Shown: positions 1 to 64,000 of the stretch, piece by piece
Layout: each line of letters begins with the position of its first letter
Numbering within the stretch: position 1 is the stretch's first letter
Assembly (NCBI GenBank): GCA_963814065.1
Contig: CAWFBL010000001.1
Span: forward strand, 193,663 to 257,662
DNA from: an uncultured Pseudomonadota bacterium
GTDB lineage: Bacteria > Pseudomonadota > Alphaproteobacteria > Rhizobiales > Xanthobacteraceae
DNA: 64,000 nucleotides
Reading direction: 5' to 3'
The notes under the pieces: model-generated
Told to the model about the DNA's origin: nothing
The model's database searches: none
What the model saw: the letters and a program-made list of their open reading frames with translations, nothing else
Translations under genes and position numbers: made by a program

Positions 1-1284
1 TCGCTGATCCTGGTCGGGGTCGTCGGCTTTTCCATGCTGCGCTCGGCCATGGTCGGGCAGAGCCTCATCGCCTTCGCCCATGGCGGCCTCAGCATCGACT
101 GGTCGAGCCTGAATGCCGGCCTCACCATGGCCGGACAGCAGATGTTCGACATCTCGACCAATCACGGGCTGACGGTCATTCCGCTGTTCGTGCTGATGGG
201 CGCCTTCATCCATCGCGCCGATCTATCGAGCGAGCTCTACGACGCCGCCAATGCCTTCGTGGGCCACCGCCGCGGCGGCTTGGCGATGGGCACCATCGTC
301 GCCTGCGGCGGCTTTGCCGCGGTCTGCGGCTCGTCGGTGGCCACCGCCGCCACCATGTCGCGCGTCGCCATGCCGTCGATGCGGCGCTACCGCTACGCCG
401 ACAGCCTGTCCACCGGCGCCATCGCCGCCGGCGGCACGCTCGGCATTCTGATTCCACCGAGCGTGCCGATGGTGATCTACGGCATCCTCGCGGAAGAAGA
501 CATCGGCAAGCTGTTCATCGCCGGCATCGTGCCCGGCGTGCTGCTGGTCGGCCTGTTCCTGGCGGCGGTCGCCTTCCAGATGACGCTCGATCCGGAGAAA
601 GGCCCGCCGGGCGTCTTGCGGAGCTGGCCGGAACGCATGCAGGCATTATCTGGCGTCTGGGGCGTCGTCGTGCTGTTCGCCGTCATCATCGGCGGCATTT
701 ATCTCGGCGTCTTCACGCCGACCGAGGCCGCCGCTATCGGCGCGACCGGCGCCTTCCTGTTTGCGCTGGCGCGCGGCAAGCTCGGCCTCAAGGGCACGTT
801 CGACGCGCTGGTCGAAAGCAGCATCACCACGACGATGATCTTCGTCGTCACCTTCGGCGCGCTGGTATTCTCCAACTTCATCAACATCGCCGGTCTCACC
901 GACGCCATGGTGAACCTGATCGACGGCCTGCATGCCTCGCCGCTCGGCGTCGTGCTGGTGATCTGCCTGATCTACATCGTGCTCGGCTGCGTGTTCGACA
1001 GCCTGGCGATGCTGATCCTGACCGTGCCGGTGTTTACCGCCATCCTGAAGCCCATGGGCGTCGACCTAATTTGGTTCGGCATCATCGTGATCATCGTCAT
1101 CGAGCTCGGGCTGATCACGCCGCCGATCGGCATGAACGTCTTCGTCGTCAATGCCGCCATTCCCGACGTCGATATCTGGACCGTGTATCGCGGCATCTGG
1201 CCGTTCATCATCGCGATGGTCGTTTGCCTCGCGCTCGTCATCGCCGTTCCGTCGTTGGCAACGCTGTTGCCGAAACTGATGTAG
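1..1284 (+). CDS. TRAP transporter large permease (DctM family), 5' end cut by window edge
   Basis: ORF 34..1284 stays open in the same frame back to nt 1. The protein is polytopic and hydrophobic, with DctM-like stretches (GTLGILIPPSVPMVIYG, LITPPIGMNVFV). It resembles the complete DctM at 35029..36321. Confidence 0.85.
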   Translation, partial: SLILVGVVGFSMLRSAMVGQSLIAFAHGGLSIDWSSLNAGLTMAGQQMFDISTNHGLTVIPLFVLMGAFIHRADLSSELYDAANAFVGHRRGGLAMGTIVACGGFAAVCGSSVATAATMSRVAMPSMRRYRYADSLSTGAIAAGGTLGILIPPSVPMVIYGILAEEDIGKLFIAGIVPGVLLVGLFLAAVAFQMTLDPEKGPPGVLRSWPERMQALSGVWGVVVLFAVIIGGIYLGVFTPTEAAAIGATGAFLFALARGKLGLKGTFDALVESSITTTMIFVVTFGALVFSNFINIAGLTDAMVNLIDGLHASPLGVVLVICLIYIVLGCVFDSLAMLILTVPVFTAILKPMGVDLIWFGIIVIIVIELGLITPPIGMNVFVVNAAIPDVDIWTVYRGIWPFIIAMVVCLALVIAVPSLATLLPKLM

Positions 1285-1350
1285 CGAACCGCCGGCCGCC
1301 ATGTGCAACGGCGCAAACGCGATGCGCCATTCGATATTGGAGTTCATGGA

Positions 1351-2985
1351 ATGCCCGCTGCCAAGAACGTGCTCTGGATCATGGCCGACCAATTGCGGTG
1401 GGACTACCTGTCCTGTTACGGCCACCCGCATTTGCACACGCCGCACCTCGACGCGCTGGCGGCCAAGGGCGTGCGCTTCGACGCCGCCTTCGTGCAGTCG
1501 CCGTTCTGCGGCCCCTCGCGCATGAGCTATTACACCGGGCGCTATTGCCGCTCGCATGGCTCGACCTGGAACGGCTTTCCGCTGCGCGTCGGCGAACCGA
1601 CGCTCGGCGATCATCTGCGCCCGCTCGGGGTGCGCGCCGCGCTGGTCGGCAAGACCCATATGATTCCCGATACGCAAGGCATGGAATGGCTCGGCATCGA
1701 TCCCCGTTCGCCGATCGGCGTGCTGCTGTCGGAGTGCGGTTTTGAGCCGTTCGAGCGCGACGACGGACTGCACCCGGACGGGCCCTACGATCCCGATCCG
1801 GCTTACGACAATTACCTGCGCCAGAAAGGCTTCCTCGGCCGCAATCCGTGGGAGGAATGGGCGAACTCGGCGGAAGGCGACGACGGCGAAATCCTTTCCG
1901 GCTGGTTGATGCGCTACGACAACCTGCCGGCGCGCGTTCCCGACGAACATTCCGAGACGCCCTATATGACGCAGCGGGCGATCGACTTCATGGACAAGGC
2001 CGGCGACCAGCCGTGGCTGTGCCATCTCTCCTACATCAAACCGCACTGGCCCTACATCGTGCCGGCGCCCTATCACAACATGTACGGCAAGGAACACATC
2101 CTGCCCCCCATCCGTTCGGAGGCTCAAAAGCACACCGATCATCCGGTCTATGCCGCCTACCAGAAGACGCGCGTCTGCCGCGCCTTCTCGCGCGACGAGG
2201 TGCGCGAGCGCGTGATCCCGGCCTATATGGGGCTCATCAAGCAGCTCGACGATCAGCTCGGCAAGCTGTTCGCCTACATGGAAAAGAACGGGCTCATGGA
2301 CAACACCATGATCGTGATGAGCTCCGACCATGGCGACCATCTCGGCGACCATTGGATGGGCGAGAAGGATCTGTTCTTCGAGCAGTCGGTGCGCGTGCCG
2401 CTGATCATCTACGATCCGCGCCGCGAGGCCGACGCCACCCGCGGCACGGCGACTGCCGAACTGGTCGAGGGCATCGATCTGGCGCCGACCTTCCTGGAGT
2501 TCTTCGGCGGCGAAGCCAAGCCGCATATCCTGGAAGGCCGAACTTTAAGCCCGCTCCTGCACCGCAAGGGCGCGCCGGAGAAGTGGCGGGATTACGTCAT
2601 CTCCGAATACGACTATGCCACCCGCCGCGCCCGCGTCTCGCTCGGCATCGACCAGGCCGACGCGCGGCTGATCATGGTGCGCGACAAGCGCTGGAAATAC
2701 GTACACTGCGAAGGCTTCCGGCCGATGCTGTTCGACCTCGAGACCGATCCGCAGGAGCTCAACGACCTCGGCGCCGATCCCGCTTACGAAGCCGAGCGCG
2801 CGCGGCTGGCCGACGCCATCTTCACCTGGGCGCGCCGGCACCACAGCCGCATCACCGTGACGCCTGAACGAGTCAATCAGATGGCCGGCCGCGAGCCGCC
2901 GGGAATCCTGATCGGCTACTGGGACGAGAAGGATTACGAAGAGGAATTCGGCAAGCCCTTCAAGCGGAGCACCGACTTGCGTTAG
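1351..2985 (+). CDS. Sulfatase (arylsulfatase family, Cys-type formylglycine site)
   Basis: N-terminus NVLWIMADQLRWD followed by SPFCGPSRMSYYTGR (C-x-P-x-R sulfatase signature); downstream SSDHGDHLGDH. I chose the ATG at 1351, preceded by GGAG, over the 1303 ORF start. Confidence 0.88.
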   Translation: MPAAKNVLWIMADQLRWDYLSCYGHPHLHTPHLDALAAKGVRFDAAFVQSPFCGPSRMSYYTGRYCRSHGSTWNGFPLRVGEPTLGDHLRPLGVRAALVGKTHMIPDTQGMEWLGIDPRSPIGVLLSECGFEPFERDDGLHPDGPYDPDPAYDNYLRQKGFLGRNPWEEWANSAEGDDGEILSGWLMRYDNLPARVPDEHSETPYMTQRAIDFMDKAGDQPWLCHLSYIKPHWPYIVPAPYHNMYGKEHILPPIRSEAQKHTDHPVYAAYQKTRVCRAFSRDEVRERVIPAYMGLIKQLDDQLGKLFAYMEKNGLMDNTMIVMSSDHGDHLGDHWMGEKDLFFEQSVRVPLIIYDPRREADATRGTATAELVEGIDLAPTFLEFFGGEAKPHILEGRTLSPLLHRKGAPEKWRDYVISEYDYATRRARVSLGIDQADARLIMVRDKRWKYVHCEGFRPMLFDLETDPQELNDLGADPAYEAERARLADAIFTWARRHHSRITVTPERVNQMAGREPPGILIGYWDEKDYEEEFGKPFKRSTDLR

Positions 2986-3009
2986 GCCTCGCGCTGCCGG
3001 ACGCGCGGT

Positions 3010-6000
3010 CTATTCCGCGGCCGATATTTTCCGCACGGCTTGTGCTTCGATGTCCTGCTCGCGCGAACGGCTGCGCGTGTCGCTTGTCGGCGTTGGCTCG
3101 CCTGAGTCCGCTTTCGTTTCGAGAGCGGCGGAGCGGACCTCTTCCTCCGCCACGCTGCAGGCCAAATCGGCCAGCGCATCCAGCGTCGCCGCCTCGACAA
3201 AGCGGGCGAGCGGGATCGACAGCCCGAGCGCGGCCTCGATGCGGTTCCACAATTCGAACGACGACAGCGAGTCGAGACCGATATCTCCGAGTGGCCGTTG
3301 CGCTTCGATCTTGGCCGGTTCGAGCCGCAACACCGCCGCGATCTCCTTGCGGATGATCGCTTCCGCATGCGGGCGGCGTTGCGCGGTATCGAGCTGCGCG
3401 AGCGATTGCGCCTGTGCCGCGCCCTCCGGGCCCTGTGCGAGTGCGGCTAAGCGCGACGAACGGGCAAGCGCGGTTTCACTCGCGCGCAGGCGCGCCCAGT
3501 CCGCCGCCGCAAACGTAAGCCCAGTGGCTTCGCTCGCCAGCGCCATGCGTGCCGCCCGTAAGGCTTCGCCGTCTGCTATCGGCAGCCAGCCGGCGCTTTG
3601 CAGATAGCTGGTCATCGCCCCGCTGCGGGCGACGAAGCCGGATTCGCCGAGCATGCCGAGATTGAGACAGACGCCGGGAATGCCGTGCGCGCGCTGCGCC
3701 CGCGCCAGGCCTTCGAGGAAGGCATTGGCGCCGGCGTAATTACTCTGGCCGCGCCAGCCGAGCACCTGCGCCAGCGACGAAATCGAGAGGAAGAAGTCGA
3801 GTTCCGCGCCGCTGGAGATCGCCGCTTGCGTCAGGTTGAGCCCGCCCGCCACTTTGGGCGCGAACACTGCCGCGATGCTGTCGGGCGTCATGCGCGCGAG
3901 CGGCGCATCGTCATAAGCGACGGCGGCGTGAACGATGCCTTTGAGCGGCTTCGAGCTATTTGCCAGATCGCGCACGATGGCTTCGACTTGGTTCTTGTCG
4001 GCGACGTCGAGCGCGAGGCAGACGATGTCCTTGCCCGCCGCCTTGAGGCGGGCGATCTCGTCCGCCATCGCGTCGCGCGCCACGCCCGAACGCGAGGCCA
4101 GGATGATGCGGCCGGCGCCCGCTGCGGCAATATCCCGGCCGATGGCAAAGCAGAAGCCGGAAAGCCCGCCGGTGACGAGATAGCCGCCGTCGGGATCGAG
4201 CGCGATACCGTCGGCTGCGGCGCGCACGGCCGCGTCGGCATCGCGCATGTCGACGACGATCTTGCCGATGTGCTTGGCTTGCGCAAAGTGGCGGAACGCG
4301 TCCGTCACCCGGCTCGCCGGGAAGACGGTGAGCGGGGGTGGTGCGATCTCGCCCGATGCGAACATCGCAATCAGTTCGTCCATCAGCTCGCGGACCAGCG
4401 TCGGCCGCTCGTCGAGCAGCGCCGCAAGGTCGACCACGTGAAACGAAATATTGCGGCGGAGCGCCTTCAGCCCGAGTGAGCGGTCTTCGTAGACATCGCG
4501 CTTGCCGAGCTCGACGAAACGGCCCGAGGGAGCGAGACACGCCAGGCCTTTCTCGATGAACGGGCCGGGCAGGGCGTTGAGCAAAAGGTCGACGCCCTGG
4601 CCGCCGGTCGCCGCCAGCACCTCTTCGGCGAAATCGAGCGAGCGCGAGTCCATCGCCATGCGCACGCCGAGCGACTTGAGATAATCGCGTTTCTCCGCGC
4701 TGCCGGCGGTGGCAAAGACCGTGACGCCGAGCCGCTTGGCGAGCGCAATGGCGGCGACGCCGACGCCGCCGGCGCCGGAATGCACGAGGATGGTCTCGCC
4801 GGCGCGCAGACGCCCGAGATGACTGAGCGCGTAATGGGCGGTGAGATAGACGGAAGGAATGGCCGCCGCCTGCTCGTCGTTCAAGTTCGGCGGTACACGA
4901 TAGACGCGACCGGCAGGAAGCGTCAGGTCGCGGCACAGGCTGCCGCGCGCCATGCCAAAGACGCGGTCACCCGGCGCCAAATCGCCGACATCGTCTCCAA
5001 GACCCTCGATGCTACCGGCGAATTCCAGCCCCAGCGCCGCGCCGGCTTCGTCCTTCTCCGCCTCCTTGGGCAGCAGTCCGGTCGCCGCCATGACGTCGCG
5101 GAAATTCAGGCCGGCGGCGCCGACGCGCACGCGGACGTCGCCCGCGCCGGGCGCGCCGCTGTCGCACTCCTGCCAGGCCAGCGCGTCGATGCCCTGCGGC
5201 CCCTGCGGCTTGAGCGCAAAGCTGCGATTGCGCGGCAGCCGCGCGGCGGGGCGCGCGCGCAATACAAAGTCCTTTTGCGGCTTGGCGACGAGGCGCGATA
5301 CCCGCGGCTTGCCGTTGCGCACGCAGTATTCCTCGCCGCTATTCATCGACACCAGAGCAGCCGCGGTGCGCACGGGGTCGCGCAGCGTGGCATCGTCGAA
5401 ATCGGCGAGAGAGATCGGCACGTCCGCGCATTCGATGGCCAGCGTACGGGCGACGCCAATGAGCGCGCTCTGCGCGAGGCCTTCCATGCCAAGGGAGTCA
5501 TCGGGAGTGCGCGCCTGGCGCGTCATCATAATGACGCGCGGCGAAGCCCGACCGCTAGCGGACAAACGGATGAGCGCCTGTCCGAATGCGACGATCTGTG
5601 CCGCCGCATCGACGAGATCGGGACAGCAGGGCCACTCTTCGTCCGCCATATCGAGCGGCAGCGCATAGGCAATGGCGCTCGGGGCGCCGTGCCGTGCCGT
5701 GGCGAAGCTCTGCGTAATCGCTCGCTTGACGGCCGCGCCATCCCCGCCGTCGACAAATTCAACGTGCGCGTCCTTGGCCGCAAGCGCATCGGCGAGCACC
5801 TTCGCGCGTGCGCCGCCTGGTGCCGAGACGATGGTCCAATGCTTCGTCGCCTCGGCAATGGGCGCGGCGTCCGGCTCGACGAACGTCTCTTCGATGAAGA
5901 TGGGCTCGTCCGCTGCCTGCCGCCGCGCGCCCGGCATCTCGATGGCGCGCGCGTGCAGCCCTTCGATGCGCACGCGCGTGCGGCCACTGCTATCGGCAAT

Positions 6001-9000
6001 CGAAAGCGCAAATTCGCCGCTGCCCTCCTGCGTGTCCAGTCTGGTCGCGGCATCGACCGTCGCCGTGCGCCCCAACCGCCCGTCGATCACGATACGGTCG
6101 ATGCGCTCCGGCAACAGCGGGCCGGCGACGCTATCCGGTTGCGCCATTAGTTCGGCAATGATCACCTGCAGACAGGAGTCGAGCAGGCGCGGATCGAGCG
6201 TCGCGTCATCGATGAGCGTTGCGTCGCCATCCGGCAGCCGCACTTCCGCGCGCAAGGCTCCGTTGCCACGCGCAATATGCCGGACGCCGCGGAAGCGCGG
6301 GCCGAAGCCATAGCCGATCGCTTCCGCCTTTTGATAAAGCGCATCCACATCGATCGCGTCCGGCGTGTCACCGCTCTCGATCGTGGCAAGGGTACGGTCG
6401 CGCGTATGCGCGAACAGCAGCGCTTCCGCGCGCAACACCCACGGTGCCGATCCGCCCTTATGCCGGCTCCAGATGCGCAACCGCGCGCGCTCGGCCTCAT
6501 AGACCGTGCGCAGCACGACGCGGTCGTCATTGCCGATAAACAGCGCTTCCGGCAGCCGCACGTCGCGCAATTCGAGCGCGCTGTCGCCGAAGATTTCCGC
6601 GCCGGCCGCGCGCATCATGGCGATAATCGCGGCGCCCGGCAGCACCACCGACCCCATGATGCGGTGGTCGCCGAGCACGGGATAGGCGGCAAGCGACAGT
6701 TGGCTCGACCAGGTCTGGCCCGGGCTATTTTCGCGCGCGCCGAGCAATGAATAGGAAATCGTCGGAAAGAGAACCTCGCGCGCCTCTTCCGGCATCTTCC
6801 ACAACGTCTCTTGCAGCCACGGCATCTGCGGCAGCGGCGCGTTGTCGTTGCTCTCGAACACGCGCGCCCAGGCGATATCGAGGCCGCTGACATAAAGCTC
6901 AGCCAGCGCCTGGTTGAAGGCGTCGAAATCGTCCTGCCCGCGCTGCAACGTGGTCGCGGCCGTGACCTGCCGGCCCTTGGCGGCGGCGCAGGCGACCGTC
7001 GGTCCCGACAGCGTGCGCGAAGGTCCGAGCTCGACAAAGCGCGCCGCTCCATCATCGAGCGCATAATCGACGGCGCGGTCGAAGCGCACCGGGTAGCGCA
7101 GATTGCGCCACCAGTAATGGGTGTCGAAGCGCGTTTCCGGCGCGCCGGTGACGGTGGAGATTACCGAAATGCGCGGCGCCTGCCACGGCTGCTCGCCGAC
7201 CGCTTGCTTGAAGATGTGCTCGCCCGGCTCGAGCCAGCTCGAATGCCAGGCGAAATCGAGGTCGAGCACGCGCGTCGGAATGTTCGGATCGTGCGCGGCA
7301 ATAACGGCGATCAGCCGCTCGATGGCGGGACGTTCGCCGCTCACCGTCACCATGGTCGGCGAATTATAGGCGCCGATCTCGACCGATCCGTCGTCGGGAA
7401 GAAACCGGGCGAGCGCTTCGGCGCCGAGCCCGATCGCCGCCATGCCGCCGATGCGGTCGATATGGCCGCGGATCAGACCGCGCTCGTCGACCAGATGGGC
7501 AACGTCCTCGAGCGCTATGGCGCCGGCAAGATAGGCGGCGGTCACTTCGCCGAAGCTGTGGCCGATGACCATGTCTGGCACGACACCGACCGACTTCCAC
7601 ACTTCGGCGAGGCCCGCCTGTAGCGCGAACATGACGGCGGGGGTCACTGCCGGATCGTGTAGCCGGCTCGCGCTCTCGTCGGCCGCCAGCGCCTCGACGA
7701 CCGACCAGCCGGCGCCGGGCGCAAACAGCGCGTCGAACTCTTCGACGAAGCGGCGGAACACCGGATGGCCGTTGAGGAAGCGCCGTCCCATGTTCCAGAA
7801 CTGGCCGCCTTGCCCGGTGCAGGTGAAGACGAGCTTGCCCGCGTTGTTTCGCGCGCTGCCTTTGACGATCATCGCCGGCGCGCGCTTGTCCGGCTTCGGC
7901 CAGTCGCGTCCGTCGGCGAGCGCAGTCAGCTTTTCGGCGAGGTCGATGTTATCGCGCGCCATCACTACGGCGCGTTGATCGAAATGGTCGCGCTGGCGGA
8001 CGAGCGAAGCGCCTAAGGTCGCGAGCGGCACATGACATAATGAGCCGCCTTCGCTGACGGCCTCTGCCAACGCGCGCGCCCAGATGGCCAGATGCGCGGG
8101 TGTCGGTGCCGACAGGGGAATGGGTGTCAGCTCGGGGACGCGCGCGGGGGCGAGGCGCGCGATGCTGGCGCGGCGGGCAGGGGCTCCGTACCGCGAGAGC
8201 AGGGCGCAGGCATTGGTGCCGCCGAAGCCGAAGGAATTAACCAGCGCGTGCGCGGGTGCATCGCGGTCGAGCGCCACAGCGCGCTTGACGACGTCTATGT
8301 TCAAGGCATCGAACGGAATGCGTTCGTTCGGCGTGTTGAAATTGATGCTCGGCGGAATCTCCCCGCGCGCGAGCACCAGCGCGGTCTTGATCAGGCCGGC
8401 GATGCCGGCGGCCGGCTCGAGATGGCCGATGTTGCACTTCACCGAGCCGATGGGCAGGGGGCCTCGTTCATGCGCCCGGCCGAACACTTCGCCGATGGCG
8501 TCGGCTTCGATCGGATCGCCGAGCGGCGTGCCGGTCCCGTGCGCTTCCACGTAGGCGACTTCGTCGGCGCCGATGCCGGCCTTGGCGACGGCTTCCTGCA
8601 GCATCGCCTTTTGCGCCGCCGGGTTGGGCGCAGTGATGCTGTCGGTGCCGCCATCCTGGTTGACCGCGGTCGACTTGATGACCGCGTAGATGCGATCGCC
8701 GTCGCGCAGTGCATCCTCGAGCCGCTTGAGCAAGACGATGCCGGCGCCTTCGCCGCGCACGAAACCGTCGGCGTTCGAGTCGAAGGCCGCGATGCGGCCA
8801 GCGCGCGAGAGCATATGCGCGCGGCAGAAGGTCATGAACATGCGCGGGTCGAGCAGGACATTGACGCCGCCCACCAGCGCAACGTCCGCCGTCTCCTCGC
8901 GCAGCGCGCGGCAGCCGATGTCGAGCGCGACCAGCGACGACGAGCAGGCGGTATCGACGCCGAGACTGGGTCCGCGCAGGTCGAACGCGTTTGAAAGACG

Positions 9001-9462
9001 GTTGGCGACGATGCTCAGCGCGGTGCCGGTGCCGGCCTGGATGTCGGCAACGCCGGTTTCGAAGCGTTGCAGCAGGCTGTAATCGGTGTTGGAGACGCCG
9101 ATGAACACGCCGGTGCGCCCTTCGCGCAACTGCTTGAGCGGCATGTTCGCGTCTTGCGCGGCCTCAAAGGCGATCTGCAGCAGGAGGCGTTGCTGCGGGT
9201 CCATGGCTTCGGCTTCGCGCCGCGACAGGCCGAAGAAGTCGGGATCGAACGACGCGATATCGTCGAGGAAGCCACCCCATTTTGAATAGGAGCGGAAGGG
9301 ATTGTCCGGCGTCGGATCGTAGAAGCCGTCGAGGCTCCAGCGGTCGGCGGGGATCTCGCGGATCGCGCTTCTGCCGGCGGCGAGCAGCGACCAGAACGAG
9401 CCCGGGTCGGCCACGCCGCCGGGAAAGCGGCAACCCATTCCGATAATGGCGATCGCGGTCAA
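3010..9462 (-). CDS. Type I polyketide synthase / FAS-like megasynthase, single fully reducing module KS-AT-DH-ER-KR-ACP
   Basis: 2150-aa intact ORF. Motifs: KS DTACSSS (Cys173), EAHGTGT (His308), NIGHLE (His347). AT GHSFGE (Ser636) with Arg661 and an unusual FAWH motif (737-740). DH HRIMGSVVLPGAA (His933) and DSCLQ (1095-1099). ER LVHSGAGGVG (1559-1568). KR YLVTGGLSGFCFAIG (1761-1775) and SNYAGANAF. ACP GLDSLS (Ser2065). Approximate domain coordinates: KS 9462-8188, AT 7830-6958, DH 6765-5923, ER 5190-4249, KR 4185-3628, ACP 3360-3148. No TE, R or C domain follows the ACP, only a charged tail of about 45 aa. Confidence 0.93.
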   Translation of the reverse strand: MTAIAIIGMGCRFPGGVADPGSFWSLLAAGRSAIREIPADRWSLDGFYDPTPDNPFRSYSKWGGFLDDIASFDPDFFGLSRREAEAMDPQQRLLLQIAFEAAQDANMPLKQLREGRTGVFIGVSNTDYSLLQRFETGVADIQAGTGTALSIVANRLSNAFDLRGPSLGVDTACSSSLVALDIGCRALREETADVALVGGVNVLLDPRMFMTFCRAHMLSRAGRIAAFDSNADGFVRGEGAGIVLLKRLEDALRDGDRIYAVIKSTAVNQDGGTDSITAPNPAAQKAMLQEAVAKAGIGADEVAYVEAHGTGTPLGDPIEADAIGEVFGRAHERGPLPIGSVKCNIGHLEPAAGIAGLIKTALVLARGEIPPSINFNTPNERIPFDALNIDVVKRAVALDRDAPAHALVNSFGFGGTNACALLSRYGAPARRASIARLAPARVPELTPIPLSAPTPAHLAIWARALAEAVSEGGSLCHVPLATLGASLVRQRDHFDQRAVVMARDNIDLAEKLTALADGRDWPKPDKRAPAMIVKGSARNNAGKLVFTCTGQGGQFWNMGRRFLNGHPVFRRFVEEFDALFAPGAGWSVVEALAADESASRLHDPAVTPAVMFALQAGLAEVWKSVGVVPDMVIGHSFGEVTAAYLAGAIALEDVAHLVDERGLIRGHIDRIGGMAAIGLGAEALARFLPDDGSVEIGAYNSPTMVTVSGERPAIERLIAVIAAHDPNIPTRVLDLDFAWHSSWLEPGEHIFKQAVGEQPWQAPRISVISTVTGAPETRFDTHYWWRNLRYPVRFDRAVDYALDDGAARFVELGPSRTLSGPTVACAAAKGRQVTAATTLQRGQDDFDAFNQALAELYVSGLDIAWARVFESNDNAPLPQMPWLQETLWKMPEEAREVLFPTISYSLLGARENSPGQTWSSQLSLAAYPVLGDHRIMGSVVLPGAAIIAMMRAAGAEIFGDSALELRDVRLPEALFIGNDDRVVLRTVYEAERARLRIWSRHKGGSAPWVLRAEALLFAHTRDRTLATIESGDTPDAIDVDALYQKAEAIGYGFGPRFRGVRHIARGNGALRAEVRLPDGDATLIDDATLDPRLLDSCLQVIIAELMAQPDSVAGPLLPERIDRIVIDGRLGRTATVDAATRLDTQEGSGEFALSIADSSGRTRVRIEGLHARAIEMPGARRQAADEPIFIEETFVEPDAAPIAEATKHWTIVSAPGGARAKVLADALAAKDAHVEFVDGGDGAAVKRAITQSFATARHGAPSAIAYALPLDMADEEWPCCPDLVDAAAQIVAFGQALIRLSASGRASPRVIMMTRQARTPDDSLGMEGLAQSALIGVARTLAIECADVPISLADFDDATLRDPVRTAAALVSMNSGEEYCVRNGKPRVSRLVAKPQKDFVLRARPAARLPRNRSFALKPQGPQGIDALAWQECDSGAPGAGDVRVRVGAAGLNFRDVMAATGLLPKEAEKDEAGAALGLEFAGSIEGLGDDVGDLAPGDRVFGMARGSLCRDLTLPAGRVYRVPPNLNDEQAAAIPSVYLTAHYALSHLGRLRAGETILVHSGAGGVGVAAIALAKRLGVTVFATAGSAEKRDYLKSLGVRMAMDSRSLDFAEEVLAATGGQGVDLLLNALPGPFIEKGLACLAPSGRFVELGKRDVYEDRSLGLKALRRNISFHVVDLAALLDERPTLVRELMDELIAMFASGEIAPPPLTVFPASRVTDAFRHFAQAKHIGKIVVDMRDADAAVRAAADGIALDPDGGYLVTGGLSGFCFAIGRDIAAAGAGRIILASRSGVARDAMADEIARLKAAGKDIVCLALDVADKNQVEAIVRDLANSSKPLKGIVHAAVAYDDAPLARMTPDSIAAVFAPKVAGGLNLTQAAISSGAELDFFLSISSLAQVLGWRGQSNYAGANAFLEGLARAQRAHGIPGVCLNLGMLGESGFVARSGAMTSYLQSAGWLPIADGEALRAARMALASEATGLTFAAADWARLRASETALARSSRLAALAQGPEGAAQAQSLAQLDTAQRRPHAEAIIRKEIAAVLRLEPAKIEAQRPLGDIGLDSLSSFELWNRIEAALGLSIPLARFVEAATLDALADLACSVAEEEVRSAALETKADSGEPTPTSDTRSRSREQDIEAQAVRKISAAE

Positions 9463-9691
9463 GACGGCTTCCTCGGCGGCTGCCTCATATTCGGATTATG
9501 CTATGCTTTCGCTCACTCTATGCAGCGACCGCCACCATGACCGCAAGTGGCCCTCCCGCGCGGCGCGGTTTCCCTGCAATTTCAATACCCTGACCCTTCA
9601 CCATTTTATTTCGCCGGATGCCCGCATAGGCTTCCTGCGCCGGCATGTCTGAAGCCGAGCTACGGTCAGGCGCGATCAGGAGGCGGCTGCC

Positions 9692-10432
9692 ATGCTCCGC
9701 GACACAGTGGGTCCCACCTTGGCTGCGGCACTCTTGGCTCTGGTCGCGGCGGCCTCTGGCTGCCGCGCGGCGCCCGTCGCTTGCCCCAATGATATCGGCC
9801 AATTCAGTCCGAAGAACGGTGACATTTTCATCGCCTCGGCGGCAAATCCCCTGCGGCGGATCCGCGACCTCGCCGGCGGCGTGGCGCCGTCGATCTCGCT
9901 GAAGCCGGACGATCATATCTCATTCTATTATTTCGCCGCGCCCGACGCATTGTCCGCGCCGATGGTGTTCGCGCTCATCCGCGCCTACAAAATTCGCGCC
10001 GATCACTCGACCTCGCTGGACCCGGGCGACGTCTGGGTTTCGAATTCATTGTCGGAGCACAAGAAAGTACCGGCCACCGACTACAATTATTTCCACAACG
10101 ACAAGCGCCTCGGACCGAATATCCTGCGCACCAAATTTCACATGAAGTTTTATGACGTCTTTTACAAGCTGGACAACAGCTACGACGATCTCGACGATCC
10201 TGGCGTCTATGCGCTGCCCAAGGGCACGGAATTCAACGGCTACAAGGCGCGCATGCAGCGAATAAAGGGCTTCCCGCAGGGCGGACGTTGCGTGGTCTTC
10301 GAGCTGTTCCGTAGGAAGACATTCGCCGCCGCGCTCGACTTCTTCTCGCTCTCGCTGGTGGCGCTTGCCGACGACCGCGATCGTCCCAACGACCGGGTGT
10401 CGTTCACGGTCAAATTCGCGGCTTCGCCCTGA
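9692..10432 (+). CDS. Hypothetical exported protein with a lipobox-like signal peptide
   Basis: N-terminus MLRDTVGPTLAAALLALVAAASGC (signal peptide ending A-S-G-C). GC3-biased codon usage supports coding. No family recognised. The mature part carries two further Cys (PVACPND, GGRCVVF). The stop overlaps the next start (TGATG). Confidence 0.6.
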   Translation: MLRDTVGPTLAAALLALVAAASGCRAAPVACPNDIGQFSPKNGDIFIASAANPLRRIRDLAGGVAPSISLKPDDHISFYYFAAPDALSAPMVFALIRAYKIRADHSTSLDPGDVWVSNSLSEHKKVPATDYNYFHNDKRLGPNILRTKFHMKFYDVFYKLDNSYDDLDDPGVYALPKGTEFNGYKARMQRIKGFPQGGRCVVFELFRRKTFAAALDFFSLSLVALADDRDRPNDRVSFTVKFAASP

Positions 10433-11040
10433 TGTTCGACAGCCTCAAATCGATCGTCGGCGGCTTGAACATCTTCGACCTGCGCGCGCCGGCGCAGTTT
10501 CGCTTCTATTCGATCCACGGATTTGCCATCTATCTTCTGAGCTACGCCCTGGTCGTGATTTACGACACGCTGTTCACCGACAAATGCATCAACGCCGTCG
10601 CCTCCGGCTGGCAGGACATCGCCAAGCAGTGCGGACTGAGCGCGGGCGCCATCGTCTTTCCCTTCTTCTACATGCTCGGCGCTTATGTCGTGATCAGCCT
10701 GTTCAAACGGACGGATTGGTCGGCGGACGCCGTCTTCAACAACTTGAGCCTGTTGATCGTGATCGAGGCGCTCGTGACGGGGCTCGTCTACCAGTTCGGT
10801 CTGGTGCGGGCGGTCCAGGGCTGCCCGCTCTGTTACTTCATCGCGCTCGGCGTGCTTGCCGTCGCGGCGCTCGGCGCAATCTCGGTGCTGGCGGAGCGCC
10901 ACGCGCGGCCGCCGCAGTGGACGCTCGCGATGGGCTTGCGCGCCTCGCCCGGCATTGTGCGTTTGACGGCGATCTATGTCGTGCTCAGCATGCTCTTTTT
11001 TATCGTGCCGTACGCGGTCAAGTTTGGCCTGACGCCCTAG
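10432..11040 (+). CDS. Hypothetical 5-TM membrane protein with a loop Cys pair and an intramembrane CxxC (VKOR/DsbB-like arrangement)
   Basis: 202 aa with about five hydrophobic segments. Cys52 and Cys67 lie in the loop after TM1 ([19 protein letters not shown]). The CPLC motif (Cys131/134) sits at the start of the fourth hydrophobic segment. The start shares one nt with the upstream stop. The family assignment is inference only. Confidence 0.6.
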
Positions 11041-12023
11041 TCGCTCGCCAGCACCACCGCGCAGGTGGTGACGATGTCGTTTTCGCTGGCGCCGCGCGAC
11101 AGATCGCTGATCGGCTTGGCGAAGCCCTGCAGGAACGGCCCGATGGCGGTGGCGCCGCCCAGCCATTGCGTCAGCTTGTAGCCGATATTGCCGGAATCGA
11201 GATCGGGGAAGATCAGCACATTGGCTTGGCCAGCGACCGCGCTCGGCTCCTTCACCTTCTTAGCGGCGACGTCGGGCACCAGCGCGGCATCGGCCTGGAA
11301 CTCGCCGTCGGCGGCAAGCGACGGCTCGCGCTCGTGCACCAGCGCCAGTGCTTGGCGCACCTTGTCGATGTGCGCGTGTTGCGCGCTGCCCTTGGTCGAG
11401 AACGACAGCATGGCGACGCGCGGGCTTTCGCCGAGCAGCGCTTGGGCGCTGCGCGCCGAGGCAATGGCGATGTCGGCCAGTTCGCCGGCGTCCGGGTCGG
11501 CATTGACCGCGCAATCGGCGAACACGAAGGAGCGTGCACCGGCCCCAAGGAAATTCGGCACCACCATGAGAAAATAGCTCGACGGCAGGCCGACCTTCTC
11601 GGCCAGGCCCACGGTCATCAAGCCGGCTTCGATCACCCGCCGGGTCGGATTGGCGGCGCCCGCGACCATGGCGTCGGCGTCGCCCTGGCGCAGCATCATG
11701 CCACCGAAATAGAGCGGCTTGCTGACAAGCCGCGTCGCCATCGCCGGCGTCATGGAATCGCGCGTTGCCGCAAGTGCGGCGCCGTAGGTGTGCAGCCGTG
11801 CGTCCTTGCGCGCATCGACGAGTTCAATCCCATCAAGCGAGACGTTGAGGGTCTTGGCGGCTTCATGAATGACGTTCGTCTCGCCGATCAGAATGGGCTG
11901 CGCGATTTTCTCATGTGAAAGGCGAGCCGCGGCCGCAACAATGCGCGCGTCCTCGCCTTCCGGCAAAACGACTTTGCGATGGCGACGACGTGCGATATCA
12001 AACAACCTATCAAGTAAGTCCAT
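11037..12023 (-). CDS. pta: Phosphate acetyltransferase (short Pta/PTA_PTB family)
   Basis: N-terminus [24 protein letters not shown] and C-terminal SRGAS..DIV are typical of phosphotransacetylase. 328 aa is the normal size for the short form. Convergent 4-nt overlap with the upstream CDS. Confidence 0.85.
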
Positions 12024-12026
12024 TCA

Positions 12027-12041
12027 TCTCACCACGTGAGA
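12027..12041. promoter_or_regulatory. Palindrome TCTCA-CCACG-TGAGA in the 44-bp pta / citrate-synthase divergent intergenic region (candidate operator)
   Basis: Perfect 5-bp inverted arms with a 5-nt spacer, 4 nt upstream of the pta start codon. The same half-sites and spacing recur at 13335..13349. Confidence 0.45.
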
Positions 12042-12067
12042 AAACGCCGACCGAGACGAGGCCATCA

Positions 12068-13210
12068 ATGACCGAAACCGCCGAAGCGATCAAGATTCAA
12101 CGCGGGCTGAGAGGCGTCTATTTCGACCGTTCGCCGTGCACTTTTATCGACGGCAAGGCCGGCGATCTGCGCTACCGCGGCTATTCGATTCACGATCTCG
12201 CCGAGAAATCGAGCTTCGAGGAAGCCGCCTATCTGCTGCTGCACGACGATCTGCCGAATGCGCAGCAGCTTGCCACGTTCGATGCCGAGCTCAAGGCCGC
12301 GCGCAAGCTGCCGCAGCCGATTTACGACATCATTCGCGCGACCAAGTCGGCGCATCCGATGGACGTGTTGCGCACGGCGGTGTCGGCGCTTGCCGCCTTC
12401 GATCCCGAGACCGCGGACAATTCGCACGAGGCCACCTTGCGCAAGGGTGTGCGGCTTTCTTCGCAGGTACCCATGATCGTCGCCGCGCATTCGCGCATCC
12501 GCGACGGGCTCGAGCCGGTGACGCCCGACAATTCGCTCGGCCACGCCGGCAATCTGTTGTGGATGCTGCGCGGCGAGAAACCGAGTGCCGACGCCACCGA
12601 ATTGATCGACCGCGATCTCATCCTGCACGCCGAGCACGGCTCTAATGCATCCTCCTTCGCCGCGCGCGTTGTGATCGGCACCGACGCCAATCTGCATGCC
12701 GCGATCACCGCCGCCATCGCGGCGCTGTCGGGGCCCGCCCATGGCGGCGCCGCCGAGGACGTCATGAAGATGGCGGAGGAGATCGGCGATCCCGCCCGCG
12801 CCGCCGACTACGTGAAAGAGCAGCGCAAGGCCGGCGTTCCCATCACCGGCTTCGGCCATCGCGTCTATCGCGCCGAGGATCCGCGCGCGCGCCACATGCG
12901 TGCCGGCGTCGAGCGGTTGTCGAAGGAGATGGGACAGCCGAAGTGGTACGAGATCCTGCAGGCGGTTGTGCAGGCGATGGCGCCTTACGCGCGCCACGGC
13001 GTCAACGTGAACGTCGATTTCTATTCCGGCGTCGTCTACCACCTGCTCGGCGTCAAGCGTGACCTGTTCGTGCCGCTGTTTGCCATCGGCCGGGTGCCGG
13101 GCTGGGTGGTGCAGGTGCTCGAGCAGCTCGACAACAACATCCTGATCCGGCCGCTCACCCTCTACAACGGCCCGGAGCTGCGCACCTACCGGCCGATCGC
13201 CGAGCGCTAG
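12068..13210 (+). CDS. Citrate synthase family protein (small type, citrate/2-methylcitrate synthase-like)
   Basis: Catalytic motifs LILHAEHGSNASSF, GFGHRVYRAEDPRA and NVDFYSG. 380 aa counted from the ATG at 12068 (MTETAEAIK...). The longer ORF start at 11915 would overlap pta. Confidence 0.85.
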   Translation: MTETAEAIKIQRGLRGVYFDRSPCTFIDGKAGDLRYRGYSIHDLAEKSSFEEAAYLLLHDDLPNAQQLATFDAELKAARKLPQPIYDIIRATKSAHPMDVLRTAVSALAAFDPETADNSHEATLRKGVRLSSQVPMIVAAHSRIRDGLEPVTPDNSLGHAGNLLWMLRGEKPSADATELIDRDLILHAEHGSNASSFAARVVIGTDANLHAAITAAIAALSGPAHGGAAEDVMKMAEEIGDPARAADYVKEQRKAGVPITGFGHRVYRAEDPRARHMRAGVERLSKEMGQPKWYEILQAVVQAMAPYARHGVNVNVDFYSGVVYHLLGVKRDLFVPLFAIGRVPGWVVQVLEQLDNNILIRPLTLYNGPELRTYRPIAER

Positions 13211-13231
13211 CGCGTGATCCCGAAAATACCT

Positions 13232-13252
13232 GTCCCCGACCTGATCGGGGAC
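13232..13252 (+). terminator. Stem-loop after the citrate-synthase-like gene
   Basis: GTCCCCG-acctgat-CGGGGAC, a 7-bp perfect stem 22 nt after the stop. There is no clear U-tract, so it may be a REP-like hairpin rather than an intrinsic terminator. Confidence 0.4.
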
Positions 13253-13334
13253 GGGGCCGGCTTTCGATGCGCAGACAGGGTGTTGGGAGCAGCCAGCGCT
13301 TCGATTTGATCGGAGCAGAAAATTTCCTATCAAA

Positions 13335-13349
13335 TCTCACTAAATGAGA
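13335..13349. promoter_or_regulatory. Palindrome TCTCA-CTAAA-TGAGA upstream of tctC (candidate operator)
   Basis: Perfect 5-bp arms with a 5-nt spacer, in the A/T-richer 269-bp intergenic region about 130 nt upstream of the tctC ATG. Same architecture as 12027..12041. An extra TGAGAC half-site lies at 13426..13431. Confidence 0.45.
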
Positions 13350-13479
13350 CGTTGGGTCGCAAAATCTGATTGCGGCCTCGGGGTACTTTTGCTTATCATC
13401 AAGGTAAGAAAAATAGTCCCATTCTGTGAGACTTTAGCGATCGGCAACAAAGCCGACGCGATGAGGGAGGAGATATAAA

Positions 13480-14448
13480 ATGACGATCATGCGCAGGCTC
13501 ACTGTTTTCGGCGTTGCGCTCTCGATGGGTTTATCCGTCGGGGCGATGTCGGCGCAGGCCGCTTATCCGGACCATCCGATTAACTTCATCGTGCCGTGGG
13601 GCGCCGGCGGCGGCGCCGACGTGCTGGCGCGTACCTCCGGCAAGATCATGTCGCAGGACCTCGGCGTCTCCGTGCCGGTGATCAACGTTCCAGGCGCGAC
13701 CGGCATGACCGGGATGACGAAGCTTCTGACGTCGCCAGCCGACGGCTATTCCATGGCCGTGCTGATCGGCGACACCTACGCGCTGCTGGCCGGCGCGCAC
13801 CCGGCGTTCAGCGCCGACAAGGTGATCCCACTCGCGATCATGATTCAGCAGCCCTCGGGCCTGTGGGTGAATGCCAAGCGGCCGTGGAAGACTTGGCAGG
13901 AATTTGCCGCGGCGGCGAAGAAAAAGACAATGAAGGTCGCCGAGCTCGGATTCGGGAGCGCCGACGACATCACCGTGAGCTATCTGAAGACCAAGGGCCT
14001 CAAGCTCGAGGGTATCCCCTACGCCAAGCCCGGCCTGCGCTACACTTCGATTCTCGGCAATAACGCCGACGCGCTTTACGAGCAGACAGGCGACGTGCGC
14101 AGCTACTTCGACGGCGGCAAGATTCGGCCGCTCATCTTCTTCTATCCGCACCGGCTCAAGTTGCCGCAATTCAAGAACGTCCCGGCCGGCCCGGAGTTCG
14201 GCATTGACGTCACGCTGCCGCAGTTCCGCGCCATCGTGGTCAAGGCCGGTACCGATCCGAAGATCGTCAAGCGGTTATCCGATGAGCTCGGCAAGGTGGC
14301 GCACACCTCGGAATTCAAGGCCTATCTCGACAAGCAATATGCCGACCCTGACAGCTACGTGTCCGCGGACGATGCGCGAAAGTTCATGGATTCGTGGCTG
14401 CAGCAGGCCAAGAAGTTCCGCAAAGAGACCAAGATGGGCGCCAAGTGA
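13480..14448 (+). CDS. tctC: Tripartite tricarboxylate transporter (TTT) substrate-binding protein, TctC/Bug family
   Basis: Signal peptide followed by AAYPDHPINFIVPWGAGGGADVLAR...VINVPGATGM, a typical Bug/TctC N-terminus. 322 aa. Strong SD GGGAGGAG upstream. Confidence 0.9.
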   Translation: MTIMRRLTVFGVALSMGLSVGAMSAQAAYPDHPINFIVPWGAGGGADVLARTSGKIMSQDLGVSVPVINVPGATGMTGMTKLLTSPADGYSMAVLIGDTYALLAGAHPAFSADKVIPLAIMIQQPSGLWVNAKRPWKTWQEFAAAAKKKTMKVAELGFGSADDITVSYLKTKGLKLEGIPYAKPGLRYTSILGNNADALYEQTGDVRSYFDGGKIRPLIFFYPHRLKLPQFKNVPAGPEFGIDVTLPQFRAIVVKAGTDPKIVKRLSDELGKVAHTSEFKAYLDKQYADPDSYVSADDARKFMDSWLQQAKKFRKETKMGAK

Positions 14449-15008
14449 CGCCGGGCTCGACCATATCGCCGGTTCGCCGGCTGCAGGCAGCGCTTCCTTA
14501 CGTGGTGGTGTTTGCGGTCGGCATCTTCCTCTTCTACGTGGCCGGCCAATTCGACTTCGAGCAGGTGTCGGGGCGTATTGGTCCCGGCGCTTGGCCGCAA
14601 CTGATCCTGGTCCTCATGTTGGCGACCGCGCTTTGGGGCATCGTCTCCAGCGCCATCAAGGCCGGTCAGCCGGAGGTGATCGACCAAACCGAGGCTGAGG
14701 ACGCCGAGGAGTTTGTGCGGCCGCCAGAGATTTATCCTTGGATGGTGTGGCTCGCGGTGGTGACCACCGTCGTCTACCTCGTGCTGCTGCCAATCTTCGG
14801 CTTCTTCCTGTCGACGATCGTTTACAGTGCCGCGCTCATGTATCTCGGTCACTTCCGCCGGCCGCTGGTGGTCGCGGGCATGAGCGTCGCAATCGCTTTT
14901 GGCTTCATGTTCGTCTTCATGCGTGTCGTCTACGTCGCGCTGCCGCTCGGCGTGCCACCTTTCGAGCAAATCTCATACGGGCTCATGGCTGCCATGGGCG
15001 TGCACTGA
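14445..15008 (+). CDS. tctB: TTT small membrane subunit, TctB family
   Basis: Small 4-TM hydrophobic protein between tctC and tctA. I chose the GTG at 14445 because it overlaps the tctC stop (GTGA). The literal ORF start at 14394 would overlap tctC by 55 nt. Confidence 0.7.
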   Translation: MTPGSTISPVRRLQAALPYVVVFAVGIFLFYVAGQFDFEQVSGRIGPGAWPQLILVLMLATALWGIVSSAIKAGQPEVIDQTEAEDAEEFVRPPEIYPWMVWLAVVTTVVYLVLLPIFGFFLSTIVYSAALMYLGHFRRPLVVAGMSVAIAFGFMFVFMRVVYVALPLGVPPFEQISYGLMAAMGVH

Positions 15009-15018
15009 GGGCGATGTT

Positions 15019-16551
15019 GTGATCCTGACCAACCTGGCTCACGGCTTCCTGCAGGTCTTCCAGCCTTTCGACCTGCTCATGCTATTCGTTGGCTTGGTGG
15101 TCGGCATGGCGGTGTCCATCATGCCGGGCCTCGGTCTGGTGATGGGCGTCGTGCTCGCCTTGCCCTTCACCTACAAGATGCAGATTGAGCCGTCGGTCAT
15201 CCTGCTGACGGCCATCTATTTCTCCGGCACCTATGCCGGCTGCTTCACGGCCATCCTCTACCGAATTCCCGGAGAGCCGATGGACGTACCGATGCTGTGG
15301 GACGGCTATACCATGGCGTCACGGGGCCAGCCGGCAAAGGCGCTCGGCTGGGCGCTGGTCGCCGCCCTCATCGGCGGCCTGGTCTCGTCCGCCGTCATGG
15401 TACTGCTCGCCGATCCGATGAGCGAGCTGGCGCTCAAATTCGACTCTCCCGATTATTTCGCGGCGGTGTTTTTCGGCCTTACCACGGTGGTGGCGCTGGC
15501 CGGCAAATCGATGGTCAATTCGTTGATCAGCCTTTGCGTCGGCCTGCTGGTCGCTACCGTCGGCATCGACAGCATCTACGGCACGCCGCGCTTCACCTTC
15601 GGAGTGCCGATCCTGCAGGACGGTGTTCAACTGGTCGAGGTGCTGGTCGGCATGTACGGTCTCGGCGAGGTGCTGTCGCGCATCGGCGAAGGCCTGCGGG
15701 TCAGCCAACTGGAAGGCGCGTCGAAGAAGGTGTCGACGCAGTTTCCCAGACTGCGTGAGCTCCTTGCGATCAAGAGCACGCTGTTTCGCAGCACGATCCT
15801 CGGGACGCTGCTCGGCATTGTGCCGGGCGCCGGTGCCACGATCACGGCCTTCATCTCCTACGGCGTCGAGAAACAATACGGCAAGCGTCGGCAACAGTTG
15901 GGTACCGGCTTGCCGGAAGGCATCGTGGCGCCACAGATCGGCGCCACCGCGTCGGTCGCCGGCCACATGATTCCGCTGCTCACGCTCGGGCTGCCCGGCA
16001 GCGGCGCGACGGCGGTGATCCTCGCCGCGTTCCTGCTGCACGGCGTGCAGCCGGGGCCGATGTTGCTGGAGGACCCGTCTTCGACGCTCCTGGTCTATTC
16101 CATTCTCGCCTCGATGTTCGTGAGCGTCATCGGCATGTGCATCCTCGGCTTCTTCTGGATCCGGGTGGTGATCAAGGTGCTGACTATCCCCCAGGGCCTG
16201 CTTTCGGCGATCGTGGTGATGTTCTGCCTGGTCGGTGCCTACGCCAACCGCAACAATATGTCCGACGTCTGGATGATCGTGATCTTCGGCGTGCTCGGAT
16301 ATCTCTTCGAAAAGTTTCGTTTCCCGATCTCGCCGATGGTGCTGGGCGCGATCCTCGGTCCCACCGGGGAGACCGCCTTCATGCGCAGCATGATCAGCGC
16401 CAACAACGACTGGACCGTCTTCTTCCGCGGCCCCATCAGCGGCACGCTGATGGTCGCTTCTTTGATTGCGCTCAGCTATCCCCTGCTGCGCGGGGTTTGG
16501 AATGCTAGGAGTCGTGGACAGGTCGTCGCCACGGCGGGCAACCGACAATGA
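15019..16551 (+). CDS. tctA: TTT large membrane subunit, TctA family
   Basis: About 510-aa polytopic protein with a TctA-like N-terminus (ILTNLAHGFLQVF..) and GLPGSGATAVILAAFL. I chose the GTG at 15019, just after the tctB stop. Confidence 0.88.
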   Translation: MILTNLAHGFLQVFQPFDLLMLFVGLVVGMAVSIMPGLGLVMGVVLALPFTYKMQIEPSVILLTAIYFSGTYAGCFTAILYRIPGEPMDVPMLWDGYTMASRGQPAKALGWALVAALIGGLVSSAVMVLLADPMSELALKFDSPDYFAAVFFGLTTVVALAGKSMVNSLISLCVGLLVATVGIDSIYGTPRFTFGVPILQDGVQLVEVLVGMYGLGEVLSRIGEGLRVSQLEGASKKVSTQFPRLRELLAIKSTLFRSTILGTLLGIVPGAGATITAFISYGVEKQYGKRRQQLGTGLPEGIVAPQIGATASVAGHMIPLLTLGLPGSGATAVILAAFLLHGVQPGPMLLEDPSSTLLVYSILASMFVSVIGMCILGFFWIRVVIKVLTIPQGLLSAIVVMFCLVGAYANRNNMSDVWMIVIFGVLGYLFEKFRFPISPMVLGAILGPTGETAFMRSMISANNDWTVFFRGPISGTLMVASLIALSYPLLRGVWNARSRGQVVATAGNRQ

Positions 16552-16562
16552 ACGGGTAGATC

Positions 16563-17450
16563 ATGCGCACCAACATCGACCTCGAACCGAAGTCCGTTGA
16601 CGCGGGAGGCATCCCGACCGCGACGCCGCGTTTGGCGCGACGTGAACGCCAAGCGGGTGGCCGCTCCTCCGGTCCGAGAGCGCCGCGCCCCAAGAAGCTC
16701 GGTGCCACGGCGCGCTCCTTCGCCATCCTCGAACACGTCGCGGCATCGTCCGCGCCGGTGGACGTGATCGACATCATCGACAATCTGAAGCTGCCGAAGG
16801 CGACCGCCTACCGGCTGGTCGATTGGTTCGTCATTCACGGCTATCTTTCGCGCGAGCCCGGTCGCAAGCGGCTGATCGTCGGGCCCAAGCTCGCCAATCT
16901 GGCCTTCGGCGCGCTGTCGTGCTCGATGCGCTACGACGCGCCTCATATGGTGCTGCAGCGCCTGGTGCGTGGCCTCAACGAGACCTGCAACATCGGCACG
17001 CTGCTCAACGGCGAGGTGGTCTATCTCGACCGCGTGGAAGCCGACGACTGGCCATTGCGGCTGCATTACACGACCGGCTCGCGCGTGCCGCTGCATTGCA
17101 GCGCGATCGGCAAGCTGTTCCTGTCGCTGGCGCCGGCGCCGCGCCGCCAGCGGCTGTTGCAGAGCCTGGAGCTGGCGCGCTTCACCGAACACACCATCAC
17201 CGAACGCGGGCAGCTCGAGGCCGAGCTGCGGCAGGTCCGCAAGGACCAGGTGGCGTTCGACCGCGAGGAATATCTGATCGGTGTCGTCTGCGCCGCGGTG
17301 CCGGTAATCGGTCGCAACGGCAGCATTCTGGCCGCGCTCGCGGTGCAGGCGCCGGAAGCGCGCATGAACGTCGAGGCCGCGACCGGCTATCTGCCGATCC
17401 TGCGCCGCGCCGCCGGCGAGCTCGCCGAGATCTTCGAGGCGAAAGCCTGA
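16563..17450 (+). CDS. IclR family transcriptional regulator
   Basis: HTH region SFAILEHVAASSAPVDVIDIIDNLKLPKATAYRLVDWF, followed by an IclR effector-domain-like C-terminus (LHCSAIGKLFL, EEYLIGVVCAAVPV). The N-terminal 40 aa are Arg/Pro-rich, so the true start is uncertain. Confidence 0.8.
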   Translation: MRTNIDLEPKSVDAGGIPTATPRLARRERQAGGRSSGPRAPRPKKLGATARSFAILEHVAASSAPVDVIDIIDNLKLPKATAYRLVDWFVIHGYLSREPGRKRLIVGPKLANLAFGALSCSMRYDAPHMVLQRLVRGLNETCNIGTLLNGEVVYLDRVEADDWPLRLHYTTGSRVPLHCSAIGKLFLSLAPAPRRQRLLQSLELARFTEHTITERGQLEAELRQVRKDQVAFDREEYLIGVVCAAVPVIGRNGSILAALAVQAPEARMNVEAATGYLPILRRAAGELAEIFEAKA

Positions 17451-17518
17451 CCGCCGCAATTGGGGGCGAAAAGATTCCGATGACAGTCAAGTTGGGTATT
17501 TAAAAAGGAACTACCTCG

Positions 17519-19294
17519 ATGAAGATGACGACTGAAGAAGCCTTCGTGAAGGTGTTGCAGATGCACGGCATCGAGCATGCCTTCGGCATCATTGGATCGG
17601 CTTTCATGCCGATCTCCGATCTTTTCCCCGCGGCTGGCATCACCTTCTGGGACGTGGCGCATGAATGCAACGGCGCGCTGATCTGCGACGGCTACACCCG
17701 TTCGACCGGCAAGATGGCGATGGCGATCGCGCAGAACGGTCCAGGCATCACCAATTTCGTCACGCCGATCAAGACCGCCTACTGGAACCATACGCCGATG
17801 CTGCTGGTGACGCCGCAGGCCGCCAACAAGACCATGGGGCAGGGCGGCTTCCAGGAAGTCGAGCAGATGGCGCTGTTCCGCGACATGGTCTGCTACCAGG
17901 AAGAAGTGCGCGATCCGTCGCGCGTGGCTGAAGTGCTCAACCGCGTCATCAGCAAGGCCAAGCGCCTGTCGGCGCCGGCGCAGATCAACATCCCGCGCGA
18001 TTTCTGGACGCAGGTGATCGACATCAACTTGCCGCAGATCATCGAGTTCGAGCTGCCGTCCGGCGGCGCCCATGCCATCTCGGAAGCGGCCAAGCTGCTG
18101 TCGTCGGCCAAGTTCCCGGTGATCCTGTCGGGCGCCGGCGTCGTCATCGGCAACGCTATTCCCGAATGCGTGGCGCTCGCCGAAAAGCTCGACGCGCCGG
18201 TCTGCAACAATTACCAGCACAACGACAGCTTCCCCGGCAGCCACCCGCTCGCGGTTGGGCCGCTCGGCTACAACGGCTCCAAGGCCGGCATGGAGCTGGT
18301 CGCCAAGGCCGACGTGGTGCTGGCGTTGGGCACCCGGCTCAATCCGTTCTCGACCTTGCCGGGCTACGGCATCGACTACTGGCCGAAGGACGCCAAGATC
18401 ATCCAGGTCGACATCAATGCCGACCGCATCGGCCTGACCAAGCCGGTCACCGTCGGCATCTGCGGCGATGCCAAGCTGGTGGCGAAAGCCATCCTCGAGC
18501 AGCTCGCGCCGACCGCCGGCGATGCCGGCCGCGCCGACCGCAAGGCGCTCATCCACCAGACCAACTCGCGCTGGCTGCAGGCGCTGTCCAGCATGGACCA
18601 CGAGGACGACGACCCGGGCACCACCTGGAACGCGGATGCCCGCAAGCGCGACGCCGACCGCATGTCGCCGCGCCAGGCCTGGCGCGCCATCCAGGCCGGC
18701 CTGCCCAAGGACGCCATCATCACCAGCGACATCGGCAACAACTGCGCCATCGGCAACGCCTATCCGATGTTCGACGAGGGCCGGAAATATCTGGCGCCCG
18801 GCCTGTTCGGGCCGTGCGGCTACGGCTTCCCGGCGATCATCGGCGCCAAGATCGGCAATCCCGATACGCCTTGCGTCGGCTTTGCCGGCGACGGCGCCTT
18901 CGGCATCTCCATGAATGAGATGAGCTCGGTCGGGCGCGAGGAATGGCCCGGCGTGACCATGGTGATCTTCCGCAACTACCAATGGGGCGCCGAGAAGCGC
19001 AATTCGATCCTCTGGTACGACAACAACTTCGTCGGCACCGAGCTCGATCCGCATCTCAGTTATGCCAAGGTGGCGGTGGCCTGCGGGCTGAAAGGCGTGC
19101 AGGTGAAGACGCAGGCCGAGCTGACGGAGGCGCTGCGCCAGTCCTGCGAGGACCAGAAGAAGCGCATCACCACCTTCATCGAGGTGCTGCTGAACCAGGA
19201 ACTGGGCGAGCCCTTCCGCCGCGACGCCATGAAGAAGCCGAACGTGGTCGCCGGTATCAAGCGCGAGGACATGCGGCCGCAGAAGGTCGCTTGA
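17519..19294 (+). CDS. xsc: Sulfoacetaldehyde acetyltransferase (ThDP enzyme, EC 2.3.3.15)
   Basis: 591 aa. The N-terminus MKMTTEEAFVKVLQMHGIEHAFGIIGSAFMPISD...IAQNGPGITNFVTPIKTAYWNHTPMLLVTPQA..GQGGFQEVEQMALFRDMVCYQEEVRDPSR matches my memory of characterised Xsc proteins closely. The ThDP motif GDGAFG..N is present. pta lies in the same locus. Confidence 0.85.
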   Translation: MKMTTEEAFVKVLQMHGIEHAFGIIGSAFMPISDLFPAAGITFWDVAHECNGALICDGYTRSTGKMAMAIAQNGPGITNFVTPIKTAYWNHTPMLLVTPQAANKTMGQGGFQEVEQMALFRDMVCYQEEVRDPSRVAEVLNRVISKAKRLSAPAQINIPRDFWTQVIDINLPQIIEFELPSGGAHAISEAAKLLSSAKFPVILSGAGVVIGNAIPECVALAEKLDAPVCNNYQHNDSFPGSHPLAVGPLGYNGSKAGMELVAKADVVLALGTRLNPFSTLPGYGIDYWPKDAKIIQVDINADRIGLTKPVTVGICGDAKLVAKAILEQLAPTAGDAGRADRKALIHQTNSRWLQALSSMDHEDDDPGTTWNADARKRDADRMSPRQAWRAIQAGLPKDAIITSDIGNNCAIGNAYPMFDEGRKYLAPGLFGPCGYGFPAIIGAKIGNPDTPCVGFAGDGAFGISMNEMSSVGREEWPGVTMVIFRNYQWGAEKRNSILWYDNNFVGTELDPHLSYAKVAVACGLKGVQVKTQAELTEALRQSCEDQKKRITTFIEVLLNQELGEPFRRDAMKKPNVVAGIKREDMRPQKVA

Positions 19295-19329
19295 GGAACG
19301 CGTGTTGTTTGAACAACGCCACATACCAT

Positions 19330-19425
19330 CCGTTCGTCCCCGCGAAAGCGGGGACCCAGCGCTAGAAACGCCAAGGTCCGAGTGCGTGGTGCTGGATTCC
19401 CGCTTGCGCGGGAATGAGCGGAGTG
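19330..19425. repeat. Bipartite REP-like element (hairpin GTCCCCGCGAAAGCGGGGAC plus hairpin ATTCCCGCTTGCGCGGGAAT)
   Basis: Two perfect GC-rich hairpins at 19336-19355 and 19396-19415, between xsc and the ALDH gene. The same composite occurs in the opposite orientation at 42655-42745 and 50622-50715. Confidence 0.8.
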
Positions 19426-19452
19426 CGGTGAGCTTGATGGAGTGAAAGAACG

Positions 19453-20877
19453 ATGACAGTCGCTGTGAAGGCCCCGCTCGACGCCAATATCACGTCGGTG
19501 GTCGACGACATGGTTCGCCGCGCGCGCGCCGCCATGGCCGAGTTCGGCAAGGCGGATCAGGCGCGCGTCGACGAGGCGGTCACCGCGCTCGCCTGGGCGC
19601 TCTACAATCCGGCGCACGCCCAGGAACTGGCCGAGCTCGCGGTCGCCGACACCAAGCTCGGCAACGTGCCCGACAAGATCATCAAGAAGACGCGCAAGAC
19701 CTTCGGCACCTTGCGCGATCTGTTGCGGGTCAAGACCGTCGGCATCATCGAGGAAGACAAGGCGAAAGGCATCGTCAAGTACGCCAAGCCGGTCGGCGTG
19801 GTCTGCGCCATCACGCCGTCGACCAACCCGGGCGCCACGCCCGTCAACAAGGCGATGATGGCGATCAAGGGCGGCAATGCCGTCATTATCGCGTCCTCGC
19901 CCGCCGGCATGAAGACCACCGGCAAGACCGTCGATTACATGCGCGCCGAACTGAAGAAGATCGGCCTGCCGGAAGACCTGGTGCAAATCCTGCCGCCGCC
20001 GGCGTCCAAGGACATGACGCAGGCGCTGATGAAGGCGGCCGATCTGGTGGTCGCCACCGGCTCGCAGGACAATGTCCGCCGCGCCTATTCGAGCGGGACG
20101 CCGGCGATCGGCGTGGGCTTGGGCAACGTGCCCGTGATCGTCGACGAGACCGCCGATCTCGATGACGCGGCTGCCAAGATTTGCGCCTCCAAGATCTTCG
20201 ACAATTCGACCTCCTGCTCGTCGGAGAATTCGGTCATCCTGGTCGATGCCATCTACGACCAGGCCATCGCCGCGCTCGAGCGCGTCGGCGGTTACATGGC
20301 CTCGGCCGAGGAGAAGACGAAGATCCAGGCCGCGCTCTGGCCCGACGGCAAGCTCAGCCGCTATCTGATCGCGCGCGACGCCGACGTGCTGGCGCGCGGC
20401 TGCGGTCTGCCGGCGGAAGCGGAAGCCAAGAAGTTCTTCATGGTCGAGGAAACCGGCGTCGGCCGCGAGCATCCGTTCTCCGGCGAGAAGCTGTCGCTGG
20501 TCCTGACCGTCTACCGCGCCAAGGATTTCGAGGACGCGATCGCGATCTCGCATGCCATTCTCAATTATCAGGGCCGAGGCCATTCGGTCGGCCTGCACAC
20601 CAAGGACATGAGCCGCGGGCGCACGCTCGCCGAATGCTCCGACGTGGTGCGCGTGCTGATCAATCAGGCGCACACTTTCGGCAACGGCGGCGGTTTCGAT
20701 AACGGGCTGAACTTCACCCTCAGCATGGGTTGCGGCACTTGGGGCGGCAATTCCATCACCGACAACCTGAACTACACGAACTTCATCAACATCACCCACC
20801 TCGTCACCACCATTCCGGAAGACAAGCCGAGCGAGCAAGACCTGTTCGGCGCGTATTGGAAAAAGTACGGGAAATAG
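19453..20877 (+). CDS. CoA-acylating aldehyde dehydrogenase (EutE/PduP-like; candidate sulfoacetaldehyde dehydrogenase, acylating)
   Basis: 474 aa with ITPSTNPGATPVNKAMMAIKGGNAVI and NSTSCSSENSVILV (catalytic Cys), typical of the acylating ALDH subfamily. The substrate is inferred from the adjacent xsc. Confidence 0.8.
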   Translation: MTVAVKAPLDANITSVVDDMVRRARAAMAEFGKADQARVDEAVTALAWALYNPAHAQELAELAVADTKLGNVPDKIIKKTRKTFGTLRDLLRVKTVGIIEEDKAKGIVKYAKPVGVVCAITPSTNPGATPVNKAMMAIKGGNAVIIASSPAGMKTTGKTVDYMRAELKKIGLPEDLVQILPPPASKDMTQALMKAADLVVATGSQDNVRRAYSSGTPAIGVGLGNVPVIVDETADLDDAAAKICASKIFDNSTSCSSENSVILVDAIYDQAIAALERVGGYMASAEEKTKIQAALWPDGKLSRYLIARDADVLARGCGLPAEAEAKKFFMVEETGVGREHPFSGEKLSLVLTVYRAKDFEDAIAISHAILNYQGRGHSVGLHTKDMSRGRTLAECSDVVRVLINQAHTFGNGGGFDNGLNFTLSMGCGTWGGNSITDNLNYTNFINITHLVTTIPEDKPSEQDLFGAYWKKYGK

Positions 20878-20884
20878 TTCTGGT

Positions 20885-20978
20885 GTCGTCCCCGCGAAGG
20901 CGGGGACCCGGTACGCCGTGGTCTTTGATAGCGCGCGGCGTACTGGATCCCGGGTCTCGCTTCGCTCGCCCGGATGAC
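20885..20978. repeat. REP-like composite (GTCCCCGCGAAGGCGGGGAC hairpin plus a GGATCCCGGG...CCCGGATGAC hairpin)
   Basis: Hairpin at 20888-20907 is related to the 19336 copy. The second GC-rich inverted repeat lies at about 20946-20975. The element sits between the ALDH and the sucC-like gene. Confidence 0.7.
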
Positions 20979-21021
20979 AGCAGAGGATGCGGCGAACGCA
21001 TCGAACGACGGACCAAACACA

Positions 21022-22149
21022 ATGAACTTCGAAGAACACGCGGCGAAATCGCTGATCCTGATGCCCGCCGAGATCCCCGTGCCGCGCGGGGTGCTCTGCA
21101 CCAGCGCGGCGGAAGCCGCCAAGGCGGCGCAACAAATCGGCCCCTGCGTGGTCAAGGCGCAGGTGCCGACCGGCAAGCGCGGCAAGGCCGGCGGCATCAA
21201 GCTCGCCAACAGCCCTGCGGAAGCCGAGCGGGTGGCCGGCCAGATCCTCGGCATGACGATCGGTGATTACACGGTCGAGCGCCTGCTGATCGAGGAGCAG
21301 GGCAAGATCGAGCGCGAGTTCTACGCCGCCGTGCTGCACGACACCGCCGCGCGCAAGCCGCTGATCCTGTTCTCCACCGAAGGCGGCATGGATATCGAGG
21401 AGATCGCCGCCGAAAAGCCGCAGGCGATCCGCCGGCTGCTGGTCGAGATCGGCGGTGCGCCGACGTCGCACGACATCGCCGACATGCTCGCCGGCCTCGA
21501 TCTCGGCGATGCCGAGGCGCAGATCGCCGACATCCTCGAAAGGCTTTACGCCGCTTACCGCGCGCGCGACGCCGAGCTCTTGGAGATCAATCCGCTGGCG
21601 CTGCTCGCCGACGGCCGGGTGGTGGCGCTCGATTGCAAGTTCGTGCTCGACGATGCCGCTGTCTATCGCCAGGCGCAGATCGCGCCGCACGGCTCGCCCG
21701 GCGCCATGACCGAGCTGGAGCGGCGCGGGGCCGAGGCCGGCCTCAAGCTCATCCAGCTTGACGGCAATGTCGGCGTGCTCGCCAACGGCGCCGGCCTCAC
21801 CATGACCACCATGGATGTGATCAGCCATTTCGGCGGCCGGCCGGCCAACTTTCTCGAGATCGGCGGCGAGGCCTACACCAAGGCCGAGATCGCGCTCGAT
21901 CTGGTGCTGTCCAATCCCGGCGTCAAAAGCCTGGTGATCAATTTCTGCGGCGCCTTCGCCCGCACCGACGTGATGGCCGATGGCGTGGTGAAGGCTTGGG
22001 CTAAGTTGAAACCGAAGGTGCCGGTGTTCTTCTCCATCCACGGCACCGGCGAGGACGAAGCGGTGGCGCTGGTGCGCCAGCAGCTCGGCATCGAACCCTA
22101 CGATTTCATGGAAGACGCCATCCAGGCGGCGGTGAAGGCAGCGCAATGA
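21022..22149 (+). CDS. ADP-forming acyl-CoA ligase beta subunit (succinyl-CoA synthetase SucC-like, ATP-grasp)
   Basis: N-terminus MNFEEHAAKSLIL...VVKAQVPTGKRGKAGGIKLA aligns with the SucC N-terminus (MNxHEYQAK...KAQV..GGRGKAGGV). Also NPL...DCKFVLDDAA and NGAGLTMTTMD. I chose the ATG at 21022 because the earlier ATG lies inside the REP element. Confidence 0.85.
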   Translation: MNFEEHAAKSLILMPAEIPVPRGVLCTSAAEAAKAAQQIGPCVVKAQVPTGKRGKAGGIKLANSPAEAERVAGQILGMTIGDYTVERLLIEEQGKIEREFYAAVLHDTAARKPLILFSTEGGMDIEEIAAEKPQAIRRLLVEIGGAPTSHDIADMLAGLDLGDAEAQIADILERLYAAYRARDAELLEINPLALLADGRVVALDCKFVLDDAAVYRQAQIAPHGSPGAMTELERRGAEAGLKLIQLDGNVGVLANGAGLTMTTMDVISHFGGRPANFLEIGGEAYTKAEIALDLVLSNPGVKSLVINFCGAFARTDVMADGVVKAWAKLKPKVPVFFSIHGTGEDEAVALVRQQLGIEPYDFMEDAIQAAVKAAQ

Positions 22150-23010
22150 TTGTTCGTAAAAATGACCGCGTGATCGTGCTCGGCATCACCGGCAAGCAAG
22201 GCACGTTCTGGACCGAGAAGATGATCGCCTACGGCACCAATGTGGTGGCCGGGGTCCATCCCAAGGGGGCGGGCGAAGATCATGTCGGCGTGCCGGTGTT
22301 CGCCTCCACCGCGGAGGCGGTCAAAGCGGTCGGCGGCGACGTCGCGGTCATGTTCATCCCGCCGCCGATGGCGAAGGACGCCGCGGTGTCGGCGGCCGAA
22401 GCCGGCGTCAAGCTCCTGGTGGTGCTCACCGAACACATCCCGGCGCAGGACGTGATGGCGATGCATGCGGCTGCCGCCAGGCACGGCACGCGCATCGTCG
22501 GCCCCAACACCGCCGGCCTGGTGACGCCGGGCCAATGCTTCGTCGGCATCATGCCGGCCTTCGTGCCGAGCGTATTCGCGCCCGGCCGCGTCGGCGTGAT
22601 CTCGCGCAGCGGCAGCCTCGGCACGCTGGTCTGCCTCAACCTCACCCGCGCCGGTCTCGGCCAATCGGCCTTCATCGGTATCGGCGGCGATCCCATGCTC
22701 GGCACCACGACCACGCAGGCGCTACAGGCGTTGGACAACGATGCCGGCACCGACGCCATCGTCATCGTCGGCGAGATCGGCGGCGGCATGGAAGAGGCGG
22801 CCGCCGAGTACGCGAAGAAGGTGCGCAAACCGATGGTCGCCTTCATCGCCGGCGCCGCGTCGCCGCCGGGCAAGAAGATGGGGCATGCCGGCGCCATCGT
22901 CACCGGCAACGCGGGGAGCTATGCGGGCAAGCGCAAGGCGCTGGAAGCGGCAGGTGTCACGGTCGTCGACACGCCCGCCCAGATCGCGCCTGCGATCGCT
23001 GCCGGGTTGA
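22146..23010 (+). CDS. ADP-forming acyl-CoA ligase alpha subunit (SucD-like); normal stop codon missing, literal ORF runs on to 24374
   Basis: ATGA start/stop overlap with the sucC-like gene. SucD motifs present: VIVLGITGKQGTF, GPNTAGLV, SRSGSLG, GIGGDP, and MGHAGAIV (phosphohistidine loop). Homology ends near aa 288 (..PAQIAPAIAAGLK). The current frame has no stop for another 1.36 kb. A TGA lies in the +1 frame at 23008-23010. Confidence 0.75.
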
Positions 23011-23054
23011 AAGACGCCGCTGCGTCAAGCCGCGGCGCAATAGCGTATTCGCAT

Positions 23055-23081
23055 CTCCCTCTCCGCAACGGGGAGAGGGAG
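23055..23081. terminator. Perfect 10-bp stem hairpin (CTCCCTCTCC-n7-GGAGAGGGAG) between the convergent sucD-like and LysR genes
   Basis: Seen directly in the sequence. The position fits a bidirectional terminator or REP. The open sucD-like frame reads straight through it. Confidence 0.55.
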
Positions 23082-23147
23082 CGCGCTACGCTCGCCGCAT
23101 TGCTTCAGCTTAGAACGAACCGCCTGGAAATTCCCACATGCCGCCGC

Positions 23148-24056
23148 CTAAGCGGTGCGCACCGGCCGCGGCTCGCTAACTTTGGTGACGATGCTGAGGA
23201 ACGCTTGCGCGGCCTTGGACTGATAGCGCTCGTGGTGACGCACCACGAGGAATGGGCGCGTCGGCAACTTGAACGTCATCGCCACCAGCGTGCCGGCGCG
23301 CAGTGCCGCTTCCACCACCAGTTCCGAGATCGCGGTCACGCCGGCGCCGGCTTCGATGGCGGAGCGCACGGCTTCGTTGGTCGGCAGTTCGAGCGCGACC
23401 TTCAGCGCCTTCGGCGATACTCCCCGGCCGGCGAGGAACGCTTCGAACTCCGAGCGCGTGCCGGAGCCCGGCTCGCGCAGCACCCACTCGCCGTCGGCAA
23501 TGTCCCGCTCTGTCAGGCGTTTCTTGCGGGCCCACGGATGATCGGCGGCAACGACGACGACCAGCCGGTCGTGGTCGATGGTGCTTTGCAGGAGGGCCGC
23601 ATCCTCGACACGGCCCTCGACGAAGCCGAGCTCGGCGTCGCCGTCATGCACGGCTTTGGCCACCTGGGCGGTGTTGCCGACCGTGAGCTTGATGTCGATC
23701 TGCGGATGGGCGCGGCGGAAGGCGACCAGGCGCGGCGGCAGCCAGTAGCTGGCAATGGTCTGGCTGGCCTGGACGCTGAGCGTGCCGCGCTTGAGGCCGG
23801 TCAGTTCCGAAAGCGCGAGTTCCGCTGCGGCGGCGCGGGCGAGGACTGCCCGGGCCTCATTCAGGAACAGCCGGCCTTCGGCGTTCAATTCGATGCGGCG
23901 GCCGACCCGGTCGAACAGCGCCACGCCGTACTGGTTCTCGAGGGCGGCGACGGCGGCGCTGACGGCGGACTGGGTCAGGCGCAGCGTCTCGGCCGCGCGG
24001 GTCACATGCTCACATTCGGCGACGGCGACAAAGATGCGGAGCTGCTCAAGCGTCAT
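23148..24056 (-). CDS. LysR family transcriptional regulator
   Basis: N-terminal HTH MTLEQLRIFVAVAECEHVTRAAETLRLTQSAVSAAVAALE..., 302 aa. The start lies 3 nt after the stop of the upstream YeiH-family gene, so the two form an operon. Confidence 0.9.
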   Translation of the reverse strand: MTLEQLRIFVAVAECEHVTRAAETLRLTQSAVSAAVAALENQYGVALFDRVGRRIELNAEGRLFLNEARAVLARAAAAELALSELTGLKRGTLSVQASQTIASYWLPPRLVAFRRAHPQIDIKLTVGNTAQVAKAVHDGDAELGFVEGRVEDAALLQSTIDHDRLVVVVAADHPWARKKRLTERDIADGEWVLREPGSGTRSEFEAFLAGRGVSPKALKVALELPTNEAVRSAIEAGAGVTAISELVVEAALRAGTLVAMTFKLPTRPFLVVRHHERYQSKAAQAFLSIVTKVSEPRPVRTA

Positions 24057-24059
24057 GCC

Positions 24060-25115
24060 TCAAGAATAGACGGTCAGCTTCACCAGCACGAGTGCGAAGA
24101 TGGCGATAAAGAGCCACGCGGCCGCGGCCAGCGCCAGGGGCTTCAGCCCTTCGGCCTTGAGCTTGCGGAAGTCGGTCTCGATCCCCATGGCCGCCAGCGC
24201 CATGGACAGCAGGAAGGTGGTCACGACCGCGATCCAGGCCTTGGGGGCGGCCGGGATGGTGACGACGCTGTTGAGGATCACCAGGGCGACGAAGCCGAGC
24301 ACGAACCAGGGCATGGGCGGCGCGGCGCGGGAGCCGCTGTCGGTGGTATGGGCGGCGCGGCGCATGGCGACTAGGCCGAGGGTGATGACGACCGGGGCCA
24401 GCATCATGACACGGGTGAGCTTGGCCACGGTGCCGATCTCGCCGGCATGGGCGCCGTCCTGGAAGGCGGCGGCGACGACCTGGGCGATCTCGTGGATCGA
24501 GGCGCCGGTCCACAGGCCGAAGGCTTGCGGATTGAGGTGCAGCAGGCCCGGCAGCAAGGGGTAAAGGAACATCGAGAGCGAGCCGAACACAGTGACGCAA
24601 GCCACCGCATAGGCCACGTCCTCGTCGCGGCCGCCGGTCACCGTATTGGTCGCGATCACCGCCGATGCACCACAGATCGAGGTGCCGGCCGCGATCAGCT
24701 CGGCGACTTTGCGGTCGACGCCCATCAGGCGGCCGAGCCACTTGGTGAAGACGAAAGTCGCGATCAGGGTGGTGGCAATGATGGCCACGCCGCTCATGCC
24801 GACCTGCGCGACCTGCGAGGCCATGAGCTGCAGACCGAGCAGGATGATGCCGAGCCGCAGCACCCGCTTCAGGCTGAAGGTGACGCCGGGCTTGGCCCAG
24901 CTCGGCGTGCCGATGACGTTGTGGAAGGCCATGCCGATCAAGGTGGCGAGGATCATCGGGCTCAGGATCGCCACGCCCGGGATGTGACGCAGGGCAAAGG
25001 CCAGCCCCGCCACGCCCGCCGTCAGCACCAGGCCAGGGACCACGGCGATGAGATCGCCGCGCGCCGGGCGGGCTATCCGCGATACGGATTGTTGGGCGGT
25101 GGCGATCTCGGACAT
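24060..25115 (-). CDS. YeiH/UPF0324 family membrane protein (annotated in databases as putative sulfate exporter family transporter)
   Basis: About 351-aa polytopic protein with YeiH-like segments ([28 protein letters not shown]). I chose the ATG at 25115, preceded by AAAGGAG at a 7-nt spacing. The longer ORF start at 25163 lacks an RBS. Confidence 0.8.
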
Positions 25116-25186
25116 GACTGGGCTCCTTTTCGGGGCCCAATATGCTGCGTCGCGGCTAATCAATCCAACTTATTATTATTATAGTA

Positions 25187-25207
25187 TCGTTCGAAAATAT
25201 AGAACGA
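25187..25207. promoter_or_regulatory. Palindrome TCGTTC-gaaaatata-GAACGA in an A/T-rich stretch upstream of the yeiH-lysR operon (candidate LysR-type site)
   Basis: 6-bp perfect inverted arms around a 9-nt A/T spacer, 72-92 nt upstream of the yeiH-family start. It sits in the only strongly A/T-rich segment of this region (25160-25210, includes a (TAT)4 run). Confidence 0.4.
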
Positions 25208-25276
25208 ATGTCGCGCGCCGGCCGACGCCGCCTTGCGGCTCTGGACTGCCCGCGCGGTTGCCGCGCGAGGCGCCGA

Positions 25277-25720
25277 TCAACGGTGCCGCGCCGTCACCAC
25301 GACGTCACGCAGCAGGTTGATCTCTTCTTCCGATTCCTGCAGCCGCAGCGCCAAGGTATCGCGGATGGACAGCATTCCGATCACGCGCTCGCCCTCGACC
25401 ACCGGCACATGGCGAAAATGGTGGCGCTTCATCAGGTCCTGCGCGCCCTGCATGCTTTCCTCGGCGCCGCAGCTCACGACAGGTTTCGTCATGATGTCGC
25501 GCGCCCGCAAATGCCGCAATTCGCTCCATTCGGTGGTTGCGAAGGTCCGCACCAGATCCCGCTCGGAGATGATGCCGATCATGTTGATGCCGTGCTCGCA
25601 GACGGGCAGGGCGCCGATGCCGTGCGCATACATGCGCTTGGCGACGGCCACCAGCGTGTCCTCCGACATGCAGGTCACGAGCCGCTGACGCGAGCGCTTG
25701 AGAAAGTCGCCGATCTTCAT
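25277..25720 (-). CDS. CBS domain pair protein
   Basis: 147 aa with two CBS-like repeats (GIGALPVCEHG..IGIISERDL and HFRHVPVVEGERVIGMLSIRD). Strong SD GGGAGGAAGG. Confidence 0.85.
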   Translation of the reverse strand: MKIGDFLKRSRQRLVTCMSEDTLVAVAKRMYAHGIGALPVCEHGINMIGIISERDLVRTFATTEWSELRHLRARDIMTKPVVSCGAEESMQGAQDLMKRHHFRHVPVVEGERVIGMLSIRDTLALRLQESEEEINLLRDVVVTARHR

Positions 25721-26076
25721 GGCCTTCCTCCCTTGCTGCCATTTCTTGTGCTTTTTTTCTTGTATTTCTCGTCAGGTGCCGAGCGCGAACGCCCTGCGCT
25801 TGGGCGAGACCGGCGCTGGCGTTGTCGCCGTGTCGCGGGATCGTCGGCACCGACATTTTGGTGATGATTGTACGACATTCCCGACCGCGTGCAATGTGCC
25901 CTCGGGCCTGCAGGCCTTATTGATCGCGGTACGCGTTTAGTTTGTTCGCTTCGATTGATGAAGCGCAACAATTCCAAAACGATATCTAAGGGTGCTAATA
26001 CCGTCGCCGTTGCGGCGAGGGCGCAGCCCTTGCCGTCGGGAAAACGCCAGGAATGACAAGTCGGGGGATCGGTCTC

Positions 26077-27252
26077 ATGTCAAAGCTTGTACCGCCGCAC
26101 GGCAGTGACGAATTGATGCCGCTGCTTTTGCCGGAAACGGAGCGCGCGGAAACCCTGCGCCGGGCCAAGACGCTCAAGCAGGTGCCGATGACCAGCCGCG
26201 AGACGTCCGACTTCCTGATGCTGGGCATGGGCGCCTATACGCCGCTGACCGGCTTCATGGGGCACGACGACTGGCGCGGCTGCTGCGCCGACATGAAGCT
26301 CGCCGGCGGCCTGTTCTGGCCGATCCCGATTACGCTGTCCTGCACGCAGGAGCTCGCCGACAGCATCGCGGTCGAGGAAGAGGTGGCGCTGGTCGACGCG
26401 GATTCGGGCGAGGTGATGGGCACGCTCGAGGTCACGGAGAAATACAAGATCGACAAGGCCTTCGAGTGCGAGCACGTGTTCCGCACCGCCGATCCCAAGC
26501 ATCCGGGCGTGGCCAAGGTCATGGGGCAGGGCGACGTCAATCTCGCCGGCCGCGTGACGGCGGTGAGCGAGGGCGTCTACCCGCAGCTATATAAGGGTCT
26601 CTATTACCGGCCGGCGGAAACCCGCGCGCTGTTCACCGACAAAGGCTGGAGCCGGGTGGCGGCGTTCCAGACCCGCAACCCCATGCACCGCAGTCACGAG
26701 CATCTGGCCAAGATCGCCATCGAGATTTGCGACGGCCTGCTCATCCACCAGGTGCTGGGCGCGCTCAAGGGCGGCGACATCCCGGCCGAGGTGCGGGTCA
26801 AGGCGATCGATGCGCTGACCGAGCAATATTTCGTGCCCGGCACCTATATCCAGGCCGGCTACCCGATCGAGATGCGTTACGCCGGCCCGCGCGAGGCGTT
26901 GCTGCACGCGGTGTTCCGCCAGAACTTCGGCTGTTCGCACCTTGTGATCGGGCGCGACCACGCCGGGGTCGGCAGTTATTACGGCCCATTCGACGCCCAG
27001 CACATTTTCGATCAGCTCGCGCCCGGCAGCCTGGTCATTCAGCCGCTCAAGATCGACGTCACCTTCTACTGCTACAAGTGCGGTGGCATGGCGACGGCGC
27101 GCACCTGCCCGCACAGCAACGACGAGCGGCTGCAAATTTCCGGCACGCGGCTGCGCGAGATGTTCTCAAACGGCGAGAAAATTCCGGAAGAATTCAGCCG
27201 GCCGGAAGTGGTCGCGGTATTGCAGGAATATTACTCGGGGCTGAAATCATAG
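26077..27252 (+). CDS. sat: Sulfate adenylyltransferase (ATP sulfurylase, homo-oligomeric Sat type)
   Basis: Motifs [22 protein letters not shown] and PFDAQ. 391 aa counted from the ATG at 26077, which has GGGGGA 7 nt upstream. Confidence 0.9.
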
Positions 27253-27270
27253 GCCTCGGACTTCCGCACC

Positions 27271-28062
27271 ATGATCATCGCGCAAATCTCCGACACCCAC
27301 ATCGCCCTCGATACGCCCGACGCCGATCGGCGCATAAGCGACTTCGAGCGCGCGCTCGCGGATATCAATGCGCTCGACCCGGCTCCCGACGTCATCGTCC
27401 ACACCGGCGATATCGTCCATAACGGCCGGCCCGACGAATACGCGCGCGCCGTGGCCATCCTCGGCAAGGCGCGCGCGCCGGTCTACGTGCTCCCAGGCAA
27501 CAAGGACGACCGGACGAATCTGCGCGCGGCCTTTGTGCCGCGCGGCTATCTCGCGCCGAGTTCCGACTTCATCGACTATGCGGTCGAGGACTATCCGGTC
27601 AGGCTGATCGCGCTCGACACTCAGAGCGCGCGCAGCAACAAGGGCGACTTCTGCGCCGCGCGTGTCAGGCATCTCGCCGACATGATCGGCGCCGAGACCA
27701 GCAAGCCGATCGCGGTCTTCCTGCATCATCCGCCGTTCGAGGTTCCGGTGGGGCCCGACCCCATCAACTACGACACGCCGGAAGTGATGACGCGGCTTAG
27801 CGAAGGCTTGCAGCGCTCCGGCCGGGTCATTGCGGTGATCGGCGGCCATGTCCACCGCGGCACCGGCGGTTATGTCGGCGACATTCCGGCGACCGTCATG
27901 CCGAGCATTGCAACCACGCTGCGCCGGGGCGACTACCCGGCGGACATGAAGACGCGTCCGGTCTATCACATCCACCGGTTCGATCCGGCGCGGGGCTTTT
28001 CGACCGAAACGCGGATTGTCGAGCCGGCGGCCGCCTCGGCCCGCGACTCCGACGCCGCCTAG
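27271..28062 (+). CDS. Metallophosphoesterase (calcineurin-like; CpdA-type phosphodiesterase family)
   Basis: Motifs ISDTHI, HTGDIVHNG, PGNKDD, FLHHPPF and GGHVHR. It starts 18 nt after the sat stop and is probably co-transcribed. Confidence 0.85.
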   Translation: MIIAQISDTHIALDTPDADRRISDFERALADINALDPAPDVIVHTGDIVHNGRPDEYARAVAILGKARAPVYVLPGNKDDRTNLRAAFVPRGYLAPSSDFIDYAVEDYPVRLIALDTQSARSNKGDFCAARVRHLADMIGAETSKPIAVFLHHPPFEVPVGPDPINYDTPEVMTRLSEGLQRSGRVIAVIGGHVHRGTGGYVGDIPATVMPSIATTLRRGDYPADMKTRPVYHIHRFDPARGFSTETRIVEPAAASARDSDAA

Positions 28063-28343
28063 CGCCGCGACCTTTGCGCAGGCGCTGCCGCGGAAGCGCG
28101 GCGCATCGCCTTGTTCGTCTTCACCGGCATTGCCGGCATGCTCCGCTTGCATCCGACGGGACGGCAACTGACTGCCAGTCATCTCGGAACACGTGCGGCG
28201 CGGCGTAGAGTCCCACGACGTGAGACAAAACTTATCCTTGAGTGAAATATCGGTTTTTGTGAAACTAGCTTTCGATCTTCCGAATGTCCGGTCTTTCGAA
28301 CGTACCGCCAATTCCCGCGTGTGCCGAACGAGGCAGGCCTTCG

Positions 28344-29246
28344 ATGAACCTGCGTTACCTGAAGACGTTCATTGCGGTCGCCGAGCACGGCAACTTCGCG
28401 CGCGCGGCCAACGCCGTTGGTCTCACCCAGTCGGCGGTCAGCATGCAGATCCGAACGCTGGAGAACCTGCTTGGCATCCAGTTGTTCGACCGCTCGCAGC
28501 GGCCGGCCGCGCTCAACGAGCGCGGCAAGGCGCTGGTGCGGCGCGCCCGCGAAATCGTCGACCTCTATGGTTCGATGATCAAGGATGTCGACTCGCAGGC
28601 CGATCTGCCTGGCGTGTTGCATCTCGGCGCGGTACGTTCGGCCATTTCGGGGATCATGCCGCGCGCGCTCGAGGAGCTGAATGAGAAGTTTCCGAGCGTC
28701 CGGCTGACGGCCATGCATGCGCTGCCCGGCGAGTTGATCGAACGGGTGGAGCAGGGCGCGCTCGACGGCGCGCTGGTGAGCGAGCCGCAGTATCTGCCGC
28801 CGCAGTTGCGCTGGACCGCGATCATGGAAGAGCCGCTGGTGGTGATCGCGGCCGCCGACGCGCAAGGCGATACGTTCGACGATTTGCTGTGCAGCCACCC
28901 TTACATCGGGCTCAACCGCGGCGACTGGGGCGGGCGGCTGATCGGCGAATACCTGACCAGCCGCGGTCTCGCGCTGCGGCCGATCATGGAATTCGACACC
29001 GTCGAGGCGGTGATCAAGGTGGTGCAGCGCGGCGTCGGCGTTTCCATCCTGCACCAGGGCTGCATCGATCATCCGCAGCACTCGAAGCTGCGCAGCATCC
29101 CGTTTGGCGAACCGCCGCTCACGCGCCGCCTCGGCATGCTGTACCGGCCGGTTGCGCCGTCCGCCATGCTGTTCGGCGTGTTGATCGGCACGCTGGAGCG
29201 GCTGACGGCCGATCAGCGCGACATCTGGTGGTCGCTGAGCGCCTAA
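28344..29246 (+). CDS. LysR family transcriptional regulator
   Basis: MNLRYLKTFIAVAEHGNFARAANAVGLTQSAVSMQIRTLE... HTH at the N-terminus. 300 aa counted from the ATG at 28344. Confidence 0.88.
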   Translation: MNLRYLKTFIAVAEHGNFARAANAVGLTQSAVSMQIRTLENLLGIQLFDRSQRPAALNERGKALVRRAREIVDLYGSMIKDVDSQADLPGVLHLGAVRSAISGIMPRALEELNEKFPSVRLTAMHALPGELIERVEQGALDGALVSEPQYLPPQLRWTAIMEEPLVVIAAADAQGDTFDDLLCSHPYIGLNRGDWGGRLIGEYLTSRGLALRPIMEFDTVEAVIKVVQRGVGVSILHQGCIDHPQHSKLRSIPFGEPPLTRRLGMLYRPVAPSAMLFGVLIGTLERLTADQRDIWWSLSA

Positions 29247-29289
29247 TGCTGCGCTTACTCGAGGCGCGTTGCCGCTTGCGGCACTCCTT

Positions 29290-29314
29290 TCACCTCCCTT
29301 GCAGGGGGAGGTGA
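29290..29314. terminator. GC-rich hairpin (CACCTCCC-ttgca-GGGGGAGGTG) between the convergent LysR and enolase-superfamily genes
   Basis: Inverted repeat seen directly. It belongs to the same CCTCCC...GGGAGG REP style as the elements at 38939, 39039, 44193 and 44310. Confidence 0.5.
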
Positions 29315-29325
29315 GAGAGGCTGTC

Positions 29326-30474
29326 TCACTTCACCGTATAGCGCCGGATCGCATCCTCATCGACGTCGACGCCGAGCCCGGGCGCATCACGCAGCGCGAT
29401 CTTGCGGTTCTCAATGCGGAACGGGTCGCGCACCACGTCGTCGGCGAGATAGACGTGGGTCAGGCTCACGCCCCAATCGAGCACCGGCGACGCGCAAGCG
29501 GCGGCGAGCGTCGCCGCCGTGGTCAAACTGGTGCCCGCCACCTTGCCGGCGAGCGTCACCGACAGGCCGAGCTGCTTACAGAGCGTCGCCGCGGCAAGCA
29601 GAGGCGTGACGCCCTCGGTCTTGATCACCTTGAGATTGACCCCGCTGACGATGCCGGCCTGTGCGAGCGCCAGGATGTCGTCGGCGCCGCCGACGCATTC
29701 GTCGCCGGAGATCGGCAGCAGGCCGAACTTGTTGAGCGCGGCCATGCCGTCGAGCTGGTCGCTCGGCAGCGGCTGCTCGAGGAATAACAGGTCGGCGCCT
29801 TCGACGCCGCGCATATATGCCTTCGCGGTGCGCGCATCCCAGCCGGTGTTGGCATCGGCGCATAGCATCACGTCGGGCCCGAGCGCGGCGCGCACCGCGA
29901 GCGCGGCTTCGATTTCTTTCGCAACTTTCTTTACGCCGACCTTCAGCTTGAAATAACCGTAGCCCTCTTCGACCTTGCGTTTGGCTTCGGCGATGTCGGC
30001 GGCAATATCCGGATTGCCCAACAGCCACATGTTCTCGACCGAGCGCCGCAGCGCGCCGCCGATGAGCTCGATGGCGGGAACGCGAAGATGCTTGCCGACC
30101 AGATCGAGCAGAGCGATCTCGACCGCGGCCTTGGCGCCGCCGTTATGCGCGATGCTGGCGCGGCAGCGCCGTGCAAGCTCGGTGCGGTCGCGGGCGTCGG
30201 CGCCGATCAACAGCGGCGCCATGTGCTGGCGCACCGCCGCCGCCATGCCGGGCAGGGTGTCGCCGGTCATGGTCGGCGCGACCGTCGCTTCGCCCCAGCC
30301 GATAAGGCCGTTCTCCGCCTCCAGACGCACGACCAGGTTCTCGGCGTGGGTGATGGTCTCCGCCGCCATCAGCATCGGCTTGGCCAGCGGCACGGCAATG
30401 GCGATGGCATCGGCCCGGCGGATGCGCAACGGACGCGCCTGCTGCTCGGCGGCGATGTTGGCTTGGACGTTCAT
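29326..30474 (-). CDS. Enolase superfamily enzyme, muconate-lactonizing-enzyme (MLE) subgroup (racemase/epimerase/cycloisomerase)
   Basis: KxK motif (YFKLKVG), metal ligands in LCADANTGW, FLEQPL and SGDECV, and a second catalytic Lys in VNLKVIKTEG. 382 aa. Confidence 0.85.
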   Translation of the reverse strand: MNVQANIAAEQQARPLRIRRADAIAIAVPLAKPMLMAAETITHAENLVVRLEAENGLIGWGEATVAPTMTGDTLPGMAAAVRQHMAPLLIGADARDRTELARRCRASIAHNGGAKAAVEIALLDLVGKHLRVPAIELIGGALRRSVENMWLLGNPDIAADIAEAKRKVEEGYGYFKLKVGVKKVAKEIEAALAVRAALGPDVMLCADANTGWDARTAKAYMRGVEGADLLFLEQPLPSDQLDGMAALNKFGLLPISGDECVGGADDILALAQAGIVSGVNLKVIKTEGVTPLLAAATLCKQLGLSVTLAGKVAGTSLTTAATLAAACASPVLDWGVSLTHVYLADDVVRDPFRIENRKIALRDAPGLGVDVDEDAIRRYTVK

Positions 30475-30494
30475 CGGCCCTCCCGGTCTGCGGA

Positions 30495-30627
30495 ATTCGT
30501 TGGCCGCATCCTAGGCGCGCCCGGCGGAAGCGCAATGCTCGAAGCGCCGGCAGAAGCGGCGCGCCCATCTTAAAGCTAGCTTCAAAGTCCTTGAACTTAA
30601 GCGCCAAGGTTATTCGTTGGCCGCATC
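30495..30627. promoter_or_regulatory. Two perfect 16-bp direct repeats ATTCGTTGGCCGCATC (30495-30510 and 30612-30627) flanking a 10-bp palindrome AAGCTAGCTT (30573-30582) in a divergent promoter region
   Basis: Seen directly in the 214-bp region between the enolase-superfamily gene (-) and the TauD-family gene (+). The regulatory function is inferred. Confidence 0.4.
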
Positions 30628-30688
30628 TTGGCCGGACGCTATAGTTTTCAACCAATAACCAAACGAAGAGTCCCAGGGAGAGAACAAA

Positions 30689-31720
30689 ATGGTCGAGGTT
30701 CTGCGCGAAAAGCTGCGCACCCCGCGCGCTTGGCGCGGGCCCGAAATCCAGGACGATTCCTCCTGGATGATGCCGCTGACCAAGGACGACGTCGCCGAGG
30801 TCGATGCGGCACTGCAACATGTGGAATCGCTCGGCTACGATATACCCTTCACCGCCGCCGATTTTCCGCTGCCGAAATTATCGGCCAAGCTGAACGAGGT
30901 TCCCGAGCGGATGGAAAACGGCCTCGGCGTCGTGCTCATCCGCGGCCTGCCGCGCGAGAACTACAGCGCGGAACAGTGCGGTCTCATCTATTGGGGATTC
31001 GGCGTTCATCTCGGCACGCCGGTGTCGCAGAACACCCGCGGCCATCTACTCGGCCATGTCCGCGACGAAGGCCGCACCATGGACGATCCGAACACGCGCC
31101 TCTACCAGACGCGCAACAAGATGGACTTCCACTCGGATCAGTTGCCGGTCGACGTGCTCGGCCTGTTCTGCGTGCGTACCGCCAAGAGCGGCGGCGCCAG
31201 CGCGCTGACCAGCGTCGACACCATCCATAATGTGATCCTGGATGAACGTCCCGACCTGCTCGATGTGCTCTATCAGCCGTTCAACCTCGACTGGCGCGGC
31301 GAAGAGCCGCAAGGCGAGCAGCCCTGGTACCGTTGCCCGATGTTCAGCTATGCCGGCGGCAAGGTGACCTCGCGCATCACCAGCCGGGCCTACTTCAACG
31401 GCGTCGTCCGCTTCGGCAACGAGCTGGCGCTGACCGACATGCAGCGCGAGGCGCTCGACTTCGTGCAGGAGGTCGCCAACCGTCCCGAGCTGCGTCTGCG
31501 CATGCATTTCGCCGAAGGCGACATGCAGTTCATCAACAATCACGCCATCCTGCACGCGCGCGAAGCATTCGAGGACTACGACGATCCCGAGATGAAGCGC
31601 CATTTGCTGCGCATGTGGATCTCGTCGCCGCCGGCGCGCCGGCGCGCGCTCGCGCCCATCCTTGCCGAGCGCTACTCCTTCGTCGAACGCGGCGGCATCC
31701 CGAAGAAGATCGCCGCCTGA
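30689..31720 (+). CDS. TauD/TfdA family Fe(II)/2-oxoglutarate-dependent dioxygenase
   Basis: HxD facial-triad motif (DFHSDQ), distal His in NNHAILHAREAF, and GGASAL. 343 aa. SD GGAGAG. Confidence 0.82.
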   Translation: MVEVLREKLRTPRAWRGPEIQDDSSWMMPLTKDDVAEVDAALQHVESLGYDIPFTAADFPLPKLSAKLNEVPERMENGLGVVLIRGLPRENYSAEQCGLIYWGFGVHLGTPVSQNTRGHLLGHVRDEGRTMDDPNTRLYQTRNKMDFHSDQLPVDVLGLFCVRTAKSGGASALTSVDTIHNVILDERPDLLDVLYQPFNLDWRGEEPQGEQPWYRCPMFSYAGGKVTSRITSRAYFNGVVRFGNELALTDMQREALDFVQEVANRPELRLRMHFAEGDMQFINNHAILHAREAFEDYDDPEMKRHLLRMWISSPPARRRALAPILAERYSFVERGGIPKKIAA

Positions 31721-31761
31721 TCGCGCGCAATCCTTATCCGACCAACAACGAGAACCAGAAG

Positions 31762-32556
31762 ATGTTGAAACTTTATCAGGGACGCGTGGCGGTCTGCGCC
31801 ATCAAGGTGCGGCTGACGATGGCCGAAAAAGGCATCGACTTCGAGCCGATCAATCTGAACTTGCGCGCCGGCGAGCAGCACAAGCCCGACTATCTCAAGC
31901 TCAATCCGAACGGCGTGGTGCCGACGCTCATCCACGACGATTTCGTGCTGATCGAGTCCTCGGTCATCATGCAATATCTGGACGAGGTCTTTCCCGGCCC
32001 GTCGCTGCAGCCCACCGACGCCAAGGACCGCGCGCGCATGCGCATCTGGATGAAGCGGGTCGACGAATATCTGCATCCCGGCAACGCCACGCTCACCTAC
32101 GCCATGGTGCACGCCGGCGAGATGCGCGAGAAGAGCCAGGCGGAGCTGGAAGCGTATTATCGCGGCATTCCCAACCCCGCGACGCGCGAACGCCAGCGCG
32201 CGGCGATCGAGCTGGGCATGGACGCGCCGGCGGCGGTGCAGGCGCTGCAGTTCTACGACAAGGCGCTCACCGACATGGACGCGCAGCTTGCCCGGCATCC
32301 CTGGCTTGCCGGCGACAGCTACTCGCTCGCCGACGCCGCCGTGACGCCCTACATCAATCGCTTCACCATGCTCAGCCTGTCGAACATGTGGACGCAATCG
32401 CGCCCGAACATCACGGCGTGGTTCGAGCGCATCAAGGCGCGGCCATCCTACGACAAGGCGATCACCGCCTTCGTCACCGACGCCGACATCAAACACTATG
32501 CCGGCCTCGATAGCTGGGCCTGGGGCAAGGCCGAGTCCTTATTGAAGGCAGCCTGA
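31762..32556 (+). CDS. Glutathione S-transferase family protein
   Basis: Thioredoxin-like N-domain with KPDYLKLNPNGVVPTLIHDDFVLIESSVIMQYLDE (GSH-binding cis-Pro and ES motif). 264 aa counted from the ATG at 31762. Confidence 0.8.
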   Translation: MLKLYQGRVAVCAIKVRLTMAEKGIDFEPINLNLRAGEQHKPDYLKLNPNGVVPTLIHDDFVLIESSVIMQYLDEVFPGPSLQPTDAKDRARMRIWMKRVDEYLHPGNATLTYAMVHAGEMREKSQAELEAYYRGIPNPATRERQRAAIELGMDAPAAVQALQFYDKALTDMDAQLARHPWLAGDSYSLADAAVTPYINRFTMLSLSNMWTQSRPNITAWFERIKARPSYDKAITAFVTDADIKHYAGLDSWAWGKAESLLKAA

Positions 32557-32598
32557 GGCGCCTTGGGCTCAACGAAGCCCGACGGGGAGGAGACGGTT

Positions 32599-33516
32599 GT
32601 GTCAGGCACTGTCGGCCTGATCGGCATCGGCTTGATGGGCACCGCCTTGGCGCGGCGGCTTATCGATGCCGGCTATGGCGTCGTCGGCTTCGACGTGACG
32701 CCCGCGCGGCGCGAGGCGCTCGCTGGCCTGGGCGGCGAGCCGGCCGAGAGCGTTGCCGAGGTTGCGCGCCGCTGCCCCATCGTCCTCATCGCGGTGATGA
32801 CCATCGCCCAGGTCGAGGAGGTGGTCGAAGGGCAGGGTGGGCTCATTGAATCGAACGGTGCCGTCCGCATCGCGCTTTGCACCTCGACTTGCGATCCCGA
32901 CCGCATCGCGGCCTTGGCCGCGCGTGCTGCGCCGCGCGGTCTCGCCTTCCTCGACACGCCGGTTTCCGGCACCAGCAAGCAGGTCTTGCAGGGCGACGGC
33001 TTCGGCCTCATCGCCGGCGACAAGCAGGCCGCGGAAGAGGCCGCGCCGGTGCTGCAGGCGATCTATCCGCGCAGCCAGTATCTCGGGCCCGCCGGCGCCG
33101 GCAGCAAGACCAAGCTTGCGATCAATCACATCCTCGGCCTCAACCGCGTCGCACTCGCCGAGGGCCTGGTGTTTGCGGAAACCCTCGGCCTTGACCCGAA
33201 GAGCTTCCTGGCCGCCGCGCGCCAGTCGGCTGCCTATTCGCAGATCATGGACGTCAAGGGCGACAAGATGATCGAGAGCGACTTCTCCCCGGTCAGCAAG
33301 GTCTCCCAGCATCTGAAGGACATCCGCACCATGCTCGGCGAGGCCGCGCGGCGCGGGCAGGAACTGCCGTTCCTGTCGCTGCTGGCCGAGGTGGTGGAGG
33401 CTTGCGAGCGCCGCGGCGAGGGCGAGCGCGACAACGCGATCACGATCGAGGAAATCCGCCGCCGGCGCAGCGCCGGTGACGAAAAGCCAAACTCAGGAGC
33501 AGCAGGTGGCAGATAA
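32599..33516 (+). CDS. NAD(P)-dependent beta-hydroxyacid dehydrogenase (3-hydroxyisobutyrate/6-phosphogluconate dehydrogenase family)
   Basis: Rossmann N-terminus VGLIGIGLMGTALARRL and SGTSKQ (catalytic region). I chose the GTG at 32599, preceded by GGGGAGGAG. The ORF track starts at TTG 32563. Confidence 0.8.
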   Translation: MSGTVGLIGIGLMGTALARRLIDAGYGVVGFDVTPARREALAGLGGEPAESVAEVARRCPIVLIAVMTIAQVEEVVEGQGGLIESNGAVRIALCTSTCDPDRIAALAARAAPRGLAFLDTPVSGTSKQVLQGDGFGLIAGDKQAAEEAAPVLQAIYPRSQYLGPAGAGSKTKLAINHILGLNRVALAEGLVFAETLGLDPKSFLAAARQSAAYSQIMDVKGDKMIESDFSPVSKVSQHLKDIRTMLGEAARRGQELPFLSLLAEVVEACERRGEGERDNAITIEEIRRRRSAGDEKPNSGAAGGR

Positions 33517-34441
33517 GAAAGTCGTCGGCGTTATCGGTCTAGGCAATATGGGACGCGGTGTCGCCACCAATCTCGGCAAGCCCGACCGCGAGGTTTACGT
33601 CTGGGACGTCGCGGAAGCCGCGCGCGCGCGCTTCGAGGACAAGCCCGGTTTCATCGTCGCGCCGCCCGGCGAGATGGCGAAGAAATGCGAAGCCATCCTG
33701 TTCGTGGTGCCGGCGACGCCCGAGATCAAAGCCTGCCTGGAAGGCGACGACGGCATTCTCGCCAACGCCCACCGGGGCCTGGTCCTGTGCGATCTGACGA
33801 CCTCCGACCCGCTGGCCTCGCGCGCGCTGGCCGCCGAGCTGAAACCGCGCGGCATCAGCTATATCGACGCCGGCACCAGCGGCGGCCCGACCCGCGCCGA
33901 CGCCGGCGATCTGACGCTGATGGTGGGCGGCGAGGCCGACGCGGTCGAGCAGGTCAGGCCCTATTTCGACGACATCAGCCGCAAGGTCTATTACCTCGGC
34001 GCCAGCGGCACCGGCCACACCATGAAGCTGCTGCACAACATCGTCTGCCACGCCACCTTCATGGCCACCACCGAAGCCTTCAACATCGGCGAGCACGCCG
34101 GGCTCAAGCTCGCGGACATGGTGGAGGTGCTCAACGATTCCAATGGGCGCAGCTACGTCACCGAGTCGCGCTATCCCAAGCACATTCTGACCGAGAAGTG
34201 GGATGGCCGCTCGCGCATCTACAATCTGCACAAGGACCTGAAGATGGGCGTCGATCTCGGCCGCCGCATCGGTGGCGGCACCGAGTTCTCCGAGGCGACC
34301 CTGCGCTATCTCGACAAGGCCGTGCGCCGCGGTATGCAGGAGCAGGACTACACCCTGATCTATCGCGATTTCGACGAAATCCGCGCGATGGGTGAGGCGC
34401 CCAAATCCGGCGATGCCGGCAACGTGCGGGGCGCCGCCTGA
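33506..34441 (+). CDS. NAD(P)-dependent beta-hydroxyacid dehydrogenase, second paralogue
   Basis: VGVIGLGNMGRGVATNL Rossmann motif, and DAGTSGG. I chose the GTG at 33506, preceded by AGGAG, which overlaps the upstream stop by 11 nt. The alternative is GTG 33476. Confidence 0.78.
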   Translation: MADKKVVGVIGLGNMGRGVATNLGKPDREVYVWDVAEAARARFEDKPGFIVAPPGEMAKKCEAILFVVPATPEIKACLEGDDGILANAHRGLVLCDLTTSDPLASRALAAELKPRGISYIDAGTSGGPTRADAGDLTLMVGGEADAVEQVRPYFDDISRKVYYLGASGTGHTMKLLHNIVCHATFMATTEAFNIGEHAGLKLADMVEVLNDSNGRSYVTESRYPKHILTEKWDGRSRIYNLHKDLKMGVDLGRRIGGGTEFSEATLRYLDKAVRRGMQEQDYTLIYRDFDEIRAMGEAPKSGDAGNVRGAA

Positions 34442-34487
34442 TGCCTAATTGTCGCATCGTTCGCAACGCGGGCCGGGAGACGCTGAT

Positions 34488-34988
34488 ATGAACGCGGTGC
34501 GGCGCTATTTCGCCAGCTTCGAGATGATCTTCGCCGGCTTCCTGCTCGTGCTGCTCACCGTGCTGCTCACGGTGCAGATCATCAACCGCTACATCCTCGG
34601 CACCTCCTTCGTCTGGCTGGAGGAGATTGCCCGTATCAGCTTCGTGTGGATGATCTATTTTTCGGCCGCGGGTGCTGCGCGCGACGACCGCCACATCCGC
34701 GTCGAGATCATCGATTTGTTTGTGGGGCCGGCCGCCATCAAATGGATCACCCTCGTCGCCGACGTTCTCGTGTTCGGTTTTGATCTTGTCGTTGTCTGGC
34801 TCGGCATCCTGCTGGTGCGGTCGACCATCCAGTACGGCGACACCACGCCGGTCACCGACATTCCCATGGGCCTGATCTATGCCGTCATTCCGGTCTGCTT
34901 CGGATTGATGGCCTACCGCCTGTTCCGCTTCAACATGCGCAAGCACGCGGGCGTGCTTGAGCCCGCCACTTACGACAGTTTCGAGTAA
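34488..34988 (+). CDS. dctQ: TRAP transporter small permease (DctQ family)
   Basis: 166-aa 4-TM protein (..VQIINRYILGTSFVWLEEIARISFVWMIY..) directly upstream of dctM. Confidence 0.85.
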   Translation: MNAVRRYFASFEMIFAGFLLVLLTVLLTVQIINRYILGTSFVWLEEIARISFVWMIYFSAAGAARDDRHIRVEIIDLFVGPAAIKWITLVADVLVFGFDLVVVWLGILLVRSTIQYGDTTPVTDIPMGLIYAVIPVCFGLMAYRLFRFNMRKHAGVLEPATYDSFE

Positions 34989-35028
34989 TGTCATGCCAAG
35001 CCCGCGCACAGCGCGGTAGGGACCGACA

Positions 35029-36321
35029 ATGACGATGCCGATCTTTCTTTTCGGTCTGCTGGCGCTGCTGCTGGTGCTACGCGTGCCGCTCGGCTTCGCG
35101 CTCGGCATCGCCACCGTGGCGACCATGGCGGTCGGTCACCTGCCGTTGACCTCGCTGGCGGTCACTTATTTTTCCGGCGTCGACACCTTCGCCTTCATGG
35201 CGATCCCGCTGTTTCTCTTGGCCGGCAACCTGATGGAGCACGGCGGCATTTCCAAGCGGCTGATCGACATATCCGACGTGCTGCTCGGCCGCCTGGTCGG
35301 CGGCCTGTCGCTAGTGACCATCGGCACCAGCATGTTCTTCGGCGCCTTGACGGGCTCCGGCAACACCGCCACTGCCGCCGTCGGCTCGCTGATGATCCCG
35401 ACCATGGTCAAGCGTGGCTATGGCGGCCCCTTCGCGGGCGCGGTGACCGCCGTCGGCGGCACCATGGGTATCCTCATTCCGCCAAGCATCACGCTGATCG
35501 TCTACGGCATCATGGCCGATCTCTCGATCGCACGGCTGTTCCTGGCAGGCGTGGTGCCCGGCCTCATTCTCGGCGCTGGCCTGATGATTACCGCCTTCCT
35601 GATCAGCAAGAAGCGCGGCTACCAGGGCTCGGAAACGAAGTTCTCGACACGCGGCCTGCGCGAGTCGCTGTGGGCCGGCAAATGGGCGCTGCTGGCGCCG
35701 GTCATCATCCTCGGCGGCATCTACGGCGGCTTCATCACCCCGACCGAATCGGCGGTCATCGCCGTCGTCTACGGTTTTATCGTCGGCGCCTTTCTGCACA
35801 AGGAACTGACCTTCGACAAAGTTTTGCTCAGCGTGAAGAACACGCTGGCCGTTACCGGCATCCTCGGCATCATCTGGGCGACGGCGCTCGGCCTCGGCGA
35901 GGTGCTCACCATCTATCAGGTGCCGCAGCTGGTCAGCAAAGCGATCCTCGGCGTCACCAGCAGCGCCGTCATCGCGCTCATCCTCATCAGCGTCTGGGAA
36001 ACGTTCATCGGCATGTGGATGAACACCATGGCGCAGATCATCATCATGACGCCGATCTATCTGCAGATCATCCACACGCTCGGCGTCGACCCGATTACCT
36101 TCGGCATCATCTTCACGCTCAACTGCGAGATCGGTTTCGTCACTCCGCCGCTCGGTACCAGCCTGTTCGTGGCCATGCCCATCGCCGACGTGAAGCTCGG
36201 CGAGATCTCGCTCGCCGCCATACCCTTCATCCTGACGATGTTCGTGGTGATCGGGCTGATCATCGCGTTCCCAAGCATTCCGCTCTGGCTGCCCAACCTG
36301 ATCATGGGACCGGGGCTCTGA
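35029..36321 (+). CDS. dctM: TRAP transporter large permease (DctM family)
   Basis: 430-aa polytopic protein with typical DctM segments (GGTMGILIPPSITLIVYG, GFVTPPLGTSLFV). Confidence 0.92.
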   Translation: MTMPIFLFGLLALLLVLRVPLGFALGIATVATMAVGHLPLTSLAVTYFSGVDTFAFMAIPLFLLAGNLMEHGGISKRLIDISDVLLGRLVGGLSLVTIGTSMFFGALTGSGNTATAAVGSLMIPTMVKRGYGGPFAGAVTAVGGTMGILIPPSITLIVYGIMADLSIARLFLAGVVPGLILGAGLMITAFLISKKRGYQGSETKFSTRGLRESLWAGKWALLAPVIILGGIYGGFITPTESAVIAVVYGFIVGAFLHKELTFDKVLLSVKNTLAVTGILGIIWATALGLGEVLTIYQVPQLVSKAILGVTSSAVIALILISVWETFIGMWMNTMAQIIIMTPIYLQIIHTLGVDPITFGIIFTLNCEIGFVTPPLGTSLFVAMPIADVKLGEISLAAIPFILTMFVVIGLIIAFPSIPLWLPNLIMGPGL

Positions 36322-36374
36322 CGGCTAATCGAGATGAGACGACACTGGAAAGTGCATAAGGGGAGGAAGATAAC

Positions 36375-37385
36375 ATGAAGACCAGGGCTTTAGTGACATC
36401 GATGCTAATGGGGTTGGGTAGCCTGTTGCTGGCGCAAGCCGGCAACGCGGACCCCATCGCCATCAAGTTCGCGCATAATTCGCCGGTGCGCATGGACGCG
36501 AGCTTCCATCGCTACTTCGTCAAGTTCTCCACGCTGGCGGAGAAGTACACTGACGGCAAGGTCAAGTTCCAAGAGTTCCCGGCGAGCCAGATGGGATCGG
36601 ACGGGGTCGCGGCCAAGAAGCTGCAACTCGGCCTGATCCAGATGATGGACCTTGCCTCCAACAACATCGCCAATCTCTACGGTGGATTCGACCTGTTCAC
36701 CTTGCCCTTCCTGATCAAGAGCATGGACTGTGGCGTCGATCATGTGCTGACCGATCCAAAATTGCTGCATGAGATTTCGGAAGGCGCCGAGAAGAAGGCC
36801 GGCATCCGCGTGCTCGCCTTCGAGATCGGCGGCATGCGCAATATGATGAACAGCAAGCATCCGATCATGTCGCCGGCGGACCTCAAGGGCCTGCGCATGC
36901 GGGTGGCGAAAAACCCGATCCTGCTCGACACCTATAAGGCGCTCGGCGCCGATGTAATCGGCGTGGCGCCGGCGGAAACCTATGGCGCCTTGCAGACCCA
37001 CATGGTCGACGGCAACGACGGCGGCGCCGGCTGGGCCTACGCCCAGAAGCTCTACGAAGTGCAGAAATACTATTCGATCACCGGCCACCAGTTGGTGGTG
37101 AGCTCCGTCATCGTCAACAACAACTTCTGGCGGGGCTTGCCCAAGGACGTGCAGGCGGGCGTCAGCAAGGCAGCCATGGAAGCGGCGGTCGACAATATGC
37201 ACTGGATGGAGGGTTATCAGGCCAAGATTTACAAGATCTTCGAGAAGTCCGGCCTCAAGTTCAGTTATCCGGACCTCGCGCCGTTCCGCAAGGCCGTGCA
37301 GCCGGTGTGGAAGAAATACGCCGAGCGTGTCGGCGGCATGCAGCGCATCGAATACGTGCAGAGCCTGCAGAAGGCCTGCAAGTAA
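36375..37385 (+). CDS. dctP: TRAP transporter substrate-binding protein (DctP family)
   Basis: Signal peptide followed by IKFAHNSP...SQMGSD....LQLGLIQM, characteristic of DctP-type SBPs. 336 aa. The gene order is Q-M-P. Confidence 0.9.
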   Translation: MKTRALVTSMLMGLGSLLLAQAGNADPIAIKFAHNSPVRMDASFHRYFVKFSTLAEKYTDGKVKFQEFPASQMGSDGVAAKKLQLGLIQMMDLASNNIANLYGGFDLFTLPFLIKSMDCGVDHVLTDPKLLHEISEGAEKKAGIRVLAFEIGGMRNMMNSKHPIMSPADLKGLRMRVAKNPILLDTYKALGADVIGVAPAETYGALQTHMVDGNDGGAGWAYAQKLYEVQKYYSITGHQLVVSSVIVNNNFWRGLPKDVQAGVSKAAMEAAVDNMHWMEGYQAKIYKIFEKSGLKFSYPDLAPFRKAVQPVWKKYAERVGGMQRIEYVQSLQKACK

Positions 37386-37508
37386 TCGGCGCTCTCTGCC
37401 TGCGCCTGGCCCGGCGGATTCCGCATGGGCTAGGCGTCCGCTTGTCCGGCCCGCGGCGGCGCGCTATGGCGAGGCGGTCCTTCGCAAGAATTGCAAGAGT
37501 AGTTCGCC

Positions 37509-38933
37509 ATGAACGAGCCGCTGCGCCGCGCCCCTTCGCCCGATCTCCTGCCGCGTTTTGCCGCCATCGTCGGCGACAAATACGCCGTCACCGACCCGGC
37601 GGCGCTCGCGCCCTATCTGATCGAGGGTCGCGACCTCTATCACGGCCGCACCGCCATGCTGCTCAGGCCCGGCTCGGTCGAAGAGGTCGCGGCCATCCTC
37701 AAGCTCGCCAATGAGACCCAGACCCCGGTGGTGCCGCAGGGCGGCAATACCGGCCTGGTCGGCGGCCAGATCCCGCTCGACGGCGAATTGCTGATCTCGC
37801 TCACCCGGCTCGAGAAGATCCGCGAGGTCGATCCGTCCTCCAACACCATGACCTGCGAATCCGGCGTGGTGCTGCAGAAGGCGCAGGAAGCCGCCGCCGC
37901 CGCCGACCGCCTGTTCCCGCTCTCGCTCGGCGCGGAAGGAAGCTGCACCATCGGCGGCAATCTCTCCAGCAATGCCGGCGGCACCGGCGCGCTCGCCTAT
38001 GGCATCGCCCGCGACCTGATGCTCGGCGTCGAAGTGGTGCTGCCCGACGGCCGTGTGCTCAACCTGCTGCGCAAGCTGAAGAAAGACAACACCGGCTACG
38101 ACCTGCGCCATCTTTTCGTCGGCGCCGAGGGCACGCTCGGCATCATCACCGCCGCCGTGCTCAAGCTGTTTCCGCGTCCGCGCGCGGTGGAGACCGCCTT
38201 CATCGGCGTGCCCTCGCCGGAGGTGGCGCTCACGCTGCTCAATTTGGCGCAGGCGCGCGTCGCCGGCACGGTGACCAGCTTCGAATTGATCGGCCGCGGC
38301 ATCATCGACTTCGCGCTCAGCCACGGGCCGGGCGTGCGCGATCCGCTGCAAAGCGTGCACCCGTGGTACGTGCTGCTGGAGGTCTCCGCCCAGCACGGCG
38401 AGGGCCTGCGCGACAGCGTCGAAAGCCTGCTCGGCGACGGTGTCGAAGAAGGCATCGTGACCGACGCCACCATTGCCGCCAGCCTGGAACAGACCAAGTC
38501 GTTCTGGCATCTGCGCCATTCACTGCCCGAGGTGCAGAAGCCGGAAGGCGGTTCGATCAAGCACGATGTCTCGGTGCCGGTCGCCGCCGTGCCGCAGTTC
38601 ATCGCGGAGGCCAACGCGGCGGTGGCGGTGCTGATCCCCGGCAGCCGGCCGGTGCCGTTCGGCCATCTCGGCGACGGCAACATTCATTATAATGTCAGCC
38701 AGCCGCTCGGCGCCGACACCACGGCGTTCCTCAAGCGCTGGAACGAGGTCAACACGGTGGTGGACAAGATCGTGCTCGATTTGGGCGGCTCGATTTCGGC
38801 CGAGCACGGCATCGGCCGGCTCAAGCGCGACTCGCTGCCCAAGGTGAAGGACCCGGTGGCGCTCGATCTCATGCGGAGCATCAAGCGTCTGCTCGATCCC
38901 AACGGCATCATGAATCCCGGAAAGGTGCTCTGA
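37509..38933 (+). CDS. FAD-linked oxidase (GlcD / D-2-hydroxyacid dehydrogenase family)
   Basis: FAD-binding PCMH-type N-domain (VVPQGGNTGLVGG, GGNLSSNAGG) and C-terminal SAEHGIGRLK...DPNGIMNPGK. 474 aa. Confidence 0.88.
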   Translation: MNEPLRRAPSPDLLPRFAAIVGDKYAVTDPAALAPYLIEGRDLYHGRTAMLLRPGSVEEVAAILKLANETQTPVVPQGGNTGLVGGQIPLDGELLISLTRLEKIREVDPSSNTMTCESGVVLQKAQEAAAAADRLFPLSLGAEGSCTIGGNLSSNAGGTGALAYGIARDLMLGVEVVLPDGRVLNLLRKLKKDNTGYDLRHLFVGAEGTLGIITAAVLKLFPRPRAVETAFIGVPSPEVALTLLNLAQARVAGTVTSFELIGRGIIDFALSHGPGVRDPLQSVHPWYVLLEVSAQHGEGLRDSVESLLGDGVEEGIVTDATIAASLEQTKSFWHLRHSLPEVQKPEGGSIKHDVSVPVAAVPQFIAEANAAVAVLIPGSRPVPFGHLGDGNIHYNVSQPLGADTTAFLKRWNEVNTVVDKIVLDLGGSISAEHGIGRLKRDSLPKVKDPVALDLMRSIKRLLDPNGIMNPGKVL

Positions 38934-38935
38934 CT

Positions 38936-39065
38936 TATCCCTCCCCTGAAAGGGGAGGGTCGAGCGCGCGAAGCGCGGTCGGGGTTACTCTTCCGTACGA
39001 TCTGAGCGCGCCCCCACCCGGCTCGCTTGCGCTCGCCACCCTCCCCCGCAGGCGGGGGAGGGATA
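38936..39065. repeat. Composite REP element (hairpins CCCTCCCCTGAAAGGGGAGGG and CCCTCCCCCGCAGGCGGGGGAGGG)
   Basis: Hairpins at 38939-38959 and 39039-39062. A second copy of the same two-hairpin composite, in the same orientation, lies at 44190-44336. Confidence 0.8.
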
Positions 39066-39072
39066 GAAGCGC

Positions 39073-41776
39073 CTAAGCCTTATTCGCCGCCGCTACCTTC
39101 GCGAAAATGCGGTCGGGCTTCAGCGGCAGTTCGAAAAATCGCACGCCGGTGGCGTCGCGCACGGCGTTGGCGAGCGCGGCGCCGACCGGATTATAGGGGC
39201 TCTCGCTCATCGACTTGGCGCCGAAGGGCCCGAGCGTGTCGCTGGTCTTGGCGAACAGCACCTCCGTGCGCGGCAGGTCGGCCAACACCGGCAGGTGATA
39301 GTTGCGGAATTGGGCGTTGGCGACGCGACCTTCCTCGTCGATCACCATCTCCTCGAACAATGCCGCGCCCAGCGCCTGCGCCACGCCGCCTTCGACCTGC
39401 GCGCGGCACTGCATCGGGTTGATCACGGTGCCGGCATCGGCCGCCTGCACGCTCTTGAGGACGCGGATCTCGCCGCTCACTTTGTTCACGGCGACGCGGA
39501 AGCCGTGCACGTTGAAGGCGACCGAGCGTGGAATGCCGTTGGTCGAACCGGTGGCCGACAGCACGCCGCCGGCGCTCTGATACAAATCGCCGATCGCGAC
39601 GCGCTTGCCCGCGCCAGTCACCGCGTCGCCCGCAAGCGCGCAGTCTTCGCGCGCAACGCCGAGCAATTTGGCCGCTGCTCCCAGAATCTTCCCGTGCAAC
39701 GTCCGCGCCGCACGCTCGGTGGCGCGGCCCGCGACCACGGTGCCGGTGCTGCCGAAGGCGCCGGTGTCGTGGCCGCCATGGCCGGTGTCGGACGAATGTA
39801 GATGGATGTTGGCCGGCGCGGTCGAAAGCACCGCGGCCGCGATCTGCCGGTGCACCGTGCTGGTGCCGTTGCCGAACTCGGCGGTGCCGACGGTGAGGTC
39901 GTAAGCCCCGTCGGCGCGCAGCGCGATCGTCGAATCGGAGAAATGTCCACCGGGCGGCACCGTGTTGACCATGGTCAGCGCAAAGCCCTGGCCGACCAGC
40001 CAGCCGTCCACCGGCGGCTCGCCGCCGCCATCGGTGAAGGCGTCGGCCACCAGATCGAAGCACTGGTCGAGCCCGTAGCTGCCGTAGATGACGTCGTCGT
40101 GCACTTCGCCGGTCGACAGCATCGGATCGCCTTGCTTGACCGCGTTCAGCCTACGGATGGCAAGGCTGTCCATGCCGATCATGCGCGCCACTTCGTCGAT
40201 GGCGCTTTCGACCGCGAAGCCGGTTTGCGGCAATCCGTAGCCGCGGAAGCCGCCGGCGGGCACGGTGTTGGTATAGGCCGCGTAGCCGTCGACCTTCTTG
40301 TTCGGGCAGCGATAGACCGCGATCAATTCCGAGCAGGCGTGCTCCAGCACCGCGAAGCCGTGGTTGCCGTAGGCGCCGGTGTTGGAGACGACGCGCATCT
40401 TGAATGGCCGTCATCGTGCCGTCGCGCTTGGCGCCCATCTTGACATGCACGCGCATGGGATGGCGCGTGGTGGCGGCGGTGAACTGCTCCTGGCGGGTGA
40501 ATTCGAGCTTCACCGGCTGCTTGAGCCGCAGCGCGGCCAGCGCCACGACATCTTCCACCAGCATTTCCTGCTTGCCGCCGAAGCCGCCGCCGACCCGCTC
40601 GCAATAGACGCGCACCTTGGCCGGATCGAGCGCGAATATGCGCGCCAGTTCCTTGCGCGTCAGGAACGGCACCTGCGTGCTGGAACGGAGGTTGAGCACG
40701 CCACTGTCGTCGATCCAGCCGATGGCCGCGTGCGTTTCCAGATGCGCGTGCTGGGTGCGCGGCGTGGAGTAGGTGCCTTCGTGGATGACGTCCGCCTCGG
40801 CAAAGCCGGCTTCGACGTCGCCGATGCCGCCATGGACCTCGGCCAGGATGTTCTGCTGCGGCTTGAGGATGCGCGCTTCCGGTCCTTTGTCGTGGATCAC
40901 CGGGGCGCCGTCGGTCATCGCCGCTTCCGGATCGAACACCGCCGGCAGCACCTCGTAATCGACGTTAAGCCGCCGGCAGCCTTCTTCCGCCGCCGCCTCG
41001 CTCTCGGCGACCACCGCCGCGACGCGCTGGCCGACGAAGCGCACCATCGTGTCGAGCACCAGCGTGTCGTCGGGATCGATGACGCGGTCCTCGTGGCGGC
41101 CGGTGGAGAAGGCCACCGCCGGCGCGTCTTCATGGGTGAACACCGCCTTCACGCCCGGCACGGCGAGCGCCGCGCGCTTGTCGATGGCGCGGATGCGGGC
41201 ATGGGCGTGCGGCGAGCGCGCAAGTTTCATGTGCAGCAGGCGCTCGACCGCGACATCGACCGTGAAGCGCGCGCGGCCCTGCACCACGTCGGGTCCCGCC
41301 GGCGCCGGCACGTTGCGGCCGCAAGGCTGGCCGTCGCCGTCCTCGATCTCGCGCTTTCCGGCCAGCGCGTCGTCGATCGCGCGATAGCCGGTGCAGCGGC
41401 AGATGTTGCCCTTGAGCGCGCGGCCGAGATCGGCGCGCTGCGCCTGGTTGAGCGAGGCCGCGGTCATGATCATGCCGGCGGTGCAGAAACCGCATTGAAA
41501 GGCTTGCGCGTCGAGGAAGGCGCGCTGCATTGGATGCAGTTCGTTGCCGTTGGCCATGCCCTCGATGGTGGTGACCTCGCGGCCTTCGGCGCGGAAGGCC
41601 GGCATCAGGCAGCTATGCACCGGCTCGCCGTCGATCAGCACGGTGCAGGCGCCGCAGTCGCCGGCGTCGCATCCCTTCTTGACGCCGAACCAGCCGAGCG
41701 AGCGCAGGAAGGTGCGCAGACATTGCCCGGGCGTCGGGCTTTGCGCGAAGTCCTCGCCGTTGACCTTGAAGTTCAT
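39073..41776 (-). pseudogene. Xanthine dehydrogenase/aldehyde oxidase family large subunit with fused N-terminal [2Fe-2S] domain, split by a frameshift near 40396
   Basis: ORF 40151..41776 encodes 2x[2Fe-2S] motifs (CDAGDCGACTV, CGFCTAGMIM, CRCTGY) plus the first half of the Mo-binding domain. ORF 39073..40398 continues it (MRVVSNTGAYGNHG...). The junction reads ..GCC ATT CAA G ATG CGC GTC.. (AIQ | MRVVSNTG). One extra nucleotide therefore breaks a single CDS of about 900 aa. Confidence 0.8.
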
Positions 41777-42624
41777 GGCGCTTCTCCCGCGCCGAGTTCG
41801 CGGCGAATGTCCTCGGCGAAATGCAGGCTCATGTGGCGCCGCCAGGCCGGACTGCCGTGGATATCGTCGTACCAGCCGTCCGCCGGAATGGCGGCTTCGA
41901 CGCGCGCGCGCAAATCGTCCGCGCCCGGCATGGAATCGAAGGAAAGCTGCACCGGCCGCGGGGTCGATGCGGTGACGGTGAGCGCGAATTGGCCGTCGCG
42001 CGCAAGCGTGCCGATGACGAGCGCGCCGGAGCGCCCGACCGGCGCCAGCGAAATTTGCCGGAAGGCGGTGCGGCGCGTCAGCGCCACGGCGGGCAGGGCG
42101 ATGCCGCGCAGCAGCTCACCCGGCCGCAGGACATTTTGCAGCGGGCCGCGCACGAAATCGGTGACCGGCACGCGCCGCTCGGCGCCGTCCGCCGCCCACA
42201 AAGTGCAGACGCCGTCAAGCGCGGCTGTGAGCGAGATCATCGGCCCGGCCGGCAGCGACATGCAGACGTTGCCGCCGACCGTGGCTGCGTTCCATATCTT
42301 GAAAGAGGCGAGAAAAGCGCGGCAGCACTGGCCGATCAAGGGCGCCGCGATCCAACTGGCGGGCGCGCTCAAACCGTCAAGCTGCGCGATGGTACAGGTG
42401 GCGGCGATCTCAAGCCCGTCGTCGCCAACCGTCAGCGCCGGCCATCGCAGCGTGCCGAGATCGACGAGCCGGGTCAGCCGCGGCCGTGGCGGCTCGCTGC
42501 TGCCGTCCTGCGGCTCGGAATAAAGCCAGGTGCCGCCGCCGAGAAAGGCATCGCCTGCTTGCCACGCCGGCAGTTCACCGCGCGCCCGCGGCCGCGCCAC
42601 CGCCTCAATGGTGTTCAGGTCCAT
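41773..42624 (-). CDS. FAD-binding subunit of the xanthine dehydrogenase family (CoxM/XdhB-like)
   Basis: FAD_binding_5-like sequence (AGDAFLGGGTWLY, ATVGGNVCMS). ATGA stop/start overlap with the large subunit. I chose the ATG at 42624 because the longer starts lie inside the REP element. Confidence 0.8.
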   Translation of the reverse strand: MDLNTIEAVARPRARGELPAWQAGDAFLGGGTWLYSEPQDGSSEPPRPRLTRLVDLGTLRWPALTVGDDGLEIAATCTIAQLDGLSAPASWIAAPLIGQCCRAFLASFKIWNAATVGGNVCMSLPAGPMISLTAALDGVCTLWAADGAERRVPVTDFVRGPLQNVLRPGELLRGIALPAVALTRRTAFRQISLAPVGRSGALVIGTLARDGQFALTVTASTPRPVQLSFDSMPGADDLRARVEAAIPADGWYDDIHGSPAWRRHMSLHFAEDIRRELGAGEAP

Positions 42625-42654
42625 GCGGCACCATTCGCGACAGCGGTGCAACAT

Positions 42655-42745
42655 GCTCCGCTCATTCTCGCGCAAGCGGGAATCCTGGGCCGCAAACTCA
42701 GAATTGGCAGTTCCTGGGTCCCCGCTTTCGCGGGGACGAGCGGAG
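42655..42745. repeat. Bipartite REP-like element (ATTCTCGCGCAAGCGGGAAT plus GTCCCCGCTTTCGCGGGGAC)
   Basis: Hairpins at 42664-42683 (one stem mismatch) and 42718-42737. Same composite as 50622-50715, and the reverse complement of 19330-19425. Confidence 0.8.
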
Positions 42746-42803
42746 AGGAGCTCTGGTCCCGCTCTTGCAAGACTCTGTAGGATGTGTGCGGAGAGGTGCG
42801 AGC

Positions 42804-44144
42804 ATGAGCGAAGCGATCTGGATCAAGGACCCGTTGGCGATCCTGGCCGAGGGCGCCGGGCGCGGCGTCGTCGTGCAGGACGGCAAGATTGTCGAACTGG
42901 TGGCGGCCGGCGGCGCGCCGCAGACCGCGGGCGCCAAGGCATACGAAGCCGGCGCGTACGTCGTGCTGCCAGGCCTCATCAACACCCACCACCATTTCTA
43001 CCAGACGCTCACCCGCGCGCTGCCGGCGGCGCTCGACCGTGAGCTGTTCCCCTGGCTGAAGGCGCTCTATCCGGTGTGGGCGCGGCTCACGCCCGAGGCG
43101 CTCGATCTCGCCGTCACCGTGGCGATGGCCGAGCTGATGCTCTCCGGCTGCACCACCACCACCGACCACCATTATGTCTTCCCGGCTGGCCTCGAAGACG
43201 GCATCGACATCGAAATCGCGGCGGCGAAGCAACTCGGCCTGCGCGTGCTGTTGACCCGCGGCTCGATGAATTTGTCGGAGCGCGACGGCGGCTTGCCGCC
43301 GGACAGCGTGGTGCAGGACGAGGATGCGATCCTGGCCGACAGCGAACGGCTGATCGCGCGCTATCACCAGCGCGGGGAGGGGGCGATGACGCAGGTCGCG
43401 CTCGCGCCCTGTTCGCCGTTCTCCGTCACCACTTCGCTGATGCGCGCCACCGCCGATCTTGCGCGCAAGCACGATGTGCGCCTGCATACCCATCTCGCCG
43501 AAACGCAGGACGAGAACACGTTCTGCAATGAGCTCTATGGCTGCCGGCCGCTCGATTATCTCGAAACCTGCGGCTGGCTCGACAGCCGCGTCTGGCTCGC
43601 CCACGGCATCCATTTCATCGCGGAGGAAATGCCGCGGCTGGCGAAAGCCGGCGTTTCCATCAGCCATTGCGCCTGCTCCAACCAGACGCTCGCCTCCGGT
43701 CATTGCCCGGTGTGCGAGATGGAAGCGGCGGGCGTTGCGATCGGCATTGGCGTCGATGGCTCGGCGTCGAACGACGGCTCCAACCTGATGCAGGAAGTGC
43801 GTGCCGCGTTCCTCATTCAGCGCGCTCGCTACGGCGTCGGCAAAGTGAGTCACAAGGACGCCTTGCGCTGGGCAACGCAAGGCTCGGCTGCTTGCGTCGG
43901 CCGCCCCGAGCTCGGCGAGATCGCCGTCGGCAAGCGCGCCGATCTCGCGCTGTTCAAGCTCGACGAGTTGCGCTTTTCCGGTTACGGCGATGCGCTTGCG
44001 GCGCTGGTGCTGTGCGGCGCACACCGCGCCGACCGCGTGATGATCGACGGCCGCTGGACGGTGGAAGACGGTACCATCCCCGGTCTCGATCTCGCCGGCT
44101 TGATGCGCCGGCACCAGACCGCGGCGAAGAAGCTGCAAAGCTGA
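42804..44144 (+). CDS. Amidohydrolase, 8-oxoguanine deaminase-like (guanine/cytosine deaminase superfamily)
   Basis: IWIKDPLAIL...VVLPGLINTHHHFYQTLTRA...LFPWLKALYPVWARLTPE...SGCTTTTDHHY resembles the 8-oxoguanine/isoxanthopterin deaminase group as I recall it. Metal ligands HHH..H..D are present. The ATG at 42804 has GGAGAGG upstream. Confidence 0.75.
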   Translation: MSEAIWIKDPLAILAEGAGRGVVVQDGKIVELVAAGGAPQTAGAKAYEAGAYVVLPGLINTHHHFYQTLTRALPAALDRELFPWLKALYPVWARLTPEALDLAVTVAMAELMLSGCTTTTDHHYVFPAGLEDGIDIEIAAAKQLGLRVLLTRGSMNLSERDGGLPPDSVVQDEDAILADSERLIARYHQRGEGAMTQVALAPCSPFSVTTSLMRATADLARKHDVRLHTHLAETQDENTFCNELYGCRPLDYLETCGWLDSRVWLAHGIHFIAEEMPRLAKAGVSISHCACSNQTLASGHCPVCEMEAAGVAIGIGVDGSASNDGSNLMQEVRAAFLIQRARYGVGKVSHKDALRWATQGSAACVGRPELGEIAVGKRADLALFKLDELRFSGYGDALAALVLCGAHRADRVMIDGRWTVEDGTIPGLDLAGLMRRHQTAAKKLQS

Positions 44145-44189
44145 ACGGTTCACACGAACGCAACTCCCTACCCCACCGGCATTGACTCA

Positions 44190-44336
44190 GTTCCTCTCCT
44201 GAAAGGGGAGGGGCGCCCGCCGCGACGACGCGGAGGCGGGCGGGATGGGGTCAATCTTGCGTCGTTTCCAATCACGCCCCCACCCGGCCGCTCGCTACGC
44301 TCGCGTCCACCCTCCCCCGCAAGCGGGGGAGGGATC
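44190..44336. repeat. Composite REP element (CCTCTCCTGAAAGGGGAGG and CCCTCCCCCGCAAGCGGGGGAGGG)
   Basis: Hairpins at 44193-44211 and 44310-44333. The spacer shares CCCCCACCCGGC..GCTCGC..CGCTCGC with the 38936-39065 copy. Confidence 0.8.
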
Positions 44337-44345
44337 AGCCGGAGA

Positions 44346-45416
44346 TCACTTCCCAGGCAGCTTCTCGGTGATGCCCTTGACGTAGAAGTTGATGCTGTTG
44401 ATGTCCTTGTCGGGCATGACCTCGCCCTTTTTCACCACCAGCGTGCCATCCTGCTTGTAAACCGGGCCGGAGAACACCACGAGCTTGCCGGACTTGATCT
44501 CGTCGGTGGTGTGCTCCGCCATCTTCTTCACATCGTCGGGCATGTTGTTCAGCGGCGCCACCAACACGTCGTTCTCGGCCATGCCGGCCCAGGTCTCATG
44601 CCGCTTCCAGGTGCCGTCGAGCGCGGCTTTGACTTCCTTGATGTAGTACGGGCCCCAGTTGTCGATCAGCGACGCGAGTTGGGCATGCGGCCCGAACTTC
44701 AGCATGTCGGCGGATTGGCCGAAGGCATGGATGTGACGCTGCTCGGCGATCTGCATGGCCGCCGGGCTATCGGTGTGCTGGACCAGCACGTCGGCGCCCT
44801 GGTCGATTAGCGCCTTGGCGGCGTCGGCTTCCTTGCCGGGGTCAAGCCAGGTGTTGACCCAGACGATCTTGATCTTGAAGTTGGGATTGACCGACTGCGC
44901 GCCGAGCATGAAGGCGTCGATGCCCATCACGACTTCCGGGATCGGGAAGGAGACGATGTAGCCGGCGACACCTGACTTCGACACTTTGGCCGCGATCTGG
45001 CCTTGCACATAGCGGCCTTGGTACCAGCGCAGGTTATAGGTCGACATGTTGGGCGCGGTCTTATAGCCCGACATGTGCTCGAACTTCACTTTCGGGAACT
45101 TTTGCGCGGCCTTCAGGGTCGGATCCATGAAGCCGAAGGAAGTGGTGAAGATGAGGCCGCAGCCGCTTCGCGCCAGCCGCTGGATCACCCGCTCGGAGTC
45201 CGGCCCTTCTTTCACGCTTTCGACGTAACTGGTTTCGACCTTGTCGCCGAGCGCCTTCTGCACATCCAGGCGGCCGATGTCGTGCTGCTCGCTGAAGCCG
45301 CCGTCATTGTGCGGGCCGGGATAGACCCAGCACGCCTTCAACGCCGCCGCCTGAGCGCCGCTCGCGGCGGCGGTTACCAGCGCTACCGCTGCCGCGACAA
45401 CAAGAAATTTACGCAT
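44346..45416 (-). CDS. BMP family (PnrA-like) ABC transporter substrate-binding protein, probable purine nucleoside binding
   Basis: Signal peptide MRKFLVVAAAVALVTAAASGAQA followed by BMP-like YPGPHNDGGFSEQH...GYIVSFPIPEV. The ATG at 45416 is preceded by GGAGAGGAG. The longer ORF start at 45836 is rejected. Confidence 0.85.
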   Translation of the reverse strand: MRKFLVVAAAVALVTAAASGAQAAALKACWVYPGPHNDGGFSEQHDIGRLDVQKALGDKVETSYVESVKEGPDSERVIQRLARSGCGLIFTTSFGFMDPTLKAAQKFPKVKFEHMSGYKTAPNMSTYNLRWYQGRYVQGQIAAKVSKSGVAGYIVSFPIPEVVMGIDAFMLGAQSVNPNFKIKIVWVNTWLDPGKEADAAKALIDQGADVLVQHTDSPAAMQIAEQRHIHAFGQSADMLKFGPHAQLASLIDNWGPYYIKEVKAALDGTWKRHETWAGMAENDVLVAPLNNMPDDVKKMAEHTTDEIKSGKLVVFSGPVYKQDGTLVVKKGEVMPDKDINSINFYVKGITEKLPGK

Positions 45417-45550
45417 CTGTCCACTCCTCTCCTTTGCCTCCTGAAGCGTCCTCAGTCGGCCGGCCCTCGGCCGAGTTACACAGGATTCGTGCCACATGAC
45501 GAGATCGGCGCCATGGTCGGAATTTGCTCGCCCGACAAAACCAACACATG

Positions 45551-46471
45551 TCAATTGTCGGGTACGAAAGTGCGCGCGAGACAGGCTGGCGTATGGATTT
45601 TCAACAAGGCCTGATTGCGCGAGATCAGCACCAGCACCACGACGGTGATGAGGTATGGCAGTGACGAAAGGAATTGCGATGGAATGCCGAGTCCGATCGC
45701 CTGGGCATGAAGCTGCAGAATGCTCACCGCGCCGAATAAGAGCGCGCCGATGGCGACACGAATAGGCAGCCAAGTGCCGAACACCACGAGCGCAATGGCG
45801 ATCCAGCCGCGCCCGGCGGTCATCGCCTGGGTCCATTGCGGCGTGTAGACCAAGGACAGATAGGCGCCGCCGAGGCCGGCGCAGGCACCGCCGAACAGCA
45901 CCGCCAGCATGCGGACCCGCAGCACCGGATAGCCGAGCGCATGCGCGGAGACGTCATTGTCGCCCACCGAGCGCAGAACCAGGCCGGCGTTGCTGTGGAA
46001 CAGGAACAGCCACACCGCAATCGTCAGTGCGACCGCCACATAGACCAGCGGGTCCTCGCCGAAAATCACCGCGCCGACTACCGGCAGGTCGGAGAGAAAC
46101 GGAATGTGGACGGACGACAAGCCGAGCCCGGGCATGCCGGTGAAGGAATCGCCGATCAAGCCCGACAGGCCGAGCCCGAACAGCGTGAGCGCGATCCCGG
46201 AGGCGTTCTGGTTGGCGGCAAAAACAAGCGTCACGATGCCGAACAGGCCGCCCATTGCCGCGCCGCCCAGGATGCCGGTCAGCACGCCGACGATCGGCAT
46301 GCCGCTCACGTGCCCGCCGGCAAAGCCCATGACGGCACCGACCGCCATCATCCCCTCGACGCCGAGGTTGAGCACGCCGGAGCGTTCCGCGATCAGCTCG
46401 CCGAGGGCGGCAAACAGCAGCGGCGTCGCGGCCGTGACGATGGTGAGGAGGATGCCTTCTGCCATTTCCAT
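45551..46471 (-). CDS. ABC transporter permease (BMP/simple-sugar type)
   Basis: 306-aa polytopic protein with AALGELIAERSGVLNLGVEGMM, typical of this permease family. Confidence 0.88.
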   Translation of the reverse strand: MEMAEGILLTIVTAATPLLFAALGELIAERSGVLNLGVEGMMAVGAVMGFAGGHVSGMPIVGVLTGILGGAAMGGLFGIVTLVFAANQNASGIALTLFGLGLSGLIGDSFTGMPGLGLSSVHIPFLSDLPVVGAVIFGEDPLVYVAVALTIAVWLFLFHSNAGLVLRSVGDNDVSAHALGYPVLRVRMLAVLFGGACAGLGGAYLSLVYTPQWTQAMTAGRGWIAIALVVFGTWLPIRVAIGALLFGAVSILQLHAQAIGLGIPSQFLSSLPYLITVVVLVLISRNQALLKIHTPACLARTFVPDN

Positions 46472-46475
46472 CGGA

Positions 46476-47544
46476 TCACTCCGCCGCCTTGGCCAGTTCG
46501 AGGGGGCGCCGACGGACCAGCCGCAGGCGGTAGAAGATCAGCGTGTCGCAGGCGAGCACATAGAATAGCAGCATGCCCTGAAACACCTGCGTGGCCTGGT
46601 CGGAAATGCCGAGCGAAATCTGCGCACCCTCGCCGCCAAGATAAGACAGCGCGAGCAACAACCCGGCCAACAGGATGCCGACCGGATGCAGCCGACCGAG
46701 GAAGGCGACGATGATGGCGGTGAAGCCATAGCCCGGCGATATCGTGGTGCGGAATTGCCCGATCGGGCCGGCGACCTCGCAGATGCCGGCCAGGCCCGCG
46801 AGCCCGCCGGAGATCAGAAAGGTCAGGAATACGATGCGCTTGCGGTTGAAGCCGCCGAAGGCCCCGGCGCGCGCCGACTGCCCGAGAACGCGAAGCTGAA
46901 AGCCGGTCAGTGTCCGCTCCGACAGGAACCAGACCGCGGCGACGGCGATCAGCGTGAAGACGACATTGAGGGGGATGCCGCCGAAGATGTTGGGCAGCAG
47001 CTGGCCGCCGGCAAACGGCTGGCTGTTGGGAAAGTTATGGCCGGCGGGATCGCGCCACGGCGTGCGGGCGAGATAGTCGACCATCAGGTTGGCGACGTAG
47101 ACCAGCATCAGCGTGGTCAGCGTCTCGTTGGCATTGAAGCGGTTCTTGAGCCACGCTGGAATCGCGGCATAGGCCATGCCGCCGAGAATGCCGAGCAGCA
47201 GCATGGGCACGATCACGATCGGCGCCTGCCAGTGGGGAAAGTAAACCGGGATGATCGAGCCGCAGATGGCGCCGACGGCAAGCTGCCCCTCGGCACCGAT
47301 GTTCCAGACATTGGCCTGGTAGCAGAACGACAGCCCGATCGCGATCAAGATGATCGGCGCCGCCTTCACAATCAGGTCGTGGATCGACCACAGCGCGGTG
47401 AGCGGATCGATGAAATACAGATAGAGCGCGCGGAACGGATCGACCCGCGCTATCGCAAAAGCGAGAAAGAAGGTGACAAGTGACAATGCGATCGCCAGCA
47501 CCGGCGACAGCACGGTCATCATCTGGCTCTGCTGCGGCCGACGC

Positions 47545-47561
<17 letters not shown>
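46476..47561 (-). CDS. ABC transporter permease (BMP/simple-sugar type)
   Basis: 361-aa polytopic protein with NIGAEGQL and GLAGICEVAG. The start may instead be the Met pair at about 47522. Confidence 0.85.
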
Positions 47562-49134
<1,573 letters not shown>

Positions 49135-49306
49135 GCGACACGGCCTTCAACGATCATGCCAAATGGCAGCGGCCGGCTTTCCCGCAAGCTACGGCCAAAA
49201 AACCGGCACCTCAATACTGTGCCAAATTCCGCGGCAGTTGAAGGCACCAATTTGAGGCATACACTGCTTAAAACGGCGCCATAAACGGGGGATTGAACCC
49301 CTTCTG

Positions 49307-49346
49307 GTCATTCCAGGCTCGCTCAACGCGAGCACGTCGGAATGAC
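49307..49346. repeat. REP-type hairpin GTCATTCC...GGAATGAC immediately downstream of puuD
   Basis: 8-bp perfect outer arms (49307-49314 and 49339-49346) with an inner GC-rich imperfect repeat. It lies 5 nt after the puuD stop on the minus strand and may act as a terminator. Confidence 0.6.
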
Positions 49347-49351
49347 TGCGC

Positions 49352-50581
49352 TTACTTCGTCGGCGCGCCGGCGGCGATCCAGGCCGCGAGCATCTGGCGA
49401 TCCTGCGGCGTCAGCTCGGTGATGTTGCCCGGCGGCATGGCGTGGGAATCGACCGCGTTGATGGCAATCATGTTGGCGTGCAGCTTGATCGCCTCGGCGC
49501 TGTCGAGCCGCACGCCCTTTGGCGCCGCGGCGATGCCCGGCCACAGCGGCTGCTGGGCGTGGCACATGCTGCAATGCGCAAACACCACGTTCTGCACGTC
49601 TTCGAAGCTCGGGGTCTTCTCCAGCGCGGCCGCCTGCGGGCCGGGCGGGCCGGCCGCCGACAGCCAGGCGATGGCAATCATGCCGGCCGCCGCCAGGCCC
49701 CAAGTCCACCATGGGCTGCCTTTGCCCTCGTGCCGCGAATTGAAGAAGTGCCGGATCACCGGCCCGATCAGCAGCACGATGGCGACGATGACCCAGTTGT
49801 AGCGGGTGCCGAAGAACAGCGGGAAATGGTTGCTCAGCATCAGAAAGACGACCGGCAGGGTCAGGTAGTTGTTGTGCACCGAGCGCTGTTTTCCAACCTC
49901 GCCCCAATAAGGCTCCGGCTCTTGGCCGGCGATGAGCGCGGCCACCGTCTTCTTCTGGTAGGGGATGATGATGACGAACACGTTCGCCACCATGATGGTG
50001 CCGATCAGCGCGCCAATCTGGGTGAAGGCGCCGCGGCCGCTGAACACGTGTGTGAAGAGATAAGTGAGCGCGACCAGGAACACGTAGCCGACGATCGCCA
50101 GCGCCACTTCGTGCTTGCCGAGCGGCGAGCGGCACAATCCTTCATAGGCGAGCCAGGCGGCGACCAGGCTGAAGAAGGCGATCAGCGCCGCTTGCGTCGC
50201 GGTCAGCGTCAGCACCGATTTGTCGACCAGGAACAGATCGGCGTTGAAATAATAGACCAGCACCAAGAGCGCGAAGCCGGAGAGCCAGGTCGTATAGGCT
50301 TCCCATTTGAACCAGGTCAGCTCATCCGGCATCTCGGACGGCGCCACCATGAACTTGATCATCTGGTAGAAGCCGCCGCCGTGCACCTGCCAGGCGTCGC
50401 CCTTGACCCCGTCAGGCAGGTCTTGGCGCTTCTTCAGGCTGAGATCGAGGTGGATGAAGTAGAACGACGAGCCGATCCAGGCGATGCCGGCAATGACGTG
50501 CAGCCAGCGGAAGATCGCGCTCACCCATTCGGTGATGATGATGTCCACGACGATACGCCCTTCATGAGCCGGCCCCGTCAC
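49352..50581 (-). CDS. puuD: Urate hydroxylase PuuD (membrane protein with C-terminal cytochrome c domain)
   Basis: N-terminal membrane domain (FRWLHVIAGIAWIGSSFYFIHLD) and a C-terminal CSMCH heme-c motif, in a purine-catabolism context. The start is GTG 50581 or GTG 50548. Confidence 0.82.
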   Translation of the reverse strand: MTGPAHEGRIVVDIIITEWVSAIFRWLHVIAGIAWIGSSFYFIHLDLSLKKRQDLPDGVKGDAWQVHGGGFYQMIKFMVAPSEMPDELTWFKWEAYTTWLSGFALLVLVYYFNADLFLVDKSVLTLTATQAALIAFFSLVAAWLAYEGLCRSPLGKHEVALAIVGYVFLVALTYLFTHVFSGRGAFTQIGALIGTIMVANVFVIIIPYQKKTVAALIAGQEPEPYWGEVGKQRSVHNNYLTLPVVFLMLSNHFPLFFGTRYNWVIVAIVLLIGPVIRHFFNSRHEGKGSPWWTWGLAAAGMIAIAWLSAAGPPGPQAAALEKTPSFEDVQNVVFAHCSMCHAQQPLWPGIAAAPKGVRLDSAEAIKLHANMIAINAVDSHAMPPGNITELTPQDRQMLAAWIAAGAPTK

Positions 50582-50621
50582 TTTGGCAGCGCGTGCCGGT
50601 CAGTTCAAGGCGTGCAACAAA

Positions 50622-50715
50622 CTCCGCTCATTCCCGCGCAAGCGGGAATCCAGGATGATGTCGCACGAGCGGAATTTGCCGCCCTGGGTCCCCGCTTTCG
50701 CGGGGACGAGCGGTA
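50622..50715. repeat. Bipartite REP-like element (ATTCCCGCGCAAGCGGGAAT plus GTCCCCGCTTTCGCGGGGAC)
   Basis: Perfect hairpins at 50630-50649 and 50688-50707. Third copy of the composite. Confidence 0.8.
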
Positions 50716-50736
50716 GATTCGGCGGGCGAGCGCCGT

Positions 50737-51150
50737 TCACGCCGCCTCGATGCGGACCGGCTTGGCGCCTTCCCACAGCACGGAACGGCCGAGCTCGGCG
50801 AGCTTGTCGAGGTCGGAGGTGATGGTGAGAAAATGATTGCCGGCAAGCTGGCCCATCTTGCTGGCGAAATGTACGCCGCCATAGGCGAGCAGGATCTCGG
50901 TCTCGCTGATACCGCCCGGATAGACGATCATCTGCCCCGGCGCCGGATAGCTGGTGTGGTTCTCGTAAACGAGCCCGAAATCGTGCTCGCCGAGTGGGAT
51001 CCACACCCCTTCACCGCTCCAGCGCACGTGGATGATCTTGTTCTCGTACGGCAAAAGCTGTTTGAAAACCGCGCAGGTGTTGGGCGCCGCCGCCGTCTCG
51101 AAATGCGCATCGAACGTGAACGGCCCGGCCGTGACGCGAAGCTTGTCCAT
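50737..51150 (-). CDS. DUF3830 family protein (cyclophilin-like fold; commonly linked to puuE/ureide genes)
   Basis: 137 aa, with MDKLRVTAGPFTFDAHFETAAAPNTCAVFKQLLP...HVRWSGEGVW matching my recollection of DUF3830. SD GAGGGA. Divergent from puuE. Confidence 0.7.
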   Translation of the reverse strand: MDKLRVTAGPFTFDAHFETAAAPNTCAVFKQLLPYENKIIHVRWSGEGVWIPLGEHDFGLVYENHTSYPAPGQMIVYPGGISETEILLAYGGVHFASKMGQLAGNHFLTITSDLDKLAELGRSVLWEGAKPVRIEAA

Positions 51151-51251
51151 CCGCTGATCCCTCGAAAAGTCTGTTATGCGCGAAAGCGCGGGCGCGAACC
51201 AGATTATTTTGCGCCTGCCGCCCCGCCAACAGGCTTGAGCCTTCCGCGCCC

Positions 51252-52205
51252 ATGACGCATCCTCAATTCATGTCAGACGCCCGCTATCCCCGCGACCTGA
51301 TCGGCTACGGCCGCAACCCGCCCGATCCGAAATGGCCGGGGCGGGCCCGCGTCGCCGTGCAATTCGTGGTCAATTACGAGGAGGGCGGCGAGCGCTCGAT
51401 CCTGCACGGCGATCCGGAGTCGGAAGCTTTCCTCTCCGACGTGCTCGGCGCCGTGCCGTGGCCCGGCCAGCGCCACATGAATGTCGAGTCCATGTACGAA
51501 TACGGTTCGCGCGCCGGCTTCTGGCGGCTGTGGCGTCTGTTCAAGGCGCGCGGCCTGCCGGTGACGGTCTTTGCCGTCGCCACCGCGCTGGCCCGCAATG
51601 CTGAAGTCGTCGCCGCCATGCGCGAGGCCAATTGGGAGATCGCCAGCCACGGGCTGAAATGGATCGACTACAAGGATTTCGGCGAGGCCGAAGAGCGCGT
51701 GCAGATGGCGGAAGCGATCCACATCCACACCCAGGCAACCGGCGAGCGCCCGCTCGGCTGGTATACAGGGCGCTCCTCGGTCAATTCGCTCAATTGCGTG
51801 CTCGACGACGGCGGTTTCGTCTATTCCTCGGATTCGTATGCCGACGATCTGCCCTACTGGGTGAGGGGCCCGAGCGCGCCCCATGTCATTATTCCCTATA
51901 CGCTCGACAACAACGACATGCGCTTCATCAACCCTCAAGGCTTCGGCTCGAGCGACGACTTCTTCGCTTACCTGCGCGACGCCTTCGACGTGCTCTATGC
52001 CGAAGGCGAAGACACCCCGAAGATGATGTCGGTCGGACTGCATTGCCGGCTCGCCGGCCGGCCCGGGCGCACCGCCGGGCTGATCCGTTTTCTCGATCAC
52101 ATCGCCGCTCACGACCGCGTCTGGGTCGCGACCCGGCTCGACATCGCCCGCCACTGGCAGAACGTGCATCAAGCGCTCGCCAAGCAAGCCCCGTTGGCAA
52201 CATGA
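51252..52205 (+). CDS. puuE: Allantoinase PuuE (polysaccharide deacetylase family)
   Basis: YPRDLIGYGRNPPDPKWPGRARVAVQFVVNYEEGGE is the typical PuuE N-terminus. 317 aa. The ureide-pathway neighbours agree. Confidence 0.88.
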   Translation: MTHPQFMSDARYPRDLIGYGRNPPDPKWPGRARVAVQFVVNYEEGGERSILHGDPESEAFLSDVLGAVPWPGQRHMNVESMYEYGSRAGFWRLWRLFKARGLPVTVFAVATALARNAEVVAAMREANWEIASHGLKWIDYKDFGEAEERVQMAEAIHIHTQATGERPLGWYTGRSSVNSLNCVLDDGGFVYSSDSYADDLPYWVRGPSAPHVIIPYTLDNNDMRFINPQGFGSSDDFFAYLRDAFDVLYAEGEDTPKMMSVGLHCRLAGRPGRTAGLIRFLDHIAAHDRVWVATRLDIARHWQNVHQALAKQAPLAT

Positions 52206-53083
52206 CAGCGCTCGACCAGCTCAATACCGGCGACCGCGCGCAATTCGTCGCGGCGCTTGGCGCCATCTACGAGCATTCGCCCTGGGTGGCGGAGGCGGTC
52301 GCTGACAAGCGTCCGTTCGCGAGCCTCGCCGCGTTGCACGAGGCCATGAGCGCGGCGGTGCTCGCCGCCGAAGATGCCCGCAAGCTCGCGCTGCTCAATG
52401 CCCATCCCGATCTCGCCGGCAAGGCGGCGCGCGCCGGCGCCCTGACCGCCGATTCCAAGAGCGAGCAGGGCAGCGTCGGCCTCGATCGCTTGAGCGACGA
52501 AGCGTTCGACACTTTCCATCGCCTCAATACGGCCTATCGCGACAAGTTCGGTTTTCCGTTCATCATCTGCGTGCGCCGCCACGGCCGCGATTCGATTTTC
52601 CGTCAGTTCGAGCGTCGCCTGCAGAACGATGTCGCCGCCGAACGCGGCAGTGCGTTACGCGAGGTCGTGCGCATCGCCGCCTTGCGGCTCGCGCAGCATG
52701 TCGAGGCGCCGGACGAACTGCCGGTGCACGGCCGGCTGTCGACCCATGTGCTCGACACGCATCGGGGGGCACCGGCGCAAGGCGTCGCGCTTGAGCTGCA
52801 TGAGCTCTTCGACGACGGCGGAACTCGCCTGGTTACCGCCGGCGCCACCAATGCCGATGGCCGCACCGACGTGCCGCTGATCGCCGGCCGCCCGCTGCCG
52901 ATCGCGCGGTACCAGCTGCGCTTTGCGGTCGGAGACTATTTCAAGGGCCGCGGGGTTCCGCTCACCGATCCGCCATTCCTCGATACCGTGCCCTTGCAAT
53001 TCGCCGTCGCCGAGCCGGAGGGCCATTATCACGTGCCGTTGATTGTCACACCCTGGAGCTACACTACGTACCGGGGCAGTTGA
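52202..53083 (+). CDS. Bifunctional OHCU decarboxylase (N-terminal) / 5-hydroxyisourate hydrolase (C-terminal, transthyretin-like)
   Basis: N-terminal half: AIYEHSPWVAE...LNAHPDLAG...FGFPFIICV (UraD-like). C-terminal half: LSTHVLDTHRGAPA...HYHVPLIVTPWSYTTYRGS, with the HIUase C-terminal YRGS signature. ATGA overlap with puuE. Confidence 0.88.
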   Translation: MTALDQLNTGDRAQFVAALGAIYEHSPWVAEAVADKRPFASLAALHEAMSAAVLAAEDARKLALLNAHPDLAGKAARAGALTADSKSEQGSVGLDRLSDEAFDTFHRLNTAYRDKFGFPFIICVRRHGRDSIFRQFERRLQNDVAAERGSALREVVRIAALRLAQHVEAPDELPVHGRLSTHVLDTHRGAPAQGVALELHELFDDGGTRLVTAGATNADGRTDVPLIAGRPLPIARYQLRFAVGDYFKGRGVPLTDPPFLDTVPLQFAVAEPEGHYHVPLIVTPWSYTTYRGS

Positions 53084-53107
53084 CCCGCTTTCGATAAGGA
53101 TCCTGGA

Positions 53108-54335
53108 ATGCCCATCCGGCCCGACCGTCTCATCGGCGATTTGCGCGCGCTTGCGCAGATCGGCAAATACGAAACCGGCGTGAACCGGCCGGCCTTCAGC
53201 GCCGAAGATATCGCCTCGCGCGAATGGCTGCGCGACAAGCTGCGGGAGGCGGGGCTTACCGCCGAGATCGACGGGGTCGGTAACGTCTATGGCCGCATGG
53301 ACTCGGCGGAACGAGCGGTGTTGATCGGCTCGCACAGCGACACGGTACCCAAGGGCGGCTGGCTCGATGGCGCGCTCGGAGTCATCTACGGCCTCGAAAT
53401 CGCGCGCTGCATCGCCGAGAGCGGCGGTGCCAAGCTCGGCGTCGACGTGATCTCGTTCGAGGACGAGGAGGGCACCTATCTCGGCCTCCTGGGCTCGCGC
53501 TCGTTCTGCGGCGAGGATGTCGCTCGTGGAGATGAACGCGGCCGTCGGTCCGGACGGCAAGACCACTGCATCGCGCGATCGAAGATGCCGGGTTGCGCGC
53601 CAACCCGCTGGCGCGCCTCGACCCCAAGCGCCATGTCGCCTATCTCGAAGGCCATATCGAGCAGGGCCCGCGCCTGGAAAGCGGCGGCACCCAGATCGGC
53701 GTCGTCAGCGCCATCGTCGGCATCAAGAACATGCGCGTTACGTTTCACGGCGAGGCCAATCACGCCGGCACCACGCCCATGGCGATGCGCCACGACGCCG
53801 GCGCCGCCGCGCTGACCTTCGGCGCCGACCTGCAGCCGCGGCTGCGCGCGGCCGGCGGCGTCGAGACGGTGTGGAACGTCGGCAGTGCGCGCTTCGAGCC
53901 GGGCGCCATCAATGTGGTGCCCGCCGAGGCGGAGCTGATCGTGCAACTGCGCGATACCGTCGGCAAGAACGCTGCAAAAGCTGGAGCAGGTCGTCCGCGA
54001 TGCCGCCAGCGCCGCCGCCAAGTACTGCAAGGTCACGGCCGATACCGTCGTGATGCAGGATACCCCGCCGTCCGCCATGGACTCGAAGCTCGCCGGCCTG
54101 ATCGATCAAGCGGCCTCCGAGCTCGACGCCTCGCACATCACGTTGCCGAGCGGCGCCGGCCACGACGCCATGATCATGGCGACGCATCTGCCGTCGGCGA
54201 TGCTGTTCGTGCCCTCGATCGGCGGGCGCAGCCATCACATCTCCGAGGACACCAGCGAGGACGGATCTCGTCGTGGGCGCCGAGGTGCTGCTGCGCGCGG
54301 TCGAGCTGCTGATGGCGGAGCGCCGGCGCGGCTGA
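53108..54335 (+). pseudogene. M20-family amidase, hydantoinase/carbamoylase type (allantoate amidohydrolase-like), disrupted by four frameshifts
   Basis: Homologous segments lie in alternating frames. Frame 0: MPIRPDRLIGDL..GSHSDTVPKGGWLDGALGV..SFCGED, up to about 53518. Frame +1: SLVEMNAAVGPDGKT. Frame +2: LHRAIEDAGL..HVAYLEGHIEQGP..FHGEANHAGTTPM..LRDTVGK, up to about 53957. Frame 0: TLQKLEQVV..SGAGHDAM..GGRSHHISEDTSED, up to about 54262. Frame +1: DLVVGAEVLLRAVELLMAERRRG, stop at 54333-54335. Confidence 0.78.
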
Positions 54336-54613
54336 CCCCTTCTGCGACAATTTGCGCAAGGCCACTGCCGGGCGTCGGGCCGCGCCGGCAGCCGCCTGCG
54401 CACTGCTCAGCGGCCATTCTGCATAAAATATGAGCAAAAATCGCGAATTGTATGCAATTCAGCCAGCGCCAGGAACAGGCGGCCGGATAGCGCCAAAGCG
54501 GTAATTCATGACGCTTTATCAATGCGCTAAAGGAAATATTCGGATCAATGCGGGCTTGGCACGGGCTTTGCGAAATTTCTCCCAAGGCATCCTTTTGGCA
54601 TCGGGAGGTTTCG

Positions 54614-56242
54614 ATGAAGCGTGGTGGAATGAAACGCCGTGATTTTCTCAAGTCGACGGCGGCGGTCGCGGCCGGCAGCGCGCTCGGCATGCCGGCGGTG
54701 TTCTCCGCCGAGGCGGCTTCGCGCAAGGAGACGTTGCTGCTGATCACCGAGAACGGCCCCAACAATCTCGACATCCAGGGGCTCGGCACCAACCGTCCCG
54801 GCTACGAGGCGTCGTGGAACTGCTACGACCGCCTGATCACGCACCCGACCAAGACGTTGGCGGACGGCTCGCTCTCCTACGACAAATCGAAATTCGAGCC
54901 CGAACTCGCCGAGGACATGAAGATCGGCGACAACTCGGTCACCTTCAAACTGAAGAAGAGCGCCAAATTCCAGGACGGCACGCCGGTCACCGCCAAGGAC
55001 GTCAAATGGTCGTTCGACCGCGCCATCGGCGTCGGCGGTTTCCCGCGCGTGCAGATGAAGGCGGGCTCGCTCGAAAAGCCGGAACAGTTCGTCGTCGTCG
55101 ACGACCACACCTTCCGCGTCGACTTCATCAAGAAGAACCGCCTGACCATCCCCGATATCGCGGTGATCGTGCCCAGCATCTACAATTCCGGTCTGGTCAA
55201 GAAGCATGCGAGCGAGAAGGATCCGTGGGCGCTCGCCTACACCAAGAGCAATACGGCCGGCTCGGGCGCCTACAAGGTCACGAGCTGGAAGCCCGGCGTC
55301 GAGACCGTCTATGAGCGCAATGACGCCTGGGTGGGCGGCAAGCTGCCCGAGCTCAAGAAGGTCATCTGGCGCACCATTCCATCGGCCGGCAACCGCCGTG
55401 CGCTGATGGAGCGGGGCGACGCCGACATCTCCTTCGACCTTCCGGCGAAGGATTTCACCGAGATGAAGAAGCAGGCCAAGCTCAAGCTGGTCTCCAACAC
55501 CATCGGCAACGGCATGTACTCGCTTGAGCTGAACGTGGTGAAGCCGCCGTTCAACAACATGAAGGTCCGGCAGGCGATCGCCTACGCGCTTCCCTACGAT
55601 AAGATCATCGAAGCTGCGATGTACGGCCACGCGCGGCCGCTGTTCGGCGGCCCGTCCAACGACGTGACCAGCACCGAGTGGCCGCAGCCCACCGGCTACA
55701 AGACCGACCTCGCCAAGGCCAAGGCCCTGATGAAGGAATTGGGCGCCGGTCCGATCGAATCGGTCATTTCGTTCGACCTCGGCGACGCCGTGAATTCCGA
55801 GCCGATGGCCGTGCTGATCCAGGAAAGCCTCGCCAAGATCGGCATCAAGCTTTCCATCAGCAAGGTGCCGGGCGCCAATTGGCGCAGCGAAATGGCGAAG
55901 AAGTCCATGCCGATGATGGTCAACTTCTTCTCCGGCTGGCTGGACTATCCGGAATACTTCTTCTTCTGGTGCTATTCCGGGCAGAACGCGATCTTCAACA
56001 CGCCGAGCTACGTCAACAAGGACATGGACGCCCTCATCAACGGCGCCTATGCCGCCGCCGCCGTCGGCGAGAAGGAAAAATACGCCAAGGATGTCGAGGG
56101 CTTCATCTCCATGGCCTATCACGACGTCCCGCGCGTGCCGATCTTCCAGCCCTACCTCAACGTGGCGATGCAGAAGAACATCTCCGGCTACCAGTATTGG
56201 TTCCACCGGCAGGTCGACTACCGCAAGATCGTCAAGGCATGA
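54614..56242 (+). CDS. ABC transporter substrate-binding protein, family 5 (peptide/nickel/opine type), Tat signal
   Basis: MKRGGMKRRDFLKSTAAVAAGSALG twin-arginine signal, followed by family-5 SBP-like sequence. The ATG at 54614 has GGGAGG upstream. Confidence 0.88.
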   Translation: MKRGGMKRRDFLKSTAAVAAGSALGMPAVFSAEAASRKETLLLITENGPNNLDIQGLGTNRPGYEASWNCYDRLITHPTKTLADGSLSYDKSKFEPELAEDMKIGDNSVTFKLKKSAKFQDGTPVTAKDVKWSFDRAIGVGGFPRVQMKAGSLEKPEQFVVVDDHTFRVDFIKKNRLTIPDIAVIVPSIYNSGLVKKHASEKDPWALAYTKSNTAGSGAYKVTSWKPGVETVYERNDAWVGGKLPELKKVIWRTIPSAGNRRALMERGDADISFDLPAKDFTEMKKQAKLKLVSNTIGNGMYSLELNVVKPPFNNMKVRQAIAYALPYDKIIEAAMYGHARPLFGGPSNDVTSTEWPQPTGYKTDLAKAKALMKELGAGPIESVISFDLGDAVNSEPMAVLIQESLAKIGIKLSISKVPGANWRSEMAKKSMPMMVNFFSGWLDYPEYFFFWCYSGQNAIFNTPSYVNKDMDALINGAYAAAAVGEKEKYAKDVEGFISMAYHDVPRVPIFQPYLNVAMQKNISGYQYWFHRQVDYRKIVKA

Positions 56243-56363
56243 GGCTTGCATGAAAGCTGCCTGAATAAGACGGCGCGCGTCATTTCCGGCGCGCGCCGCT
56301 CACGCGACCGGGAGCACCGGCAAGCCAGGCGCCGGAACCGGTGACGCACCGGGAAGTGACGAC

Positions 56364-57377
56364 ATGCTCGCGACCATCGGCAAGCGGCTGCTGACCGTAA
56401 TCCCGACGCTGATCGGCGTCGTGATCGTGACCTTCCTGCTCACGCGCGTGCTGCCGGGCGATCCGGCGATCTATTTCGCCGGCCCCGCGGCAACGCCGCA
56501 ATCGATCGCCGATGTCCGCAAGAGCCTCGGCCTCGACCAGCCGCTGCCCGAGCAGTTCGTGCACTATGTCGACGATCTGGCGCACGGCAACTTCGGCAAC
56601 TCGCTCTCGACCGGCAAGCCGGTGGCGACCGAAATCACCAGCCGGCTGCCCGCTTCCGCCGAGCTGACGCTGCTCGGCCTGATCCTGTCGATCGTCATCG
56701 CGGTCCCGCTCGGGATATTGGCCGCGGTGAAGCAGGGCTCCTGGATCGACCACGCCTGCCGCGTCGTCACCACCGCCGGCGTGTCGCTGCCGGTGTTCTT
56801 CACCGGCCTGCTTCTGGTCTACGTCTTCTATTTCCGCCTCGGCTGGTCGCCGGCGCCGGTCGGCCGGCTCGACGCCTTCAGTTCGGCGCCGCCGCAGATC
56901 ACTGGCTTTTATCTGATCGACAGCCTGGTCACCGGCGACCTTGAAACCTTCCGCGCCGCGCTCGGCCAACTGATCCTGCCGGCCTTGACGCTCAGCATCT
57001 TTTCGCTGGCGCCGATCGCGCGCATGACGCGCGCCTCGATGCTCGCCGTGCTCGCCTCCGAATTCGTGCGCACCGCGCGCGCCAGCGGCCTCTCCAATCG
57101 CACGGTCATCCTCACTTACGCTTTCCGCAATGCCATGCTGCCGGTGGTGACCACGCTCGGCATGGTGTTCTCCTTTCTGCTCGGCGCCAACGTGCTGGTG
57201 GAGAAGGTGTTCGCCTGGCCCGGCATCGGCTCCTACGCGGTCGAGGCGCTGCTGCAATCGGACTTCGCGCCGGTGCAGGGCTTCGTGCTCACCATGGCGG
57301 TGCTTTACGTGGCGCTCAATCTGCTGATCGACATCCTCTACGGCGTCATCGATCCGCGCGTGAGGTTGGAAGGATGA
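56364..57377 (+). CDS. ABC transporter permease (DppB/OppB-like)
   Basis: 337 aa with N-terminus RLLTVIPTLIGVVIVTFLLTRVLPGDP and a C-terminal ...IDPRVR, typical of DppB. Confidence 0.9.
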   Translation: MLATIGKRLLTVIPTLIGVVIVTFLLTRVLPGDPAIYFAGPAATPQSIADVRKSLGLDQPLPEQFVHYVDDLAHGNFGNSLSTGKPVATEITSRLPASAELTLLGLILSIVIAVPLGILAAVKQGSWIDHACRVVTTAGVSLPVFFTGLLLVYVFYFRLGWSPAPVGRLDAFSSAPPQITGFYLIDSLVTGDLETFRAALGQLILPALTLSIFSLAPIARMTRASMLAVLASEFVRTARASGLSNRTVILTYAFRNAMLPVVTTLGMVFSFLLGANVLVEKVFAWPGIGSYAVEALLQSDFAPVQGFVLTMAVLYVALNLLIDILYGVIDPRVRLEG

Positions 57378-58294
57378 CCGACACCGTGGTGCAACAGCCC
57401 CCTGCAGGCGCGGTGGCGGCGCCGGAACCGGCAACGCCCAAACCAACGAGCAATTCGATGTGGCGCCACGCGCGCTACGTGATCTCGGAAAATCCGGTGA
57501 CTGGATTTGCCTTCGCGCTGTTCGCGCTGATCGCGATTTGCGCGCTGCTCGGCCCCTACATCGTGCCTTACGACCCGCTCGCGAGCGACGCATCGGCGAC
57601 CTTGCAGGCGCCGTCGTGGCATCACTGGTTCGGCACCGATCAACTCGGTCGCGATGTGCTGAGCCGCGTGGTGGTGGCGACCCGGCTCGACTTCGTGATC
57701 GCGCTGACCTCCGTTGTGCTGGTCTTTGCCATGGGCGGGCTTGCCGGCATCGCCGCCGGCTATTTCGGCGGCTGGACCGACCGGATCGTCAGCCGCATCT
57801 CCGACACCATCATGGCCTTTCCACTGTTCGTGCTGGCCATGGGCATCGTTGCCGCGCTCGGTAACACGGTGACCAATATCGTCATCGCCACCGCCATCAT
57901 CAACTTCCCGCTCTATGTGCGGGTGGCGCGCGCCGAGGCCAACGTGCGGCGCGACGCCGGCTTCGTGCAGGCGGCGCGGCTGTCGGGCAACGGCGAGTTC
58001 CGCATCCTTCTGATGCACATCCTGCCCAACATCATGCCGATCATGATGGTGCAGATTTCGCTCACCATGGGCTACGCCATCCTCAACGCGGCGGGCCTTT
58101 CGTTCATCGGCCTCGGCGTCAAGCCGCCGACGCCGGAGTGGGGGATCATGGTGGCGGAAGGCGCCACCAACATCATCTCCGGCGAATGGTGGGTGGCGCT
58201 GTTTCCGGGCGCGGCGCTGATGCTGGCGGTGTTCTGCTTCAACCTGCTCGGCGACGGCCTGCGCGATCTGGTCGATCCGCAAAGGAGAACCTGA
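57374..58294 (+). CDS. ABC transporter permease (DppC/OppC-like)
   Basis: 306 aa with HWFGTDQLGRDVLSRV and a C-terminal GDGLRDLVDP. 4-nt overlap with the upstream permease. Confidence 0.9.
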   Translation: MTDTVVQQPPAGAVAAPEPATPKPTSNSMWRHARYVISENPVTGFAFALFALIAICALLGPYIVPYDPLASDASATLQAPSWHHWFGTDQLGRDVLSRVVVATRLDFVIALTSVVLVFAMGGLAGIAAGYFGGWTDRIVSRISDTIMAFPLFVLAMGIVAALGNTVTNIVIATAIINFPLYVRVARAEANVRRDAGFVQAARLSGNGEFRILLMHILPNIMPIMMVQISLTMGYAILNAAGLSFIGLGVKPPTPEWGIMVAEGATNIISGEWWVALFPGAALMLAVFCFNLLGDGLRDLVDPQRRT

Positions 58295-58296
58295 TC

Positions 58297-60030
58297 ATGG
58301 ACGCCGTGGTCCAGCCATCCGCCGACACCGGCAAGGCGCTGCCGCTGCTCGAGGTGCGCGATCTCACCGTCGAATTCCACACCCGGCGCGGCACCGTGCG
58401 CGCGGTCGAGCACATCAACCTGTCGGTCGCCAAGGGCGAGACCGTCGGCATCGTCGGTGAATCCGGCTCCGGCAAGTCGGTCACCTCCTACGCCGTCATG
58501 CGCATCCTCGACCGTGCCGGCCATATCGCCGACGGCACGGTCGCCTTCTCGGGCCTCGACCTGCGCACCGCGCCTGAAAGGGAGATGCGCGACCTGCGCG
58601 GGCGCGAGATGTCCATGATCTTCCAGAGCCCGCGCCTGGCGCTCAACCCGATCCGCAAGATCGGCAAGCAGATCGAGGACGTGCTGTTGCAGCATGCCCA
58701 GGTCGGCAGCGAGGGGGTCAGCGAAAAGGCGGTGGAGATGCTCGACCTGGTGCGCATCGCGCGCCCCAAGGAGCGCTACCACGCCTACCCGTTCGAACTC
58801 TCCGGCGGCATGTGCCAGCGCGTGGTGATCGCGCTGGCGCTCGCTTGCCGCCCGCAACTGCTGATCGCCGACGAGCCGACCACCGGCCTTGACGTCACCA
58901 CGCAGAAAGCGGTCATGGATCTGACGGTCGAGCTCACGCGCGAGCGCGGCATGTCCATGGTTCTCATCACTCACGATCTCGGTCTGGCCGCCGCCTATTG
59001 CGACCGCGTGGTGGTGATGGAGAAGGGCCACGTGGTCGAGACCGCGGCCGCCGAAACCATCTTCAAGGCGCCGGCCCACGCCTATACGCGCAAGCTGATG
59101 CGGGCGACGCCGCGCGCCGGCGTCACCCTGCGCGACCTGCTGCCGGAGGGCGAAGCGCTCCCCGCGCGCGCGCCTTCGGGGGCGGGCGTGGCGCCGAACA
59201 AGGCGCCGCTGCTGTCGGTGGAGAACCTCGTCAAGGAGTATCCGCGCCAGGGCGCCGCCGGTTCGTTCTCCAAGCTGTTCGGCGCCAACAAGCCGGTGCC
59301 GGAAAGCGCCGTGTTCCGCGCCGTCGACGGCATCAGCTTTTCGATCGACCGCGGCGAGAGCGTCGGGCTGGTCGGCGAATCCGGCTGTGGCAAATCCACC
59401 ACTTCGATGATGGTGATGCGGCTGATCGACAAGACCGCCGGTCGCATCCTCTTCGACGGCAAGGACATCGGCGAAATCCCGGCCAGCCAGTTCGCCAAGC
59501 TGCCGCTGCGCAAGCGCATCCAGATGGTGTTCCAGGATCCGACCGACAGCCTCAATCCGCGCTTCACCGCCGTGCGCGCCATCGCCGATCCGATTCTGCG
59601 CATGGGGGATGTGAGCCGCGGCGAACTGCGCGCGCACTGCGAGGAACTGGCGCGTCAGGTCGGCTTGCCGATCGAACTGCTCGACCGTTTCCCGCATCAG
59701 CTTTCGGGCGGTCAGAAGGCCCGTGTCGGCATCGCGCGCGCCATCGCGCTCAAGCCCGACCTCGTCATTCTCGACGAGCCGACCGCCGCGCTCGACGTGT
59801 CGGTGCAGGCGGTCGTGCTCAATCTGCTGCAGGACCTGAAAGATTCGCTCGGCATGAGCTATCTGTTCGTGTCGCACGATCTCAACGTCGTGCGCTTGCT
59901 ATGCGACCGCGTGGTGGTGATGCAGACCGGCAAGATCGTCGAGCAGGGCGCGACCGAACAGGTGCTGGGCGCGCCGCAAGCCGCCTACACCCGCGATCTC
60001 TTGACGGCGATCCCGCACCCGCCGCTGTGA
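58297..60030 (+). CDS. ABC transporter ATP-binding protein, fused DppD/DppF-like double ATPase
   Basis: Two NBDs (GESGSGKS / LSGGMCQR / [12 protein letters not shown], and GESGCGKST / LSGGQKARV / [12 protein letters not shown]). The ATG at 58297 has AAAGGAG upstream. Confidence 0.92.
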
Positions 60031-60087
60031 GCGGCGCGGGCCTTAGGGTCGCTCCGCTTGGGAATGGAATGGCCGGCGTGCCGCAAA

Positions 60088-60190
60088 GCACGCTTCACCT
60101 CTCCCGTCGAAGTCGGATGTTTCCGACTTCGGCCAATTCATGTGCCGAACCCGGGTAAACCCGAGCTCGGTTGGGAGAGAGGGAGCGCGC
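60088..60190. repeat. Composite REP-like element with perfect 10-bp hairpin CGAAGTCGGA-tgtt-TCCGACTTCG
   Basis: Hairpin at 60108-60131, flanked by outer inverted CTCTCCC...GGGAGAGAG arms. It lies in the intergenic region after the ABC ATPase. Confidence 0.65.
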
Positions 60191-60239
60191 GGTGCTCGTT
60201 GCACCGCTTCAACTCAAACGAACGCGCTCCGGGCAACGC

Positions 60240-60923
60240 TCAATGCAGCGCCGGCAAACGGCGATCTTCCACCAGGCTCGGCCGGTTGTGCGGGGCGCGC
60301 GCCCGCACCCGCGAGCGGTCGGGCCGGCTCTTGGCCGAATGGGTGTGCGCGGGCGGGATGGTGGAGGTCGCCGCGGGGGGCGGCAGTTGGTCCGGCAGAT
60401 ACTTCGCCAGCACCGAAGGATCGAGACTCGCGGTCTCCGCGTCCGGTACCCGCAGCCACACCTCGTCCATGCCCAGCAGCGGGATGCCGAGATAGCCGCG
60501 CACCGTCAGCTTCTCCCCGTCCGGGCTCAGCGTCATCATGGCGTGGTAGATGTCGCCGTCGCGCGGGTCGAGGATGTTGCCCTTCTCGTATTTCAGCCCG
60601 TGCCGCTGCATGCCGCGAATCAGTTCGAGGCCGAGCAGCGGCTGGTTGCGGCGATCGTCGCTGCACTTGCTGCAGATCGGATTGGGCTGATCGGTGGGGC
60701 GCGGAAACAGTTTCGCGACCACGCCCTTGTAGATGTCGTCCTGCTTGACGAACAGGAACCAGATGACCGGCTTTCCCTCGTCGCTCAGCTTCTGCCAGAG
60801 ACCCAGCACGCTCGGCCGGGCCTCGGGGGGCGCCTGTGCCGGCTGCGCGGTCTGGGCCTGGGAAACCGTCGCGCCCATCGCCATGAAGGCGACCAGCGCA
60901 AGCATCGCTACCCGTGCTTTCAA
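60240..60923 (-). CDS. DUF2147 domain-containing exported protein with a long Pro/Arg-rich C-terminal extension
   Basis: Signal peptide followed by [23 protein letters not shown]...[19 protein letters not shown]....[40 protein letters not shown], which is the DUF2147 pattern. I chose the TTG at 60923 (GGGGAGA upstream); the alternative is ATG 60905. The last 80 or so aa are low-complexity. Confidence 0.7.
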
Positions 60924-61199
60924 TGTCGTCTCCCCAAATTGCGGGCGTCCATGGCGCACCCTTCTCTTGGGAATATGGCCGTTTCACGAAGCGAGCGGGG
61001 CCGTCATTTGGAATCTTTGCCGGTCGCCAGCCGGGGAAATGCCAGAGTTCCGTTTGCGCGGCGAAAGTCAATACTGATAGAGTCCCAGTCGGTTAGGCGG
61101 GCGGTCGCCGGGGGACGGCGACCGTGAAGGAACCCGTTGCCGATCTCATCGTTGGCAACGAGGGAAAAAAGACCAGCCGGTTGCGGAGGTTGCGCGCTC

Positions 61200-62405
61200 A
61201 TGTCGAAGTCCAACGTCGCCCTCGGCAATCTCCGGGCCGTTGTGATTGTCATCGTGCTGGCGTTCCACTCAGCGCTCGCCTACCTCGCCTCGGTACCGGC
61301 CCAGACCTCGCCCTTCGGCGAGGCGCCGTTTACCTGGCAGGCCTTTCCCGTGGTCGATACCCACCGCTGGATGGGCTTTGACGTGTTCTGCGCCTGGCAG
61401 GACGTCAGCCTGATGTCGCTGATGTTCCTGCTCTCCGGTCTCCTGGCCTCGGGCAGCCTGCGCCGCAAGGGAAGCTGGACCTATATCTCCGACCGGATGT
61501 GGCGAATCGGCGTTCCTTTCCTGCTGGCGATCATCTTCCTGAGCCCGCTCGCCTTCTATCCGGCCTATCTCGCGCGCACCGCGCAGCCGACCTTCTTCGG
61601 CTTCTGGCATCAGTGGTTTTCGCTGCCGTTCTGGCCGAGCGGGCCGGAATGGTTCTTGTGGCAGCTTCTGGCCGCCAACGTGGTGGCCGCCATCCTGTTC
61701 GCCGTCGCGCCGCGCTCGCTCGATGCGCTCAGCCGCTTCGCCGCCTGGGCGGGCAAGCAGCCGGTCAAGTTCTTCGGCGTGTTCGTCGCGCTGTCGATGC
61801 TCGCCTACGTGCCGCTCGCCCTCATCTATTCGCCGTGGAACTGGAGCTCGTTCGGGCCGTTCTCGCTGCAGCTCTGCCGGCCGCTGCATTATCTCGTCTA
61901 CTTCTTCATCGGCTTTGCGCTCGGCAGCTATTCGCTCGAGCGCGGCCTGCTCGACAGCGAGGGGCCGCTGGCGCGCCACTGGCCGGCCTGGCTCGGTACC
62001 GCGGTCGTGTCCTTCTTCGCGTGGGCCGGCATCACGGCCTTGACCCGGCCGGAATGGGCGCAGGCGAGCCCGCTGGTCCAGGTCGCCGCCAGCTTCGCCT
62101 TCCCCGTCGCCTGCGCCGCCGGCGGTCTGTTCCTGCTCGCCATCTCCCTGCGCTTCAGCGACAAGCGCCATTGGGTGCTCGACAGCCTGTCGGCGAACGC
62201 CTACAGCATGTATCTGATCCATTACGTGTTCGTTGTGTGGCTACAATATGCGCTGGTGGGAACCGGCCTGTTCTCGGTCGCCAAGTTCGCGATCGTGCTG
62301 GCCGGCGCGCTGGTCATGAGTTGGGCCAGCAGCGTCGCCTTCCACCGTGTCTTCGGCGCCCAGCTTGTGGCCTTCAAGCGCTCCGTTTTGACCGCGCCAC
62401 ATTGA
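61200..62405 (+). CDS. Acyltransferase family 3 membrane protein (OafA/OpgC-like O-acyltransferase)
   Basis: LRAVVIVIVLAFHSALAY (conserved His in TM1) and about 10 TM segments. 401 aa counted from the ATG at 61200. Confidence 0.8.
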   Translation: MSKSNVALGNLRAVVIVIVLAFHSALAYLASVPAQTSPFGEAPFTWQAFPVVDTHRWMGFDVFCAWQDVSLMSLMFLLSGLLASGSLRRKGSWTYISDRMWRIGVPFLLAIIFLSPLAFYPAYLARTAQPTFFGFWHQWFSLPFWPSGPEWFLWQLLAANVVAAILFAVAPRSLDALSRFAAWAGKQPVKFFGVFVALSMLAYVPLALIYSPWNWSSFGPFSLQLCRPLHYLVYFFIGFALGSYSLERGLLDSEGPLARHWPAWLGTAVVSFFAWAGITALTRPEWAQASPLVQVAASFAFPVACAAGGLFLLAISLRFSDKRHWVLDSLSANAYSMYLIHYVFVVWLQYALVGTGLFSVAKFAIVLAGALVMSWASSVAFHRVFGAQLVAFKRSVLTAPH

Positions 62406-62436
62406 CGTACGAATTGTTCGCGATTGTAGAAGCGAC

Positions 62437-63567
62437 ATGCCGCTGAATTTCACGCTTGCCTCGCGCAACCTGTTCCACGACCGGCTTCGCTTCGTTGCCA
62501 CCACTGTCGGCATCGTGTTTTCGGTCGTGCTGGTCATGGTGCAGATGGGCCTCTATCTCGGCTTCGGCCGGATGGTGACGACCATGGTCGAGCACACCAA
62601 CACCGATCTGTGGGTCATGCGCGAGGGCACGAAATGCTTCGAGGACCCTTCGCTGCTCGGCGACAAGCAACAGGACATCCTCAAGGTGCCGGGCGTCGCC
62701 TCGGCGAGCCCGCTGGTGATCGGCTTTTCGGACTGGCGCCTGCCGAGCGGCGAGATGACACCGGTGTTCCTGGTCGGCTCGGACCTCCAGCGGGGCGACT
62801 TGCAGCCCTGGAACGTGGTCGCCGGCTCGACCAAGGCTCTGTCCGAACCTGGCGCCGTCGCCGTCGACGAGACCTATGACAAGCGGCTCGGCCTCACCGG
62901 CCTCGGCACCAAGGCCAACATCCGCGGCCAGAAGATCCACGTCGTTGCCTTGACCAACGGCATCCGCTCCTTCACCACCACCCCCTTCGTGTTCACGAGT
63001 ATCGAGCAGGCCCGCAAATACATCGGCCTGCCCAAGGGCATGGCGAGCTATTTCCTGGTCAAGCTGAAGCCGGGCGCCGATCGCGCGCAAGTGCGGCACG
63101 CGCTGGAAACGAGCCTGTCCAAGGTCGAGGTGCTGACGACGCCGCAGTTCGCCGAGCGCAGCCGCCAGTTCTGGCTGTTCTCGACCGGCGCCGGCGCCGC
63201 CTTGTTCTTCGGCGCGCTGCTCGGCCTCATCGTCGGCACCGTGATCGTGGCGCAGACGCTCTATTCCAGCACCAAGGATCACATCGACGAATTCGCCACC
63301 CTGCGCGCCATGGGCTCGTCCAACCGCTATATCTACGGCGTCATCATGTATCAGGCGCTGCTCAATGCCGTGATCGGGTTCTGTTTCGCCAGCGTGATCG
63401 GCTTCGGCGTCGTCGCGCTTACCACCAACAGCGCCTTGCCGGTGACGATCACGCCGGCGTTGATGGCGGCCATCCTGGGCCTCACCGTGGTCATGTGCAT
63501 CCTTTCCGCCTTCGCCGCCATCGCGCGGGTGGTGCGCATCGACCCAGTCGTGGTCTTCACCCGATGA
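62437..63567 (+). CDS. ABC transporter permease, FtsX/MacB-type (DevC-like)
   Basis: N-terminus LASRNLFHDRLRF, one TM, a large periplasmic domain, then three C-terminal TMs with the FtsX-like DEFATLRAMG. 376 aa. Confidence 0.85.
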   Translation: MPLNFTLASRNLFHDRLRFVATTVGIVFSVVLVMVQMGLYLGFGRMVTTMVEHTNTDLWVMREGTKCFEDPSLLGDKQQDILKVPGVASASPLVIGFSDWRLPSGEMTPVFLVGSDLQRGDLQPWNVVAGSTKALSEPGAVAVDETYDKRLGLTGLGTKANIRGQKIHVVALTNGIRSFTTTPFVFTSIEQARKYIGLPKGMASYFLVKLKPGADRAQVRHALETSLSKVEVLTTPQFAERSRQFWLFSTGAGAALFFGALLGLIVGTVIVAQTLYSSTKDHIDEFATLRAMGSSNRYIYGVIMYQALLNAVIGFCFASVIGFGVVALTTNSALPVTITPALMAAILGLTVVMCILSAFAAIARVVRIDPVVVFTR

Positions 63568-64000
63568 GCGGGCCCGTTCTCGAGGCGCTCGGCGTCAGCA
63601 AGGTGCTTGGCCGCGGTGCCGGCCAGGTGGAGGCGCTCAAGGGCATCACGCTCACGCTGCGCGGCGGCGAGCTCACCATGCTGATGGGGCCGTCGGGCAG
63701 CGGCAAGACCACGCTGTTGTCCATTCTCGGATGCATGCTGGCGCCGACGGCGGGAGCGGTGCGCGTTGCCGGCCTTTCCACCGAAGGCGCTGCGCCTGAA
63801 GCACTGGCGCGACTGCGCCGTCAGCACATCGGCTTCATCTTCCAGAGCTATCATTTGTTTCCCACGCTGACCGCGTCGGAAAACGTGCAACTGGCGCTGG
63901 ATGTGCGCGGCCGGCATGGCGACGAGGCGCGCCGGCGGGCGGACGAAGCGCTGGCGCGCGTCGGCCTCTCGCACAAGCTCAAATCCTATCCGCATGAATT
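63564..64000 (+). CDS. ABC transporter ATP-binding protein (MacB/LolD/DevA-like), 3' end cut by window edge
   Basis: ATGA overlap with the permease. Walker A GPSGSGKTT, Q-loop FIFQSYHLFPTLTASENV. The frame is open to the window end and is absent from the ORF track because it is truncated. Confidence 0.88.
   Translation, partial: MSGPVLEALGVSKVLGRGAGQVEALKGITLTLRGGELTMLMGPSGSGKTTLLSILGCMLAPTAGAVRVAGLSTEGAAPEALARLRRQHIGFIFQSYHLFPTLTASENVQLALDVRGRHGDEARRRADEALARVGLSHKLKSYPHE

Follow-up and report, generated by a model that had tools for sequence, protein, structure and literature searches.

The window, a 64-kb stretch of DNA, carries pta, citrate synthase II, tctCBA, iclR, xsc, sauS and a SucC-like/SucD-like pair in that order, with tctC through the sucD-like gene all on one strand. 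The TTT importer is encoded by tctC (13480-14448, +; periplasmic binding protein, PF03401), tctB (14445-15008, +; small membrane subunit, PF07331; limits taken from the near-identical contig L001) and tctA (15019-16551, +; large membrane subunit, PF01970, E=5e-132). These are followed by an IclR-family regulator gene (16563-17450, +; PF09339 and PF01614), xsc for the ThDP enzyme sulfoacetaldehyde acetyltransferase (17519-19294, +; 591 aa) and sauS for an acylating sulfoacetaldehyde dehydrogenase (19453-20877, +; 474 aa). The sauC-like (sucC-like) gene at 21022-22149 (+) encodes a 375-aa ATP-grasp beta subunit (PF08442 and PF00549), its start following the calls in database homologues within a 391-aa reading frame that begins at 20974. 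The sauD-like (sucD-like) gene at 22146-23043 (+) encodes the CoA-binding/phosphohistidine alpha subunit (PF02629 and PF00549). Beyond it, on the minus strand, lie genes for a LysR regulator (23148-24056; PF03466/PF00126) and a YeiH/PSE-family putative sulfate exporter (24060-25163; PF03601).

All of the genes named in the first-pass annotation (tctCBA, an iclR-family gene, xsc, an acylating aldehyde dehydrogenase gene, the sucC/sucD-like pair and pta) are found in the window. The phosphate acetyltransferase gene pta (11037-12023), whose product converts acetyl phosphate to acetyl-CoA, is indeed at the upstream edge where that annotation put it, yet on the opposite strand. It diverges across a 44-bp spacer from a gene for citrate synthase II, a 2-methylcitrate synthase paralogue (12068-13210, +; start from the L001 gene call), that the earlier gene list left out. 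Nor does the sucD-like gene end at 23010 as first annotated: the TGA at 23008-23010 lies in another frame, and no in-frame stop is present there. The corresponding gene of L001 encodes 298 aa and ends at a TAG; the matching TAG in the window (23041-23043) has been shifted out of frame by a 1-nt insertion near 23013 relative to L001. In the window the sauD-like reading frame stays open to 24374, antisense through the lysR gene.

Curated NCBIfam HMM cut-offs established the identities of Xsc, SauS and Pta. With NF005713, Xsc reaches 1028 bits (cut-off 620) and with TIGR03457 951 bits (cut-off 676), while the best acetolactate synthase model gives 291 bits (cut-off 538). The protein shares 80-82% identity with those annotated as Xsc in Azospirillum and Indioceanicola. 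SauS retains the TSCSSEN catalytic-Cys stretch and scores 795 bits against the SauS equivalog NF047625 (cut-off 600). It falls under the cut-offs of the EutE/AdhE-type models, with the EutE-type TIGR02518 at 316 bits (cut-off 620). Both assignments agree with the earlier reading of the 591-aa and 474-aa proteins. Pta (PF01515, E=2e-106) scores 318 bits against TIGR00651 (cut-off 311) and citrate synthase II (PF00285, E=4e-121) 430 bits against TIGR01800 (cut-off 421). The YeiH/PSE-family protein, at 204 bits, lies under the TIGR00698 cut-off of 233. Its gene and lysR adjoin sauD in two related loci (L001 and L010) and are absent from most others, a loose association with the island; the putative exporter is possibly an outlet for oxidised sulfite.

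The ligase pair is other than canonical SucCD. The SauC-like protein is below both SucC cut-offs (350 vs 370 and 323 vs 376) and the malate-CoA ligase (MtkA) cut-off (260 vs 604), and the SauD-like protein is below both SucD cut-offs (334 vs 336 and 336 vs 353). SauD retains the MGHAGA motif with the catalytic phosphohistidine. In pig SCS, the distal carboxylate of succinate is held by alpha Tyr167 and the beta GIV motif, and the window clade differs at both: the alpha subunit has SRSGSLGTL in place of the canonical SRSGTLTYE plus a 3-residue loop insertion, and the beta subunit has CGAFAR in place of FGGI(V/M)R. As the beta signature is common to relatives linked to 2-oxoacid:ferredoxin oxidoreductases, it is not specific for sulfoacetate. 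In a neighbor-joining bootstrap tree the SauC-like protein groups with SauS-linked sequences in a clade that has 100% support and is separate from canonical SucC. The two sulfoacetate-linked clades in that tree fall in different 94%-supported groups, both of which also contain SucCD-like genes from 2-oxoacid:ferredoxin oxidoreductase operons; function is therefore not transferable by orthology. [quoted passage not shown]

That context is widely conserved. Across the 80 species-level genomes whose SauS is the closest, sauC-sauD come directly after sauS in 70 and a SauT-like gene takes their place in one. Xsc is encoded within the same block at 35 of these loci, citrate synthase II at 33 (including L065 from Hyphomicrobiaceae) and pta, kept in position, at 34. 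The complete block of pta, citrate synthase, TTT, iclR, xsc, sauS and sauCD is found in 31 species-level genomes, bearing out the linkage of xsc, aldehyde dehydrogenase, sucCD-like and TTT genes noted earlier. Most sauS-sauCD loci outside Pseudolabrys are without xsc within 10 kb. The gene arrangement recurs far beyond chance. The core cluster is also found on plasmids of Azospirillum argentinense Az39, Indioceanicola profundi and Rhodococcus sp. DK180, the last with an MFS transporter and TauE. Adjacent to the Az39 and Indioceanicola clusters is a molybdoenzyme trio that, from its annotation, we take to be SoeABC-like.

The window TctC shares only 37% identity with SauZ-type proxies from Sulfitobacter and Azospirillum, a pair that share 61% with one another. 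With the TctC occupying this slot in L002, a locus whose citrate synthase II is 87% identical to that of the window, it shares 28%. The TTT module at this slot has been exchanged among close relatives. TctA is 39-40% identical to its counterparts in the Sulfitobacter, Azospirillum and Indioceanicola sau clusters. TctC presumably binds sulfoacetate, a substrate suggested by context and not by close homology to characterised proteins. Similarly, context makes the IclR protein, 45-46% identical to those of the Azospirillum and Indioceanicola clusters, likely a SauR-like candidate for a sulfoacetate-responsive regulator.

Several known systems resemble the island in part. In Bilophila wadsworthia SauXYZ-SauS-SauCD (Liu et al., J Biol Chem 2023), the SauZ protein of the TTT importer binds sulfoacetate with a Kd of 0.13 uM, and most bacteria with SauZ homologues use Xsc as the C-S cleaving enzyme (PMC10413351). 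As in the window, genes for the TTT importer, the two-subunit ADP-forming ligase of the SucCD family and the acylating dehydrogenase lie side by side. However, in Bilophila sulfoacetaldehyde is first reduced to isethionate (TauF), which the glycyl-radical enzyme IseG then cleaves, whereas the window uses Xsc and Pta; the window TctC is also distant from the SauZ type, and the window ligase belongs to another well-supported clade. In all identity comparisons proxies stood in for Bilophila SauCD and SauZ and for Cupriavidus SauS; the ligase proxy was the SSRB-type cluster most representative of the characterised enzymes (L090), whose SauC is 65% identical to the best SqwK match. Against this cluster the window SauC is 40%, SauD 41-43% and SauS 44% identical, and canonical SucC, at 39%, is no farther from the window SauC. 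Cupriavidus necator H16 SauRSTU, as described in PMC10413351 (citing Weinitschke et al. 2010), has an AMP-forming SauT and the MFS transporter SauU. An arrangement of this type is found on plasmid pNK83 of Caballeronia sp. NK8. Like the window, it combines a regulator of the IclR type with SauS, followed by Xsc/Pta chemistry in an aerobe. SauS is 53% and the divergent IclR 38% identical between Caballeronia and the window, and SauT-linked SauS proteins (Caballeronia, Sulfitobacter) are together 53-54% identical to that of the window. In the window, however, a two-subunit ADP-forming enzyme replaces SauT and a TTT system replaces SauU, iclR lies within the operon and reads in its direction, and the block also includes xsc, pta and citrate synthase.

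SqwD/SqwKL of the Acholeplasma sp. sulfo-transketolase variant and HpfX/HpfYZ of Enterococcus gilvus likewise pair SucCD-family enzymes acting on sulfo-carboxylates with an acylating aldehyde dehydrogenase (PMC11489063). SauCD and SqwKL are both proven to make sulfoacetyl-CoA with ADP formation (PMC10413351, PMC11489063). The succinate-contacting alpha Tyr is replaced by Asn in SqwL, His in HpfZ and Thr in the window, and the 3-residue loop insertion is in SqwL and the window SauD while absent from HpfZ and pig SucD. Unlike the window system, SqwKL and HpfYZ belong to fermenters and physiologically run in the ATP-yielding oxidative direction, HpfYZ being specific for the C3 acid. The window SauC shares 45% identity with the published SqwK fragment versus 39% with pig SucC, and lies in another clade. 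Uncharacterised plasmid clusters of Azospirillum argentinense/brasilense, Indioceanicola profundi and Rhodococcus sp. DK17/DK176/DK180 have the same ligase clade and sauS-sauC-sauD order as the window, whose SauC shares 67-70% identity with those of Azospirillum and Indioceanicola and 50% with that of Rhodococcus. All encode IclR and Xsc, and Azospirillum and Indioceanicola a pta-like gene. PGAP labels for the plasmid-cluster ligases are generic (succinate--CoA ligase, ATP-grasp protein, CoA-binding protein). The Azospirillaceae clusters differ in their SauZ-type TTT (TctC 55-61% identical to that of Sulfitobacter), in a pta from another PTA_PTB lineage (25% identical to the window pta) and in including the molybdoenzyme trio without citrate synthase; those of Rhodococcus use an MFS transporter and also carry TauE.

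It is highly improbable that the pair is a housekeeping succinyl-CoA synthetase or malate-CoA ligase lying next to xsc by chance. Its best Pfam, NCBIfam and PDB matches (Thermus 3UFX, E. coli 1JKJ) are succinyl-CoA synthetase subunits, and PGAP names the Indioceanicola homologue sucC. The fold, the domain order (ATP-grasp and CoA-ligase domains in beta, CoA-binding and phosphohistidine domains in alpha) and presumably the phosphohistidine catalysis are those of SucCD. However, identity is about 39-45%, every curated SucC, SucD and MtkA score is under its cut-off, both distal-carboxylate elements are changed, the clade separate from canonical SucC has 100% bootstrap, and the genomic partner in 70 of 80 genomes is sauS, not sucAB, mdh or other TCA-cycle genes.

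SauS and the ligase might instead serve another short acid, such as malonate, 3-sulfopropionate, succinate or another TTT-imported dicarboxylate, with only Xsc and Pta handling sulfonates; co-location would then reflect shared regulation instead of one pathway. Close ligase relatives in oxidoreductase operons (L007, 51% identical), the unspecific motif signature, the side activity of BwSauCD with 3-sulfopropionate and malonate, a TctC outside the close SauZ family and the many loci lacking nearby xsc all favor this. We nevertheless consider it unlikely, given a dehydrogenase that clears the SauS equivalog cut-off widely, its 53-54% identity to SauS of sauRSTU-type clusters, a product, sulfoacetaldehyde, on which the adjacent Xsc acts, and the recurrence of xsc in the block and on the Azospirillum, Indioceanicola and Rhodococcus plasmids. 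Quite unlikely, too, is an oxidative role in which sulfoacetaldehyde from another sulfonate is converted via sulfoacetyl-CoA to sulfoacetate with ATP gain, competing with Xsc. Both reactions are reversible, SqwD/SqwKL and HpfX/HpfYZ work this way round physiologically (PMC11489063, PMC10413351), and the degradative Bilophila type is no nearer to the window ligase than other types are. Yet the operon encodes a carboxylate-specific TTT-family binding-protein importer, not an exporter; within the window no taurine/isethionate dehydrogenase or aminotransferase yielding sulfoacetaldehyde was found; Xsc, Pta and citrate synthase in one block form a complete assimilatory route; and related clusters carry the SoeABC-like trio or TauE.

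Given the above, the locus is probably an island for sulfoacetate catabolism in a Pseudolabrys-like soil alphaproteobacterium, combining TTT, a SucCD-type ligase, SauS, Xsc and Pta. TctCBA would import sulfoacetate by binding-protein-dependent uptake, and SauC-like/SauD-like would activate it to sulfoacetyl-CoA, converting ATP to ADP and Pi via the phosphohistidine. SauS would then reduce sulfoacetyl-CoA with NAD(P)H to sulfoacetaldehyde and CoA, Xsc would cleave this phosphorolytically with Pi to acetyl phosphate and sulfite, and Pta would form acetyl-CoA, which probably enters the TCA cycle through the co-located citrate synthase II. We infer the direction of flux and the role of citrate synthase from context. 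The same mechanism had been proposed in the first-pass annotation, and the HMM cut-offs and the linkage in 70 of 80 genomes support it. They also support its view that a two-subunit ligase takes the place of SauT, with the pair under the SucC, SucD and malate-CoA ligase cut-offs and no gene for an AMP-forming ligase within the 64-kb window. Its premise that no SucCD-type sulfoacetate-CoA ligase had been characterised is out of date because SauCD of the gut bacterium Bilophila wadsworthia was purified and assayed in 2023 (PMC10413351), and sauSCD clusters with TTT genes have already been annotated in marine MAGs (PMC12625764). The island described here would be a further, uncharacterised example of a SucCD-type first step in sulfoacetate catabolism rather than a new pathway.

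The genes from pta to a sucD-like gene in the window probably encode an assimilatory pathway for sulfoacetate. The block consists of pta (11037-12023, minus strand) and, on the plus strand, a citrate synthase II gene (citS, 12068-13210), tctC (13480-14448), tctB (14445-15008), tctA (15019-16551), iclR (16563-17450), xsc (17519-19294), the acylating aldehyde dehydrogenase (ALDH) gene sauS (19453-20877), a sucC-like gene (21022-22149) and a sucD-like gene starting at 22146. The last two, here called sauC-like and sauD-like, lie directly 3' of sauS and overlap by 4 nt. As the window is GC-rich (62-69%), many spurious ORFs overlap real genes; the latter were chosen by third-position GC, Pfam/NCBIfam matches and the gene calls of L001, a near-identical public contig. 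The gene run named in the first-pass annotation is thereby confirmed, although the citrate synthase gene had been missed there. Under the proposed scheme, sulfoacetate would be taken up by the tripartite tricarboxylate transporter (TTT) encoded by tctCBA, activated to sulfoacetyl-CoA in an ADP-forming reaction and reduced by SauS to sulfoacetaldehyde. Xsc would cleave the latter to acetyl phosphate and sulfite, Pta would form acetyl-CoA, and the dedicated citrate synthase would pull the acetyl-CoA into the TCA cycle, with the IclR protein as regulator.

The 3' end of the sauD-like gene needs correction. The TGA behind the end coordinate proposed earlier (23010) is out of frame with the gene, and no in-frame stop is found there. 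In L001, which is 98-99% identical, the sucD-like gene encodes 298 aa and ends at a TAG. Relative to L001, the window carries a 1-nt insertion near 23013 that puts the TAG (23041-23043) out of frame and leaves the ORF open to 24374; the resulting ORF (22146-24374, 742 codons) runs antisense through lysR. The insertion could be an assembly indel or else a genuine mutation that removed the stop. A second split-looking gene, encoding a xanthine-dehydrogenase-family molybdopterin subunit (39073-41776, minus strand), consists of two overlapping ORFs with MoCoBD_1 divided between them and is probably a second frameshift in the window, making an assembly indel the simplest explanation for the sauD-like insertion. 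That gene lies in a purine-catabolism region with genes for urate oxidase, an amidohydrolase, a DUF3830 protein and a polysaccharide-deacetylase-family protein.

SauS matched the NCBIfam equivalog for acylating sulfoacetaldehyde dehydrogenase (NF047625) with 795.2 bits against a cut-off of 600, and stayed under the EutE/AdhE/PduP-type cut-offs (TIGR02518, 316 against 620; PRK15398, 208 against 403). Similarly, Xsc gave full-length matches above its equivalog cut-offs (TIGR03457, 950.6 bits, cut-off 676.4; NF005713, 1027.8, cut-off 620), and the best acetolactate synthase model reached 290.9 bits against a cut-off of 538. The comparisons proposed in the first-pass annotation, of the ALDH with SauS, EutE and PduP and of the 591-aa protein with Xsc and the acetolactate synthases, thus favor SauS and Xsc. 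Xsc is predicted to use phosphate in splitting sulfoacetaldehyde into acetyl phosphate and sulfite, an activity for which the adjacent pta is the supporting evidence; Pta itself scored above two equivalog cut-offs (TIGR00651, 318.1 bits, cut-off 311.2; NF007233, 340.9, cut-off 310). Divergent from pta across a 44-bp spacer is citS, a citrate synthase II/2-methylcitrate synthase paralogue that is presumably a dedicated acetyl-CoA sink.

With Caballeronia and Sulfitobacter proteins standing in for the Cupriavidus necator SauS in the sauRSTU-type comparison, the window SauS was 53% identical over 468 aa to the SauS of the sauRSTU-type cluster on Caballeronia pNK83, and 54% identical to a SauT-linked Sulfitobacter SauS. 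An exact sequence look-up of the 474-aa SauS matched no contig. The Caballeronia plasmid has the classical layout of IclR, SauS, an AMP-binding ligase and an MFS transporter, and the Sulfitobacter plasmid encodes SauS, SauT and TctCBA. One sauS lineage is therefore paired with either type of ligase, as a non-orthologous replacement predicts.

No AMP-binding ligase (SauT) was found anywhere in the 64-kb window. The ligase present has the two-subunit SucCD architecture (ATP-grasp beta, CoA-binding/phosphohistidine alpha) and adjoins sauS, as in the characterized sulfoacetate enzymes SauCD of Bilophila and SqwKL of Acholeplasma. Its subunits carry complete SucC and SucD Pfam domain sets and the MGHAGA phosphohistidine motif, and its best match among solved structures is Thermus SucC, with none closer. 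A plain housekeeping SucCD would be one explanation for such a gene pair. However, the beta subunit fell below the SucC cut-offs (350.2 against 370; 322.6 against 375.6) and the alpha subunit below those for SucD (334.1 against 336; 336.3 against 353.2). The model for the malate-CoA ligase MtkA likewise reached only 259.7 bits against a cut-off of 604. Pig succinyl-CoA synthetase uses alpha Tyr167 and the backbone of its beta GIV motif to bind the distal carboxylate of succinate; in HpfYZ, a His and GIN take their places. The window clade has SRSGSLGTL in the alpha subunit (Thr in place of Tyr), with 3 residues inserted shortly before it, and CGAFAR and NFLEIGG.AY in the beta subunit. The canonical enzymes have SRSGTLTYE, FGGI(V/M)R and NFLD.GGG, and SqwKL and L090, an SSRB-type cluster, have TRSGSLTNE, FGTIAR and NYLEFGG.NY. 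The window ligase thus keeps neither the alpha Tyr that binds succinate nor the beta GGI(V/M) motif of SucCD, and these pocket changes, as read from the sequence, exclude an ordinary succinate enzyme.

Two further, less likely explanations are a different acid as substrate and a reverse, ATP-yielding direction of the ALDH and ligase. As with the housekeeping SucCD, they sit poorly with the presence of an importer and of a complete route downstream, with the score on the SauS equivalog and with SucCD cut-offs that were not reached. The sulfoacetate interpretation is supported on comparative grounds, and the genomic context points to a putative ADP-forming synthesis of sulfoacetyl-CoA from sulfoacetate, CoA and ATP by the sauC/sauD-like pair. 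The combination of NFLEIGG.AY, CGAFAR, SRSGSLGTL and the 3-residue insertion was considered as a sulfoacetate-specific signature and rejected; it is common to oxidoreductase-linked relatives and therefore excludes canonical SucCD only, without pointing to sulfoacetate.

Ligases of this kind have been characterized. The first-pass annotation knew of no SucCD-type sulfoacetate-CoA ligase with established biochemistry, but SauCD of Bilophila wadsworthia was purified and assayed in 2023 (Liu et al., J Biol Chem 2023; PMC10413351). The enzyme releases Pi/ADP and forms sulfoacetyl-CoA, with a Km of 1.07 mM for sulfoacetate and side activities of 20% on 3-sulfopropionate and 7% on malonate (PMC10413351). 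SauS was also characterized, and SauZ, the binding protein of the TTT SauXYZ, binds sulfoacetate with a Kd of 0.13 uM (PMC10413351). SqwKL (sulfoacetate, Acholeplasma) and HpfYZ (3-sulfopropionate, Enterococcus gilvus) are further characterized sulfo-acid ligases of the SucCD family (PMC11489063), and a 2025 study annotated sauSCD clusters with a TTT in marine metagenome-assembled genomes (MAGs) (PMC12625764). Given the SauCD/SqwKL and SauXYZ precedents, the replacements of both ligase and transporter proposed in the first-pass annotation are of established kinds; gene context upholds them, but their novelty does not stand (PMC10413351). The window cluster adds no new chemistry and is a further case of the kind described in 2023.

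By context, the window ligase would act like SauCD. Its relationship to the assayed enzymes was approached with proxies, namely the SqwK/SqwL fragments printed in a supplement and L090, rather than E5Y8P8/E5Y8P7. Among 150 SucC-superfamily representatives, the SqwK fragment matched P0151 best, and the L090 SucC is a commonly seen relative of P0151 (65% identical). The L090 genes for a SauI-type Na/sulfate symporter, an ALDH, SucC, SucD and an Fe-ADH have hydrogenase and DsrE genes as neighbors, and the cluster was taken as a proxy based on the SSRB arrangement described previously (PMC10413351). The L090 ALDH and the Caballeronia SauS share 39% identity, near the 37% published for the Bilophila and C. 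necator SauS enzymes (PMC10413351). The window SauC is 40% identical to that of L090, 41% to P0151 and 39% to canonical SucC, and is thus about as close to canonical SucC as to L090; the SauD proteins of the window and L090 share 41-43% identity.

In a neighbor-joining (NJ) tree that included these proxies (200 bootstraps), the SauS-linked proteobacterial ligases formed one clade and the SqwK/SSRB ligases a separate one, each with 100% support. The two clades fell in different groups (94.5% and 93.5% support), the node uniting the groups received only 29.5%, and the window ligase was accordingly not a close clade member with SauCD/SqwKL. Both groups also hold SucCD-like genes from 2-oxoacid:ferredoxin oxidoreductase operons (L007, L009). 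Tentatively, the window ligase clade, found in Alpha- and Gammaproteobacteria and Rhodococcus, might represent an independent recruitment of a SucCD-like enzyme, convergent with SauCD/SqwKL of Bilophila and Acholeplasma and with different pocket residues (alpha Thr against Asn; beta CGAFAR against FGTIAR). As the tree is NJ and built on proxies, such a recruitment is possible but unproven. If it took place, sulfoacetate activation would have arisen on three or more occasions, with SauT and two SucCD lineages as the solutions, and the common version in soil Hyphomicrobiales would be ADP-forming rather than SauT.

A haloarchaeal CoA-transferase route may be a fourth solution. On the Haloterrigena sp. 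KLK7 plasmid (L096, NZ_CP149788, 3949-9577), tctCBA and a gene for a SauS-like ALDH (52% identical) are followed by a CoA transferase gene and no ligase, and in the related locus L002 a family III CoA-transferase gene (12018-13148) abuts sauD; these transferases may provide a further, ATP-free route to sulfoacetyl-CoA. The nearest non-sau relatives of the window ligase, in L007 (1021-10551; 51% identical) and L009 (5739-17490; 43%), stand at the end of 2-oxoacid:ferredoxin oxidoreductase operons with TTT genes; L009 additionally encodes an aldehyde:ferredoxin oxidoreductase, an aminotransferase and an NMT1-type ABC binding protein. In L005, three tandem IS3-type transposase pairs (HTH_Tnp_1 and rve; 3422-6422) lie beside a second ALDH-linked SucCD-like clade, with the sucD-like gene inverted and the ALDH apparently split.

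TctC, TctB and TctA (PF03401, PF07331, PF01970) are encoded together and share a block with sauS, sauCD and xsc. The best stand-ins for SauZ were the TctC proteins of sau clusters, chiefly those of Sulfitobacter (SauT-linked) and Azospirillum, used in place of BwSauZ or Q165A0; these proxies are 55-61% identical among themselves (Sulfitobacter-Azospirillum, 61%). The window TctC shares 37% identity with the Sulfitobacter and Azospirillum proteins and is thus, against these proxies, not a close SauZ homologue (roughly at least 50% identity). The published SauZ survey was confined to one UniRef50 cluster, roughly at least 50% identity, and in it alpha- and gammaproteobacterial clusters were 'mostly' SauT-type, with Xsc in most organisms (PMC10413351). 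The TTT module between citS and iclR also varies within the Pseudolabrys group, in clusters otherwise 85-90% identical (window 13480-16551; L002 2733-5679; L010-L044). Some of these loci have the window-type TTT (77-100% identical), most have one about 50% identical to it, and L002, L029 and L010 have a 28%-identical TTT in A-B-C order, a system that also adjoins sauS in other Hyphomicrobiales (L065, L069, L083). From operon position alone, we infer that the window TTT transports sulfoacetate.

The window IclR shares 38% identity with the divergent IclR encoded in a sauRSTU-type cluster. One palindrome upstream of tctC (13303-13336) was considered as an IclR operator and rejected, as it is not conserved among related loci. 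A scan for sigma-70 promoters found nothing, and terminator-like matches fell mostly within genes. An intergenic repeat about 100 nt long, with two GC-rich hairpins (GTCCCCGCGAAAGCGGGGAC and TTCCCGCTTGCGCGGGAA) and no Rfam match, is dispersed over the window in four copies (19334-19440, 20886-21000, and, on the minus strand, 42620-42739 and 50590-50709). Two copies are inside the operon, in the xsc-sauS (158 nt) and sauS-sauC (144 nt) gaps; the equivalent gaps in L002 are only 19 and 10 nt. The hairpins in these gaps were rejected as regulatory elements, the repeat also being present at 42.7 and 50.7 kb.

Immediately past the 3' end of the operon (23148-28062) are lysR and genes for a YeiH/PSE-family putative sulfate exporter, which scored below its own NCBIfam cut-off, a CBS-domain protein, an ATP sulfurylase with a PUA domain and a metallophosphoesterase; their products may act on sulfite or sulfate. 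The 64-kb window yielded no sulfite dehydrogenase; related loci instead carry sox genes, a SoeABC-like trio or TauE. Elsewhere are genes for a TRAP DctM and a sulfatase (34-2985), a type I PKS of 2150 aa (3010-9462, minus strand) and a TauD-family dioxygenase (30689-31720), and a region (32563-38933) with two beta-hydroxyacid dehydrogenase-like genes, a TRAP DctQMP system and an FAD-linked oxidase. The genes at 34-9462 and 30689-38933 may be linked to organosulfur or acid uptake.

The cluster is widely distributed. Soil metagenomes contain hundreds of proteins 85-100% identical to the SucC-like protein, one of which is named Pseudolabrys sp. A scan with a SauS alignment, covering one genome per species, gave 80 loci (SauS 66-91% identical), nearly all from MAGs of Pseudolabrys, uncultured Alphaproteobacteria, Rhodospirillales, Hyphomicrobiales and several Gammaproteobacteria. 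By tblastn, sauC-sauD directly follow sauS in 70 of the 80 loci, and 31 carry the whole block of pta, citS, TTT, iclR, xsc, sauS and sauCD. The other 10 comprise one with a SauT-like gene, three at a contig edge and six with neither ligase. In 33 loci, including the Hyphomicrobiaceae genome L065, citS is kept with xsc and pta; the clusters of Azospirillum, Indioceanicola and Rhodococcus lack it. Plasmid p4 of Azospirillum argentinense Az39 and an Indioceanicola profundi plasmid encode iclR-pta-tctCBA-sauS-sauC-sauD followed by a molybdoenzyme trio, which we take to be SoeABC-like, and xsc lies just downstream of the trio in Azospirillum and upstream, on the opposite strand, in Indioceanicola. 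Their proteins share 67-70% (SauS, SauC), 71% (SauD) and 80-82% (Xsc) identity with those of the window. Plasmid pDK2 of Rhodococcus sp. DK180 carries xsc, pntAB, an MFS transporter gene, sauS, sauC, sauD, iclR and tauE; DK17 and DK176 plasmids have the same SauS match, with cluster content read in DK180 only.

The putative ADP-forming ligase is the standard partner of the SauS subclade of the window, in many Pseudolabrys-like soil MAGs as well as on Azospirillum, Indioceanicola and Rhodococcus plasmids, and the cluster is notable for its own citrate synthase and exchangeable TTT module. This ligase lineage differs from the assayed enzymes, is widely distributed among soil Hyphomicrobiales and occurs in cultured Azospirillum and Rhodococcus, so the cheaper ADP-forming activation is probably not limited to anaerobic sulfite reducers. 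In public annotations the genes are labelled succinate-CoA ligase or ATP-grasp protein, and a metabolic reconstruction of such a genome would therefore overlook the pathway and get the number of TCA-cycle genes wrong. The breakdown of taurine and of sulfoquinovose commonly ends in sulfoacetate, and the organisms that mineralize it therefore close part of the sulfur cycle.
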